A stretch of DNA of 63,502 bases, counting the filler, from Licmophora abbreviata (taxonomy: Eukaryota), in NCBI GenBank assembly GCA_900291995.1. It is 10 parts of 10 records of this genome, joined end to end, with 100 filler letters (N's around TTAATTAATTAA, not from the genome) between each part and the next. Parts side by side here need not be neighbours in the genome. Positions count along the whole stretch, not along the records: positions 1 to 5,665 come from OLMU01005183.1; 9 more parts are not named here. One strand, written 5' to 3'. Each line of letters opens with the position of its first letter. Position 1 is the first letter of the stretch. A program made the translations under genes and the position numbers. A model generated the notes under the pieces. That model saw only the letters and a list, made by a program, of their open reading frames with translations, did no database searches and had not been told where the DNA came from. Of the stretch, positions 1-63,502 are shown piece by piece.

Positions 1-102
1 AAGGGGTTGTAAAACCGGTCGGCCGTCGCACGCCCCACTGTTTACGCAATGAAAACGATACCGTCGCAAGCCCTAGCCCAGCAGTCGACTTGACCCGTAC
101 TC

Positions 103-1560
103 TTAGACTTGCTGTGTCCCATACCTTCTTGCCTTTTTCAAACCCAGAAAAGCTTGTTCGTCTTCCGTTATCGTCGCCTCCCGCACTGGTTGTTGCTGTC
201 GCCGTGGCGACGCTTGTTGCGCTTCGGTGCACAGTTTGACTTCGTGAAACAGCTTCAAGTCCACAAAGGTCGCATCCAGAGCGGTCGTGGAAGTGACACA
301 GGGAACAAAGCGCTTGCCCCATTCAATATCTTCCGGCATGTAACTTTGCAAAGCTTGAAACGTCCCGGATGTCAACGGATCAATCCCTTCGACGACACAA
401 ATCAATTCTTGCAGAGGCAAGTGCTCACGAATGTGTTCGAGAGTGGGTCGTGACGTTCGGTGAGGAATGTCAACGAGATTCAACTCTTGATGAGATCCTT
501 GAACAGGAATATCGTCCTTCTTTTCCGTCATTTGATTGTACTTGACGTGCATCCGAAGTCGTCGAAAGTCACCGTACGTTTCACCACAAACTGGACAGCA
601 GATCTCCTCCCTATTCCCCGTAATGCTGTCCACTTCACGCAACAAGAGACCTCCTGACGAAAGTCGGTACTTGTCCGATGCCGAATTTACACTTCTGTCG
701 TACAAGGGTGAATAGTAATCGATTTCGTGCGTCACGACCGTGGGAATGTTGAGAAATAAGACGGCCCCAAAGTCGTCATTCGGGGACACGATCCGAAGCT
801 CCTCCATCCTGGGATGTCCGTCGTGGTCTTTGTGTTTCAATAGTGCATACAGACGCACATGCGCTTCGACCACCCCCTGCCCCGTCTCGACATCATAGAC
901 ACGGACTTGGCATACCAGAGTGCCTCGATCCGTCATGCGAACCACACACTTGTCGGAAAAGACCACCTGAATGGCTCGAGCTTCACTTCTCGCGAGACGT
1001 GCAAAGAAGAAGGCAAAGAGAAAGGCATTGAACATCATGAATGTCATCATTTGAAGGTAAACCATGAAAGTTACGCCGGGGCAGTTTTCAAAGAGCGCGT
1101 TGGACGAGCCGGGGAGTGAATATCCGACGGTTGTTGCGGTTTCCAGACTGAACCCAAAGGCTCCTTGGAACGTGATGCCCTGCGTACCGTATTGAGCGAG
1201 ACCACAATTCACTCCAGGTGCGTTGCGATCCACCATGTAGTATATCCATGCGAAAAGGAGTATCAAGAAGGTCCAAACGACCATCAAAATGAATGCAGAA
1301 ACACGCGTTTCGAGTCTCAAAAAGACATGGAACCAATTGTGCTTGAGCAACCTATAGAGAGTTCTTCTTGAGTTACGATGACGAATGTGTATGGAATTCT
1401 GAGACTGATGATAGGGAAGATTGCGCTCCACGAGTCGAGGAAACTGTGGTTCCAGTTCTTGAGTCGACGACAAACGCGAGAAGCCGCGAAACGTATTTCC
1501 GTAGCTGCGGTTGTTCAACGCGAAGCTGCGAACGCTCTGAGAGAACCTCTCAAGGCTCAT
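103..1560 (-). CDS. Inward-rectifier K+ channel-like (Kir/IRK) protein with a zinc-finger-like insertion
   Basis: TM1 (WTFLILLFAWIYY), pore helix/filter FSLETATTVGYS, TM2 ending FARLAR, Kir cytoplasmic motifs VVFSDKCVV, VVEAHVRLY, HEIDYYSPL, VVEGIDPLTSGTFQALQSY..EDIEWG.RF. First ATG at 1560 (track ORF starts at TTG 1602). Confidence 0.88.
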   Translation of the reverse strand: MSLERFSQSVRSFALNNRSYGNTFRGFSRLSSTQELEPQFPRLVERNLPYHQSQNSIHIRHRNSRRTLYRLLKHNWFHVFLRLETRVSAFILMVVWTFLILLFAWIYYMVDRNAPGVNCGLAQYGTQGITFQGAFGFSLETATTVGYSLPGSSNALFENCPGVTFMVYLQMMTFMMFNAFLFAFFFARLARSEARAIQVVFSDKCVVRMTDRGTLVCQVRVYDVETGQGVVEAHVRLYALLKHKDHDGHPRMEELRIVSPNDDFGAVLFLNIPTVVTHEIDYYSPLYDRSVNSASDKYRLSSGGLLLREVDSITGNREEICCPVCGETYGDFRRLRMHVKYNQMTEKKDDIPVQGSHQELNLVDIPHRTSRPTLEHIREHLPLQELICVVEGIDPLTSGTFQALQSYMPEDIEWGKRFVPCVTSTTALDATFVDLKLFHEVKLCTEAQQASPRRQQQPVREATITEDEQAFLGLKKARRYGTQQV

Positions 1561-1830
1561 TGCGATCGTGTTGCTTTGTGTCACTGGGGATAAGGGCCTC
1601 AAGCACTATGTTCAATGTGTAGCAGTAAGCAATGAATCTTTCGTCGGCAGCGTGAACCTCGGAACAGTTCTTGTTGTGGTCGGCGTTCCGAAATCCAAAA
1701 GATCCACAATCAGTATCGTCTCAAATGTCATGATGTTTTCGGAGTCAAGTGAGTCCATCAAGTCGCACTAGTCGAAACGCCCGCAGCACCTCTCCTCTTT
1801 CCTCTGCTCATCGTTTTTCGAAATTCCACC

Positions 1831-3387
1831 ATGACGACGACGACGACGACAACGATGAATGGCGGCGGCGATGCTGTGGCCCCTTTGGGTCCAGTCGGCC
1901 TCCATTTCGATGCATTCGACATCTTCTTTCATCAAACGCAGAGCTTTCTGACAGCGCGTGAGCTCGGAGTGTTCTCAACGTGCTCCAACCACGTTCGCAC
2001 GCTCATCCGAGATCGGGCCGTCTGGAAAAAGGTCTGGCGGCATGCTTCCAAAGCGTGCAAGAAGTTTCAGACAGAACCACTGGCGTCTGCCGTTCTGATA
2101 CATCGCTACGTGGGCGAGTGCTGGGGCAAGGAGTCGGGGCTACTGGAGTGCTTCCAGAATCCCGACGAGCGCATCCTCGACCGGGTCGGATACGAGCATG
2201 CTGTACGGTGCCTGGTATCGCAACATTGCTTCTACTGCGGACGCATAGCGGGCCATGCGAACCCTCTCACCATGACGCGGACGTGTCATGACTGCTACAA
2301 GCTTGCTTTGGAAGGCCTGGTGGCTTCCAAGTTCATGGCGAAGGAGGCATTTTGTGTTTCCGACGATGATCTGGAGGGGGTGCCGATGGCGTCGCTCGAA
2401 TGCAAACATCGGCTTGTCTTGATTTCCGATGTGATGGCTATTTCGCTCGTCAAATGGGGTGGAGCAGACGGTCTGGAAGCGGAGATTATTTCCATGACAC
2501 AGAGAGAAGTGGATCGCTTCGAGAAGAGTCAAAGTACATCCACGCCCCGGAGTAGGAAGAGGAAGCGTCCCCGCATGGAAGAGCTTTCGCGTCGCCCCGC
2601 CGACGACCCATCATTGATCGGCTTCTCTTTCATGCCTCTTCCCATTGGCACGACTCATGACGTCGTCGACTGTGGTCATGACTTGAAGATGACATTCTCT
2701 GTCAAGTGCAACTTCTGCAGCGTCTGTGGTGGACTCATGACAGTCATGCGTCACGAACGTCTGGAACACAACATTTGCTCCCTGCTCGGGGAGGCTATTC
2801 CTGAATCCCATCCTCCGAGAGATCTCACGTCACTCGCCCTGTTTCATCCTCCTCGGGAACTTATCGATTTTCTGGAGGAGGCTGAAACGCAGTATGGATA
2901 TATCTGTAGACGCCCTCCGACGACCGGCTACCGATATGCGGCTGTGGGTCGCGAATCCACCAGCGATGAGGACACTGCCGAATGCATGACGCTTCGTTTT
3001 GACGAAGTTGTCATTTCTGTCGACTACGAATCTTGTGCGTTTGCAGGTTGTGATGATACGGGATACTTTACCGTATGGTTTCAGCTTGCTCCCAACGCGG
3101 TTCCTTCTGAGGCGTTGTGCATTGGAATTGGCGAGAATGTGGGCAAGCTCTCTGAAGGCAGCACTCGTACCTTTGGTACTCTTTTGGAGTCACTAGGACT
3201 TGTACAGACGACGCCATCGCACCTTTTGGCGGCGCTCATTATGAAGGCTGGGTCTTTGTCTGACTTTTTCGAATACGTCCTTGACGACACGAATCATGCA
3301 TACAAGGATTCCACGGATCGAGGCATGCTGCCAGTCCTCCATGGCGCCATGAAAATTCTCAAGGGGGTACGGAATTCTTCCTACTGA
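1831..3387 (+). CDS. F-box-like + C4 Zn finger/XPA C-terminal-like + C2H2 finger protein
   Basis: 518-aa ORF. FLTARELGVFSTCSNHVR..VWK is F-box-like; CFYC..CHDC followed by KFMAKEAFCVSDDDL..LISDV..KWGG..GLEAE is XPA-like; basic RKRKRPR; CNFC..HERLEH. Confidence 0.6.
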   Translation: MTTTTTTTMNGGGDAVAPLGPVGLHFDAFDIFFHQTQSFLTARELGVFSTCSNHVRTLIRDRAVWKKVWRHASKACKKFQTEPLASAVLIHRYVGECWGKESGLLECFQNPDERILDRVGYEHAVRCLVSQHCFYCGRIAGHANPLTMTRTCHDCYKLALEGLVASKFMAKEAFCVSDDDLEGVPMASLECKHRLVLISDVMAISLVKWGGADGLEAEIISMTQREVDRFEKSQSTSTPRSRKRKRPRMEELSRRPADDPSLIGFSFMPLPIGTTHDVVDCGHDLKMTFSVKCNFCSVCGGLMTVMRHERLEHNICSLLGEAIPESHPPRDLTSLALFHPPRELIDFLEEAETQYGYICRRPPTTGYRYAAVGRESTSDEDTAECMTLRFDEVVISVDYESCAFAGCDDTGYFTVWFQLAPNAVPSEALCIGIGENVGKLSEGSTRTFGTLLESLGLVQTTPSHLLAALIMKAGSLSDFFEYVLDDTNHAYKDSTDRGMLPVLHGAMKILKGVRNSSY

Positions 3388-3542
3388 GAGTGTGTCATAG
3401 ACGTATAGGATAGCAGGATGACGACAAGACAGTAAAATTCCTTTTCAAAGCGCTACTACTACAACTGTACATTATCTGTTGGTTCCAGTCTCTTTTCTTC
3501 GTTCGCATCTTTGGTCGCTATTAGCCTCGCGCATTCGACAAC

Positions 3543-5302
3543 CTACGAAAAGGACAATGTCTCCTTTGCCGTGAGGTGGCCATAATCTCCGAACGTGAAG
3601 CAACCGCACCGTCCAGTCGGATAGACGTGGATCTCTGTGATGGAGCAATGCGCAATCGAGAATCGGGACCATCCCTCGGGCGGGAATTGCATGGCACGGC
3701 AGAGGAAGTAGCGAATCAAGTTGCCATGGCCGACGATAACTTCAAAGTCATCACCGCCATCGTCGGCCCACCCGGCAGAGGGGAAGACACGATGGAAATA
3801 CTTGCGGTAGGCTTCTTCGGCGCGCTCAGCTCTGGGTTTGGGGTTGCCGTAGCCGGGAAGGCACGGGATCGCAGCGGCCGGACTGTACAATGTAAAGCGG
3901 AAGGCGCAAGCGAATTGGCGTGATGGATAAAAGACAAAGGCGGGAGATTACGCAAGAACGATATAGATCACGCAGTGACTTACATTGTCTCATTCAGCAA
4001 ACTGTCGGGTTCGGCCATCGGCACACTCGGAAGATGCTTTTGAATGATCTGAGCACTCTCCTTGGAGCGCGGCAGGCAACTCGTACGAATCACAGAGATG
4101 GGACGACGCTTGTGCAGTTTAGCCAAACGTTTCCCGACCAGTTCGGCTTGGCGGCGTCCCTTCCCTGTAAGGATGCGGTCCTCCGGATCCGTCTCGTGGG
4201 TCTCATACTGACCATGGCGAATCAAGAGGACGCGGCGTGTGGGACCATACTTGGACTCGTCGTACAGGTGCTCCATATCGTCCCAGTTGGTATCCCACAA
4301 GGGATAAGGAAGTAGAGGCTTGAAGTGATTCACTGTGGGTTCCAGGAGCGGCGCCGCGGCGGTGCTAGTTCGACAACGACCTGCTGCCATGTGTGAGAGG
4401 CGAATCTCTTCAACGGACATTGTCTGCTCGTACTTGGGGGTAGCAGTGATGGAATGAAAGTTCACCGCGTTGCCATTGGCGTCTGGGAGTACCGCCACGG
4501 CGTCATCGAACTCGTTTCCTGTCGATGAAAAGGGTGCGGCCGTTGGGAAGACCGCAGTGACCATGCCTTCATTTGTCCCAGTCGGCAGCGACTTGGAAGA
4601 TCGAGGCGGAACGACTACCCAGGATGGCACCAAAGAAGAGCTTGCTTTGAAACTAATCGCTGTCGAGTCGGAGCCAAACGTGAAAGACGATGGGGGTCGA
4701 GGTGTCGTACCAAACATCGCTTCAGCAGGATCGGTCGCCCCATTTGTCGTAGACGACGACGAAAAGGAGGGCGGTGGAAACACAACACTGGTGGTACCAG
4801 CGTGAGAATCCTCGAACGTAGGGCAATGCGAGGGAGGAGTCGTTGGTCCTTGACGCCATGGCGATGACGGAGCTGCGTCAAACATTCTGGCACGTGCAGG
4901 CTGTGCAGGCACTCCAAGCTCGGGTTGTCCAAAGGATTTGCCAGTACAAGTAGAAGACGCAGCTTTTCCAAAGACGATACGGGTAGAAGTAGTGTCTGTT
5001 GCGGGTGGTGCATAAAGGTCGGACGATGGCGGCGATGTTGCATCAACAAAGCCGCCAAAGGAAGCACACGGTGATGGAGCAACACTGCCACCCGGTTGGA
5101 AGGGGACAGTAGAAGTAGACTCCACGACGCGGTCGCCGGTACGATTCGGGTGGCATCCGACCTTTGGATTCGTAGTCCAGGGAAGAGTCACCGACGTTGT
5201 CGTGCTGGCAGGCTGCCGCTCCTGGTTCCAGCAGAACGAGCCGGCTGTGACAGCGGGAGGACTGTTTTCGTTGTTGTCGCTGTGGTCGTTCATCATCTTC
5301 AC
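3543..5302 (-). CDS. PGAM5-like histidine phosphatase with N-terminal FG-rich/GLEBS-like extension (2 exons, intron 3883-3983)
   Basis: WDTNWD, LLIRHGQY, LT..GRRQA, VGHGNLIRYFLCRAMQFPPEGW, HCSIT and GDYGHL match PGAM5. A GTAAGT...TACAG intron joins ORFs 3980-5302 and 3543-3890 in frame (LLNETI-PAAAIP). Confidence 0.88.
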
Positions 5303-5665
5303 CTCCAGTACTGTATTGAAGCGATAGTCGTGTGAGAAGAGTGGATTGTGTCAAGTGTGTTGTCGTTGAGAGGAGGTTTGAATATTTTCGAAACCGCCGT
5401 CGTCCATGATGACGATTTCAAAATGTCAAAATTCCCCCCATTGGCTTTCTGCTTGTGCGACTTCTCTATCAAAAGCGTGTTTCATGTACACCAAGAATGA
5501 GCTTCACAAACGGCAAATCGCCTTGTCGCAACGAATCAATCCATTGTGTGAGTGTGTCCTCTGCAGGAGCATGCATGCATGCATCCACTGCATCGCCATC
5601 CTCCTCGCATAGTAGTGTAGCTAGAGAGCGAGAGTCACCCGCCGGCGATTTCCATGTCATTAAAG

Positions 5666-5765
5666 NNNNNNNNNNNNNNNNNNNNNNNNNNNNNNNNNNN
5701 NNNNNNNNNTTAATTAATTAANNNNNNNNNNNNNNNNNNNNNNNNNNNNNNNNNNNNNNNNNNNN
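5666..5765. other. Assembly spacer (N44-TTAATTAATTAA-N44). Same spacers at 25374-25473, 27804-27903, 31308-31407, 32961-33060, 38203-38302, 42574-42673, 60871-60970, 62030-62129
   Basis: Identical 100-bp N blocks with a six-frame stop linker. Several are flanked by duplicated overlapping contig ends. Confidence 0.97.
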
Positions 5766-6150
5766 CGCTCGTTTGAGGTAGAAGCTTCCAGAGGCACGTT
5801 CCCCAGTGGACCACGGCAAGCAGACTGGGTTGCGGTCGACCTGTGGAGGAGCCTTCTTCGAGCGGTCAGACAGAGACGCGCTGCCGTCTCGTCGTTGTCT
5901 TTCTTCCAAGCGTGACACTCCCCATCGCTCGTACACTGTTGAGCATATACTTACGTATCCACACGAGGATCTATCATCTCTGGAGTCTCCGAGTTGTCGC
6001 AGGTATTCGCCCCTTAAGAATTTAAATTTCTAAATTATGTCTAAACATACTTTATAGATTACGTACACTTCTACGTACTCTTCGCTGAAAAGGGTAGACA
6101 TCATTGGCTCCAAATTCCTTGGATCATTTTGTTTGCTTCGCACCTTGACC

Positions 6151-7749
6151 ATGATCGAACTGAACTCCAAGGCCCAGCCGTCGCAGTCGCTTCCAAAGGA
6201 TTCCATGCCGTCCGATGAAGAGGCAGCGGCTGCTCCTTATCATGCGTGGAAGGACGAAGACGACGAAATAGGACGAGTAGCAAAAACTCAACAAGAGCCT
6301 TTTTGGAAGAACATTGCTACTCTTTCAGGTCATCGACGCAAGTGGTTGGTAACGAGCATGTGGATGTCCATGGCTGCAGTTCTAGGAACGCTTTTACGCA
6401 TTGTTCTGGCGCAGCTCTTTGGGGAAGAGTGTGCGAATCCAGGAACCGTCGGTTGGTTGGCAGCCAGTAGTCCACTTTGTGTGACCAAGGCTGGAGAAAG
6501 TACGCTGGAAGGAGGCATTGTCTTTGCGGATTTGCCCAGTAATTTGCTCGGATCTTTCATCATGGGCATGATGCAGAATGGCGCTGCCTTGGAACTTCCC
6601 ATTGACATTCCAGTCGTCTGGTTGTCTCGATCCAGCAACTTTCAGTATTGGGATATCCTCCATCTCGCCATACGCACTGGCTTTTGCGGTTCGCTCACGA
6701 CGTTTTCCTCGTGGAATTCCGAAATGGTCGTCTTGGTCTTTGGAACGGGCACTACGAATCTCCACAGCGATGTCTTTCGAGCGGCCTTTGGCTATATGAT
6801 TGGTATGGAAACGGCGCTCGGCTCCTTTGTCTTGGGACAACGTGTCGCCTCGTGGATTCATCGCGCGCGGAATCCTGACTTGGCCACGGAGATGGATGCC
6901 ATATACGAACGAAGACAGGAAGGAGTCTACATTCACCCGGAATTACCAGAACTCGAACGAAGGTTCCTTCCAGATCTACGTATGGATGTAGAAAACACGG
7001 ATGGACTCGAGTATTTGGAACGATGGCGTGAGTCGACCTATGATGTGCGGCGTAAGGGAAATGGACTGCTTCCCAACTTGGTGGAGATTGAGAGGACTAC
7101 ATTGATCAAGGGATCGGACATGCTGTCGTCGGAGTCGGAGAGTGTAGCACGGAATGCTGGGTGGGACATCGATGCTTTGCTCGAATGGATTGCACGTCAT
7201 CCACGCGACTCCAAGAACCGTACTCCTGACGAAATACAACATCCACTCTTTCTTTCATTAGAAATCACCTCGCTGATCTTCCTCGCCACAGTCACGTTGC
7301 TCCTGTTGGGACTCGTTCTTGTCAACGACCCTTCTGCCTACTCGGTCACATATCGTACCATGATTTACGGTGCGTGCTTTGCACCCTTCGGTGCCTTGTT
7401 GCGCTGGCACCTCTCGGGCTGGAACGGCAAGTTCGAAAATGCGTTGTGGCATTGGCTGCCGGTCGGTACGCTCAGTGCCAATGTCCTGGGCAGTGTCCTA
7501 TCCATTGCCATGGTGGCTGCGGAGTTGCGAATGATCAGTGGCAACGGCTTCTGGGGAGTCGGTACAGTGCGTGCCATCTAGATTGGCTTTTGCGGCTGCC
7601 TTACCACCGTGAGTACCTTTGTCAGTGAAGTGAGCAAGTTTATGAAGATCTCGCCACAACAATACCGCGCGTACATTTACATACTGGTGTCGTTGGGTAC
7701 AAGTTGCGTTCTGTCCATGATTGTGTATGGCGCCATTGTTCTGATATGA
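6151..7749 (+). CDS. FEX: FEX/Fluc (CrcB) two-domain fluoride channel with in-frame TAG at 7579-7581
   Basis: Domain 1: GTLLR..NLLGSFIMG..RTGFCGSLTTFSSW. Domain 2: GALLRW..GTLSANVLGS..AI*IGFCGCLTTVSTFVSE, continuing in frame to TGA at 7749. Confidence 0.88.
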
Positions 7750-7873
7750 GACATGGACGTTAAGCGGAGAACCAGACTATCGGTGTCTTACAAAAATAAG
7801 GATACTGGGCGTCTATTCTGATTGTCTACTAGATACACACCATTGTTTGTTGTAATGTTGCTGTATATCAAGT

Positions 7874-9127
7874 CTAGAGCTTGGGAGGGCTGGCGCATCG
7901 ACTGCTCCTCCCAACTGGAAGCCCGGTACAAGTAATGCACTCGTCGCCCTCACACTGCACTTGCACTGTCGCATGCTGGATGCCATACTTTTGGCACACA
8001 CAGTAGATATCTTGCAGCACCTGTTGGGCCGTCCGTTTCGTGGTAGCTTCTGTAGCCATGACGTGAACACTGAGCGTCGGAATGCCATGCGAAATACTCC
8101 AAACGTGAAGATCGTGCACTTGTGTGACACCCCGAATTTCTTCCATTTCGCGATGAATGTCAGTCCAAGATAAATGCGGGGGCACTTCCTCCAACAGAAC
8201 GCTAATAGACGAACGCAGCACTCCCAACGTAGAGTAAAAGACCAAGGCACAGAAAAGGAGTGTGCAGAGCGGATCCACAACGACCCACGTCGGCTGCCAC
8301 CAGATGATCAATCCAGCAATCAAAACGGCCACGGACTGTGCCAGATCACCCAGAACATGGAGATAGGCAGCGTGCAAGTTGATGTTGCGAGTAGGCTTTT
8401 GTTTGGGCGGACGAAGCTCGTCCGTGTGAGTCACGGCAGCATAGTCACCGTGACGTGCATGATTCTCTTCGTCGTCGTTGTGATGATGATCGTCGTCATG
8501 CCCGTGCGAGTGGTCATGATCATGGTCATGGTCATGTCCACCGGGCAAATGAACATGATGTTCTCCCAGTACAAAGGCCAGTACGATGTTCACAATGACA
8601 CCAATCGTTGCGATTCCACTCATTAGAGGCCCATCGACAGGCTCCTTTGGAGGGTCTACAAGACGCCTCACTGCTTCTACTGCCAGTCCGATGGAAACCA
8701 GTGCCAATGACACCATACTAAATAAGGCAGCCAAACTTTCCATGCGCTTCAACCCAAACGTGTGCATTTCGGTAGACGGCAGCGACGCCAAGTGCGCCGC
8801 CGCGATGGCCACGACGAAGGCTGCCAGGTCGGCGAGAAGATGAGCGGCATCACTGAGAATCGCCAAGGATCCAGCTAGCCAGCCACCAATGACTTCGACT
8901 AGCAGAAATGTGGCACATAAACAAGAGGCTGTCTTGAGTCTTCGTAACACCATGGCCTGGCGAGTGACTTCATCGTCGTTTGCAGCAGTACCGGTAGGAT
9001 GTCCCTGGCCGGTAAGAAGTGGTCGAGCCTCGTCAGAAGGAGCGACCTCAGGAGCCGCGTGCTCGTGACTATGACTGTGTGAGGCTTCTTCTGTGCACTG
9101 GTGGTCGTGGCTGTGGCTGTGGGACAT
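7874..9127 (-). CDS. Cation diffusion facilitator Zn transporter (ZnT/MTP1-like)
   Basis: SLAILSDAAHLLAD, His-rich loop and N-terminus, NLHAAYLHVLGD, HDLHVWSI, HATVQ. Confidence 0.95.
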   Translation of the reverse strand: MSHSHSHDHQCTEEASHSHSHEHAAPEVAPSDEARPLLTGQGHPTGTAANDDEVTRQAMVLRRLKTASCLCATFLLVEVIGGWLAGSLAILSDAAHLLADLAAFVVAIAAAHLASLPSTEMHTFGLKRMESLAALFSMVSLALVSIGLAVEAVRRLVDPPKEPVDGPLMSGIATIGVIVNIVLAFVLGEHHVHLPGGHDHDHDHDHSHGHDDDHHHNDDEENHARHGDYAAVTHTDELRPPKQKPTRNINLHAAYLHVLGDLAQSVAVLIAGLIIWWQPTWVVVDPLCTLLFCALVFYSTLGVLRSSISVLLEEVPPHLSWTDIHREMEEIRGVTQVHDLHVWSISHGIPTLSVHVMATEATTKRTAQQVLQDIYCVCQKYGIQHATVQVQCEGDECITCTGLPVGRSSRCASPPKL

Positions 9128-9940
9128 GGTAACGGAGTCTTGGGCGGTGCTGCGTCAAACTCCCATGGTGAACTCAGATGTCGCAAGTTTTGAAGCTTTG
9201 AAATTTGGAACTCTCACAAGCAAGTTATGGAATCTGGAACTTCGAAATTTATCAATGGAATGGAATCCTTGCGGGCCACTCATTTCCCTTACCGTTTACT
9301 AGCTTTCAACATATACCAACGAAATGCGTATGTACAAGATAATACAAATTGTACGATAACTCTTGATCTGCTCATCTCAGCTTCATTGAATGCGTGTGGC
9401 AGGTGAGGCAACCGTGACGGGAGGCATTTTTTTCACCATGACGAAGGATGGAGCGACCAAAAAGCATTGGATAGAGTCTTCCGAGTACAAAGGACAGAGC
9501 AGGATCGAAGAAAAGGAGAGAAAAGCCTTCGAAACGGACGAACGGCGACACAGAATACACGCCATGGTGGGAACTTTCTCGTGTAGGAAAACTGTGCGGT
9601 ACGGTGCTCTACGGGGGACTCATAACCCATATTGGATACCGTCGTTTCCTCGGACCGAATACCGAGTGCACCACCGCGGCGGTTCCGTGTCATTCGTTCG
9701 TGGGTCTCTCTTCTGCCGTTTCCTTTGACTCTGTGTATTCGAAGGCTCGTCGGTGGCTGAGTCGTGGCACGTATCGGCGTTTGTCCTATCTGTCGGTGAC
9801 ACTTTGGATCCATCGATCGCGACCCATCAGAATTTTTTTTGCCAAAGCATTCTGTACTCACTCTTTTCGTTACCCTTCCCTCCCTCGGCGTTCTCAGTCA
9901 CTCTCTACTGTTGGATTTTTCTATTTTATACTACTTCATC

Positions 9941-10189
9941 ATGCCCGTCGATCTACTGAATCCATCTGCCGAGACCGAGGCACGAACGCACAAGCTCAAG
10001 CGCCTTGTTCAGTCGCCCAATTCCTTCTTTATGGATATCAAGTGTCCGGGGTGCTTTCAGATTACCACTGTCTTTTCACACGCCCAAACTGTTGTATTGT
10101 GTGGTGGTTGCAATGTTATGCTCTGTCAACCAACTGGAGGACGAGCTCGACTCACCGAGGGATGCTCCTATCGAAAGAAGGTGGACTAG
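9941..10189 (+). CDS. RPS27: 40S ribosomal protein S27 (eS27)
   Basis: [64 protein letters not shown]. Confidence 0.98.
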
Positions 10190-10296
10190 ATTACGCTTTT
10201 GTACGAAAAAATGAGCAAGTATAAACTAAAACGCGGCGCTAGTCGAGTACCATTCCATGTTGTTTCGTCAAAAAGCCGTACGCTTAGTCGGAGACA

Positions 10297-13200
10297 TTAC
10301 CATTTGGCTGTCTTTGCACGCTGGTATTGCCAAGACGAGACCTTCCTTGCGTTGTCGTGTAGCCACTTCATGTCGACACTCGGAGCGGCATCAGTGGAAG
10401 GGTTGTCCATGTGCACGGAAGCGGCGTGGTGAAAGGCAACACTAACTTGTCTAGCAAGCTGGGAAGGAAACTCACTCCGTGCTCTGCTGCCTACTGGTAC
10501 ACTATCATCACTGGTGGCTAGCTCTTTTTGTTCCACCAAACGGTAATAGGTACGGCAGAGTGGGTGGAGTAGGTCCGGATTGGCGTGTGTCGATGGACCT
10601 TCACCGTCATAGACAAAATCGTTGAGGTGTTCACAGGTCCCCCACTGGTGCAGCCTTGTAGCGTTGTGTAGGAGCTTCCACACATAGTCGGAATCGGTGC
10701 AAACGTCCATGTGGACGTGGGTCTCGTGGAGAAAGTTAGCTTCATTCTTGAGAAGCTGTAGCAAGAACTTGAGCGCATCGTGACATGCGTACAGCTCGCA
10801 CCGATTCCGGGATGGCCTCAAGTACGGAAAGCCCACGAGAACAATGCCATCCTCGTAGTAGGTTGCCTCTGACATGATTTGGGCAAATGCCACTTCGGCG
10901 ATCTGGCGAAGCTTGAGGGCCAGCTCGGGTCCACCTCGGTACTCACCAAATTGGGGAAAGTAGAGGGCGATTCCGCCGGCGCGTCTCGTGCCACGGACCT
11001 GTGACCGGTCGTCGGGCGGGTACACCTTGCCGGATACGAAAACGAGAATTCTTGTAGAGCAAGCATCGCTAGATGTTGAGTCCTCGGGTAGTAGGCTGGG
11101 CGGGTAGGGGCTGTTGGAGAGAGTTCCTGCAAGACTTTGAAAGGCTGACTTCGAAGTATTCATTGTCTTCGCGATCAACAACGGAGGCACAGGCACTAAT
11201 TTTCGTGTATCAACTGTTTCTGTTGCAGGAGTCAAGACTGTGGCGCCCGCTTCACACGACTCGACAGTCACCAGCGATGGTCGTGCATCGCCGTATACAT
11301 ATTTTCTACCCTTCCAGAGCCGGCCTGAGTTGCAGATGTTGTACATGTTTGGCAAGCTTGTACCCAGGTCCTTGGCAGCAGCTCTGGCGCTCTCGTATTC
11401 GCTCGACACTTCACCAGAGTCCATGTCGATTCCGATGACAGTTCGCTTCTTCCTCTTGGCACCTCTGGAAGGAGATCGCAATGCTTTGGAAAGCGCGACA
11501 GGATCGGAGGTCGTCTGCATAGACTTGCGTAGCCGTCGCTCGAGCATACCGTTCGTAGTCACCAGCATGGAGGGGCTTGCGGAGACAACCTGAGGAACGA
11601 GCGCCTGTTCCGATTTGTCAGCGGCAAATGCTTTTTCAATCATATCTAGTTTGGGTTCGAGGGAGTTTCGAATACTCTGGCACAAAATGCGAGGTGTGGA
11701 CAAGACAATACTTTTGAGATCCTTCTTGGGCAGTCCCAATCGGTCTCGCAGGAACATCAGCTTTGGCTCCAAGTTTCGTTTCCAGGACAGCACGAGAATC
11801 ACAGGAGCCCGCTTTACAATGACACCCACTTCTTCCAATGTCATTCCACAGAACTCCGATATACCGTCTACTGTCGGACGAAGTTTGTTTTGAAGCGACA
11901 GGCCCATCATGATCGGTTGCGCAACGATCATCCCGGACAATGAATCGCGAGGAATCCCAAGATCGTTTACGAAGAAGTTCAGTTTTGGTCGAAGCGACGC
12001 CTCGACACTGTATTGCAAAAGTGATGGCTGCCTCAGTGTCGATTTGCGCAACTCGTCTCTTGTCATGCCCACGTCTTCACAAAAGAAGTTGAGCCGCTGG
12101 AAAAGTCCCACGTCGGTCGAGTTTTGGATCGACATTCCGAGGAGAGATGGCATGCGCAGGATCACTTGCTGAAGCTCACGTGATGTAAGGCCCAGCTCGG
12201 ACTGAAGCGCATCGAGAGTTGGCTGTATCTTTCCCTCAACGCTGTACGTGCTGAGTCGAGAATGGGTCTGTACAGTACAGAAACGGGTTTAATATTGTGA
12301 GACGTATACCGCCTCGAGCCCCAAAGCTATCAACATGCCTGCTCACCTTGAGCATGGCTTGCACTTGGCTGGGTGCAACTTGAAGTCGTGAACAGATGAA
12401 GTGTAGATCCCGTTGCTTCAAGGTGTTTCGCACTGTGCCCCTTTGGTCCAGCATTTCCCAAGTTGGCTCAGGATCGCACACCACCAACATAGGGAAGGCC
12501 TGAAGCGTCTGGCGCAGCTGTAACCAAGAGAGTCCCAACGAGCGCAGAAAAGCAAAGGTGCACACACACGAGGCTGTCCCGCCATTGACACTGTCTTCCA
12601 AAGCGAGTCTTGCTTCGTCTATTAAGGAATAAGGAACTTTCAGGACTTTGTAGTAGTACAACAAGGTGGGTTGAAGGGTGCCTGCGTCGTCTCGCGACAA
12701 GGCTAACACGTGAGGTAGTGCGCTGAGAGCCTGTGATAGTTGAGCCTTGGTCCACCCGAGACCGTATCCTTTCGAATACAATGCAGGCCAATCCGGGGTA
12801 ATCTCTGTCTCGTTGAGGATATTCGACGGCGGGAGAGGCTGCAAGAAGCACCGGAGTCGTTCGGAAACATGGATGATGTCATACAAACAGACGAGCGGAA
12901 AGTTTGCCACCACTGGTTGGGATTTCATTTCAAGAGTTTCCCGCAAGACAGAATCTAGGGCCCCGTAGTTTTGTTGGAGACCCCAGGAGCTGTGTGGCTC
13001 GAACCGTTCGAGGCCTACTCGATCCTGCAGGAATCTACGCAACCCCTCGACCGCTCCATTTTCTGATTGTGCGATCGGCAAACCTCCAACAGCAAGCAAC
13101 GCCAAGGCACGAAGAGCTTCCTCTGGGTCAGTAGGATCTTCTTTATTTTCAACTGTGTCAAACTTGTAAAATTTGTAGTCAGATACTCCACACCCGGCGA

Positions 13201-13585
13201 CCGTGTCTTGTCGTTTACTTCCGGCTACGGTGGCCTGAGGAAAGGCCTCTCGAGCCTCATCCAGAAACTCGTAGCTGGCCAAAACGTTCTTGTTCGCTTT
13301 TGACTTTTGTTGAACAACCGTATGTCTCTGAAATGTAGGAGAATATGTTAAAAAAAGACTTTGTTTCTCTCCAGCAGTAGTGTCTGGCTTTCGAGTAGAA
13401 GCAGCGGACGCGCCATGATTCCCTTGCACCGGCTGCTCGAAACGAGCGCTCAACTTCAGCGTCCATTTTCTCGGCTCCCAATTCAGTATAAAAGACGAGA
13501 TTGTAAGGCATTGGCAAGCGACAATAAATAAGGGCAGCGAGAGTCGTTTCCCAGGCCTCCCGGGGAGAGGGTGAACGTTTTTCAT
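10297..13585 (-). CDS. mTERF-repeat protein fused to a NUMOD1-like HTH and an RNase H-like domain (intron 12268-12346)
   Basis: A GTGAGC...TACAG intron fuses ORFs 12236-13585 and 10297-12165 in frame (MLK|THSRLSTYSVEGKIQPTL). Repeated mTERF motifs (PSLLQYSVEASLRPKLNFF, PVILVLSWKRNLEPKLMFL), then YESARAAAKDLG, then RNRCELYA..AL / TDSDYV / NPDLL. N-terminal hydrophobic segment ending ISSF. Confidence 0.8.
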
Positions 13586-14436
13586 GGTCTTGGAGCCGTC
13601 ATGGTCAAAGGAAAGGGTCCGAGTGTGTCGGCGTCGTCACTCGGGATGATCCCACGGGATGATCCCATAATTGTCTGTGACGTGTCTGACATTTTTCATT
13701 CCTTTCTGAAAACAGGAAAAAGGCCCAACATTAGGTCGTATGTATGTCCTCGTTCGACCGGCCGTTTCAGGATGATTGTCGGTCGTTGCACTCAGACTAC
13801 CTACAGACAGGGGAGCTCCAGGACTGTAGTCGGTCCGACAAGTCGTTCGTGGAATGGTGTAGGCAGCAGGATTCGTGAGTCCAGCATCAAGCACCACCAT
13901 GGCTGCTTACTGCTTGCTTGTCTCTCTAGCTACTACTACTCTTTACGACGATTAAACACGGCCACAATGATGGGCACTACTACTACCAATTGTGAGGAAA
14001 TTTTTGAGATAGCATAAAGCGTACCGGTATGATACGAAGTGCGATACATGTGCAAATTCGCAAATTCGAAGTCACCTTCGTCGCCAAGCACAAGTGTTGA
14101 GTCCCGCGCCGCCGACGCACATACTTTGTCGACAATTTCAAACTGAGGCACATGGGAATTCAAAGTTGTGAGCGGCAGTTGGGCCTTAATGATATTTTTG
14201 TATGTCTTCATGCTTGTATGATATATATTAAAGCAATTATGAGATGCCCGGCACACAAAAGTAATTCATGCATGATTATGATGAATTCGCCAAAGAATAG
14301 TCGAATCGCCCAAAGCCACATCAAAACATCCATCATTCCAGGACGAAAAGAAAAAGAGCATCAATCCACCACAAACAAACAAACGTCAACACACTTTAGA
14401 GTAAAGAAACGGGCAGAAGATTAACTATCTGCTGCC

Positions 14437-15746
14437 ATGGTCATGCATCGTTATCAGATCCTCCTTGTGCTGCTGGGAATCTTGCTCCCGGCCGCTATCA
14501 TTCCTTCGGCGTCAGCCATGGGCAATCGCGAGCTGGGCTGCGAGGACGTGAGTAGCATTCTCTTCTATTTGCTTGGGATGGCTAATCGCCAACAAGAGGT
14601 GGACGAGGAAGAGCTGCTAGAGAAATTTCCCTGCCTTGCTGTAAGTACGGGTAACAGTGGACCAGAGCCGACTACTGAACTCGAGGAAGTTGGCAACGGG
14701 AGTGTTTCGAATCCGCTTCGGGTGTGTCAAGGTATGTATCATATGAACGAACAACTATTGGATTGATCTTGTGAAAAAGGCAGAGCGCAGTGCAACATTT
14801 AACGAATTGCGATTCTAACTCTCTCTCCGTGAACTCTCCATCTGATCAAACAGGCGATTGTGACAATAATGACGAGTGCGCAGGACATCTTGAGTGCTTC
14901 CTTCGGGGCGAGAAAGGGGTCCCTCCAGACGAGCCAGTGCCCGGTTGCATTACTGGAAATGCTCGAGACTTTGTTGACTTTTGCTACGATCCCGACTGGG
15001 GGATCACCTCTTCACCTAGTGCCTCTCCCTCTAAATCTCCCTCCGAATCACCAAGCGACGCTCCTTCGGACGGTCCCTCCGGCGCGCCTTCCGATGTTCC
15101 CTCCCTCTCGCCTTCTGCTTTGCTCTCCGTGTCACCCTCCTCATCACCCTCCATCTCTCCATCAGAGTCCCCCGTTGAGGCACCACCTGAGATTCCTAGT
15201 GGTGACTTTCGCTTGAGGCTGTGGTGGAAACTAGGCTATACGTGGCAAGAAAATCCGAAGGAACAGTGGTTCTGTCTCCGCTGTGACAGCGGAAGGACGT
15301 GCGAAGCAGGAGACAAGGTCAAGATTTACGATGTTTGTGACGAAAGTAGTACTAGCTTTGAGTTTCTCGAAGTTCAGGGAAGTGGGGGTATGGAAATCAT
15401 GTTGAAAGACCACCGCTCCAACAACTGCTTGCGTTACGAAGAAGTTCGCGATGTTGGACCGAACCAGCGAGGGTACAATGCTGTGTACATGCGAATGCAG
15501 AAGTGTGACGACGAGGATGAACGCCAGAGGTGGGAGACGAAAGGAAACGGTCAGTTCTGGGAAAACCATTTTGAGCTGTGGTCCGTCCTGGAAGGTGATA
15601 GCTGTGATAACTACGTGAGAGATGGATGCGACGATCGTTGCGTAACAATGATGCATCATCCCAGGCGCACAGAAGAGATTTGGTCTGAGAATTGTTGGCT
15701 GGCACGTCGCGATGCCTCCTCCTTCTGGGAACCTCATTACTATTAG
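14437..15746 (+). CDS. Frustulin-like secreted cell-wall protein (intron 14732-14853)
   Basis: Signal peptide then REL (RXL) motif. Splicing creates LRVCQGDCDNNDEC..LECFLR..VPGC..DFCYDP (acidic Cys-rich ACR domain), followed by a Ser/Pro linker and a Trp/Cys-rich C-terminal domain (RLRLWWKLGYTWQE..WFCLRC). Confidence 0.8.
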
Positions 15747-15943
15747 AGGCGTGCTGACTTGAGAGTTGATCCATGGCATGCGCGCGTCACGACCCTCTCC
15801 AAGTGAGGGGCATGCGCGCGCTTAGATTCAATCGTTACACATTAACAGAAGTAGGATCTAGTTTGTTCATCCGCTTGTATGCTTGTTCAGAAGCTTCTCG
15901 TGTTCATCGATAATACTAGAATGCTATGATATTCGCAATATAT

Positions 15944-17249
15944 TCATAGTTTCGCATTGTTGGGAACGGCCCGCGAAAGTTGCGAGTATTGTTCTGTGAC
16001 ATGAATGCCCAAGTACTCCAGTTCCAGCTCCCATTTGGCCAAGGACGATTCGCAAAGGACTCGGCGGTCCAGCTTGGTCTCGAGCCACACAATCTCGCGC
16101 AAGAGCTGTTCGAGGGCAATTCTATAGATCTCCGAGTCAACTTCTGATAGCCAGCTCACCACTCGCAGCGTTGTCTTGGAAAGGTTGCGGAGCACAGCAC
16201 GGTGACCAAGCTCATGGTGAATCTTGTGCATATCCCCAGTTGTAGGGAGAGGACAAACGCATGTCTTGTCCAGATAGGCTTGCATTGCATCGGTATCCAT
16301 CCAATTCAAGGCTGTGAGATTCTTCGGATCATCAAAATAACGGAGGATGCGATAGAACAAGAGGCATTTGCTCTCGTGGTAGAATTCCGTAAGAGGCGCA
16401 AAATCAAGACCCCAGTAGGTTTGGTTTGCTACTGCCACACTTGGCGACATCGCAAAAAAATTGCATCTCTGACGTTTGTTCGTTTGGGTGAGGAAATGAC
16501 TTTGAAAGTTCGATGGGTCGTAGCAGCGATAGCAGTCGGTTGCCGGAGCGGGCAAACGACCCACAAAGTGCGACAACCACTCATCAAAATCCACCAGATC
16601 GCCGTCTGGAGTGTCTCCGCTTCGTGGAAAGTCCGTCCCGTTCGTTACCTTCCTCCCCCACTTATCGTACTTGCATTCTGTGAAGAGTGACCATATATGA
16701 TGCCTTGGACTCTTCAATGACGTTGCTATATAGTCGCCCGGCTGTAGAAGGCTCTGTTGATACAAGATATTGTACTCTTGGCCTGCTCGCTTCATGGGAA
16801 AGACGTGAGGGAGTACTCGGTGCAGTTCGCCAATCCACGAGGCGCCTGCGCATTTCGAAATGTGAGCAAAGGAAAAGACGCGGTGGGGGTCGATGGGAGT
16901 ACACCGATGAGGTGCAATCTCGCATGCGTCGAGCGGCAATAGTTCCGTACTACTACCGCTTCCCGAAGTGGGTATTATTTTCACGTTCATCATTCCGGCT
17001 GTGTCCGCTTGACGACGCTGATAAATTGATGATGATGATGATGATGATCGTTAGATTCACCGCGGTCAGGACATAAAAGACTAGACTGCAGGAGTGTGGA
17101 AAGCTTCGTTTGTCGTCGAGTCTATTTTTCGTGTCGCAAGAAGTAGTCTCCGATCGCCCAGCACCATTGCCGTCGTCGCCTTCGTCGAAGAGCGTCGGAA
17201 TCATCGATTGTCGCTCGTCGTCGTCTTTATCAACCGACCGGAGCTTCAT
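15944..17249 (-). CDS. Golgi-type sulfotransferase-like protein with apparent 1-nt frameshift near 17026
   Basis: 5'-PSB-like FAHISKCAGAS and 3'-PB-like LKSPRHHIWSLF. The type II TM anchor (VFYVLTAVNLTIIIIII) lies in the overlapping upstream frame; removing one base gives IIIIYQRRQADTAGMMNVK. Confidence 0.62.
17027..17049. repeat. (GAT/ATC)n microsatellite encoding a poly-Ile TM segment
   Basis: tgatgatgatgatgatgatgatc seen directly. Confidence 0.9.
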
Positions 17250-18005
17250 CCTTGATCCCAAAGAAGTAAGTACAGTATATTTAATGTAATTCAATTTGGT
17301 GTTGGTAGTCTTTTAGCAGGGTATCCAAAAGGAGTGCATCGTTGTCCTTGTCCGTCATGGTGCTCACAGCAAAGGGCACGAGAGTGATTCGAGTCGAGTC
17401 GATCGACTGAGAGGATTAGAAGTCTTTGTTGCTATACTGCATTCTGGAGCTCGTAATATACGCCCCAGCATTGTACGGACAAGAAGATAATTATGAATAA
17501 AGCTTTCACACAAAGATTCGAAATGCAAGAAACGTTGAGTTGTAACCTGCGCTAGCCGTAACGCGATGCGAGCGCACCGCTGCATGATGATGGCGACGCT
17601 GGAGCGTCTTGTGTCCCCTCCGTTCAAGAATTGGTACAACTAGAGCAGTTTAGTGTTTGTTGTTGTTGTATAACAGTATCATACACGCAAACGATATGGG
17701 CGGGCGAGCAGCCGGCTTCTTCTGGCTGCTTCAGAAAGACAACTATAAGTACCATCCCAGTCACGAATGATTGGATCACAGTCACGAGGGTCCTAGTCCA
17801 TCCGCCAATTCAATGATGCATTTGCCATGATGCCCCTTCTGCCTCCTGTGACAGAGCTTCCAGCCAGTTTCAAGGAATCAAGGAGGTCTCACTGCTGCAT
17901 CGCGCTGTAACAGAAAGCCCCTCGTCCCATCAAAGCTTCTTCTTCTTCTTCTTCGCGCTTGATTTTCTTTAGTTTGTATACTACTATTCCAAGAGAAGAA
18001 CCATC

Positions 18006-19532
18006 ATGACGCCGCTCACGGCATTCCTCTTGGCCGTCTGCTTGATTGTCATTGATATCTCCATACGAATCTATCATGAATCAAAAGACAACCAGTTTTC
18101 GCTCTCATCCATGCTCATTAGAACGGATACTATTACTGCATCAGACCTTCCCGTGGTGGCAGTGGTGGATCCTGTTCGTAGTAGTGCTACACCGCAAACC
18201 AACACTTCGAATGCAGTAGTACTACCAAACAACACAGATAGCATAGAAACCCAACAAGACCGAACTCCTGATAGCATACTACGGCAACGAGAGCAGTCCA
18301 TCGCTTCTTGGGCCAACACAACGACCCCAGAGTTGTTGTCGTTACAAACCAAAATCAGCCGACTGAACTGTTCCACACCCGAAAACAACCACTACCAATA
18401 TTTTGAGACGTGTCACTGTTACAATTGCTGTGTCAAGGACAAGGTTGTTTACGTATTTGACAACAACAACAACTACTACTACAATCAGAGTGTAGTACGG
18501 TGGTCTAACGTTACCTCTCGGTACATGAGTGCAACAGCAACCTTTCCGATTCAGCATGCGTCGTTCCAGCAGAGGAGAGACTTTAACGACTCACTCTGGG
18601 TCGATACACCGGTGCATTATACCAGTGTAAAGAGACAGCATATTCTCGCACTCTGGATGTGGAATGCGGATGTATGGAGTACATGGCACGAGGAGGGCTG
18701 GTACGACCGAGACTTCGGTCCCTTCCATTGGATGTTGATGAACACTATCTCACGGGAGGATAAGGACTATCTCAGTACCTATTGGTTTGCTCTGAACCAT
18801 CCCAGCATGGAAGCTCCGGTCCGGTTGAATGATAACGACGACACGCATACAGCGAAGGCTTCGTGCTACAGTCATTTAATGATTGGGCATCATCATACTG
18901 CACAAACGCTCTTTGCCAGCGCGGTCGCCAAGGTTCCGTTGGGGACGAATTCAGTACCACCAGAGACGATCAACGAGCACGCATGGAGTCTCTTGAAACG
19001 TTACAGTCAGTTCTTTGTGGAAAAGGTGGGCCTCGTGGATATCGCGACCAACCCGACGAGAGCGGTATTGATATCGAGAAAGGACAGCAAGAATGGACGC
19101 AGGATCCTAAACGAGATTGAGTTGGTATCTGTCATGGAGGAACAAGGCTTCGAAGTGGAGGAAATTGAGTTCTCGGAATTGTCATTCGAAGAGTCCAACA
19201 GGAGGATTCGATCTGCGTCAGTTGTCTTTGGGTCCCATGGAGCAGGTTTCACCAACATCATGGTGTGTCACAATTCCACAGCAGTTATTGAGCTCCATCC
19301 ATTCGGCTTTCAGAAATGGGGCTACGCCCACTTGGCACGCATTCTCGGGCTGGACTACCACTACTTGAATGCACCGAATACCTCGTATACCAAGCATTCT
19401 CCAGCGAGTGCAAAGTACACTGAGTTGAGTTGGAACTTTTACAGACACCGAGACTATTTCGTCGATGTTGGTGAGTTCCGAGCAATAATAAAGAAAGTCA
19501 AGAGGCAGCAAGAACTGAGACGACATGTATGA
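18006..19532 (+). CDS. Glycosyltransferase family 61 protein, type II membrane
   Basis: N-terminal TM. C-terminal ISRK..RRILNEIEL, SASVVFGSHGAGFTNIM, AVIELHP, LARILGLDY. Confidence 0.88.
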   Translation: MTPLTAFLLAVCLIVIDISIRIYHESKDNQFSLSSMLIRTDTITASDLPVVAVVDPVRSSATPQTNTSNAVVLPNNTDSIETQQDRTPDSILRQREQSIASWANTTTPELLSLQTKISRLNCSTPENNHYQYFETCHCYNCCVKDKVVYVFDNNNNYYYNQSVVRWSNVTSRYMSATATFPIQHASFQQRRDFNDSLWVDTPVHYTSVKRQHILALWMWNADVWSTWHEEGWYDRDFGPFHWMLMNTISREDKDYLSTYWFALNHPSMEAPVRLNDNDDTHTAKASCYSHLMIGHHHTAQTLFASAVAKVPLGTNSVPPETINEHAWSLLKRYSQFFVEKVGLVDIATNPTRAVLISRKDSKNGRRILNEIELVSVMEEQGFEVEEIEFSELSFEESNRRIRSASVVFGSHGAGFTNIMVCHNSTAVIELHPFGFQKWGYAHLARILGLDYHYLNAPNTSYTKHSPASAKYTELSWNFYRHRDYFVDVGEFRAIIKKVKRQQELRRHV

Positions 19533-19690
19533 CAATCCAATAGCACGATCTGTTGTTTCTGTACTCTTAGTCGTATTTTTATATCAAAGCAATCTTCGAC
19601 TCTGCTAGAGGTAGTGTAGAAAATGATGCGGTTCCATAGATTTTCAGTGGGCGCAGTCCTTGTCGAGCCCGAGCTTTTCTCGGGCGAGTC

Positions 19691-20668
19691 CTACATACGA
19701 TTCGCTTGTAAAACAACGGCCTTAGCAAGACCACCGCCTTCTCCAGACGACTCGTTGTCCTCTGGCAACAACTGCGTATTTCCATTTTCGTGTCCCCAAC
19801 AGGTCTGTGATATCCCAAAGGCATCTTCCAATATACGACCCGCAGTTGGAGAATCAATCGCCACTTCTACAAGGTTGTGACTTGGATGAGTGCGGACAAA
19901 GTCTTTCACACGTCGTATCTGAGATTCGTAGAACTCAAAGAGTTCCTCGTCCATCATGCCCACACCGGCAGGTAAGCCAATGATATCACAAAACATGAGC
20001 CGTCGATCCATCCCTGACCAAGCCCGTAGACTCCGCACCCAGTTAGTCACATTGCGTGTGTTGAGAATGAACGTACTGGTTGGATGCGCCGCATGGATCT
20101 GCTCCAAGGCTTCGATTTGTGGAAAGTAACACGGTAACCCTTTTCTGGGGTCAAATTCGACATCGAGCTGCGCATAGACATTGGCACGTCCCGTATGAGC
20201 TAGCGGCTTTCGACCGTGTTTGAGATTCTTGTGGATCAGAGCTCCACAGGCGCGGTTGGCGCAACGATGATGGGAGACTCGCTCGACGCCTCCGCACCGA
20301 AAGTATTCTGCGATCGAGTTGGTGCCGGACTTGGGAAGTCCCAGCACAAGGACTGGATTCGGCCAGTAATCTGTGGGAGTAGAGCGAGAAACCGTGTCTT
20401 CTAGAAGTAGCTCGTCCGCGCGCTGGTGCCGTCGCGACTCTTGAAGGAAGCGTCTCTTGCTCGCTACACCAGAAGCATCAGTCGTGGTGATCATGGTGGT
20501 GATGGGGACAGCGGACGGGAGTCGTGACACGGTCGTGCCCGCCAGAAATCCAAGAATCCAGAACGTTCCTGCCACATACAAGAGCTCATTCGCAATGCCC
20601 CGTCCTCGTCTCCGAGCTGTGGGTGGTCTCATGCGTTGCGCGTCTTTCATGCTCGAGTTTGGTATCAT
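19691..20668 (-). CDS. P-loop sulfotransferase-like protein with TM anchor
   Basis: VLVLGLPKSGTNSIAEYF (5'-PSB-like), FILNTRNVTNWVRS (3'-PB-like), N-terminal TM, and an RRFL segment. Start uncertain (track uses TTG 20749). Confidence 0.78.
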   Translation of the reverse strand: MIPNSSMKDAQRMRPPTARRRGRGIANELLYVAGTFWILGFLAGTTVSRLPSAVPITTMITTTDASGVASKRRFLQESRRHQRADELLLEDTVSRSTPTDYWPNPVLVLGLPKSGTNSIAEYFRCGGVERVSHHRCANRACGALIHKNLKHGRKPLAHTGRANVYAQLDVEFDPRKGLPCYFPQIEALEQIHAAHPTSTFILNTRNVTNWVRSLRAWSGMDRRLMFCDIIGLPAGVGMMDEELFEFYESQIRRVKDFVRTHPSHNLVEVAIDSPTAGRILEDAFGISQTCWGHENGNTQLLPEDNESSGEGGGLAKAVVLQANRM

Positions 20669-21218
20669 AGGTATTCTGTATGAATGGTCTCGATGGATGC
20701 ATTCACACTTGACGAGATAATCTGTTGGGTGAGATTTGGTTATCGCCAAAATGACTTTCTGCTGTAGACTGACATTTTGAGAATGACCATGGTGTAAGAT
20801 CGCGTCTCACTCAAAACACAACGCGATACCCATGGTGTCGCATGTTGAGTATGCATTCTTTTCCAGCATGTGTTTCTCTCTTTCCAATCATCGTGCACTA
20901 TTTCAATCGTGGAAAGGAAGCATAGGCTCCAACGGTCGGAGAAATCCAAGGCCGTGCGGAGGCTCCTCGTCGGCTCAGACTCACAACTTTGGCGGTACGT
21001 CGGAACATGATCGTGTGTTGACAGCATACGCGCTACTTGCTCGTCTCCTTGTCATTCAGCTTGTTGCATCATCACCATGACGGTCATTGTGTGTCTTGTG
21101 ATTGGTGATGATTGTCTCTCACTCTCGCATGGTGTTTCGCTTCCTGGCTGTTGTCTCAGACCGAGATTCTGTGTTACTTGTTTCTCCTTTCCCAGCTTTT
21201 CAGTAGTAGTTTCGTATC

Positions 21219-22008
21219 ATGAAGTTTCTCCGTACGACCATTCTCCTGCTTGCACCTTGGACTGATCTCGTTGCTGGCTCCGAGCTGACTGACACGATCC
21301 TTCCTGAGGTGAGTATAAATCAAAACAGACTGCTTGTCGCTAGAGCAACTGCACGTCGCGACTCACTGCCACTGCCATCCTTGGCTTTCTACTCTCTTTC
21401 TATATTCAATATAGGACGTGGAGTTTTGGGGGCGCAAACTAGAGGATATCGGTTCTTTTGCGGAGTCGTCCATGCTGCCTCCCGCGGAACCTGCCGACGA
21501 GCCTGCCATTGACGATCAATCGTCTGTTCCTCCTGAGACCGACGCCGTCGACGATCCCAGTCCTGGCAAGGGCGGTGGAAAAGGAAAAGGCAAGGGCAAA
21601 GGTGGTGGAAAAGGCAAGGGCGGCAAAGGTGGCAAGGGCGACTCTACGGCACCTACGTCCGTCCCCCCTTCTGTTGGAACGTCCACGGCCAAGGGCGGCT
21701 CGTCTGCCGCGCCGTCCTCGGTCCCTCAAGCTGCAAGCTCTAAAACTGCCAAGGGCAGCAAGGGATCAAAAGCAAGTCGCGCTCCTACTTCGGCCGTCCC
21801 TCCAATTCTTGGTGTGCAAGCAAGTAGCAAGGGTAGCAAAGGCTCGCCTGCTCCCGTCGCTTCTTCTGCTCCAGTCGCTAGCAGTGCCCTCGCGACCGAC
21901 CCTGTGAGCAACGATCCCCCGGAGGGGCGCAGCGCGGATTCCATGATGGATTGGATCAAGGGTCTCTTTGGAAAGGACGGTCATCGCAACTTGCGTTTGG
22001 CTGATTAG
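21219..22008 (+). CDS. Secreted Lys/Gly/Ser-rich silaffin/cingulin-like protein (intron 21309-21414)
   Basis: Signal peptide MKFLRTTILLLAPW. A GTGAGT...ATAG intron gives ILPE|DVEFWGRKL (RXL). GKGGGKGKGKGKGGGKGKGGKGGKG block, SSKTAKGSKGSKAS and SSKGSKGS KxxK motifs, C-terminal RNLR. Confidence 0.72.
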
Positions 22009-22292
22009 TACTATGATACAACTAGCAGGAACGCCCTGGCAAAAGTGAGTTGCCTAGTGCACTTGAAATGTGCCTTATAAAAGTTTAATGTTGGCATTTG
22101 AATCCAAGTGAACCTTGTTTAGGTTGGACGTAGCGCTTTCTCTTCCGATGAGAGTCAGAGAGTGGATGATCGCCAAGAGTTTTAGTCCCGAGTCAGTCGC
22201 GTGTTTGGTGACGCACGGCGGGCGGACTTCAGTTGGATTAGAAAAAAAGGAGAGGATCGCGATGTGATTGACCACACTTTTCTCGCGCCACC

Positions 22293-23477
22293 ATGAGCGA
22301 CTTTCAATCGCTCTTGTCATCGTTTCAAGCTGCTACAGGGACTCCATCGACTTCGTCTACTGCTCAAACTAGTGACGATACTACCGAGGACAAGTCATCA
22401 TCGTCGTCGTCCTTGCTCGAATTAACGACTCGGCTGTGGCAGTTCTCGCAGCTCAAACATTCGACGCGGGCACTACTGCAAAACAGCAACAGTAGTAGTG
22501 CGGATGGCAGTGTCATACACAAGGATTCTCCGAAATTAAAAAAGAAAGTTCACCTTGCCATTTGTCTCTGTATAGTCGACGACCTTCCTCATGAAAATAT
22601 TTGGAAGCACTGGATGGAAGACGACGAGTCGGGGGACAAGGTATCAACAACGACCACCGCTATTGCTGCAGAGCTCTACGTTCACGCCAAGCACCCCGAG
22701 CGCATTCGTTCCAGCTGGGTGCGAGGGAAGCTTCTGTCTGTATCACACAAACCCGACTGGAATGACGTGCGGATTGTCAAGGCCATGTTGAGCCTCGTGG
22801 AGAAAGCCTTGCAGGACGATCATGTGACGCATATCCTCTTTGGGACAGAATCGTGTATACCGATTGTGACTCTCCACGAAATCCAGCTGGATCACTCCAA
22901 GAGTTACGTCGCCTACTTTGATAAACGCCACGCCAGTCGGTTTGATGAACGACGCTGTTGGAATGCTGTGGAACCCCATGTACCGAGTCAGGTCATCTAC
23001 AAGGCTCTGCCCGGATGGTGTTGTCTCTGTCGAGAACACGCACAAGCCATTCTCGACTTGCCTCGTACACATCTTGCCGGGAAGGACTTGTACCCTGCGT
23101 TTGAATCGTGCTGGGCTCCAGAAGAAGTCTACTTTCCCACATGTCTTGCCCTTCTTGGATATCTCTCGACTGCATCCGTCGTCCAGCGCGCGTTGACGCA
23201 TGCAGAGTGGAACTTGCGGGCGCACAACGAACGAGATCGGGCGCATCCGAAACAGTGGGACGACGACTTTACTTTGGGGCTGGTCCAAGCCTTGCGCCGC
23301 AAGTACGATTGTTTCTTCTTGAGAAAAGTCAAGTATCGAATGCCATTGGAGCGATGGCAGCGGGCTGTGGGACAGAGTAGTGGCGGGGAGCGGAATCGCC
23401 GCGGCGTTGACGATGAGTACAGACGGCGCGAACCGTATTACCGTGCAGACAGTAATAAGCGTCGACGGCGTAGCTAG
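22293..23477 (+). CDS. Core-2/I-branching (GT14-like/DUF266) glycosyltransferase-like protein
   Basis: LYVHAK, W.DVRIVKAM..L..AL.D, TESCIPI, APEEVYFPT, THAEW, HPK, FFLRKV. Confidence 0.82.
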   Translation: MSDFQSLLSSFQAATGTPSTSSTAQTSDDTTEDKSSSSSSLLELTTRLWQFSQLKHSTRALLQNSNSSSADGSVIHKDSPKLKKKVHLAICLCIVDDLPHENIWKHWMEDDESGDKVSTTTTAIAAELYVHAKHPERIRSSWVRGKLLSVSHKPDWNDVRIVKAMLSLVEKALQDDHVTHILFGTESCIPIVTLHEIQLDHSKSYVAYFDKRHASRFDERRCWNAVEPHVPSQVIYKALPGWCCLCREHAQAILDLPRTHLAGKDLYPAFESCWAPEEVYFPTCLALLGYLSTASVVQRALTHAEWNLRAHNERDRAHPKQWDDDFTLGLVQALRRKYDCFFLRKVKYRMPLERWQRAVGQSSGGERNRRGVDDEYRRREPYYRADSNKRRRRS

Positions 23478-23650
23478 AAAGGCAGAGACGAAGCACAGAG
23501 CAGTCGATACAGACGAGTATGACAGCTCAAAATATTGTATTTTTCTTTTGACAAAATGTTCCATCCACTCTTGTTGAATCAATCGCTCGCCTCCCGCTCC
23601 TCGTCGTCTTCCTTGCACTATTATATTTCTCTACCCTAAAACCGTAGCAA

Positions 23651-25281
23651 TCAATTGTCATAACGTTCCAAGAGACACGCATGGCCCATGCCTCCATCCG
23701 CACAGGCCGCCACGAGCGCAAACCGCTGATTCTCTTCTTGCAACCGACGCGACGCCGTCGTCACCAATCGACAGCCCGTCGCACCAAAGGGATGTCCGAC
23801 TGCCAGTGAACCTCCCTTGGTATTGAGTTTGTCCATATCGACTTGTCCGACCTTTTTGCCACCAAAGTGTTCATCCGCGAACATCTGCGAGTTCATGGCC
23901 GTCAGATTCGACAGGATTTGTCCCGCAAAGGCTTCATGAATTTCATAGACACCAATGTCTTTCTCCATATCAAGCTTCTGGCGACTCAGAACTTCCTGCG
24001 AGCAGTATGTCGGTCCCTGAAATAAATTACAAAGAAAAACCGTGAGAGCGATCAAGGCTTTCAACGCCAAGGGGATGGTTCACATGACTGCACAAACACT
24101 CACCAACAAGAGCTCCTCAAAGGGATCACAGGCCTTAAAGGACCAGTCACGCAAGTAGGCCAGGGGCTTGTATCCTAGTTCTAGCGCTTTCGCTTCACTC
24201 ATGAGCAAGGTCGCGGATGCACCGTCCGTCAAGTAACTCGAGTTGGCCGCCGTGTGAGTTCCATGAGGCTTGACGAATGCCGGCTTGAGCTTCGACACCG
24301 ACTCGATGGTGCTGTCAGCCTTGATGCCATTTTCCTCTGTCGATCCCTTGTAGGCGACTACCTCTCCCTTGTACCACCCGTCCGCATGTGCCTTGCCCGC
24401 AAGAGTATGACTGCGTACCGTAAATTGGTCCTGCTCGTCCCTCGACACACCAAATTTGGCAGAGAGTTTGTCACTCGACACGCCCATGACTTCACCAGTA
24501 GTGTAATTGGCAATGGCAGGAGTCTCGAGAGAGATATCTTTAAGTTTGAGTCCCTTCAGAAAGTGCCGTGCGCCGCCAATGGGTCCTCCCTTCTTCATGG
24601 CCTTTGGCATGGTGATGAGCTTTTGACGGACTTTGCGAGTAAGACGAATAGGAACGTCGCTGAAGGTTTCAGCGCCACCAGCAATCACAACCTCGGCATG
24701 TCCCGTCAGAATCTTTTCCGCAGCGGAACACATGGCGGCGTTCGAGGAGATGCAAGCCTGTGCGTATGTAGAGAGGGAAGTGAGTGGCAAAGAGAGGCGG
24801 GTAGTGCCGCGTGAGTATACCGGTACATTCAGGAGGTAGAAAGAGCCCTTGACCTCTTTGGTCGCCTTGACAGATCGTAATATTTAACACAATTTTGGAT
24901 AAAGCTTACTTGCGCAATCGTATGAGCCCCAACATGATTGGGGATGCCTGCATTTATGGCTGCTTCGCGTGCCAGGTTCGAGGTCCTCACTTCTTGAATG
25001 ACATTCCCGGTAATGACATAGTCTACTTCATTCTTATCGAGGGCAGTTTCGGTCAGCAAACCTTGAATGGCCATGCGCTGCAGGTCGACAGCGAGCTCGT
25101 TGCTGTAAATCGTGGACGTCAACGCAAACGGCAATCGAACGCCGCTCACGACTACGACATTTTTGGATTTTGAAACTTGTTCTTTTTTCAGAGGTGAAGA
25201 CGAGAACAAGGCCTTCTGGAACGAAGCAGCTCTAGAACTACTGCGATGAGCAGAGCGAGTAAGCAGCCGAAGGGATGACAT
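23651..25281 (-). CDS. HADHB: 3-ketoacyl-CoA thiolase, mitochondrial trifunctional enzyme beta subunit-like (introns 24758-24909, 24017-24103)
   Basis: AQ|ACISSN catalytic Cys, TAANSSYLTDGAS, EELLL|GPTY, HEAFAGQ, GHPFGATG, ACADGG. Arg/Ser-rich presequence. Canonical GT-AG introns. Confidence 0.93.
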
Positions 25282-25698
25282 CTTGCTGTAGAGCGAACGA
25301 ATTCAAGGAGACATATACTGTCAACGGAAGAGTGATGGAAGTGCACACAGTTTGCGAACCGAGCCAATCTTGANNNNNNNNNNNNNNNNNNNNNNNNNNN
25401 NNNNNNNNNNNNNNNNNTTAATTAATTAANNNNNNNNNNNNNNNNNNNNNNNNNNNNNNNNNNNNNNNNNNNNATCCAGGCGCGTCATCGCGTGTCATCG
25501 TGATATCTTAGACTCCTCCGACTCAAATGTATTCTTTCGAACGAGTCAACAAGCTCGACTCACTCGACTCAGATCGACTCGTCGGACTCGGAAACAAGTA
25601 CTCACTCACTCACTCCCCGGCCTTACTCACACTCCTTCGAGTCAGTCAAACGGAGGCGTACTTCGTACCCTACCCTTGATATCATACTTTAACTCTAG

Positions 25699-26846
25699 CT
25701 AACATAGCGCAATTTTCTCCTTGAGCCATGCCGGAAGGTTTGAAGTTGGTCGTTTCGTACTCCCATTTAAGGCCATAATGGTCACCTTCCCATGCGCCAA
25801 CGTTTTCTTCTTTTGGTTACTCGGTTCCCTTCGCCACCCACATGATCCTCTTCTTCTTCTTCCATGAACAGTAGTAGAATATGCCAACATTCCAGAATCA
25901 TACCATTTCGCTTTGGAACAAATCTAGTTTGTACTATCACTTCTTGTCCCGCTCGATATCCCTCGCCCACATCCAATACTACTAGTGAAAAGTCGTGTAT
26001 GCCCGTTACCACAAAGAGAAGGCCATCATGCTCTTGTAGATTCTTCAAGACATCCGGTCCACCCAAGAAGTTGGTACGGGAACGTTCAAAGAGATTCAGT
26101 ATGTTGCGGAGGGGCAGCTGGTTGGGCATGTGAGCTTCAAACTCGTCTCGGAATGGAACAAATTTGTCATGAGCCAATACTCCCATATTCTGATTAGCAC
26201 CAAACGCAGGAGCAGAGACTTTGGTGCGAATCACGTGTACATTGGGGTAGCCAATGACGATTCGGGCAGTGTTATAAACCACCACGGAGTCCTTATCGTC
26301 GTCATCACCAACACTACTTTGGATGGACATGTCCCACTCTTCGGATCCACTCCCGTCGTCGTAGATCCGTATCCGTTCTCCCACAACCACAAAGACACCG
26401 CCGAGAGCAGGCGACGCTTTGAATTTCTGCTCCTGTACCTGTAGAATGGACCAGTCGTCGGTGTCGGTGAGTGTGGAGGGAGTCGCTGTATTCATCACGT
26501 CTTGTGCTGCCATGTGCAGGGCCCGATCATAGATGCGCAAGTAATTGGCGTTGTAAATGACACCATAGGCATCCGTGTCCTCAATAAAAACTCTCATTTC
26601 CGGTGATGTAAAGGAGGTGAGAGCAGCAAGACGAGATGATGTCTTCGCTGCCGTCGACTCTTCGTGATGGAAAGACGAAGAAAAGGGACTCGTGATTTGA
26701 CGCTTCCTTGCCGTCCTCCATGGTTTTCGAAGCTGAAGTTTAGGAACAGAGGCCTGATGCATCGGGAAAACAAGCATCATCAGACCGTCTGTGGTGCGAT
26801 TCATCAGAAGATGTGAAATAAGAATGCAGGTGATTGTAAGGATCAT
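25699..26846 (-). CDS. Double hotdog-fold acyl-thioesterase (4HBT/YbgC-like) with apparent frameshift near 25827
   Basis: RVFIEDTDAYGVIYNANYLRIYDRA; second module NLFERSRTNFLGG. The expected terminal strand LAHGKVTIMALN..RP..LPAWL lies in the adjacent frame (ORF 25699-25890). Start uncertain. Confidence 0.72.
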
Positions 26847-27319
26847 CCTCTTCCTTCGAAAAGACAGAAAAAATGGCAATGCAGAGCAGCTTCCTTGCAT
26901 GATACATCGAAATAAGCTATGGTCAAACGCCCTTCTTTCTGGACTCCAAACGTTTGCGATTTGAGCAAGTCTATCGCACGGCATCAACAACACCATGGTT
27001 GTTGTGAGATGTGAGAAACTTAAGTATTTGAAATTATTAAATTATTGGCATCTTCTATGTTTGTGATATGTGAGATTCCTCGAATGCTTCTTGCTGTCCG
27101 TAGTTTGAAGGAATCCTTTATTTTTAGACTCACCACCGCCACTCATTCGAAAAAAGGCCGCATCGAAACGCAATCTCGAAACTCGAATCAATCAAGTTCA
27201 GTTTTATCGCAATGGCGACATGAGATAACGACCGTGTAGCAGCAGCCCCTCTTTCTTTCGTGTGTCTCTTTACCTTTGACACTAGACAGAAGTAGATTTT
27301 CATCGTACAAGCGCACACT

Positions 27320-28280
27320 ATGAGACACGGCAGAGCCAAGGCGGCAAGACGAACCCTTCAATTTTTTCGGTTGCAACATGGAATTCGACCCCCCTACCAT
27401 GTCATCCTGGACGGCACCTTCTTGCTGCAAGTCATTCAACAGAAGGTTCCACTTAAGGAACGACTGGATCGAGTATTGCAGCATGAGCGAATAATCTTGT
27501 ACGTCTGTCGAAGTTCCTTATCGGAGTTGCAGTCTCTTTCGGAACAACCGGGTCTCGTCAATGCTAATTCAGACATGAAGGAGCGGTTGAGACAGGCGCG
27601 ACAGTGGGGACTCGATGAGTGCGATGTCATACTGGAAAACAAGGATATACCAACAACAACACAAACCGCAGCAGCAGCAGCACATGATGACGATTTTGGA
27701 ACGGCTGGTCGAGATATTTGGAACCTCGTGTCGAATGGTGACAAGCTCCAACACTACTTGGTGGCTACTCAGGAGGAGCAATTGTTGGACGCCCTGCGTC
27801 GGTNNNNNNNNNNNNNNNNNNNNNNNNNNNNNNNNNNNNNNNNNNNNTTAATTAATTAANNNNNNNNNNNNNNNNNNNNNNNNNNNNNNNNNNNNNNNNN
27901 NNNAATTGTTGGACGCCCTGCGTCGGTTAGGGACGGCTCCATTGTTGCGATTGAGTCGGGGTGTGCTGTTGTTGGAGCAGCCGAGCAAAGCATCGCAACA
28001 CAAAGCGTCGACTCAAGAATATCGCAAGTGGGGTGGAAGCTCGAATGCCAGTGAGAAGGAAAAAGCGCTTGTCAAGACTGTAAAGGAACTGGGAAGACAG
28101 GATCTTCCCAAGCCACACTACGAACAGTCTCATCGTCGTGTCAAGTCGAAAGCGAAGGGACCGAATCCTTTGAGCTGTAAAAAGAGGCGCAGCGCTGACG
28201 AGACGGACGTCAGTGCGAAAAAGACGAGTCGCAAGCGACGACGAAAGCACAAAGCCTCCGAGCAAGCCTCTGAATCCTAG
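27320..28280 (+). CDS. UTP23: rRNA-processing PIN-domain protein UTP23 (split by spacer with 24-bp overlap)
   Basis: PPYHVILDGTF, YLVATQ, LLLEQPS, KAKGPNPLSCKK. aattgttggacgccctgcgtcggt is duplicated on both sides of the gap. Confidence 0.9.
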
Positions 28281-29168
28281 CCATGATGCCTACCACCAGG
28301 TAGTATCAGCGTTGGAGGGTTAACTCATCCTGAGTAACTGAAGACTTTCATGCTCAAATCGTGTTCTACCAGTACAGACCTCAACCAGCCTACTTACTGG
28401 TTGCTAATATCTCCTGTACTAGTACATGGTTATTGTATCGCTGCTGAACTACCACAGAATGTTGTGTCGGGTCCTGGAATCCTTTCGTGTTCATACCAGA
28501 GTTAAACTACCGCTTCCAAGACGCATCCGTCATGATCTTGCCGGCTCAATGCTGCGCTTCTCCGCCCTTGTGTTCCGTCAAGTCGTGACTCTCACCCTGG
28601 ATACGATCATGTATCCGATCCGCTGCATGATTAAAAAGCAAATAAAATGGAGAGCTATCAGCATTTTCAGTAAAGACGCAAGCCCGTAAAGGATATGAAA
28701 TAAGTAGAAATACACATAAGCTTCATCTTGGGCATTCAAAGGCAGCAAATGGCTCTCGAGCACCAGACTGCGCTAGATAGTAAAAGTAGAATGCCCAGCC
28801 GCGTGACAATCCATGTAAGTATCATGACCGCGACACAGGCAGCTGTCGCGACCTTCCACTTGAGAAAAAACATCTTGTACCATTCGTTCGTCCATGTCCT
28901 CCTGTGCTTGCCCTCTTGCTGAAATTCTGGAAAAGTCTTCATGGGGGGAAGGACTCCGTAGACATTGAGCTCAAAATGATTAGCGCACCAATGAACACAG
29001 CCCTTGCAGCCCAACGACGGGCGCCAATCGTCGAACTGTAGCACCTAAGAGGAAACTGGATTTTGGCCACACACGTAATCGAGAAAAGCCATGCAGGCAA
29101 CTATGTCTATTGCAATCATCGCCTTGTAGCTTGCTTTCAAAAATTAAGGCTGTTCATCCCCGTAGTCG

Positions 29169-31307
29169 CTACGCGCCTTGCACGGTTATTGTAATTTCGA
29201 GACTATTTCCTGCGTTGCCATTGCCACGAGCCCGGTCATATATGACTGCCTTGACAGCATAACTCCCGTTGCTAGGTTGCCAGTTGAAATAGTCTTCACC
29301 TTTATTACCCGCTAGTGCGTATGGGGCAACATTTTCGGTCTTCTCTATGCCGCCATTCAGAAAGAATCTGACACTTCCAATACCACTGCCACTCGTGTCG
29401 GCCCGAATATTTATGTTGGGAGTCAACGACTTGTCAATCGTGTATCCGTTCGTCAGAGTATTGATTTTGGTATTGGTCATCGAGTTCATCAAGGACATAG
29501 ATACAATCGAAGGTCCTCCGCCGACTGGGTTCGGTGTCGACTGAGGCGTCCTCGTCTGTTTTTCGACAATTGTCAATTGTATCGAATAGGTGTTTCCAGC
29601 ATCATCTTGCCCATCGGCCTGGTTATACACGGTAGCGCTGAGGGTTTGGGTGCCCAATGGCGCATCCCAGGCCCTGTAGTCTCCGTCGATATCTCCTTGT
29701 AGTGCATAGGGTGCAAAACGTTCGATCCGCTGAGTAATGCCGTTCAGTTTGAATACAACGCTCCCAATGATGCCAACTGAATTCGCGCGGACATTGATCG
29801 CTGGTGTGTCCTCTAGCACGATCATGGATCCGTCAGATATTGTCCGGATATCTCCATTTGTGTCGGAGTTTATCAGTGTGAAACTCGTGATGGCTGGCCC
29901 GGCGGCAGCCTGGGGCGTAGGATTGGGGGTAGGATTAGGCGTCGATTCTGGGACTGGATTGGGAGTGGGCCCAGACGTCGGATCTGCCGTTGGCTGCGCG
30001 GATGACTCTGTGGCCGTGGGAGTCTCACTTGGCAACGAGCTGGGCATCATGGAAGGCACGATGCTCGGAGCAGATGACTCCGTGACAGTGGGAGTCGCAC
30101 TTGGCAACGAGCTGGGCGTCACGGAAGGCGCGGAGCTTGGAACAGAGGACTTGGCGACAAAGGGAGTTGCGCTTGGCAACGAGCTGGGCATCACGGAAGG
30201 CATGGAGCTTGGAGCAGATGACTCGGTGACGGTTGGAGTCTCACTTTGTAACGAGCTGGGCGTCACTGAAGGCACGGAGCTCGGAACAGAAGACTTGGTG
30301 ACAGTGGGAGTCGCGCTTGGCAACGCGCTAGGCATCACGGGAGGCATGGAGCTTGGAGCAGATGATTCGGTTGAAATTGGATCAAAATTGATAACCCCAT
30401 CGTCGTCCTCCGCGATAGATGGAGCCTGGCTTGAGATTTCGCTCGGCGAGCTGCTTGGTACCATACTGGGCGCCACTGACGCCAACTCGCTCAAGTCAAG
30501 AGGCCATTCGAACATGCTCGCAAAATTCTCTTCCCGAACTATCACATTCCCGTCCACGGAGACCTGAAAGAACGGGAGGTCGTCGTTCCGATCCTCGTTG
30601 AATCCATTCTGTCCGCTGTCCTTGATGACAAAATAGTGCATACCCGATCGAGGAAGGCACATCTCACGCCGCACTGACGCCCCAGCAAAGTAGGCCCAGG
30701 TGGAACGAAGCACGTATATGTCCTCTGTGTAGACGCTATTGCGGTTCGAGTCTTCGATTCGCCATGTCGTCTCGTTGGGCTTGTAGTCCAGGAGAAGATC
30801 AACGGCAACGAACGCTTCATCGTTTGCGCATGCATTGCTATCCAGCATGGTGAACCCGACTCCGGCCCATTGATCGAAGGTGGTATCGTCCTTGATGACT
30901 CTGCCGTCGAACTTGACGCGGAAGACGGCCTGATCTCCAATCAACCCATTCGAGCCCGTATCGCCCAGAGCAAAGTACATGGACTCGTTGTATGAAAGGC
31001 AGATATCAATGGTAGATGTCATGTTTTCTTCGATTGAGCCAAACTCTCCCGTTGAGATCAATTGGCCGTTAGCATGATAGAGTCGCCATAGATTGTCCTC
31101 TGGCGTGTAGTCAGTGTTGATCTCGACGGTAAGGATACCTTCGTCTGACCTGCACACTTGCGTTCCCTCGCGATAGAGCTTCCATTGGTCGTGCATTCGG
31201 GTTCTTTGCCCTTCAGTGAATCCTTCATAGCACAGTGTACTGTACCCCATGGTATTATTGTGTGGGTCAACACCTGGGAGAGACGGGCAAGTGTCCTCGG
31301 AAGTGCC
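29169..31307 (-). CDS. M43 (pappalysin/ulilysin-type) metalloprotease C-terminus + 2 beta-sandwich-like repeats + mucin-like stalk + 2 Ig-like domains; 5' end lost in gap
   Basis: Frame open to the gap: DTCPSLPGVDPHNNTMGYSTLCYEGFTEGQRTRM..W..YR (M43 Met-turn region). TDYTPEDNLW / LDYKPNETTW repeats. Two GSV.F.LNG..E..APYAL.G repeats. Confidence 0.75.
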   Translation of the reverse strand, partial: GTSEDTCPSLPGVDPHNNTMGYSTLCYEGFTEGQRTRMHDQWKLYREGTQVCRSDEGILTVEINTDYTPEDNLWRLYHANGQLISTGEFGSIEENMTSTIDICLSYNESMYFALGDTGSNGLIGDQAVFRVKFDGRVIKDDTTFDQWAGVGFTMLDSNACANDEAFVAVDLLLDYKPNETTWRIEDSNRNSVYTEDIYVLRSTWAYFAGASVRREMCLPRSGMHYFVIKDSGQNGFNEDRNDDLPFFQVSVDGNVIVREENFASMFEWPLDLSELASVAPSMVPSSSPSEISSQAPSIAEDDDGVINFDPISTESSAPSSMPPVMPSALPSATPTVTKSSVPSSVPSVTPSSLQSETPTVTESSAPSSMPSVMPSSLPSATPFVAKSSVPSSAPSVTPSSLPSATPTVTESSAPSIVPSMMPSSLPSETPTATESSAQPTADPTSGPTPNPVPESTPNPTPNPTPQAAAGPAITSFTLINSDTNGDIRTISDGSMIVLEDTPAINVRANSVGIIGSVVFKLNGITQRIERFAPYALQGDIDGDYRAWDAPLGTQTLSATVYNQADGQDDAGNTYSIQLTIVEKQTRTPQSTPNPVGGGPSIVSMSLMNSMTNTKINTLTNGYTIDKSLTPNINIRADTSGSGIGSVRFFLNGGIEKTENVAPYALAGNKGEDYFNWQPSNGSYAVKAVIYDRARGNGNAGNSLEITITVQGA
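29998..30372 (-). repeat. Coding tandem repeat, about 72 bp (24 aa) x5, alternating TESSA/TKSSV types
   Basis: TESSAPSSMPPVMPSALPSATPTV / TKSSVPSSVPSVTPSSLQSETPTV / TESSA.. / AKSSV.. / TESSA.. Confidence 0.85.
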
Positions 31308-31407
31308 NNNNNNNNNNNNNNNNNNNNNNNNNNNNNNNNNNNNNNNNNNNNTTAATTAATTAANNNNNNNNNNNNNNNNNNNNNNNNNNNNNNNNNNNNN
31401 NNNNNNN

Positions 31408-31866
31408 AGGTTTCCGGGACTTGCAAAGTTCACTACCATGTTGACCTATGGTAGCAGACTCTACCTGCCTCCGTCGAGAGATTCGGCTCGTGGCTTTCCT
31501 GAATATCAAATGATCCTGCTCGACTCGGACATTGTCGCCTCGGGGCCCTTTGCATGGATCTACAAGAAGCTCGCCAGAGGAAGTCAAGGCGGTGGAGGTT
31601 CCAAGTTTGTCAAGACCGTGTCTTACACGCGCGTGCGAGTGGAACCGGTCGAAACGCCCGAGGGGCCACAATTTGTCTTTCATTCCGACGCGTCCGTCAA
31701 TACGAGCATGACTGTGCCTTCGTGGGTCTTCAAGGCTTCCTTTTCCAGTCAGGAGTCGCTAGAGGCACGAGGCAGTCAGTCCATGCAGGCGTCATTGGAA
31801 AAGAACATTGGGCCGCGACTGAAGCGATTCCGCGATGCGTACAACAACCATGTCGGCATCATGTAG
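31408..31866 (+). CDS. 3' part of an uncharacterised protein, truncated by gap
   Basis: Frame open from the gap: FPGLAKFTTMLTYG..FPEYQMILLDS..GPFAWIYKKL..LEARGSQSMQASLEK. Confidence 0.55.
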   Translation, partial: RFPGLAKFTTMLTYGSRLYLPPSRDSARGFPEYQMILLDSDIVASGPFAWIYKKLARGSQGGGGSKFVKTVSYTRVRVEPVETPEGPQFVFHSDASVNTSMTVPSWVFKASFSSQESLEARGSQSMQASLEKNIGPRLKRFRDAYNNHVGIM

Positions 31867-33800
31867 GATAAGGAGCCTGAAGAAGTTCATCCATGTGAGT
31901 TGTGAAACATTGGGGCTCTTCTCACTGACTGAGAAAGGAAGTACGAACGGTAGAGCTTACCAGGTATCCGAATTTCGAATGAGTGATAGGACTAGTTCAT
32001 ACCAATATCTTCGTAACTACGATGTAAAAGTGCACTCCTCGTAGCCTACTGATAAAGTATATCAATGATAAGCTCGAGACTACGATGACGGTCTAACTTC
32101 TTCAATAGATGTACTGTAGGCGACCCTGTGATCAGAGCTCTACTAGAAAGTAGCTAACGTCATCGTTAGGCTTCTAGGCGTTGAAAGGATACGATGGCCG
32201 GCTTCTACTGACGCGGATAGGGATCCCGCATGGTAGATGGAGACTATGGCCGCGGACAGCGAACTGTACCCGAACCTCCTCGCTCTAGTCTAGAGAGAGT
32301 ACGAGTGCCTATACTACGTCTGGTTTCAGAAGCTACGACAGTAGACGATGTTGCTGAACAAGCGGGGCTGGTCCTCAAGGAGACTGTAATCAGATGAATC
32401 ATTCAATCAATCAAGCGCAGTCCGAGCGTGACCCTTCTTTCTCTTTGTGACGTGGAAGAGCCGTGCTTGCGTCACAGAAAGGCCATTGTGACATCCTCCG
32501 CCCGCCCGCCGACAACAAAAACGAAAAAGACGCGAGAGAAGATCGCAGACAGTCTATGATACAGATACGGTGTAGACTACATTGGATGATCATGCAAGTC
32601 GCGTGTACTTCCCTTGGATCGTTCTTGCCGTCATGTCTCGCAAGGCTCGTGAAGATCAATCTGCGTGGAAGACTGCGTCCTGCTACGCCGTCGTGGGAGA
32701 CTATGGACCCTTCAAGTTTCGTGGCTCGGCTCCGGTCGAGCAGGGGGTGATGTTGATTCTGGCCGCTTTGCCCCAACAAGGAAGCGACCCGACTCGCCGA
32801 CACCCTTTGTATTCCCAAGCCGCACAGTATCAGCAGCTACTCTTGCGTCCACAGCAGAGGTCACACGACGAGACAAAGACTCTCTTGGTGGTCGACGTGA
32901 GGTCCCTGTTTGAATCGAATGAGGAGTACCAGCTAGCTCTTGAGCATTGATAAGGAGCTTNNNNNNNNNNNNNNNNNNNNNNNNNNNNNNNNNNNNNNNN
33001 NNNNTTAATTAATTAANNNNNNNNNNNNNNNNNNNNNNNNNNNNNNNNNNNNNNNNNNNNATTCAAGTGCTTTCCTAGTATCGATAGGTATCTCTCCCGA
33101 GTCCCGTCGGAGCAAGCCAGACGAGATGTCTGAGAAGGGGAACCGTGTTAAAGTACGTACCGTCACATCGTACCATGTCTCGATATACACCCGTAGATGT
33201 GGGTGGTCTTACTAGTTTTGGAGGCTACGGAACAGGAGACTATCATACCGTGGTCTGGACGGTGTTGCTGAACCGGTGGGCAATCTAGAGATGTTTGTAA
33301 CCCCTTAACTTTCCCGGTCGCTGGGAGTTTGTTGGGCTGGACACTTCACTTTTGTCAACGCGCGTGCCAGTAGAACAAGTGTATTGTCGTGAATTTAAAG
33401 TTAAACATGTCTGCATATAGTTTTGTTCATGCTATGGTTCGTGTTTTTGTGACCGCATTGAACATGTGAACATGCTAGATCGGAATTTCTTCGCCCATCC
33501 ACGTCATTCCATAATTGAATATCGTATGTAGAGTTCTACACGGATAGTACTGCAGATAAGTCACAATTCAGCAGAGCGCTGGCGACTGGCGAGCTGATGT
33601 CAGAATCGAGTCAGTGCACTCCCTAGCAGCACAAAAGGAATAGCAGTTGAGCCGAGCCAGCAGTCGCCGTTGATCGCCAATTGGCTTTTTTGTCAAGGAT
33701 TCTTCCGACGATCTGTCATCGATGATGTGCCGAAAGGACAGAAGAAGACACGATTCCCTTGTGCATACAGCCGTCTTTTAGAAAGAGTGGGAGAGTAGAC

Positions 33801-35608
33801 ATGGCCTCCCTCCTGTCCATGAGAGCGCACCGGGGGACTCGATTCTGGTTGCTGGCGGCCCTGCTTGTTGTTGAGTTCTCGACGCCAGAGTTCTGCTATG
33901 CCTTCCAGCCTCCTCGTCCCCAAAATGTGAGGACTCGAGAAGCGACGGCGCTGAGCTCTTCGGTGGCCGCGGACGTTCGAAGCCTCCCACGATGGCCGTG
34001 GCGAAAAGGTAGAAAGCAGCGATCCTTCAAGCGGCGGTCCTTCAGCACCATCTGGAGTCAGCGAGCGGACGACATTACCCAAGGACATGCACAAATGCTG
34101 CTCAAGCTCCGGAACAAGAACATGCTCTTTGTGAACTGGGAACTCAGCCAGCAAGGGGTGGAACGGCTGTCAAGAGACTTGAGACTGACCGAGCGAGGAT
34201 TCAGTTTGGCTCCTGTAGGTATACTGGTTGGTGGTGGAGACCATTGTCATATGCTGACCCTGAATGTGTATGAGGTCGAGTTTGATGGTTTCCCTGGTGG
34301 GTTGACCAATGCCGTGCGGTTCGAATTCTCCGTGTACGTTCGCTCAAGAGATGACCCACGGCCTCGATTCATGGTTGTAGAAGCCCTGTCCAGCATTGAT
34401 ACTTACGATCCCATCAGCGGACCTGTGTCGGCATCGAAGGTAGACTTCTCCAAGGTCGGCGACGTTGTGTCAGCTCGAATCTTTGGAAAGGACGGCTGGT
34501 TCTTCAAGGGACTGTGGACTCGACCAGCTCTTCTCCCGTCAACAAATCATGGACGACTGCGACTGATATAGTCTACTGGCCCAATGGCGTTGCTGACAGG
34601 TGCTTCTACGACAGTTCGCTCGCCAATCAGTCTCCAGTTTCTATCCAGAGAAACGAATCGGGTGGAAAATCAAAATGGGACGAGTTTCTCGTTGATTCAG
34701 CCAACCCGACATCGACCTTTCTCTACCAGGAAGACATGGAGTTCGTGTGCATGCCGTGGTACAACCTTGATGACACATCGCTACGAATGACGGGGGACCG
34801 GAGATTGGAGCTCCAGCAGCTGAAGAGAGTCACCTTTGGCGGTTTGGCAGGCTTGAAGTCACTTCTGGTATCTATTGGGCGACAGGAGCCCCTGGTTGAT
34901 GTGGTGGCCTACGGGGAATATCCCAACTCTCCGAGAGTGGTGCTCAACTTTGAGATACCAGCCCAGAATGTGGAAGATTTTGAGAGAGTCGTTACTATGC
35001 CCAAAGGATACCGCCTGTCTTCGAACATGAAGATGACCGGCGACAGCGCGCCCATGTACATGCTGACTTTCTCTACGTTTCTTGAGAACTTGATGCATCC
35101 TGGTGACTCCCCGTTCTACAAGGCGGTGTGGAGTGCGTACATTGAGGCAGAAGGTGGCACTAAGGGTGCCTTCTTGCATGAATTCCACGTGGAAACTAGC
35201 TCAAGCGGGCTTTGCTTGGAAAAGAAATCGAAGCCTGCCGCAAAGACGTTCGACGTTACAACTGCCGACAAGAAAATGAGAATACACATTGAAGGCGAAG
35301 AAACGGAGGCTAGCATTGAAGTGCCCTTTGTCGATCTGACGGAACGGGCCAAAGTACCCTCGTCGGACGAGTGGGTGCATGCGCACGACAAGGTGTTTGG
35401 GCCTAAAGGACTTTACGACAAGGTCTACTACGATGGGATGCTCTGGCATGCGCACGTCATTCCAGTATCCGATAGAGATGGAGAGATTCGAGTGTCGCAG
35501 AGCACACCATGGTCTCACCTGATCGAATCAACTCCTTTTCAGGTACTCTTCTTTGACCGCGATGTTTCGTATGTTAAGAACCCCTGGTACAACATTGACG
35601 ATGTTTGA
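33801..35608 (+). CDS. Probably plastid-targeted protein with two tandem acetoacetate-decarboxylase-like domains; apparent frameshift at 34508-34510
   Basis: Signal peptide ending CYA-FQP. Adding one base after AAG-GG joins ORFs 33759-34571 and 34514-35608. The halves align (FEFSVYV/WSAYIE; W..TDIVYWPNG.ADRCFYD/W..HDKVFGPKG.YDKVYYD; PWYNLDD/PWYNIDD). Confidence 0.65.
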
Positions 35609-36346
35609 CGACAATGATTCTGTCTGTTACTTGTACATACGCTATCATATAATTCATTGCTCCCACTGCTTGTTCTTATTGTGATATGTGGGTATTCGTT
35701 CTATGCTAGTTGAAACGTTGATCACTAGGTGGTTGTACAAGTAGTATCGTTCTTTGGAATCAGTAGAATTGACAGCATCACAGATAGGTCTGTCTTGAAA
35801 CTCGTCTACACCATCAACCATCAATCATTATTCATGATCTTCCCGCATCGTGGCACATCCTCCACGTAGCGGAAGCATATACGCCACCATTCATCATATC
35901 TTAATGGATTCACGAAAGACCTGACGAAACCAGTCATTTGTCTTTCACGCCCTCGTCGAGATAACGATCTGTTCTCGTGACTCGTGAGACGAACACCTGA
36001 AGCGTGAAAGGATTTGTCTTACATACAACGTACGCTACGGCACCGTACGAAGCTGCCTAAAGAGATTGCCGGCACTCCCACCGGTGCAACGCTTTCAGAC
36101 TGCCGTGGTCCGTGGTACCAGGTGACATCCAAATCTGCGTGAACCAGCATCACATTCGGGTTTGCATTGACAAAAATAAGAAGTATTGCTTCGAATATAA
36201 TGTCAGATGCCATCGGGAATCACGTTTGATCATTAAGCTAATTGTCTCGCACTCGAAACAGTTTGCGACACACCTCCATTTCCATAATTTTTTGCCAATC
36301 GACTCACCCCGACATCCAGAGAACGGGTGACCACAACCGGGGAAAG

Positions 36347-37807
36347 ATGATCGTTTTCGGATTGCTGGTAGCTTTCGCTACACTCGCCGGTATGGCGTCT
36401 GCGGACGGCCTTGCAACCAGTGAGCCGAGCTTCTCCATGGCGCCGTCTTTCGAGTTGGCTTCTCCAAAGCCGTCACTGGAACATACCAACGAACCGAGTT
36501 TTAGCATGATACCCACTGCTGTGCCAACCAAGATGGTAGAGAATAGCCGGCCTGTTGGGTCCTGTTTGCAGAGACAAATATGTGAATATTTTGATACGAC
36601 ACCAAGTGGGGAGAAGGTCAAACACGGCGATTACGTCAGCGACGAATGGGCCTCCCTCGGTTTCTTCATCACGGCGTCGTCCAAGGACGGAGGATATACG
36701 CCTGGTGGAAGAGCCCGCATCATGGATACTGCCCATCCTGGCTCTGACGTTGATCTCGGCAGTCCCAACCAGGGCTGTCCCGGTGGAGGCCCTGGCATGG
36801 GAGCTGGCGGCATACCTGGGGCTAAGGGTGAGAACTGTCTCTATCAAGGCAATGCGGTCATCATTCAGGAAGAGAAGAACCGGGATGTCGACGACAATGC
36901 CTACGGGGGCAGTATCAAATTCTCCTTCAATCACTCCGTCACCGTCCTGGCAATGGGAGCTATGGACCTAGACTACGGCGAAAGTGGCAAGCTCGAATAC
37001 GAATACTTTGACGGAAAGGAGAGTTTCTCGCAGCCACTTTATGGACTAGGCGACAACTCAGTTCAGGACATTGAGATTGAACAAGACAATGTCAGTAGTA
37101 TGACGTACACAATCGACCATTCTGGTGCCATCCGATTCATTTGCTACTGCGACTCAGAAGAAGGAGGCACTTCCATTCCTCCTCCTGCGCCGCCGCCCCC
37201 TCCAGTACCGGCAGTTCCGACCGAAGAGATCTGTGTCTACTTTCAGCATGATGCCTATGGGCGGGAGATAAGCCACGGTGACTATGTCGGTGACAACTGG
37301 ATTGCTTGGGGATTGAATATCACGGTCAGTCCCGGCGAAGGAGGCTACGCTCCTGGTGGCAATGGTCGAATCATGGACACTAGTAGACCTGGATCTGAGA
37401 GTGACCTCGGTAGTCCAAACCACGATTGTCCACAAGGAGGCCCGGGAGTAGGAGATGGGGGTAAGCCCTTCATGCCCGGAGAGAACTGCGATTTCGAAGG
37501 CAACGTCCTCATCATTCAGGAAGAGAAAGACCGCGATGTTGACGACAATGCCTATGGCGGCTCGATCAAGTTCAGGTTTACGTACGCGGCAACGCTCAAG
37601 AAAATTGGGCTGATGGATATTGAACAGGGCAGTTCTGCTTCTCTTGGTATAGAGAGAGTAGACGGAACATGGCAGACAACTCCAGTCTACGGGCTCGGCG
37701 ATAACTCTGTGCAGACAGTATGGTTTTGGGATGAATATGGCGTGGCGAGTGTCCAATTGCATCTCGTCAATTCGGGGGCTGTCCGATTTCTCTGTTACAG
37801 CTTTTAA
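36347..37807 (+). CDS. Secreted protein with two tandem copies of a DLGSPN/GLGDNS domain
   Basis: Signal peptide MIVFGLLVAFATLAGMASA. Two ~190-aa copies: HGDYV..W..GGY.PGG..RIMDT..DLGSPN..CP.GGPG.G.GG..GENC..GN..IIQEEK.RDVDDNAYGGSIKF..GLGDNSVQ..SGA.RF.CY, separated by poly-Pro. Confidence 0.85.
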   Translation: MIVFGLLVAFATLAGMASADGLATSEPSFSMAPSFELASPKPSLEHTNEPSFSMIPTAVPTKMVENSRPVGSCLQRQICEYFDTTPSGEKVKHGDYVSDEWASLGFFITASSKDGGYTPGGRARIMDTAHPGSDVDLGSPNQGCPGGGPGMGAGGIPGAKGENCLYQGNAVIIQEEKNRDVDDNAYGGSIKFSFNHSVTVLAMGAMDLDYGESGKLEYEYFDGKESFSQPLYGLGDNSVQDIEIEQDNVSSMTYTIDHSGAIRFICYCDSEEGGTSIPPPAPPPPPVPAVPTEEICVYFQHDAYGREISHGDYVGDNWIAWGLNITVSPGEGGYAPGGNGRIMDTSRPGSESDLGSPNHDCPQGGPGVGDGGKPFMPGENCDFEGNVLIIQEEKDRDVDDNAYGGSIKFRFTYAATLKKIGLMDIEQGSSASLGIERVDGTWQTTPVYGLGDNSVQTVWFWDEYGVASVQLHLVNSGAVRFLCYSF

Positions 37808-37960
37808 GTGACCCGCTCCCGTAAGCTGTCAAAAGTGAAGGGTGCGCTTGTTTGTCTCTTGTGTTGTTGGATTGATTTGTGTGAGGTGTATGCCCGATAC
37901 GACCGCCCCTGTACATTGCTATGTGAAATAGAAATTTAATGCTAGGAGAGGCACTCTCTG

Positions 37961-38498
37961 TCACTGTCGTGGGCGCACTGAGGTTGGTAGCGGGTACAAA
38001 TCAAGAATCATGGGTCGTGCGATCTCGCAGAGAGCTTTCGGTGGTGACATTGGATAGACCTCATCACGCCTTCCTAGACATGCCTTGGCATTCATGAGAA
38101 GAGCATTGCTGCGGGACACGGTGTGATTCGTCCGGAACCACGACTCAAAAGCTGACAATGTACCGGTAGATGCCGTCGGCTTAAGAGATAGCCTTCACTG
38201 ATNNNNNNNNNNNNNNNNNNNNNNNNNNNNNNNNNNNNNNNNNNNNTTAATTAATTAANNNNNNNNNNNNNNNNNNNNNNNNNNNNNNNNNNNNNNNNNN
38301 NNGATGCCGTCGCATTCAGAGATAGCCTTCACTGATCCTGCCGTTGGCATGACCAGTACGTCGTGGACTTGGAACTTGAACAAGGTCTCGACTCCTGGCC
38401 CTTCTCCTTGTTCCATGTTGTAACTCAGGCTTCCGCTGCGCTCCAACGCGTTGCGATGTCTTGGTAACGAAGGGAATGTCAGGGTACGACATCACCAT
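37961..38498 (-). pseudogene. Possible small gene reconstructed across a gap with two frameshifts; function unknown
   Basis: Three short overlapping ORFs join into one ~130-aa chain (MSYPDIPF..LERSG..FKFQVHDV..CDGIYRYIVSFESWFRTN..) if single bases near 38455 and 38148 are removed. Speculative. Confidence 0.3.
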
Positions 38499-38805
38499 GG
38501 GCCTGACTGCGATTGCGATTACTATTACTGCGATCAAGGCGAACTTGAGTTGTGAGTCGTGAATTCGTATCAGAACTCCTGATTCCTAGAGAAATCCGTC
38601 TGATCTCTGATCGAATGAATCACGAATCACGACTCACAACGACTCACAATGAAAAAAGAACTAAGGAATGACGTCCTTCTCTTCGCTTTGCTGCTTTCCG
38701 ACGCGATGCCATCACAATGTTAGTTTCAGCAGGCAAGTCTGGTGGCACTTTCCATTTATATTCTTGCGGCTACCGGGAGTCAATCTACTGCGCGAACACT
38801 GATTG

Positions 38806-41800
38806 ATGAAGACAATGAGCGGCAGTCTCGAGGATGCGTCATCGACTCCTACGCCTCCAAATACTACAAGTACTAGTACCGTCATCAGCAGGACTCCAGA
38901 TCCTTCCGACTGGCAGCAAACATGGACTCTCATGAAACGAAATTTCCGCAATGACTCTTACAAGAAGCCAAAGCTTTACTTCTTCCGGCTCTTTGGAGGT
39001 CCGCTCATGTGGATGCTCTACACGATTGGCTTCTTTCTAAATGCCAGCGATGGTGATTCGGATGGTAAACTACAAGCGGGTGAGATTCGTTTGTTTCCAG
39101 GAGAAACTATTCCGTCTCCGCAATCGGTGTATCTGGCGGGAGCAAACAATGGAAGCTCTCTGGATACCGTGAGCAGCGAGCTCTCGAACACCTGGAATCT
39201 AATAGTCAATCAAACGGCAGAGACGAATGAGACTACCTTTCAGGAGTTCTGTCAAGAGACGATAAGGGACATTTCGCCTTGGGAACAAGTCTGTGTCTTT
39301 GTCGACGGTCTTGGCTATTCACTCTACTTTGGAGGTGGTGAGGGTGTAACTCCCTTTGAAAGTCCTCTTGTGGGTGCGCAACGAGCTATTCAGTCGTCAG
39401 TCCTGACTGCCAACTCCTTTGACAGTGACCAATATCCGGTAGAGTTTGGACAAAAAGTTCCAGAATTCATTGTCGACGACGAAAGATCAGGGGCGAGCGA
39501 GTTCTTTCTATTGTTCCCCGGGGCAATGCTGGCGTTAGCGACTGCCATCACGATGCAGTTCCTCATTTCTCCCATAGCCACGGAAAAATTCAAAGGCGTC
39601 CTTCGCTCCTTTCTCTTGGTGGGAGTCAGCATGCGAGTGTATCTGCAGCAATGGATCTTGTACATGTCGGCCAATGCGGTGTTGACGGCTGCCGTGCTAA
39701 CCGCCGTTTCTATTGGATGGCGCCTCTTCAGTGAGTCCAGTGCGGGATTGATCTTCTTGTCGCATTTGTTGGCGCTTTTGCACATGGTGCTGGTCGCCTT
39801 GCTGCTCGCAGAGACTATCAATCAAGAAGAATTGATGCAAGGCCTTCCCTGGCTCATAACGTTTGCCAGTCTCGCCTTTTCGGCGCCAATTATAGTCCTG
39901 GATGACCCTAGCTCGATCGGGTTGGCCTGTTTGACTCCCCTGTCGCCGTTTGTTGGGATGATGTACTATACTGCAGTTTACAGCAACTATGATTTCGATG
40001 GATTCGGAGGTGGAGTCCATGTGGGTGACAATGTCCAAGAGAGTGGGCTGCTGGGGTGTTTCATTGGTCAGGCTGTCGGTCTTCTCATATGGGGATTTGC
40101 GATTTATTGGATGTCGAGACCGCGACAACCCTCACAAGCTAGAAAAGGTGAACCTATGGTGGACGATGAGATCTCACCAGAAAAGTTCGAGCCTTTGCCA
40201 CCGAATGCAGATGTGCTATTGTCGGTAGAAGGCCTTTCGCACACCTATCGACCTAAGTTCTGTGAGCGGACCGAGCCTGTTCAAGTCCTGAACCAACTAG
40301 ACTTCAAGATTGTTCGCGGAGAGGTATTCTCGTATCTCGGTCACAACGGAAGCGGGAAGACTACGAGCTTTGGCATTCTCAGCGGAGAACTTGGCTTGAC
40401 AGAGGGTGCTGTGACATATCACTTTCGGGACGGCGATGCTTCCCTAGAGCGAGCGGAGGATTTGACTCGAATTCGCAAGCGCATCGGAATCTGCCCTCAG
40501 CACAACGACTCTCTTCATGATGACGCATCTTGTCGTGAAATGCTCCGTCTCTTTGCCTGCCTCAAAGGTCATATTCCTGTGAACCATGGCCAGTCAATCG
40601 ATGAGGCGATCGAGGTGGAGGTAGATCGTCGAATTGATGAGTTGAAATTCACGTCCACAGAGGACGCGGATAAGGCGATTGAAACATACTCGGGTGGCAT
40701 GAAACGCTAAAGTCTGTATCGCGCTTGCCCTGCTTGGCGACCCTGAAGTGGTCTTTTTGGACGAGCCATCCGCGGGTTGCGACCCTTACAATCGACGCCA
40801 AATATGGGACATGGTTGCCGGTGCTAAGAGTGGTCGAAGCATCGTATTGACTACGCACTTCCTTGAAGAGGCCGATGTGCTAGGCGATCGTGTCGGTATA
40901 CTCAGGGATGGCTGTCTCGTGACTTGTGGCAGCACGCTGTTTCTGAAGCATCAGTTTGGAGGCTATACGCTTCGTTTCGATGGGTCCGAGGACATTGACG
41001 TTTCGAGGCTTGTAGATAAGGCTGAGAGTGTCCCCATTGAAGAAAATGAAGATTCGTATCAGTGGCAATTACAACATGGATCGGAGTCATCCTTTGCCGC
41101 CGCCCTATGCCATCTCGACGAGCACGGTGTCAGCAACGTTTCACTGGAATTGACTTCGTTGGAACAAGTCTTCTTAGAAACGGGAAAAGAAGAGTATGAC
41201 ACTGAACCGGAAAGCAATGATGGCGAAGCAGAGAAGTTTGATCCAGAGGCGCAAGACAACGATTCCGATCACCTCAAGAAAATTTGGGCTCCAGGTGCTT
41301 CCGTGTCCCCGGTTTCGTTCTGGAAGAAGCTCATACATGTACAGCACTTCATGCTAACAAACGCTTGGACATCAAAAGGAGTGATGTTTCTCAATATTGG
41401 AATGCCTGTAATGTACCTTGTACTTGGCATGGTGATCTCTAGCCAGATCGAGAACCAGGGAGAAGAACTCGTTGTTCCTGCACCTATATTTCTCAGTCCG
41501 TATCTTGCAAGCGCATCACAGTTCTTTGGCGTTCTTGACATCCAGGGAAATCCGATCGCCCCGATAATCCCCACAGAGGAACCTGCGACATTGAAGGACA
41601 TCCTGATTGTTCAGGAGCCACCCTACCGATATTTAGGGGGCTACTGGGCGCAAAACGCAACGCTTCAGTACAACGACACTTTCAGTCCGTTTGCGCCCGC
41701 TCTCGGCCTTCAGATACTGGGGAACTTCACTGCTTTGCTTGCCGGAAGTGCGGAGGGCATATCTACGCAACTTATTCAGCTTTCTTATACGACCGAGGTT

Positions 41801-43781
41801 GATTTTCGCGTCGACACACTGCTTCTACCAATCATGCTGGTCTTGGGCTTTTCTGGTCTGGCGTTCACGGTTCTGGATGTGTTGTTGCTGAAGGCGGACA
41901 ACGTGGTAGGGCTTTTCCGCGTGACAGGAATCACAGAATGGAACACGTATCTTGGAATCATGTTCTACAAGTGCGCAACTACATTCTTCCCGTTCTTCTT
42001 CTTGGTAATTATTCTGGGATTTGCGTTGCAGTCGGTAATCATGGGAAACGGCGGCCGATGGCTTGGTACAATCCTTGTCATGCTTGCGTACGCGTACTCA
42101 ACTTCGGCGGTCGGTCTTCTGCTTGGGAAGAAGTTCATCAAGTCAGACTTCAAGAGTGCTGCGAATTGGTTCCCAGGGGTGTACATGACTTTCGTGTCGT
42201 TGCCTTATATGGCATGGAATATAGCTCTTCAGTCGGCTGAAGGTGCGGAAGATGCGTTGATGATCGTCGGGGATATTCTCTGTATCCTGCCACCTGTGGC
42301 ATTTCAACGGGGAATCGGTGCTATCATTGCGGTGTCTACTGAGGCTGACGATTCAGAGTTGACATGGAGTACCGTCTGGAGTTGGGAGAGCCGCGTTTGG
42401 TTCACTGTGATCATTATGCTTGCTGTGGGAACCGCAGAGTGGACCTACATTTACCGTCTTACCACCATGCGCCCCCCGAAGACGATGCTGACCGACGACG
42501 AAAAGGAGGCGGCCGCTCCCGGAGATCGGAATGTGATGGCATCTGATGTGCCAGGGTCGGATCGAAGAGGAATNNNNNNNNNNNNNNNNNNNNNNNNNNN
42601 NNNNNNNNNNNNNNNNNTTAATTAATTAANNNNNNNNNNNNNNNNNNNNNNNNNNNNNNNNNNNNNNNNNNNNATCTGATGTGCCAGGGTCGGATCGAAG
42701 AGGAATGGACGATAGTGGGATCAATGCACGTGATCTCGTGAAACTTTTTCGAATCATTCCACCACGGGGCTCCCGAAACAAAAAGAAAAGGATACTCAAG
42801 TCAGCCGTCAAGGGAGTCAGCTTCAGTGTGAAGAAGAATCAAATTCTTTCGCTTGTCGGTCCAAATGGGAGTGGCAAAACAGTGTCAATGGGCATGCTTG
42901 CCGGCGAGCACACACCTGACCATGGGGAGATTGCTCTTGCAGGAGAGACACTCACTTCGCAAGACAAGAGTGTGCGACATTTGTACCATGATGGTCACGT
43001 TTCCTTCTGTCCCCAGTTTGATGCCTTGTTTGAACGCAAAACGGTGGTACAACACCTTCGTTTCTACGCCACCGTGCGAGGTCTGGACTGGAAGGAAGAG
43101 GCTACTCAGGAACATATCAACTCGATCGTTCGGTTGCTCGGTCTCGAAAAGCACAAGAACAAATTGTCGACGGATCTTTCCGGGGGATACAAGCGTCGCC
43201 TGTCGCTGGGTGTTGCTATGATTGGTACTCCGTTATGCATGATGGTTGATGAATGCACAACAGGAATCGATGCACATGGTCGCCACCTGATCTGGAAGGT
43301 ACTCAAGCCGCGTTCACGCAACGGATTCGACTTGCCGGCCATTCTCCTTTCCACTCACTATATGGATGAAGCATCGCACCTTGGAGACCGAATCGGTATT
43401 CTGATTGATGGCGAACTCGTAGCCGATGGCTCGTTAGCATCACTCCAGGCGGCTTATTGTCGATCTTACTTTGTGGAAATTGCCCTCCAGCCCGAGGCCG
43501 CCGAGGACACCCAGGCCGCAGTGTTGGAGCTATTCGAGGAGAAAGGAATGCCAGCCGATATCTACGAATCCCTTCCCTATCACTTCAAGCTCCAGGTTCC
43601 ATTTCAGGAGTCGACAGGAAACCATTTGGCACAACTGGCATCTATTTTTGAGGTGGTCGAAGCGCACCGTGAGGAGCTCCGAATCAAGTTCTACTCGGTC
43701 GCCCAAATGAACCTTGAGCAGATCTTTATTGATCTGTCGAGGCGCCAGTTTGAAGCGGATGAGTACTCCAGAGGTGTGTAG
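38806..43781 (+). CDS. ABCA: Full-size ABCA-subfamily transporter (TMD-NBD-TMD-NBD) with +1 insertion at 40708; spans gap 42574-42673
   Basis: Walker A GHNGSGKTT and GPNGSGKT. YSGGMKR[t]KVCIALALLGDPEVVFLDEP. LTTHFLEEAD, GSTLFLK, LSGGYKRRL, STHYMDEA, LEQIF. 33-bp duplicated overlap across the gap. Confidence 0.93.
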
Positions 43782-44093
43782 TACGAGTACCGGTACGCTG
43801 CAACATATTACGAAGTACAGTAGCTGGTAGTAACGTAGAGTCGGAAGATGCCGTGAGTGCCTATTAGTCCTACTCCGAGTAGAACGCAATTCGTCTACTG
43901 GTACTAGCAATTCGTGAATTGACCAGTAGACAAGCTAGTAATACCGTAGCAGACGCGACTCACTCCGCGATTGATTCATTCAATTCGTGATTGGGACCCC
44001 TAAAAGCTATCGTAGCATAGGGTGGCCTCTCGCCGGCCGAAAAACTTTTATCTATGAGGCGCGCAGTCTAGTGGAGGCAGTATCATACAGAGA

Positions 44094-44687
44094 CTATCGC
44101 GCTGTTCCATCACTCCTGACAGCTCTTCGGGCCGTCGTCTCATTCCGAGTAGTGATGATGTTTTCGTAATTGTCGACGGTAGAGCGAACTGGCGTGAGAG
44201 GATCATTGAACAAGCTAGGGTCATATACTCCATCCGGGTATAGGATCTGCACAAGCGAAGTCACTTCGAGAGGCGAAGAACCATCGGTATAGAGGAGTGA
44301 CGTAAAGGCTTGTCGGTTAATCATGAGCTCGTATTTCACGAGGTTCGGGGCGTTCTTGACGGACACGCGAGACGCTAGCACATGCAGCGCCATACCATCG
44401 GCACTCGTCCATTGATGAGTGACGATGCTGGCACCCTTCATGCGGGCATAGTGAACTTCACGGCCATCCATCTCAATCATCTGTTTCCCAGTACGCTTTG
44501 ACCAGATTAGTACCACCTCGTGAGTCTGATGGCCATCATCACGAAACTTCCATGTCACGCGCTTCTTGGCCTTCTTGAAGACTTTGCCAAGGTCTTCTAC
44601 CGTAAAGTCAATCTGACGGAGGTCAGAAGCTCTCGATATCAATGCCGACGTCGGAGCGGCAACTAGTGTGGTCGTTTCTTCTGCCAT
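44094..44687 (-). CDS. FAIM-like beta-sandwich domain protein
   Basis: VTWKF..HEVVLIWSKRTGKQMIEMDGREVH..YELMIN resembles the FAIM1 repeat (W..HKIEFEH..SGKRVVYVDGKE..Y.LEING). Confidence 0.55.
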   Translation of the reverse strand: MAEETTTLVAAPTSALISRASDLRQIDFTVEDLGKVFKKAKKRVTWKFRDDGHQTHEVVLIWSKRTGKQMIEMDGREVHYARMKGASIVTHQWTSADGMALHVLASRVSVKNAPNLVKYELMINRQAFTSLLYTDGSSPLEVTSLVQILYPDGVYDPSLFNDPLTPVRSTVDNYENIITTRNETTARRAVRSDGTAR

Positions 44688-45114
44688 CGAGAGTGTTGTG
44701 ATCGTGACAGCGACATCAATGATGAGATGCGTGTGAGGTCGCGAGCTCCTCCAGAGGAGTTCGTACCGCAAAAACGTATCACAATGTGTGTCCGATGCCC
44801 GAGGGAAGCTATGATAGCTACTGCAGCTACAGTTCTAAGCCGAAGACCGACAGCAATCCTGACAATCGCACTGCTTTATGTACAGGTGAGATCTAGAGCT
44901 CACTGGCAGAAATATTTCTCAGCAAACGTGAACAATTGGCTGCCGGGCTGTTGTTAAGTGCTGGAGCAACTTGCTTCACAGTCAATTGTTGGAAGGTGGG
45001 TATTTGTACATGACTGGGTTGATCTGCGCTACCAAAACTGTTCTGCAAATAGCAAGTTTTCGTTCCTAACGCACTTCTCTTCCTTCTTGGTTTCGACGTC
45101 TACCTCCACAAACT

Positions 45115-46204
45115 CTAACGAGAAACACCCATCTGTACCAACCCGGGGGAAGCAAGCAAGAGTTCCACCGTGGTGGACAAATGACAGTCGCTCTCATGGG
45201 CGTGGACAGCCGACGACATGAAGGGATATAAGCCAGATTGCATATCGATCTCTTCAAGAGCAGACGGATGAGCATAGACAAGCTCTTGGACACCTTCGGA
45301 CCATGTCAAGTGTCCTTCCAGTAAAGCAGACTGTAGAGGCAGGCGGTGGGTGTGGAGACTTCGAATGGAAGCGCACGCTCGATTACGAAGCAAGAGAGCT
45401 CGAATGACCGCGGCAGAGTAGTCTTTTGAGTCGGCTGTGTTCCGAGTCGCGTAATCGAAGTGGGATGTTGCCATGTTCGTCACGTTGCGTCAAGCTCGCA
45501 CCCGAATGACTCTCGAATATTTTCTGAAAGTAGTCGGAAGGACATTCCACGCCGCATGCAGCGCAGAGCATCTCGTGGGAAGAGACAGCCCTTCCAGGGC
45601 GTGAAGGTACCACTTTCCCATTGTGGGCTGTGCGTAAGACCAAGTCCATCTTGTCCAGCGTGCTTCCTGGGAGCAGGGAATCGACCGGCTCTGCATACCG
45701 TGACCAGAGTAATTGGAGAGGCAGAGCACGCTTGTGCGTGATCTGACAGGGCACCTTGGCCAAGGAGGGATTCGTTTGGAGCATGGCTCGCAAGATATCA
45801 ATATGCACTCCCAGCTGACAGGCGAAGTGGAAGGGGGTCGTGCCGTGGAGTCCGTTGAGCTGCAGTGGTGCCGACACGGCGGCCGGGCATGAGCGAATCA
45901 AAAATAGCACAAGTGTACGACACAGAGCAGAAGATTCGTCCAGATTACCACAATTGATAATCGTGTGCATGGGAGTGAATCCTGTCTCATTGGAAACAGC
46001 CAACAGACCAGGTCGACGCTTCACAATGGCCCGCATGGCGTCCAAGGCGTTCTTCTCCCATCGAGGTGCGACGCAGAGCGGATGGAGACACGTCAGGCCT
46101 CGAGCGTCCCTCCACGCTAGATCCTGGGGATGCGTCGCGACACGCTGTACGATCTTGTCGTACTCGCGATCGGCAGCGAGCACGTACAACGTAGGAGTCG
46201 CCAT
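45115..46204 (-). CDS. Ankyrin-repeat protein (diatom-expanded type) with +1 insertion near 45456
   Basis: GLTCLH, GFTPMH, GTTPFHFAC. Removing one base restores GNIPLHYA and joins the C-terminal GLYPFM..LL..P tail (ORF 45115-45483). Confidence 0.8.
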
Positions 46205-46650
46205 AGATATGGTCAGTCTTGGATGCCGATGAGGTTCTGCTCTGCTCTGCTCTGTTGCTGTAATGAGAACAAACTCGATGCGAAAAACAATGACGACACT
46301 TTTTCGGCGACTGCGCGAAGTACGCACTTGACCCAGCTTGAAGTTCGGTGAGCGGAGCGCGCGGCCACATGGTTCGACTCCTTCGACTCAAATCTGGAGC
46401 GAATATGCATCCTTTTACGCTCCATCGCTCGTTTCATCCTCAATTCCTGCGTCTGTCTGTCTACAATCTCTCTCAAAGTGTTCGAAAATAACCTACTACG
46501 GACAGACCCAATAAAGAGACGAGCGCTGGAGATTGATCACCATTCTTCGGCAAACTTTCGCCACCTGTTTTGAGTTTCCTTGTTGAGAATGTTGTCACTA
46601 ACGCCATAGCATGGTACTTTGCCGGTAGTCTGTTACATACTTCAGCAGCT

Positions 46651-49244
46651 ATGACGATGTGTTTACGAGCGTTCGCAGTAGTCCTAGTGTCGGCCATCGG
46701 CGTATGGGCTCCGGCAGTATCATTTTCTTTCAATTTCCATGGAATGCAAAGACCATTTTGTAATTCGAAACGCCAATCATCACTCCTTCTTCAGATGAGC
46801 AGCGCTGCTCCAACGAAAGACAAGGCCATAGTTCCGCCGCCAGCCTCGTCTCCACGCCTTCTCAAAGCCAAACAGCTCTTGGAACAGCTCAGCGTAGTAG
46901 ACCCTGACGTGCGTCTCGCCACCAATACTAGCAACGACATATCCTCACAACAGCAACAACAACAATCTATTTCGATCGGAGAAGTCTTTCCCGATGGATA
47001 CTGGACCAACGGACACTTGCAAGATAACGACTATGTCACACGATGGGCTCAGGGCGTCAAGGTTGCCGAGCCTCTTACCCGATACGACCCCGTCAAGGCA
47101 GCGGAACTCTTGTTCCGGCAGCCCACAAAGTGGCTTGTTCGGAACGTTCAGATCGCGTTTCCCTTTGGAGCGTGGGCTGCTTCCGTTGTCTCCGATTATG
47201 TAATGGGAAAATCTCGGGCCAATAGAAGAGTGCGAGCAAGGCAGCTTCAAAAAGCCATATCAGGATTGGGGCCTGCCATCATCAAGGGCGGTCAGGCCTT
47301 GGCGTCTAGACCAGATTTGCTCCCGAGTGAGTATCTGGAGGAACTGCAGAAGCTTCAAGATGACGTGCCGCGATTTAGCAACAAATTGGCATTTGCGACT
47401 GTCGAAGAGGAGCTGGGAGTTTCTTTTGATGAGGTCTTTGAGTTGGTCGAGATGGAACCGATTGCGGCGGCGTCCATCGGTCAAGTCTACAAAGCAAGGC
47501 TCCTGTCCAATGGCGACGTGGTGGCATTGAAGATTCAGCGACCCAAATGCGAAGAAATCATCGCGCTCGACCTTTACGTTCTTCGATGGTGGGCGGGCGT
47601 GTACAATAAGATTTTTGAAGTCTTGAATCGAGATGTGGACTTGCGAAGTATCATTGATGACTTTGGGGAATTGATCTATCGAGAAATCGATTACGTGGCG
47701 GAGGCAGCAAATGCACAGCGTTTCAGCGAGCTCTATGCTGGCGTGAGGGATGTATTTGTCCCGAAAGTCTACTCGGAGCTCACTACGAGTAAGGTGCTGA
47801 CAATGGAATGGGTGGACGGCTTTCGGTTGACTGACAGCGAAAGTCTCGCGGCGTACGGACTGGATCGAAAGAAGCTGGTGGATATTCTTCTGCAGTGCAG
47901 TTTACAGCAAATCCTTGAGAACGGCTTCTTTCATGCGGATCCTCACGCTGGAAATTTGGTTGCACGAACTGATGGCCGTCTGTGCTACTTGGACTTTGGC
48001 ATGTGCAGCTATGCTACAGCCTCGCAGCGCAACGGTTTCTTGTTGGCCGTGGTGCACATTGTCAATAGAGACTGGAGCGAGCTCGTCCGCCTCTATCAGC
48101 GACTAGGATTCATCCCTGAGGGAACGGATTTGACGCCCATCGAGGTGGCTTTGGAAAAGGCGTTGCCGGATGTGCTGAACGCTGACATTTCCGAGCTTAA
48201 CTTCAAGAACGTGGTGAACAAACTTGGTGACATTATGTACACGTACCCATTCTCCCTTCCGCCATTCTACATTGCCATCATTCGCTGCCTTGGTGTACTC
48301 GAGGGGCTGGCTATTCAGGTGAGTCTTTGATCGAATGGGTACATGACATGCATCCGGTGTTGTGGGTGCTCGCCTTGCTGATGGCTGGATTTCTGTCTGT
48401 ATCTCCTAGGTTGACCCCGAGGCTCGGATTATTAGCGAAGCATATCCTTTTGTTGCAAGTCGGGTCCTCACGGATTCCCAGGACGAGTTACAGGAGGCGC
48501 TGCGTCGACTTGCTCTCACCAGCGATGGTAGCGTCCGCTGGGATCGACTGGAGGGTCTCTTGGACGAAGCGAAGACGTTCTCAGGGTACGTGGCTGCTTG
48601 TGGGCCGACCGCCTGGTCTGCTACGCCGAGAAATCCTATGTTAACAGTGCGTTTCACTTGTTCGTCCTTTGTCCAGGTATGATGTTAGCGCAGCTCTGGA
48701 CCAGCTCACGAACTACCTAATCTCGGACGATGGTGAGCAGTTGCTGTCAGATCTGTCAATTGAGATTGTCGAGGAGGCCGATAGCTTGGGTTCCGAGTCG
48801 ATTGCATATGTGTTTGAAGCCTCCCGCGCGCTGGCTATTAACGATGAAGTCGCGGCAGTAAAGGCATTTCGCGCTCTGCAGCGCATTCTTGAACGGCAAG
48901 AAGATGAGGGTGCTGAGGGGGTTCAGAGAGAGGTAGGCGATAGCCTACGTGGCGTGCTTCCTCGGCCTACCCCTTCTATGCAACGATTCGGAAAGATTCT
49001 GTCGCTGTTGCTGGGTGGGCCAGGTGGCACCGGTCAGACTGATCCTGCCAAATTCGTTCCAATAATTCGAAAGCTTGCACAGGAACCAAGAGTGCAGCGA
49101 ACAGCCAACGAAATCGTTGCTCGACTGGGTGAAAGGGTTTTGAGCAGGGGTCTGCGCGCGGCTTTTGGATTACCCGCGCCCGTATTTAATGGCGTTGGAA
49201 TTGGCTCGACCGTGACAGAAGATAGGGTACAAAGACAAACTTGA
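46651..49244 (+). CDS. ABC1/UbiB atypical kinase (ABC1K), probably plastid-targeted (introns 48319-48409, 48586-48676)
   Basis: LGPAIIKGGQALASRPDL, LQDDVP, AAASIGQVYKA, VALKIQRP, HADPHAGN, LDFGM. In-frame GT-AG introns. Signal peptide ending VSFSF. Confidence 0.93.
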
Positions 49245-49346
49245 GGGAGTAATCCCGTGCTACGGATGTAATATAATCAAGTGAAACGTAATAATGCCAT
49301 ACAATACTACGTATTTCCGGGGCCACGGTAGACTACATCTGGGTGA

Positions 49347-51101
49347 CTAGTCGGAATGCCTTCGTCGAGGTCTTCTTCTCAGTAGGAATACGAGCAGCAA
49401 AGTGATTGTGGAGCAAGCTGATGCCAAGACTGCTGTGTGTTCTCCAGGCGAAACGACCGCCATCTTATCTTTCCGAGATCGCGTGCTGGTAGGTTGGAAC
49501 CGAGCGGACCCAGATCCCTTGCTCATTCCAGCGGCGTCATATGCTGTTCCTGATCCACATGTCGACCAGAATTCTTCCAAAAATGAAAGCCATAAAGAGG
49601 TGGCCGCCTCGTTGACGGGTTTCGGGTCAAGTGAAGCATGACCCATAAGCTCCTGTAGAGCGTCCGTGATGAAAGGCACTTCATATTCAAGTGTGTACAG
49701 TTCGTGTAAGCCGTCGACCGTGACGTTTCCCATGAGGATGAAATCGGGCAGTCCAGGCAAGTCCATGTTGCGTTTTCGATTCATGGTTTCATTCAAGATG
49801 ATGATTACCCGTGAGCTGAGATTGCTTGCAATCAAATACATGGTGTCGTTAAAAGGCGACACAATCATGATATCATCGAGAGTCACGTTTCCCTCGAACA
49901 AGTCATAGCGAAAAGACGAACTCTTGCCCTGCAAGACAATCATATTGGTGGAGTGCAGAAACTGTGTTGGTATGACTTGCGTAGTCCACAGACCAAACAA
50001 AGAATCTGCATCCTGCAACGTGCGATTCATGTAGTAGGTTCGAGGAGAGCATCCGACGACTTTCCGCAGTCCCATGTCGTCCTGCGTTTTGTAAATGAGA
50101 TCTGTCAACGCCTGGCCATCCTGTGTCTTGAGCTTATTGATTCCCAATTGCTTTTCAAACACTTCCACTTTTGCATCCAAAAAGATGTGTCGAAACAGGT
50201 CAGATGCTACCTCATCGTTGATGTCAATTGCTGATAGTACAGTTTCATGGTTTGGAAAGGACACGAACCCCACCGTATCCAGGTATCGACCTGCCTCAAG
50301 AGCCGTCGCCCAGTCATCCAGTACGTCGTATCGCCTAAGGTGCGTATGCCCCGTTATGAACTGTACCGGCATGGTCGCACCCGTTTCGTTCCGAATGGCA
50401 GACAAGATAACTGCTACAGAAGGATCATCGGCACTCATGTGCGCCAGGACCAAGATTGCATGGAACTGACCGGCTCGGAGGACCTCTAGGAACCACGGCT
50501 GGCGCACCACTTCTTGTACGCGCTGCACAACAGCAAGCGGAGTCCCCACTCCCGCTTGAAGATTGTACATGAATCCAAAAGTCAATAGTGTGGCATGATT
50601 TCCCCGTAAATATCGATAGCGGCATCCAAGGGGCTTTTGAGTAGTATCATTGCTGTCAAGCAGTAGATTTACATTGGACGTCAGGTAGGCATCTCCAAAC
50701 GACTCGACGAGTCCTCGTGGGCGAGTGATGTATTGTATGGTTTCTTGGTTGTAAATATCGTGATTGCCCACATTGACAGCATCCCATGGCATCTTCATCA
50801 ACAGTCTCTCAAGATGCACCGGGGGGTACGCAGACAGGCCCGTACCATCCATGAAGTCACCGTTCATGACAAACCAAACATCACGTGTAGTAGAGCTGTG
50901 CAATTGCTGGTAGAACGATAGAACGTCGCCATAGTCCGCATCCAGAGATTCATGTACACCGTGCCCCGCCACCCAGGAGTGAACGTCCGTGACAACGACA
51001 ATGTTAATGTCGCCCAAAGGCAAGTTCGATGCAACGGCACCCATCACAAACATGATGCGACACATAGTGGACAACAAGAGCAAAGAGTAGAGAGATCTCA
51101 T
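49347..51101 (-). CDS. Calcineurin-like metallophosphoesterase / 5'-nucleotidase-like, secreted with C-terminal TM anchor
   Basis: TDVHSW, NGDFMDGTGLS, GNHD, LAH, GHTH, SPFND; signal peptide and C-terminal TM followed by RRR. Confidence 0.9.
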   Translation of the reverse strand: MRSLYSLLLLSTMCRIMFVMGAVASNLPLGDINIVVVTDVHSWVAGHGVHESLDADYGDVLSFYQQLHSSTTRDVWFVMNGDFMDGTGLSAYPPVHLERLLMKMPWDAVNVGNHDIYNQETIQYITRPRGLVESFGDAYLTSNVNLLLDSNDTTQKPLGCRYRYLRGNHATLLTFGFMYNLQAGVGTPLAVVQRVQEVVRQPWFLEVLRAGQFHAILVLAHMSADDPSVAVILSAIRNETGATMPVQFITGHTHLRRYDVLDDWATALEAGRYLDTVGFVSFPNHETVLSAIDINDEVASDLFRHIFLDAKVEVFEKQLGINKLKTQDGQALTDLIYKTQDDMGLRKVVGCSPRTYYMNRTLQDADSLFGLWTTQVIPTQFLHSTNMIVLQGKSSSFRYDLFEGNVTLDDIMIVSPFNDTMYLIASNLSSRVIIILNETMNRKRNMDLPGLPDFILMGNVTVDGLHELYTLEYEVPFITDALQELMGHASLDPKPVNEAATSLWLSFLEEFWSTCGSGTAYDAAGMSKGSGSARFQPTSTRSRKDKMAVVSPGEHTAVLASACSTITLLLVFLLRRRPRRRHSD

Positions 51102-51398
51102 TCTAGAGTACGCGTGCTGCCGGCTAAAGATGCCGCAGATTGAACTTTATGTGTCAATCATGGTATCGTGTTGTACTTCGGAAGAGTGAGAGAGCGAGAG
51201 CCGCTTCTTGTTCCTAATGGAGCGACGACACGACAACACGACGACCACCATGTTCAATTTTTTTGTTTTTGCCTTTTTGCGTTTGTCCGCTTTCCTTCCC
51301 CGGTAGTTCCTACGCGAGCGCGGACAAGCGGGAAAGCGTACGATGGACGGACTGGTGGGCGCTTGGTTGTGGTCGCCAGTGGTGCCGAGACAAGAAAA

Positions 51399-51430
51399 AG
51401 TCTCTCTAGAGAGACCTCTCTAGAGAGACT
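51399..51430. repeat. Perfect 15-bp inverted repeat (2-nt spacer) built from nested CTCTCTAGAGAG palindromes
   Basis: AGTCTCTCTAGAGAG-AC-CTCTCTAGAGAGACT, in a divergent intergenic region. Confidence 0.9.
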
Positions 51431-51636
51431 ACCGGTGTGAGTACCAGCTAATCAGAGGATAGTAGACCAATGAATTTGTTGCGTGTCCAACTAAATTGAA
51501 CGGGTTAGCTACTCAGTAGCTAACAGTGTGGCGGTATCGTAGTACTCCGAGTATGATAGAGTGAGACTAGATCATAGAGTAGTCGAGTGGGTCGAACAAC
51601 CAGCAGGGCGCGATTATTTCTTACCAACAGAGATTG

Positions 51637-52752
51637 ATGAGAGCTTGCCTCAAAAGAACAGTCAAAAAACTGACACCACAATCTGTCAGCAGCATTCGAC
51701 GTGAGAGAGCGACCATGGCAAAAGAAGACACAGCGCTCCCGTCGCCTGACAAGGTTGTTCGCTATCCCATTACTGGCGATGAACAGGGAGGAAGACTTTT
51801 TCTATTTGGAACGTCAAACGCTCCAAATATGGTCTTGTTCTGTGCCGGATACCCCGACGACCATGCGTCCTTTTCCCTGTTCGCCGAGCGCTTGGCGCGA
51901 GAGGCGAACTGTCTCTGCGGTGTGACTTGCTTGGTGGGCTTCGATGATTATCCGGAAAAACCGTGGCACTCGCATCGCTCGCAGGGATATACGCTCGACG
52001 AAATGACAGTGTCGCTTCGAAATGCCGCTAAAGCACTGCGACAGGAAGGGTCTGCTGTCAATGGGGTATCGTTCACGACGATATTCCATGACTGGGGCAG
52101 TGTCATTGGGGCCTTCTACACGAATCGGGCTTTAAAAGAGCAAGACTCACTTGTAACTCCCGACCGAATTGTGTATTTGGATGTCCTTCCGATCCGTCTT
52201 CATCGCGGCGAGCCGGAGCGTGTCAAACCGGCCCCCAAGACTGCCTATCACATTCTTGCAGAAGTCCTCTATCGCGTTGTTCTGGCCAAATCCTTTTTGA
52301 TTCAGAGATTTCTGTCCGGTTACCTGGCTGTCGTGTACTTTCTGTTCAGTTTCGCGATCTTGCGAGTATTGGGTCTGACTCCTGGCAACAAGCAACTGGA
52401 TGATCCCATTATTCGAGGCCGCAAAGTTGATCCTCGCAGGTTTATCTTCATGGCATACCCCTATTACTACATGTGGTGGGCGATCTTAGGATCCTCCCGT
52501 GGGCCTGAAAATCCATTGGCAGGCTTCCACTTGCCCCTACTGGAAAAGACGCCTGTCTTGTACCTCTACGGCGCCTCGAAAAGCATTCAGTTTCACGATG
52601 ACAACATTGTAAAGTATCTGCAGCAACACCGCAATACTCCAAGCAATGCTATTGAAGTTCGGGATGCAGCCCATTGGTTGCACTTGCAAAAACCAGACTT
52701 GTGTATCAAGGCGGTGAAGGAGTTCATGATTTCTACCAAAAAGACAAAGTAG
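51637..52752 (+). CDS. Alpha/beta hydrolase, epoxide hydrolase/dehalogenase-like
   Basis: AGYPD oxyanion-like motif, FHDWGS Asp nucleophile, PVLYLYG, AAHWLH. Alternative start at 51715. Confidence 0.85.
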   Translation: MRACLKRTVKKLTPQSVSSIRRERATMAKEDTALPSPDKVVRYPITGDEQGGRLFLFGTSNAPNMVLFCAGYPDDHASFSLFAERLAREANCLCGVTCLVGFDDYPEKPWHSHRSQGYTLDEMTVSLRNAAKALRQEGSAVNGVSFTTIFHDWGSVIGAFYTNRALKEQDSLVTPDRIVYLDVLPIRLHRGEPERVKPAPKTAYHILAEVLYRVVLAKSFLIQRFLSGYLAVVYFLFSFAILRVLGLTPGNKQLDDPIIRGRKVDPRRFIFMAYPYYYMWWAILGSSRGPENPLAGFHLPLLEKTPVLYLYGASKSIQFHDDNIVKYLQQHRNTPSNAIEVRDAAHWLHLQKPDLCIKAVKEFMISTKKTK

Positions 52753-52856
52753 TCTAGTAGCAGTACCGTAGAACGAAACGGTCTATATAGTGTACCAAGC
52801 AAGGGCATGGCGTTCATGATAGCATTTGTATAATAAGAAATAATAGCATTAGTACG

Positions 52857-53747
52857 TTATAGCAGCTTCGACCCTTCTTGTCGATATCCCAGCTCCTCCC
52901 ATCCCAACATGTCCCGAATGCTTTCCAGTCGCTTTAAGTTTGAATTTCGATCGCTTACTGGCTGCGTCAAGGGATAGATAAAGACAGACGTTCGACTTGC
53001 ACTGCGATACAAGACCAGATTTTCCTCCGACCGCAACACAAACTCCAAATCATCCAAACCACTCTCTCCTGTCAGCCCCGGGGGCGATTGCGTCGGTGCG
53101 GTCGCATGCAAGTACAGATCGGTCAGTTCCACAATTTCTATGCCCTTGACTGAATTGACGGCCTTGACCAAGGACTGCCACGCAACTCGACTGTCGTCAG
53201 TCTCGGTGAGGTACGTCCACGGAGGGCTAAAGCGAGATGGATTCTTCACACTGCTTGTCGAAACTCCATTGGCTGTGGCAGATATTTTGCTAAGACGTCC
53301 GTCCGGATTACTGGCCAGAAGCTCCCCACGACACGTGACAATAGTGCGAGAAGGATCTGTGGCAGTCCGACACCCCCTTCTGCCTGCAGATGTGGCAGCA
53401 AGGTTCGTCGGGACGTCGACAGCATGAGCATCCAGCGGATTCTTAACCAAAGTAGCGAGCGACAAGGCGAGCGAGGCGAACGAGGATCGACGCGAAAACG
53501 AAAAGGCTTCTTCTTCCGGTCCAGCAGTCGCAAAAATGTGTCTACATCTGCCGGATACAATCGTCTGCTTCGCCTCGACCATGCCGGTGCAAGAGCTCAT
53601 CATGTTTTCGTTGGATGATGGCTGGAACGCAAGGCACCCATTCAATATCAGCAACAGAATTCCTGTCCCTCTCAGGCAAAAAGATCGATTCCCGTGGTAC
53701 AGCTTCATCGCGTGGGTCGTTGCCGTTTCAACGTGATTGGACTCCAT
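52857..53747 (-). CDS. DUF1499-family protein, predicted thylakoid-lumen targeted
   Basis: CLA-FQP signal, twin-Arg SRRSSF..AHA, VSTSS..PPW, DDLEF, YRSASR, N.KRLE.IR..LG. Start may be 53708. Confidence 0.8.
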
Positions 53748-54051
53748 CGTTGCAGAGCGGCGCTTGACGACAACGCCGGCAAAAGCCTATTGTACCAAAG
53801 CATCATTGTCGCCCCACCACGACAGGTTGAAGTTCGAGCTCTACCGATCTCTTTTCAAATCAATTCCTCACGTCTGTAGGTTCCTTTATTATTTGAAAGT
53901 AGATTTAATGAAACATATACATACTTTAACTTATATCAATTTATATCCACCGTTATCTGCAAGCGCGCTCGCACCCCGGTTCAAACAAGCGACACACGGG
54001 GCGAGGAATATGTATGATACAGAAAGAGCACACTGAAGAGAAAGGGCGACG

Positions 54052-55332
54052 ATGATGGTGGTGACGCGTCCTTCCTCTTCGACTAGCATCGTCCCTCACA
54101 TGGGAGCATGGCTTTCGGATTTGCTGCGATCGGGCCCCCGCCCTGTGGATCGGGCGCTGGGAGCGGCGGCCACGCTGGGCCTCAGCATGATCATTCTTCG
54201 ACTGGTCGGACAAGCAGTGCAAGCACGGTAAACAAGGTCAGCATCAAGGGGACAGCAAAACGTCCAAGATACGACTTCTTCAGAACATCCTCCAGTATCT
54301 CTTGTCGTCTGGTAGAGATGCCGACAAGCCGGAGTCGTCGAGACTAGCGGTTCACAGAGGCTCCTGTCACTGTCGGGCAGTCCATTTTGAGGTACGAGCG
54401 TCATGCTAGTTCCATCGATCATGGTTTTGGGGTCGCGGCAGACGGAACGTATTGAAAACTTCATCGAGAACTCAATCTTTCCTTTTCTTTCTTTTTCTCA
54501 GCTGCTGGCTCCGCAAACACTGGTGGCAAACGAAGGTCCGGTCGGAAAGATTCGATATCCGCACGTGCGCGCCGCTGCCTCTCGCCTTCGCTTTTCCAAA
54601 GGAACAGATCGTCTCCAAATGTACTATGTGTCGGTTGCAGAAACCGTCGATGAGAACTGTGGAGATAGCACTGCAAGCAGCAGACTGGCAGCGCATACGT
54701 TCTGTTCGCAGTGTGGAGTTCACATTTTGTATGCGCCGTCGGCGGAATCGGACGAGCTTGAAGTCAATGTAGACTTGTTAAAGAGAAAGAGTCGAAAAAA
54801 CATGAAACTGACTCACGAGGAAGATCATCTGGCCACTGGGACATCGGTAGAAGAACAATGGACGATGGAAGACAATGAGGATGTCAGGAACGCATCGTTT
54901 TGGGGGAGCGTCGACGAAGGGTCTCTCTTTGCGAAATACGACGACGGAGCAATATCGCTCATGGACAAGAGCGCGGCTGCGTCACCTGGAACCCCCTCGA
55001 CGGTGACTACTACCGGAACAGACACGTACGTGACCCGATCCAGATCGTTTCATTCGGAACAAGAATCAGCAGCGTCCGAAGATACCGAGGACGTGCTACA
55101 GCTCAAGGTCGCACAACCGCTCAGCACAGCTCTTCCCACCATGCTGGAGTCTCCCACGTCGACTTCCTCTGCAACTCCCATGATGCGAGATCAGCTCAAG
55201 TACTACATGAGCAAACACTTACCAAGCAGCAGAGCGTCTACGATGGGCGCTGACAGGTGCCAGCAAGCAGCAGTGCCATCCAGTCTTGCAGAAGAAGAAA
55301 AGAGGGACGATGTTCCAAGGGAACAAGAGTGA
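54052..55332 (+). CDS. GFA/CENP-V-like Zn-binding domain protein (intron 54392-54501; second intron 54228-54315 or frameshift at 54229)
   Basis: HRGSCHCRAVHFE (upstream of the track ORF) splices to ..AHTFCSQCGVHIL..VNV. N-terminal hydrophobic segment and low-complexity C-terminus. Confidence 0.72.
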
Positions 55333-55422
55333 TGGAGGCATATACGATGCTACCTTGTAAAGCGAAAAGCTACCATGTTATCAATATTTGAGATTTTAAA
55401 GTTGTTCCTCTTTGACGTCTAT

Positions 55423-55995
55423 TCATTCCTCACTTGGCTCTTTCAAAGCTCGCTCAAATAGCAAGACCACTTCGTCAGTCCTGTCGGCGACATTGCTCGT
55501 CAATGCCTCCACAACTTCCTCCCATTGCCCCGCCCCAGCGACATCAAACATGGAGCACTGCCAAGACAAGCCTCCCGCGAAGGAAGCTGCCATCGTCGCG
55601 AGTCCATCTCCTCGCGGCAGTCCCAAGGTCCACTGCGACGTGAACCGGAGCACATCTCCTGCCTTCTCCCCGCCCTTGCCGTCCTTGGTGCAGACGGCCA
55701 GATTGTTCTGTGGGGCCACATCCAAGCCGAATGGGATCTGATACCGGACTTGGATGATTTCGCTCGGAACGGAAAGAACAGGCTGAAAGTTCATTTGCGC
55801 CTGAAGGTTGGAGTCCGAAGGAGGCATGGAGACGGCCACTTGGAACTTCTCGGCCATGGCGAGACGAGTGACGGTGTTGGCAGCGGCGCGGGCGGACTGT
55901 TTCGAAGACTGGACGTCAACGACAAAGCCATAGCTCGACTGATGGAGAGCCATACACAGCAGGAGACACATCTGAGAAGCTACTCGAGACAACAT
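55423..55995 (-). CDS. Small plastid-targeted protein with degenerate PDZ-like fold
   Basis: Signal peptide ending SYG-FVV. IPFGLDV..GEKAGDVLR..WEEVVEAL..VVLLFER pattern. Confidence 0.6.
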   Translation of the reverse strand: MLSRVASQMCLLLCMALHQSSYGFVVDVQSSKQSARAAANTVTRLAMAEKFQVAVSMPPSDSNLQAQMNFQPVLSVPSEIIQVRYQIPFGLDVAPQNNLAVCTKDGKGGEKAGDVLRFTSQWTLGLPRGDGLATMAASFAGGLSWQCSMFDVAGAGQWEEVVEALTSNVADRTDEVVLLFERALKEPSEE

Positions 55996-56281
55996 GATGG
56001 AATCTTTGCTTGTCTATATACACCACGCTGTGCAATGAATAGCATGGAGTGGACAAGGCATGCCACCGGCGACCGCCATCGTCACCGCGTTTGTGCCGTG
56101 CTGATGGCATCGCGATGACGCAAGTGAACGCGCTCGCGGGGCGCCAAAAAACGGAGCAGGAGCTCGAGATGAGAGAATGGAGCTCGAAGAAATCGAAACG
56201 AGACACGACTGTACGACGACGCCCACGCCGACAATCATGCACCTTGATCATCACATCGTGCTGCTGTTGAGCTGTTGAAGC

Positions 56282-57876
56282 ATGTCCTCCCTGGCCTTTA
56301 CGAACGCAGCACTGCCGCCTGAGGCGGAGGAATGGATATCGATACACCTCCGAAGCACCCACAACCATGCGGCGGCGACTCGATTTGACCTCGGCGGGCT
56401 CAAGAAACTCAGAGGTCCGTTCCCAAAAAGTCGCTCTGCATTGCTTGTTCGTTCCACGGCTGTTTCCGACTCTTGATGCCTTATCTCCACTGTTTTTTCG
56501 TTCTTTCTCTTTCTGTCGACTCCGAAGTGCTAGAACTCAAAGCCTTGTGCACAGTTTTGAGACTTCGTTTGAATAATTACAGAGTTAGATGGCCATCCTC
56601 GACTGCACTCAAGGCGGACTGGGTCACGACCGTTCGATTATTCTTTTACGAGGATGGCTTCACGTGCAAAGTCCCCAATCCGGCCGCGATCGCTACCTTG
56701 AACCAACAACAAGAACAACAACAAGAGACCTCAAGCACCAGCTCGGCGGCTCCGCTTCCTGCCGTTCACCCGCCGCAAGCTGCTGCCCCCATGCCACCAG
56801 GTGCTGCTGCGTTACCTCCCGGGGCACCGCCGCTATGGATTGGTGGCGTGCGCCATCCCCCTTTGACTTCCCATCCGACTACAGCGGTTGCGTCGTCTGA
56901 TTCGGATATTTCGCCCGTAGGGAACACCTCCTTCCGAATGGTTGCGAAACGACGCAAGAAAAGCCCGAACAAGAAAAACCTCATTGTTCCCACGGCTGGA
57001 CCTCGTGCCGACATCGATCCTTCTCTAGTACCCCCTGCTGGATTCCGGCATCCTGGAAGCACCAACAACAACAACAACAACGACAACGACTCTCCAAGCG
57101 GCTCTATCCCCTCAAATATCATGAGTGCCGCTCTCCGCCAGATGGGTTTCACCAACGAAGTCGAGATCAACGATGGCGTTCGCAGTGTGCTCGGCGAGAA
57201 CCCCAGGGCGGGGCCGGACGAGGTGATGCTATGGATCGTCACGCAACGTGAGGAAGCCCAGGAAGCCCGGATGATTGATGTGGCGCGGTCGCGATCGGAA
57301 CAGCTGCGAGCGGAACAAGCGAAGATACGAAAAGACGCCTGCGCGAAGCGACGAATGGATGCGAGCTTGGAGGAGTTGATGTCTGCGTCTGACCTCTTTT
57401 CTACTTCAGTTCTGTTGCCCATGGCTCAAGAGTGTGTACGAGAGCTGCTGGATCAGCGGTCTCAGGCAAAGCCCGGTTTGATTGCGTTTCTGGAGGTAGA
57501 GAAGAATGCCTTCAAATGGTACGGAAAGAATCCTTGGTGCTATTTTCGGGATGTTAGCGAGCGATGGAAGTCCCTGTCGTTGGATGATCTTATTCTCGAT
57601 ATCGACACGGAACAAGAGCATATCAAAAACGCCATGTACTCTCTGGCTTCGCATCAAGGAGGAGTTCCAAAGATTTTCCGACGAGCGGAGGCTCGAGCAA
57701 AAGATGAGTGTCTCCCGACGTGTCCTGACGGTGATGGTGAAGCGTCGGACGAGAGTGACGATGAAGTTGTTCTGGTCAAAGAGGTCTTCTCCAATCCGGT
57801 TGCAAAACACCGAAATGGGGACAAATTGCCACTGGGTGAGAATGCTGCCAGTGTGGAAGTGATTGAGATATTATAG
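56282..57876 (+). CDS. SAP-like + UBA-like domain nuclear protein with SIM-like motifs (intron 56415-56527)
   Basis: Splicing gives DLGGLKKLR|VLELKALC..LKADWV (SAP-like). KRRKK NLS-like motif. ALRQMGF..VMLWI (UBA-like). DDEVVLV and VEVIEIL at the C-terminus. Start uncertain. Confidence 0.55.
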
Positions 57877-57908
57877 AATGACCGTAGCATTAAGAAATGT
57901 GCTGACCA

Positions 57909-59339
57909 TTAGAGAAATTCCTCTATTCTCACTGTACTTTCTGGTTCTGACTGCCTCGTGAAGGACGGGGGGTGTTTCTGAGCTTTGTTTGTTTGAAGCA
58001 ATAATTTGTTCAGAAACGATGACTCTTGACTTCGTCGGATCGCAACCATCCGCAAGGGCCGGTAGGCTTCGTACTTGGTGGAACGAACGGAGACATCTTC
58101 ATCCAATCTATAGTTCATTGGTGTTTGGTCGATACTCCAGTGAGTCACATCGAATCCCATTGCCTCTATCATCCGCTTCAATTCGTCGGCCGATGGGTGC
58201 AGCGTGGCATTCCGGTGCCACTGGAGAGGCCCAAGGTTGACCCAAATCCCGTCGGTGCATAGCACGTTCGAAATGACAGACATATACTCGTACACGTTCG
58301 TCGCAGTGTCGAGAAAGAAGCAAGTGACGACAGCGCCAAACTTTCTACTTGACTGAGACTGACCATAAGTCTCGACAAAGTCCCCAACAGTATAAGACAG
58401 TGTCCCCGGCAGCGGAAGCGTCATGTCCACATCCGGAAACGACACACCCCGGTACCTATTCGTCGAGTCGACTTCATTTACAAAGAAGTCCATAAGGAAA
58501 GGATGGAGAATCCCAGAGGTGCGATTCTGAAGTATCGAATGGGCGGCTGACGCCATGACGAGGGATGAGTCGTTGGCTTCCACCGCGTGTCCATCGCGTG
58601 CCAACTCGTATGCTAGCCTCCCCAGTCCTGCTCCGGGTAACAGCACGGTTGTAGCAGCGGCTTCGAGCTGCAGTCGACACCAGGTGTAGGTCATGGAGCG
58701 AACTTCCGCGCCAACCTGACTCCAATCCCGAACAATATGCGTGACAGCCTGCGTCGCCGAATCGTACGACGACGTCTCCGTCTCTACTTTCGTGGATCGG
58801 ACTGGCGGCTGATTGCTCGATGGCCGGCGAGGCATGCGATGATTATGTGCCACCAGTTCCTCGTGCGGTAGTACTTTTTGAGCTGGAAACGGCTTCAACA
58901 AGAACTTCTGCAGCACTTTTTCATCATGATCAAGCAGCGGTGATATTCGAATCAGTCGCTGCTGAAGGCTTTCCGACAAGACTCCATCATGCCCGAACAC
59001 GTCCCATTCCGACATTCTCGCAATTTCCAAAGATCGACTCAATCCGTTCAGAATATTCGATATTTCTTCATGATACTGGTCGATGGCACGACCAAGATCT
59101 CGCCACCTGGGCTCTTCGGAGACGACAAACGGGATTTTATGCTGCCGCGCTCCCATTTGAGATTCCACTTGAACGCTAGAAGGCTCATCGTCGACATGGT
59201 GGTGCTGAGTGGTTCTTTCAGGCCAAACAGAACAAGAAAGACGGTGAGAGAGAACCAGAGCCACCAGAATTGCAAGGATCCATGTGAATAGGTACGTCGC
59301 GTCCACGAAGCGGACAGCGGCGATGGAGAAGACGTCCAT
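57909..59339 (-). CDS. Carnosine N-methyltransferase-like (N2227 family) with N-terminal TM segment
   Basis: IVRDWS, LLPGAGLGRLAYELA, GDFVE.Y, VVTCFFLDTA.N, WVNLGPL.WH. Confidence 0.92.
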   Translation of the reverse strand: MDVFSIAAVRFVDATYLFTWILAILVALVLSHRLSCSVWPERTTQHHHVDDEPSSVQVESQMGARQHKIPFVVSEEPRWRDLGRAIDQYHEEISNILNGLSRSLEIARMSEWDVFGHDGVLSESLQQRLIRISPLLDHDEKVLQKFLLKPFPAQKVLPHEELVAHNHRMPRRPSSNQPPVRSTKVETETSSYDSATQAVTHIVRDWSQVGAEVRSMTYTWCRLQLEAAATTVLLPGAGLGRLAYELARDGHAVEANDSSLVMASAAHSILQNRTSGILHPFLMDFFVNEVDSTNRYRGVSFPDVDMTLPLPGTLSYTVGDFVETYGQSQSSRKFGAVVTCFFLDTATNVYEYMSVISNVLCTDGIWVNLGPLQWHRNATLHPSADELKRMIEAMGFDVTHWSIDQTPMNYRLDEDVSVRSTKYEAYRPLRMVAIRRSQESSFLNKLLLQTNKAQKHPPSFTRQSEPESTVRIEEFL

Positions 59340-59708
59340 CAACCTTAATCACCATCTCATGGTTCATCGTGTCGGGATTGTGGCAAATCAAATACGAGTA
59401 TCATACTTCGAAGTTCGAAGTAAAAAAGCGTCCAAAATCTAAAAAGAAATTTTAAATTCGAAAAAAACTGTCGAGAATTGCTAACTATCTGTCCATCGTC
59501 CGATTTCTTGTCACGCCATCAGCACACGTTGCGTCTTCAAGTTGATTACACAATGATTGCTAACTTCCTTGGCGACTTCTCATGCAACAAGTCTCCTAGA
59601 GGAGCCTCGGTTATTTGAAAATTTCAGGGGAGCAACGCGACTTTACCATGGCCTCGAACAAAGTACCTATCTTAACCTAGCTATGCTAGGTGGTAGAGAG
59701 AAAGTCGA

Positions 59709-61059
59709 TCATTCTTCTTCCATGTCCACTCCTTCACCATCCGCTCGCGAGGCGCCTTCCATGGTACTCTCATCCGCTAGCTCAATCACACGTTGGCACT
59801 TCGACTGAAGCACTCTGAGCGCCTCCGCCACAAGCACGGCGGGCTTCATCATTCCAACGCTCTCTACGGAGAAAATGAAGTGATTGGGCAAGCGACTCAT
59901 CCGGATCGCCGATGCAAGCTCTGGACTACGCATGTAGTTGCGAGACATGGTGCAAGCATAGGGATTAGCCACTCGTGCTTTTACCCGTGTTCCCTTTGGG
60001 TCTACCGAGGAGTCGGTTTGTACCAGCACAAAGACACCAGGCTCGTAGACGTGCACAAGTTCTTCTGCGAGCTCGTCGTATACCGGCTCTACCAGCTCAA
60101 CGTGCGGCATCAGGCGGTAGCATGCAGTGGCCACAGGTGAATACTTCGCGTGGTCGCTACCTGTCCCTCGATGAGCGTGGGCTTCCAGTTCAATCTCCTG
60201 ACCAGGTCGCAGCTTTGCCAACAGAATATCGTCGTGCACAGGTCGAATCCCTTCTGGAAAGCGATCTTCCTGTTCGCCTTGAGGAACCCATTTTAGTTCC
60301 CGGCTGTAGACGTGCTTAGTATATGGCCTATCGGGAGTTTCAATGGCCTCCCTATGATGGGCTGCAGCCGCTGCTGCGACGGCTTCATCCAGATCAGGAT
60401 TCACCACAACAGAATCTTCCTGAGACACCGGTGAGTCGGGGGCCAAGCCTTCTGTCGGCAGTCCATCGCTGCTACTACATGATACTTTCAATCGAAAGAC
60501 AAGCGTATTACGATCGGTCGGGTCGTCTTCTTTCTCAATCTCGTCAAACTTGCGGAAATCGACATTCAAGGGGATCAACCCCAGTCGATGAGCCAAGACT
60601 TCATCGTGGATGATCGATGTGTTGTTCCACATGTACACATGTTCAATAGCCATAGTGGGAACGTCCCCCAGCAGAATTCGACGAAGTGCATTGGCGAACG
60701 ATACATCGATTCCTTTCATTTCAAAGACAAGCTCGTTCTCAGAAGGGCGGTCGAGCACCTTGATTCGAAAATCGGTTCGAAACCTCTCGAGAAACTCTTC
60801 ACCATCTTTTGGTGTCAGTAGCTCCCCTGGAATATGCTGAAATTCTAAACCACTTTCCTTGACGTTGTAGNNNNNNNNNNNNNNNNNNNNNNNNNNNNNN
60901 NNNNNNNNNNNNNNTTAATTAATTAANNNNNNNNNNNNNNNNNNNNNNNNNNNNNNNNNNNNNNNNNNNNATATGCTGAAATTCTAAACCACTTTCCTTG
61001 ACGTTGTAGACTCCCCCAGTCGCCGATCCAAGAGGCGTAGACTCTGCAGGAGCCACCAT
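59709..61059 (-). CDS. RPC40: RNA polymerase I/III shared subunit RPAC1/RPC40 (start lies beyond the gap; 39-bp overlap)
   Basis: ANALRRILL..VPTMAIE, NNTSIIHDEVLAHRLGLIP, LAKLRPGQEI, HAKYSPVATA.YRL, HFIFSVESVG. Merging the overlap extends the frame to MVAPAEST at 61059. Confidence 0.95.
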
Positions 61060-61698
61060 GAATGCAGATGTCCCCGTTGGATGTTGTTGTGGTTGTGTTT
61101 TGTGGTTGGGTCTGTGATAGTTCGGCTTGTGTCGCGTTTTGTGTGTGAAGTCGGGATGATGAGTTCGTGGCCCTCGCTCCTCGTGTCCAGGAAACGTACG
61201 ACGGTCGTACTAGTAATTCCGACCCTACTAAGTGTACGGTCCTACTGTGACCGCCTCCTCGTTCGATAGTTCGTGTCCGTCTCTTCCGGATCATGTGCCA
61301 TCACAGCTCTCTATCTATTAGCTACTAGGTAAGAGATACAGTATCATCAGTATACTCGTATTCGTAGTCGAGGAAGGCCCCTGCGTGATTGGTGTCCGTA
61401 CCATGCCGTAGCCCTTCTATGAGATTGATCCTCGAACTTCACGAGCCAACCTGGACTATCATACTCGATCTTTACCTGGTACCAAATAATATGAAAGGCT
61501 CTCCTCGATGTCGCTGACGTCCATCAGTATCTCACCGGCTTGTTATGGTTTGAGGCCAGTGCCACAACTACTAGCAAAAACAGCTATGTAGAAAACTATT
61601 GAGCATTCTTTGTTTAATTCTCTTGCTGAATGCATGAAAAATCTTTTCAGATTGCTGATGATGTACAGATGCAAAACGTATGATTCCTTCCTCCCCGT

Positions 61699-62029
61699 CT
61701 ACCCAATTCTGCGTTCGTCCGCGTATGGGTCGAAGCGGACGCCTCCTGACTTGCTCGCGCTGTTCACTAGGCCAAGGCTCATGGCGCTTGTGACCCAGTA
61801 CAAAGTCTTCCCTCGTCTCTTGTCGCTGTCCTTCAGCTCAGAGTATGTTTCTCGAACGCTCTTGGGGAGGTTTCTGCATTTTCGGAGGTGTACTCGCTGC
61901 CAGCTCGTAATTAGACGGTACAGCTCATTGACAGCCTTGGGGAAGAACACAGCCATGGGAGCCTCATACTCGAGACTGCCTCCACAACGTCTGCGAGCTT
62001 CCGCGCAGTGCACGCATCGAAGCCCCACG
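61699..62029 (-). CDS. 3' fragment of a diatom-type Cys/His domain protein (GLRCxHC...YW..SA..LGL)
   Basis: VGLRCVHC..FFPK..WQRVHLRKC..LP..LK..RGKT.YWVTSAMSLGLV. Truncated by the gap. Confidence 0.7.
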
Positions 62030-62129
62030 NNNNNNNNNNNNNNNNNNNNNNNNNNNNNNNNNNNNNNNNNNNNTTAATTAATTAANNNNNNNNNNNNNNN
62101 NNNNNNNNNNNNNNNNNNNNNNNNNNNNN

Positions 62130-62167
<38 letters not shown>
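62130..62167. repeat. (CT)n microsatellite at contig end
   Basis: Seen directly. Confidence 0.95.
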
Positions 62168-62170
<3 letters not shown>

Positions 62171-62190
62171 ATACTGATGGAGTCATAGTC

Positions 62191-63502
62191 ATGTCACTCG
62201 AGACAACGACCAAAAACACGACGTCTCGCCGTGGAGTCGTCCTCCTGCGTCAACGGCGGCTCGCGCTTGGGACCGTCGCTCTTGGCCTTGCAATTTTGCT
62301 CGTTCAACTTAATCAACCTAGGAATGACAATAGTGCGAACTCTACTGGTTTCGAATCGAGGCCAAAAGAGGGTGGCGTTATTCAACTCCCGGAGGAAGCA
62401 TCGCAAAACAACAACAACAACAACAACAACAAGCCCTACATTATTCTCCACGTGGGTCCTCACAAGACGGCCACAACGACACTGCAACTGGAACTGACAA
62501 AGATGAACGACGTACTAGCCAAAGACAATACCACGTACGCGGGAAAATTCCAAGACAGCCGATTGGAACATGGCTACGCGGGACATCTTCCCATCTTGGG
62601 GTCTCTCAAGAACAGGGGATGCCAAACTCAAGTGAAACAGGCGCGAATAGAATATCAATCATCATCATCATCATCATCATCAAAAGGCAGTAGTGGGAGT
62701 CTCCGGGACGCCCTTGCAGAGGTGGACTGCTGGAAGAAGTTCACGAAACAGCTGGATTATTTCCAAAGTCTTGGTCATTCAGTCATTATATCCGACGAGA
62801 ACGTCGGCCTGAAAGATGACACCCATATTTCGATTGGAAGGTCGCCCTTGGACTGGATTGCGCTCCAGGAGACTCTTGGGGACGACTGGAATCTACTGGT
62901 AGCTGTGACATATAGGCGGTACGTCGATTGGTTGCCCTCTGCAAAGCAACAGCGCGAACGTTTTCGACCACAGCGCCATGATCTGAGAGTGTGGCCATCG
63001 TCATCGTTACAAGACGGCAATAGGAGTGTCGGGACCCGAATGGCAGCCATGTTTCCTGACTTTTGGGAGAGTCAACCCTATATCTTAATGCCGTTCCATT
63101 TCACCGACAAGATCCTCCGCATGTACGATGGGCATGTCCCACCCGTGAAAGTGATTAATCTGCATGATCCGGAGTATGCTGGCAGCGTGACGAGAAATTT
63201 TGTGTGTACCGTCCTGCCCCATGCTGTCGACTCATGTCCGTACAGTCGATCACTACCACCAGCCGTGCTTAATCCATCCGACCCACCGCCCTACTATGAC
63301 GTACTGGCTACTACTGCTGCCGACATGGGACTCTTGGACACGAGCCGCATCAGTCGTCGAGAGGCCGGGGACGCTGCGAAGGAGTTTCAAGAAAGCGACT
63401 TGCAACTCTCAGTATACGATTTTCCTCTCTTGTGTCCGTCTCACGAGGAGCTCGCGCTGTTTCTGAAGAAATCCTTGCAACTGGAGCAATCGATTCTTCC
63501 CG
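62191..63502 (+). CDS. Type II membrane sulfotransferase-like protein running off the window end (absent from ORF track)
   Basis: MSLETTTK..RRLALGTVALGLAILLV TM, poly-Asn, ILHVGPHKTATTTLQ (5'-PSB-like), IISDE, VTYRRYVDWLPS. No stop before 63502. Confidence 0.8.
   Translation, partial: MSLETTTKNTTSRRGVVLLRQRRLALGTVALGLAILLVQLNQPRNDNSANSTGFESRPKEGGVIQLPEEASQNNNNNNNNKPYIILHVGPHKTATTTLQLELTKMNDVLAKDNTTYAGKFQDSRLEHGYAGHLPILGSLKNRGCQTQVKQARIEYQSSSSSSSSKGSSGSLRDALAEVDCWKKFTKQLDYFQSLGHSVIISDENVGLKDDTHISIGRSPLDWIALQETLGDDWNLLVAVTYRRYVDWLPSAKQQRERFRPQRHDLRVWPSSSLQDGNRSVGTRMAAMFPDFWESQPYILMPFHFTDKILRMYDGHVPPVKVINLHDPEYAGSVTRNFVCTVLPHAVDSCPYSRSLPPAVLNPSDPPPYYDVLATTAADMGLLDTSRISRREAGDAAKEFQESDLQLSVYDFPLLCPSHEELALFLKKSLQLEQSILP

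Follow-up and report, generated by a model that had tools for sequence, protein, structure and literature searches.

Does a single gene of Licmophora abbreviata join a PGAM5-type phosphatase to the part of the nucleoporin Nup98 that binds Rae1? The question is raised by a two-exon gene of 550 codons on the minus strand of the window, a stretch of 63,502 nucleotides made up of ten parts of ten records of this genome. A preliminary description of this locus had proposed a Nup98-like FG/GLEBS region that runs within one exon into a PGAM5 phosphatase. We therefore examined the gene model, the two halves of the encoded protein, its relatives and the short motif between both halves.

The coding sequence ends with a TAG at 3545-3543, and the two-exon model (5296-3543) agrees with the span of 3543-5302 proposed at the outset. 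From the ATG the reading frame on the minus strand comprises 438 aa (3980..5296) and runs slightly past the donor (..ACA AT/GTAAGT), which places the end of exon 1 at 3984. The acceptor TTGTACAG at 3883 reaches a second frame (3947-3543) containing the remainder of the PGAM5-like domain, and with position 3984 joined to 3882 the junction codon becomes ATT (Ile). An orthologue from a metagenome, P0004, terminates (..LNETL) at the same position as the end of exon 1. At the other end, the stop-to-stop frame is open to 5350 and is closed by a stop at 5351-5353; Met1 (5296) is therefore the earliest possible start within exon 1. One RNA contig (339 letters; the kind of the run is presumed) maps to 3517-3837 and thus falls within exon 2 and its 3' flank. 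The features of the gene and of its product are collected in Table 1.

Table 1. Features of the gene and of the encoded protein, with positions along the window.
Feature	Position	Strand	Remarks
Exon 1	3984..5296	-	ATG 5296-5294 to donor AT/GTAAGT; aa 1-437 and two bases of codon 438; translation P0001
Intron	3883..3983	-	101 nt, GTAAGT...ACAG; joining the frames restores the PGAM5 alignment
Exon 2	3543..3882	-	coding 3882-3546 and stop TAG 3545-3543; C-terminal half of the phosphatase; P0002, 112 aa
Orphan N-terminal extension, aa 1-279	4460..5296	-	S/T/P/A-rich, predicted disordered, no TM-like segment
Span of five FG dipeptides	4670..5062	-	5 compared to 1.2 expected, P 0.004
SFGG, aa 79-82	5051..5062	-	
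VFGK, aa 108-111	4964..4975	-	
SFGQ, aa 121-124	4925..4936	-	
MFGT, aa 194-197	4706..4717	-	
FTFG, aa 205-208	4670..4681	-	(F)TFGS
GLEBS-like motif, aa 281-307	4376..4456	-	HSITATPKYEQTMSVEEIRLSHMAAGR; profile aligned to Nup98 187-212; conserved in P0004
EE doublet, aa 296-297	4406..4411	-	aligned with Nup98 E201/E202
WDTNWD (PGAM5 WDxNWD motif), aa 334-339	4280..4297	-	aligned to WDPNWD of human PGAM5 5muf_A
RHG catalytic motif, aa 360-362	4211..4219	-	aligned to RHS of human PGAM5
GHGN, second catalytic His	3720..3731	-	exon 2; aligned to CHAN of PGAM5 3mxo_A

The proposed phosphatase identity was confirmed on both exons. Pfam His_Phos_1 scores 37.2 bits on exon 1, where the match covers aa 356-428, and 32.2 bits on exon 2, with a gathering cut-off of 21.7. 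The best relatives in the PDB are human PGAM5 (5muf, 3mxo, 6cni) and the Plasmodium-type entry 3eoz; exon 2 matches PGAM5 3mxo_A with an E-value of 2.7e-18. Similar to PGAM5, the protein carries RHG and a second histidine in the catalytic domain and a WDxNWD motif just upstream of it. This motif mediates the multimerisation of PGAM5, and its residues W334, W338 and D339 are conserved or invariant in the alignment of the relatives (A3). Both WDTNWD and RHG are encoded in exon 1 together with the upstream region, as had been stated. With RHG, the second histidine and WDxNWD in place, the phosphatase domain is complete, and the enzyme appears to be catalytically intact.

PGAM5, a mitochondrial Ser/Thr/His protein phosphatase of branch 1 of the histidine phosphatase superfamily, typically possesses an N-terminal transmembrane anchor. 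The Licmophora protein differs in this respect, as it exhibits a disordered extension of about 290 residues and the GLEBS-like motif instead. In a hydropathy scan, the only measure used to assess the anchor, the maximum Kyte-Doolittle hydropathy over 19 residues upstream of WDTNWD amounts to 1.03, compared to at least 1.5 in 10 of the 15 relatives examined; for P0004 a value of 0.47 was obtained. By this measure, the absence of a transmembrane anchor noted previously is supported.

The N-terminal region of about 320 residues had been described as rich in S, T and P; with 45 S, 40 P, 39 T and 34 A among aa 1-320, its S/T/P content is 39%. Structure prediction with AlphaFold2 was carried out for exon 1 alone with a 50-row alignment, whose information is confined to the domain and, via P0004, the motif. 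Up to about aa 290 the model lacks secondary structure and has pLDDT values below 50; a helix at 295-302 is the only secondary structure predicted in aa 1-330. We call the extension orphan because no best-matching stretch starts before aa 285 among the best 150 of the 508 proteins found with phmmer.

All five FG-type motifs listed beforehand (SFGG, VFGK, SFGQ, MFGT and FTFG) are present. The five FG dipeptides compare to 1.2 expected from 20,000 composition-preserving shuffles (P 0.004). Similar to Nup98-type FG domains, the extension is disordered and rich in S, T, P, A and G, and its FG dipeptides occur above chance in SxFG, xFG and FxFG-like contexts. In Nup98 the GLEBS is embedded within the FG domain. 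The differences to such FG domains are, however, considerable. The density of FG in the extension is five-fold lower, with 1.8 per 100 residues compared to a median of 9 reported for 666 Nup98 FG domains in the excerpted part of the respective study (PMC4283134). The same excerpt gives 0-0.5% D+E and 0.1-2.3% R+K for these domains, whereas in aa 1-279 charged residues account for 12.5% (D+E 7.5%, R+K 5.0%). GLFG does not occur in the extension, and Pfam Nucleoporin_FG stays below its cut-off (10.9 bits compared to 32.2, E 0.91); no other nucleoporin family was returned by the Pfam search. Since these metrics lie far outside the published values for Nup98 FG domains, the designation as a Nup98-like FG domain was rejected, and the extension is a disordered region with few FG-type motifs. 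Of the "Nup98-like FG/GLEBS region" proposed in the preliminary description, the FG domain thus has to be abandoned (1.8 FG per 100 residues, 12.5% charged residues, 10.9 bits), whereas the resemblance to GLEBS persists with an E-value of 0.0028 in a profile search of the PDB that is described below.

To place the protein among its relatives, an exhaustive phmmer search against 1.84 billion representatives was performed, giving 508 proteins at E<=0.001, the best 150 of which were inspected. The best match is P0004, a protein of 174 aa that forms a cluster by itself and is encoded on a JGI metagenome contig of 1570 bp. Its N-terminus reads MTQEYEMSPEELRLLDMAAGRYRT and is followed by WNENWD and the phosphatase domain; at the place equivalent to the start of P0004 the window protein reads ..TPKYEQTMSVEEIRLSHMAAGRCRT.., and the pattern YE..MS.EE[LI]RL..MAAGR.RT is common to both. 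A maximum-likelihood tree built from 78 domain segments groups P0004 with the window protein as sisters, with 99 ultrafast bootstrap and 88 SH-aLRT support. The two form a small clade of their own, separate from the diatom-type PGAM5 forms with ..HHGFNW ends and hydrophobic N-termini. Conservation of the motif in orthologues, which had been suggested as a check, was thus observed in P0004, the single sister orthologue found; in the other relatives among the best 150 of the 508 phmmer matches the motif is absent. The called protein of P0004 begins right at the motif and lacks an in-frame FG extension, which argues for the motif rather than the FG stretch as the conserved unit.

With the whole of exon 1 a search among proteins of near length returned at least one match, a PGAM5-like protein of Thalassiosira exigua, in the phosphatase part only. 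The region aa 270-437 gave one match (P0154) without the motif, and profile A1, searched against proteins with lengths of 90-305, gave 30 matches with the motif in P0004 only. The ESM Atlas contained no usable match to aa 262-326 or aa 1-310. From 253 pattern matches in a scan of metagenomes four loci were retained. Two of them (L001 and L002) are PGAM5 paralogues of the anchored type without the motif; the other two (L003 and L004) turned out to be actin-related proteins matched through the word WDDMEHLY and were discarded. Scans of viral and prokaryote sequences with the motif profile produced only chance matches to the word MAAGRC (L005 and L006, Streptomyces contig), which were likewise discarded.

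The stretch FHSITATPKYEQTMSVEEIRL, previously compared with GLEBS and placed at about 4395-4465, was located at 4397-4459 (aa 280-300). For a profile search (profile A2) aa 276-318 of the window protein and aa 1-33 of P0004 were combined and compared with 177,635 distinct PDB sequences. Eight matches were obtained at E<=10, and seven of these are Nup98 chains. The top ranks are occupied by four short GLEBS peptides crystallised with Rae1 (3mmy_B, 7byf_B, 4owr_B and 7vpg_B) with E-values of 0.0028-0.0038 and about 20 bits, 3mmy_B being the best with 0.0028. An unrelated PHD finger protein follows as the eighth match with an E-value of 1.5. After allowing for five motif or whole-protein searches of the PDB, the corrected expectation is about 0.01. 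The profile search for GLEBS that had been recommended therefore recovered the Nup98 motif blind from the whole PDB. The signal, about 20 bits over 27 residues, depends on the two-sequence profile, as either motif sequence searched singly gave no match at E<=10 in the PDB.

The positions conserved between the window protein and P0004 are those that both have in common with Nup98. Among 182 proteins compared, the core [NSQ].EE[ILMVF]x[LIVMFA] is found in two, exactly these two orthologues; in the six-frame translation of the window the same core matches 4 of 127,000 positions. Of Nup98 only residues 187-212 are aligned, which is the C-terminal arm of a hairpin of about 57 residues, and the N-terminal arm is unmatched in the window protein. 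According to the excerpted text of a study on NUP98 (PMC2133102), residues 181-224 are sufficient for co-immunoprecipitation of RAE1, the predicted helix at 187-212 is required for binding, and residues 150-186 alone did not bind RAE1. Since 150-186 alone did not bind in that excerpt and 181-224 sufficed, the unmatched N-terminal arm may be dispensable. The two glutamates of the motif are aligned with E201 and E202 of Nup98, for which conserved salt bridges to R216 and R172 of Rae1 are given in the part of PMC3783196 considered here; their equivalents E154 and E155 in Nup116 are needed for binding of Gle2 according to the same part. The likeness to the GLEBS of Nup98 and Nup116 hence consists of 27 residues on Nup98 187-212, within the minimal RAE1-binding segment, the EE doublet on E201/E202 and a short predicted helix. 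A further difference concerns the context, as the GLEBS-like motif precedes a phosphatase, while the GLEBS of Nup98 is followed by further FG repeats and by the autoproteolytic domain of that protein. Genes for WD40 proteins were not seen among the 32 ORFs of the window that were scanned.

Judged from sequence, a PGAM5 lacking the anchor is combined here with a GLEBS-like motif of the Nup98 type, which is a new domain architecture. Each constituent by itself, phosphatase family and motif, is already known. The GLEBS match suggests a targeting of the phosphatase to the nuclear pore or the mRNA-export machinery. As the main reading we propose a soluble, anchor-less PGAM5 paralogue that would be addressed to Rae1/Gle2 via its Nup98-type GLEBS-like motif, and we assign a probability of roughly 0.42 to it. 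According to this proposal the motif would fold onto the top face of the native Rae1/Gle2 WD40 propeller in the same manner as the GLEBS of Nup98, with its two glutamates paired with two arginines of Rae1. The phosphatase, probably an oligomer mediated by WDxNWD, would thereby be tethered to complexes that contain Rae1, either at the nuclear pore or on mRNPs during export; another possibility is that the protein competes with Nup98 for binding to Rae1. Some weak additional affinity for transport receptors or the FG phase may come from the sparse FG dipeptides, which do not form a barrier-type FG domain. A more far-reaching version appears possible, if doubtful: the Rae1-binding module of Nup98, comprising sparse FG repeats and GLEBS, might have been captured by a diatom-like alga and joined to a PGAM5 paralogue that lost its mitochondrial anchor. 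The product would be a Ser/Thr/His phosphatase dedicated to docking on Rae1, at the nuclear pore or on mRNPs during export, and it could also act as a phosphatase-bearing competitor of Nup98 for Rae1. In this version the Licmophora protein would be the first phosphatase carrying a GLEBS and thus a counterpart to the GLEBS-carrying kinases Bub1 and BubR1.

Among the alternatives, the one that survives best takes the motif as a conserved, lineage-specific element of an anchor-less PGAM5 subfamily with another role, so that its likeness to GLEBS would be convergent or fortuitous. The motif might then be a regulatory or oligomerisation helix adjoining WDxNWD, from which it is separated by only about 30 residues in the window protein, or it might dock some unrelated partner, and the S/T/P-rich extension might serve as a disordered spacer or a phospho-regulated tail. 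Consistent with this are the shortness of the similarity (27 residues, about 20 bits), its visibility only with a two-sequence profile, the unmatched N-terminal arm of GLEBS and the lack of homologues of the extension among the best 150 of the 508 phmmer matches and in the ESM Atlas. What speaks against a fortuitous likeness is that in an unbiased search of the whole PDB seven of eight matches are the same functional peptide. Moreover, the alignment includes both glutamates on which Rae1 binding is known to depend (EE on E201/E202), and the positions kept in both orthologues are precisely those in common with Nup98. Taken together, we consider another role of the motif unlikely, yet worth bearing in mind.

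In a further alternative the long extension would lie outside the main protein. Transcription or translation would start further downstream, e.g. at Met293 or at Met303 (MAAGR...), and the product would be a short PGAM5, either soluble or directed to an organelle, for which the open frame upstream would be a leader or a minor isoform. Internal methionines at aa 138, 194, 245, 293 and 303 would allow for this, MAAGR starts with Met in both orthologues, and the called protein of P0004 begins only 16 residues before this Met. The codon signal is in addition ambiguous across aa 51-150 of the extension. Over the extension as a whole the codon score is nevertheless positive in frame (+0.089) and negative off frame (-0.18 and -0.17). 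In addition, 292 open codons upstream of the GLEBS-like motif would arise by chance with P ~7e-5 at the window-wide stop frequency of 0.032, and the FG dipeptides are enriched in this very frame. Conservation at the protein level also extends upstream of Met303 in both orthologues (YE, MS, EE, RL). A downstream start as the origin of the main protein is, in our view, improbable.

A third possibility concerns the partner of the motif. Similar to the motifs of Bub1, BubR1/Mad3 and BuGZ, the EE doublet follows S-x and is itself followed by a hydrophobic-x-hydrophobic sequence, and, as in the kinases Bub1 and BubR1, it is a signalling enzyme that carries the motif within a disordered part. Bub3 and Rae1 are, moreover, related propellers that both read the EE doublet, as stated in the excerpted part of PMC3061984. 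In comparison with the ELM pattern LIG_GLEBS_BUB3_1, in the form quoted in an excerpt of PMC11917139, only the core from -2 to +3 is matched in the window protein and in P0004. With a Bub3-type GLEBS the target of the phosphatase would be the kinetochore or the spindle checkpoint instead of Rae1. We regard this as improbable, since, although the core S.EE[IL]RL fits the conserved centre of the ELM pattern and P0004 departs from the full pattern at only one position, the full pattern is unmet in the window protein (two mismatches) as well as in P0004 (one), and the profile search of the PDB, unlike for Nup98, returned no peptide of Bub1, Mad3 or BubR1.

To our knowledge, GLEBS motifs are known from few proteins, namely Nup98/Nup116, Bub1, BubR1/Mad3 and BuGZ. 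Through the known motifs a scaffold or a kinase receives a WD40 propeller, either Rae1 or Bub3. A phosphatase carrying such a motif would bring the opposing enzyme activity into this logic. It would also illustrate how a family of mitochondrial signalling phosphatases can be re-addressed by swapping its N-terminal targeting module, and it would offer a testable handle on how phosphorylation regulates the pore or mRNA export in a little-known algal lineage. In a full-text literature search no publication treating PGAM5 together with GLEBS was found. PGAM5, Rae1 and the nuclear pore are mentioned side by side in one unrelated review.

Two metagenome loci retained from the pattern scan (L001 and L002) carry a PGAM5 paralogue of the anchored, diatom type. 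Its N-terminus is hydrophobic or basic, the exon end reads ..LNEGR and ..HHGFNW or a similar sequence is found at the C-terminus, whereas the form encoded in the window ends with ..ETLSFS. The window form is clearly distinct from the anchored paralogue. An exhaustive phmmer search with the window protein also matched P0005, a predicted protein of 501 aa with two PGAM5 units in tandem. A hydrophobic segment and WNSNWD are present in each unit, and the protein may represent a tandem duplication read as a single gene.

The other two retained loci, L003 and L004, are Arp2-like genes. They were retrieved because the word WDDMEHLY/WDDMQHLY is common to both and to the stretch following WDTNWD in the window protein, and for nothing else; the match is a coincidence and a relationship to the window PGAM5 was rejected.

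Features in the window and in the metagenome loci
Feature	Source	Position	Strand	Remarks
Inward-rectifier K+ channel-like gene	window	106-1605	-	IRK, IRK_C
Convergent neighbour ORF	window	1831-3387	+	518 aa; begins MTTTTTTTMNGGG
CrcB/fluoride-exporter-like gene	window	6151-7581	+	two-domain
Cation-efflux (CDF) transporter gene	window	7877-9154	-	
Joints (gaps), 9	window	5666-5765, 25374-25473, 27804-27903, 31308-31407, 32961-33060, 38203-38302, 42574-42673, 60871-60970, 62030-62129		
Anchored PGAM5 paralogue, diatom type	L001	4270-5031 + 5523-5723		metagenome contig
Anchored PGAM5 paralogue, diatom type	L002	66-1712		metagenome contig
Actin-related (Arp2-like) gene	L003	72-1271		
Actin-related (Arp2-like) gene	L004	162-1484		

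Upstream of the PGAM5 gene, a joint is reached after only about 370 bases of 5' flank. Every gap in the window consists of 44 N, TTAATTAATTAA and another 44 N, which is a six-frame-stop linker; the window is therefore a series of artificially chained contigs. Gene order across the gaps is not evidence of synteny.

On the other side, 155 bases separate the PGAM5 stop from the end of the convergent ORF, for which a Pfam scan returned no family at E<=1e-4. Three ion-transport genes are clustered around the PGAM5 gene in the window.

Follow-up and report, generated by a model that had tools for sequence, protein, structure and literature searches.

Positions 14437 to 23477 of the window, i.e. of the whole 63,502-nucleotide stretch of Licmophora abbreviata DNA that was analysed, comprised six consecutive genes, G1 to G6, flanked by ordinary genes (mTERF and thiolase). 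The original prediction of six consecutive genes in about 9 kb was borne out, all six being found where it had placed them, and its gene labels were largely right, with a correction for G6 (see below). G2, G3 and G4 were adjacent and belonged to mutually unrelated enzyme families; G2/G3 and G4/G5 formed divergent pairs. In locus L058, a G2 relative and a GT61 gene were likewise arranged head-to-head. The features were as follows:

14437..15746, + strand: G1, epsilon-type frustulin; intron 14732-14853; ACR and RXL motifs; two paralogues elsewhere in the genome
15944..17204, - strand: G2, probable type II membrane sulfotransferase, its fold resembling HS6ST/HS2ST; a short intron probably lies within 16950-17016
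17205..18005, no strand: G2-G3 divergent interval of 801 bp, from gene start coordinates
18006..19532, + strand: G3, GT61 glycosyltransferase with a hydrophobic N-terminal anchor; Pfam match and hydropathy
19691..20668, - strand: G4, Sulfotransfer_4 protein, type II membrane; Pfam match
21219..22008, + strand: G5, silaffin-like, putatively secreted low-complexity protein; intron 21309-21414; two RXL and five KXXK motifs
22293..23477, + strand: G6, protein of GT14 fold (Branch) lacking both a signal peptide and a membrane anchor; Pfam and fold match

Frustulin, silaffin-like and Branch genes

G1 encoded a protein of 395 aa, interrupted by a single GT-AG intron, with a hydrophobic N-terminus, an RXL site at position 31, both ACR hexapeptide motifs, a Ser/Pro linker and a Trp-rich ricin-B-like domain. 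Frustulins are defined by at least three of five domains (presequence, ACR, proline-rich, polyglycine and Trp-rich; PMC4712521), of which G1 displayed four, the polyglycine domain being missing. It shared presequence, ACR hexapeptides, proline-rich linker and Trp-rich ricin-B domain with the epsilon-frustulin of Navicula pelliculosa and the frustulins of Fistulifera solaris (PMC4712521), from which it differed by its single ACR domain and the lack of polyglycine. Only one N-glycosylation sequon was found. The two paralogues (contigs C5509/C5510) displayed no glycosyltransferase (GT) or sulfotransferase (ST) neighbour within the 2.5 kb fetched of each.

G5 carried RXL sites at positions 37 and 221 and five KXXK motifs (X = S or G), arranged as two overlapping pairs and a single one; the hydrophobicity of its signal region was weak (1.27, from hydropathy only). 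The corresponding published screen combines an ER signal peptide, repeated KXXK (X = S or G) spaced by one to six residues and an RXL site (PMC5501833). The penta-lysine regular expression of a later study (10.1101/2021.09.18.460806) did not match G5, while two K..K within 10 residues, a weaker lysine criterion, were present. G5 thus resembled the silaffin-like and KXXK proteins of Thalassiosira pseudonana (PMC5501833; 10.1101/2021.09.18.460806) in its putatively secreted low-complexity type, RXL, repeated KXXK and Ser/Lys-richness, and differed from them in being Gly/Ala/Pro-rich, in its weak signal and in the absent penta-lysine match. Both G1 and G5 are considered here as flanking genes and not as demonstrated substrates of the enzymes.

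G6 matched Pfam Branch (E 3.5e-12), and the best fold matches of its model were xylosyltransferase 1 (XT1, 6ejc; E 2e-8) and core-2 GlcNAc transferase (2gak; E 3e-7). In contrast to these GT14 enzymes, with which it has the fold in common, G6 displayed neither signal peptide nor membrane anchor, as did 110 of its 112 homologues, including transcripts labelled complete. It is therefore probably not a Golgi enzyme, in disagreement with its earlier designation as a branching enzyme of a tailoring cluster; hence only three of the four enzymes were of Golgi type, and the locus did not display the single compartment expected of a gene cluster. G6 possessed a conserved N-terminal helix and a basic tail, and its Atlas neighbours included green-algal and giant-virus Branch proteins. 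The protein probably resides in the cytosol or nucleus, and its gene resembles an ordinary conserved one, outside the secretory pathway, that borders the cluster.

G2, G3, G4 and their relatives

No Pfam match was obtained for G2. Its fold, as compared with VIA, was closest to HS6ST (Z 15.7, rmsd 4.0, 230 aligned residues), followed by HS2ST (12.1), the next row being at 7.5. HS6ST was also ranked first by Foldseek and by the profile search, but with an E of only ~0.03, and Foldseek alone returned nothing at E<=0.001; the Atlas clusters were named Sulfotransfer_2/Gal-3-O. A membrane anchor was encoded upstream in a different frame; six predicted GT-AG introns of 55-67 nt could each connect it to the rest of G2, and the sparse short contigs from four DNA runs did not settle the choice between them. 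An anchor was present in 16 of the 23 homologues with a sufficiently long N-terminus, and a frameshifted gene or pseudogene, although possible, is not needed to explain G2. The 5' PAPS loop aligned to that of HS6ST with substitutions; the 3' PAPS motif-like positions were invariant across the G2 family and depart from the canonical pattern. As both motifs depart from HS6ST at several positions, activity of G2 is not certain. In all, G2 shared with the heparan-sulfate 6-O- and 2-O-sulfotransferases (PDB 5t03, 3f5f) the fold, a probable type II topology and the His-containing 5' PAPS loop, and differed from them by its 13-17% identity, altered PAPS motifs, absence of Pfam match and algal distribution. 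On the basis of its modelled fold, G2 is assigned to a sulfotransferase family for which Pfam has no model.

G3 scored 69.4 bits against PF04577 (GT61; cut-off 27, E 5e-19) and its N-terminal anchor had a hydropathy of 2.83. The assembly contained 21 GT61 matches, 19 of which, G3 included, were apparently algal; the two others lay on bacterial contaminant contigs (C5642, C5643) and were excluded from the counts. No ST neighbour was visible in the stretches around the two closest G3 paralogues (contigs C5793 and C6596). G4 exceeded the Sulfotransfer_4 cut-off (33.7 versus 22.8 bits) and was unrelated to G2 in sequence; a search by sequence yielded no solved relative. The 801-bp G2-G3 interval is a possible shared promoter.

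Two further GT61 genes adjoined members of the G2 family: one lay immediately upstream of two tandem G2 paralogues in the same genome (contigs C5634/C5635), the other was head-to-head with a 32%-identical G2 relative in L058, from another alga. GT61 genes thus occupied two of 21 G2-family neighbour slots outside the window (Poisson P 0.0004-0.005, assuming 19-60 GT61 among 12,000-14,000 genes), a result which is inflated because these family counts are lower bounds. The three GT61 partners fell on separate, partly long branches and barely aligned; being non-orthologous, they do not represent conserved synteny. An origin of these pairs by segmental duplication from a single ancestral pair was considered and rejected, since the four ST-adjacent rows of a 20-row GT61 tree did not group (4 changes, shuffled mean 3.8).

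Fusions were encountered as well. Among the best 150 G2-family members, 14 were at least 500 aa long (11 were scanned for domains) and nine of the 14 displayed a fused glycosyl- or methyltransferase-type domain. Five were GT or GT-like and exceeded the Pfam cut-off (GT47, GT32/Caps_synth, GT92, GT2_4 and DUF6625); the remainder comprised one weak GT25 plus methyltransferase, two GT25-like domains recognised by eye only and one methyltransferase. L060 and P0207, which were 83% identical, were counted as one fusion. GT61 was not a fusion partner in any of the long members scanned. The GT25-like domain fused in P0156 was 58% identical over 250 aa to a separate gene adjoining a G2 relative in L045. 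Taken together, the glycosyltransferases to which G2 relatives were joined or adjacent came from several unrelated families. Forms longer than 1013 aa were absent from 6305 candidates, which is weak evidence.

Gene neighbourhoods

The original prediction had cautioned that these enzyme families are expanded in diatoms. The assembly contained at least 70 Pfam-detectable ST loci besides the 19 algal GT61 matches, and the L. abbreviata genome is rich in GT/ST-type enzymes. STs escaping Pfam detection included G2 and an ORF at window position 62170. About 40 of the 70 Pfam ST loci were fetched, and a bacterial locus (L073) and four apparently cytosolic-type STs (L085, L086, L096 and L097) were left out of the neighbour count; 20 loci drawn from 41 HSF matches and picked for longer flanks served as control. 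A GT or another ST family filled four of 48 slots around STs (five with a motif-only case) versus two of 32 around HSF (p 0.7-1.0), i.e. relative to this control, no enrichment of GT neighbours near STs was detected across the genome. Corresponding values were five of 21 for GT/ST neighbours of the G2 family (p 0.10) and two of 20 for GT61 slots with an ST (p 0.14). Four of 19 metagenome G2-family slots held a GT or ST, just one of them over the Pfam cut-off, most neighbours being unrelated; the duplicate loci L046/L047 and L050/L052 were each counted once.

With GT/ST genes estimated by hand at 2.6-5% of all genes, three of them in succession should occur 0.2-1.6 times in a genome. If such a run must also be flanked on both sides by wall-type genes (taken as 3%), the expectation falls to 0.0002-0.015 times, a post hoc calculation. 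Homologues of G1, G3, G4, G5 and G6 were all absent from the 21 G2-family loci, which were distant and in many cases short (median ~3.6 kb), and neither a frustulin nor a G5 homologue occurred in the stretches fetched around other G2 and GT61 loci of the genome.

A candidate glycan-sulfation island, denser than the present locus, was located elsewhere in the genome. A 35-kb stretch on contigs C4219-C4226 comprised 11 GT/ST ORFs, which represented some six kinds (P ~0.002-0.04 for 19 GT61 seeds), interleaved with ordinary genes. Genes on C4218-C4226 included a phosphomannomutase, six STs of three kinds, a GT61, two GT8-like genes, another GT-like gene, an O-fucosyltransferase, a SulP/STAS transporter and a TM9SF. 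The GT61 on C4222 was the third of this genome to adjoin sulfotransferases.

Interpretation of the locus

The reading we favour, at about even odds (roughly 0.5), is that G2 and G3, with G4 as a possible member, form a small module for glycan tailoring in the Golgi and that this is the actual unit; the wall-protein genes may be incidental neighbours, and G6 has no part in it. Of the tailoring cluster originally proposed, this Golgi core was supported independently; the placing of frustulin and silaffin-like substrates beside their own enzymes was not. In such a module, G3 would attach a side sugar, such as a pentose, to a secreted glycan within the Golgi, while G2, perhaps also G4, would move sulfate from PAPS onto the same glycan. 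The latter may be a polysaccharide, either extracellular or of the wall, or else a chain of proteoglycan type. Linkage or fusion would hold the sugar-adding and sulfating steps together, the GT partner being swapped between lineages.

Chance adjacency among expanded, fast-turnover ST, GT61 and secreted low-complexity genes is a possible but less probable explanation, under which the fusions would reveal no more than an action of the G2 family on glycans. ST expansion in diatoms has been published (PMC10328945), and the abundance of ST loci (undetected ones included), the control-like neighbour rate of STs and the expected number of three-gene runs all agree with it. On contig C2137, moreover, an HSF match lay ~540 bp from an ST match; such adjacencies therefore do arise by chance. 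It accounts less well for GT61 occurring twice beside the same small ST family outside the window, for a GT partner that is a fused domain in one organism but a neighbouring gene in a second, and for the density of the C4219-C4226 island. That island and two adjoining Golgi-type genes at control locus L109, together with the row of five predicted secretory genes and the two divergent pairs at the locus, would also suit a co-regulated or fast-evolving cell-surface neighbourhood in which shared chromatin domains, without any enzyme-substrate relation, bring the genes together; the ordinary flanks of the locus and the ordinary genes interleaved in the island argue against this, and we regard it as improbable.

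Equally unlikely is a BGC-like locus whose enzymes glycosylate and sulfate the neighbouring frustulin and silaffin-like protein as the frustule or matrix matures. Some silaffins are indeed O-glycosylated and sulfated, the responsible enzymes being only candidates (10.1101/2021.09.18.460806). The frustulin domains of G1, the motifs of G5 (with its weakly hydrophobic signal peptide) and the post hoc rarity of the five-gene layout are in line with this, and the nearest solved fold of G6, the peptide-O-xylosyltransferase XT1, would suit a Ser/Gly-rich substrate if G6 could reach the lumen. The missing targeting signals of G6 homologues speak against such access. In none of the 21 related loci, many of them short, was the G2 family accompanied by homologues of G1 or G3 to G6, frustulin paralogues lay apart from visible enzymes, and G1 offered a single sequon. 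The locus as a substrate-plus-enzyme frustule cluster is not supported.

Returning to the Golgi module, it may tentatively be placed in a broader scheme, which we hold to be rather doubtful: linked, mix-and-match GT-sulfotransferase cassettes would encode diatom sulfated extracellular glycans, the ST-GT61-ST trio of the window being a small instance, the fusions a compressed form and C4218-C4226 a full island for a fucose-containing sulfated polysaccharide. Such chains might be carried by the wall proteins encoded in the window. A microsyntenic FK-GFPP/sulfotransferase/hydrolase cluster of brown algae (PMC11468063, PMC6418280) likewise links stramenopile sulfated-glycan genes, with ST-neighbour fusions in some lineages. 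It is kept across orders and links the ST to a sugar-activation enzyme, whereas the diatom ST lay beside glycosyltransferases, with a partner varying by locus and no conserved synteny found. No paper on GT-ST clusters in diatoms was found in the literature searched (mostly open-access).

The biosynthesis of diatom sulfated wall and extracellular polysaccharides was described as largely unknown in a 2015 review (PMC4584364), and, according to a 2024 study (PMC11468063), the fucan synthase step has yet to be resolved and fucan structures of diatoms have received little study. The present observations offer a lead on how diatoms make sulfated surface glycans, namely a sulfating family tending to adjoin, or to fuse with, sugar-adding enzymes. 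A Pfam-invisible sulfotransferase family and its glycosyltransferase partners provide concrete enzyme pairs to test; if the linkage is general, gene neighbourhood would help to assign diatom glycan pathways and to find missing biosynthetic genes.

The six-gene run and its wall-protein genes

The original prediction described six consecutive genes at 14437-23477, an order confirmed here, and suggested that wall proteins may be encoded there beside their own tailoring enzymes. The genes proved real and their labels mostly right, while a six-gene substrate-plus-enzyme cluster found no support:

14437..15746 (+), G1, frustulin
15944..17204 (-), G2, sulfotransferase (ST) without a Pfam match
18006..19532 (+), G3, glycosyltransferase (GT) of family GT61
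19691..20668 (-), G4, Sulfotransfer_4 protein
21219..22008 (+), G5, silaffin-like protein
22293..23477 (+), G6, GT14-fold/Branch protein

The run lies on contig C5184 of a 29.2 Mb assembly (7734 contigs), where numbering follows scaffold order at least locally (window position 1 corresponds to C5183 and position 25474 to C5185). Named database homologues were diatom sequences. Bacterial contaminant contigs, some with surface-glycan genes, also occurred in the assembly (C5640-C5644, C3818 and C6595; loci L012-L016, L073 and L129).

After removal of a GT-AG intron, G1 encoded 395 aa. The protein begins with a hydrophobic segment, has RXL at position 31 and contains the two ACR hexapeptide motifs together with a Ser/Pro linker and a ricin-B-like domain rich in Trp; it thus displays four of the five frustulin features given in PMC4712521. 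The spliced G5 product (227 aa) displayed RXL at 37 and 221, five KXXK motifs and a richest 100-aa stretch of 22 Ser and 14 Lys; except for a weak signal peptide, it fitted the KXXK screen of PMC5501833, and it did not match the penta-lysine expression. In this low-power test, nothing found tied the wall proteins to the enzymes: homologues of G1, G3-G6 or flanking genes (E<=0.01) were absent from all 21 G2-family metagenome loci compared (1.1-21 kb each), and two frustulin paralogues, sitting together elsewhere in the genome, had no GT or ST gene within the 2.5 kb examined per paralogue.

G6 displayed the predicted GT14 fold, its nearest structures being xylosyltransferase 1 and core-2 GlcNAc transferase, and having neither signal nor anchor it fitted the cluster poorly. 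Its N-terminus was not hydrophobic, and only two of 112 homologues, several of them transcripts labelled complete, carried a hydrophobic stretch ahead of the domain; this makes a cytosolic or nuclear location the most likely one for G6, which could not easily act on secreted proteins. The N-terminal motif of G6 recurred in 63 of the 112, and 43 had strongly basic tails. A second anchor-less paralogue was present in the same genome (L019:1503-2708). This diatom-wide family, with its conserved N-terminal helix and basic tail, has giant-virus Branch proteins among its Atlas neighbours and possibly represents an undescribed nucleocytoplasmic glycosyltransferase.

Elsewhere in the window, 10297-13636 (-) held an mTERF-repeat gene whose long ORF extended into two further segments with weak Pfam matches, a short one resembling a helix-turn-helix and one that is RNase H-like. 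Two secreted-looking proteins without Pfam matches were encoded at 29169-31355 (-) and 36242-37807 (+); one of them has Ser/Pro/Thr repeats and its C-terminal domain is doubled, and the other has two repeated domains rich in Gly and Asp. At 62170-63501 (+) lay another gene without a Pfam match, for a type II membrane protein whose P-loop is sulfotransferase-like.

The G2 family and its glycosyltransferase partners

G3 and G4 matched their families above cut-off and displayed N-terminal anchors. A G4 paralogue adjoined an acetyltransferase, and a further ST-like gene lay two genes from it. The predicted structure of G2 (33 sequences, pLDDT 88.5) resembled heparan-sulfate 6-O-sulfotransferase (Z 15.7) and 2-O-sulfotransferase (12.1; next row 7.5), in weak agreement with sequence and Foldseek searches. 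Its putative anchor lies in an upstream frame, which a predicted 55-67 nt intron would join; 16 of the 23 homologues with a long enough N-terminus displayed a membrane anchor.

Apart from the window locus, one G2-family locus was found in the genome: a tandem pair on C5634/C5635 with a GT61 gene directly upstream. In L058 a G2 relative (32% identity) stood head-to-head with a GT61 gene, as in the window. GT61 filled two of 21 neighbour slots (Poisson P 0.0004-0.005, gene counts assumed). The three GT61s were not orthologues, so the pairing would be repeated rather than inherited as one block. In L045 the neighbour of a G2 relative was GT25-like (E 5e-4), in L062 an exon with a DxD motif (by eye) and in L064 a weak ST; genes of other kinds filled 15 of 19 metagenome slots, and the GT/ST neighbour rate did not differ significantly from that of the HSF control family (p 0.10). 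An unannotated type II membrane protein adjoined another relative (L054:1302-2321, -); we take its C-terminal motifs to be reminiscent of a secretory-pathway kinase fold. At control locus L109:269-3168, a DUF268 type II protein adjoined a GT2-like one.

Fusions gave firmer evidence of a GT link than neighbour pairing. Among the best 150 of 1305 G2-family matches, 14 reached at least 500 aa. Five of the 11 scanned carried GT47, GT32/Caps_synth, GT92, GT2_4 or DUF6625 above cut-off, DUF6625 being probably GT-like from its DxD motif; of the other six, one combined a weak GT25 with a methyltransferase, another had a methyltransferase, two had a domain judged GT25-like by eye, and two yielded no added domain. 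The remaining three had only low-complexity inserts. Fusions occurred in different algae (P0156, P0159, P0163, P0165, P0181, P0207, P0146, P0220, P0261 and L060:44-2431), with GT25-like, DUF6625, GT32/Caps_synth, GT47, GT92/GT2 or methyltransferase partners. The GT25-like domain of P0156 was 58% identical to the stand-alone neighbour in L045; GT61 was fused to none of the scanned long members.

Family sizes and the C4218-C4226 region

The caution that these enzyme families are expanded was borne out by the numbers: at least 21 matches for GT61, of which 19 look algal, and at least 70 ST loci by Pfam. The contaminant contigs inflate family counts. An expansion of sulfotransferases in diatoms has been published (PMC10328945). 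Neighbours, counted by hand, included a GT or different-family ST in 4 of 48 slots at 31 ST loci (five with a motif-only case) versus 2 of 32 at 20 HSF loci (p 0.7-1.0); STs of this genome thus show no general enrichment of such neighbours. Runs of three GT/ST genes are expected 0.2-1.6 times per genome, and the five-gene layout is rarer (a post hoc figure assuming 3% wall-type genes). At L086:1-4939, also in this genome, a polyketide-synthase-like ORF (KR, reductase) preceded a Sulfotransfer_3 ORF.

Contigs C4219-C4226 (35 kb read; with C4218, loci L066, L067, L033, L070, L071, L072 and L138) were a stronger lead than the window locus, carrying 11 GT/ST ORFs that fall into about six kinds.

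GT and ST genes on C4219-C4226
ST: three Sulfotransfer_1, two Gal-3-O-sulfotransferase-like, one further ST-like (motif only)
GT: GT61; two GT8-like (motif; weak GT8 match); one GT-like (motif only)
O-fucosyltransferase: E 3e-31

A SulP/STAS transporter and a TM9SF gene lay among them, ordinary genes were interleaved, and C4218 held a phosphomannomutase. Counted by families, P was about 0.002-0.04 (19 GT61 seeds), with contigs taken as adjacent because of their consecutive numbering. The region is a candidate glycan-sulfation island that may make a fucose-containing sulfated polysaccharide.

Proposed role and alternatives

From the observed folds, pairing and fusions we infer activity and cooperation: G2 would transfer sulfate onto a glycan in the Golgi, which a partner GT, here G3, would build or decorate (probability about 0.5). 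Evidence for the G2-GT61 pair as an ST/GT module is moderate. As for donor and acceptor, a pentose-bearing sulfated glycan is a plain guess, made because xylosyltransferases and arabinosyltransferases are among the GT61 enzymes (PMC12507850).

Adjacency by chance alone, favoured by the family sizes and unenriched ST surroundings and disfavoured by the recurrent pairing and the fusions, is possible at rather lower odds. The substrate cluster first proposed is improbable. G1 and G5 resemble wall proteins, and nothing in the low-power linkage comparison tied them to the enzymes. Silaffin-sulfating enzymes are so far candidates (10.1101/2021.09.18.460806). A co-regulated domain of surface genes is equally improbable as the reason for the adjacency.

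For the ST/GT module, a parallel exists in brown algae, where an ST and FK-GFPP are neighbours in a block of conserved microsynteny and ST fusions occur (PMC11468063, PMC6418280). No diatom GT-ST gene cluster was found in the literature covered, mostly main texts outside subscription journals, and diatom polysaccharide pathways are called largely unknown in PMC4584364. The analysis leaves a so far uncharacterised family of algal sulfotransferases that has glycosyltransferase partners.
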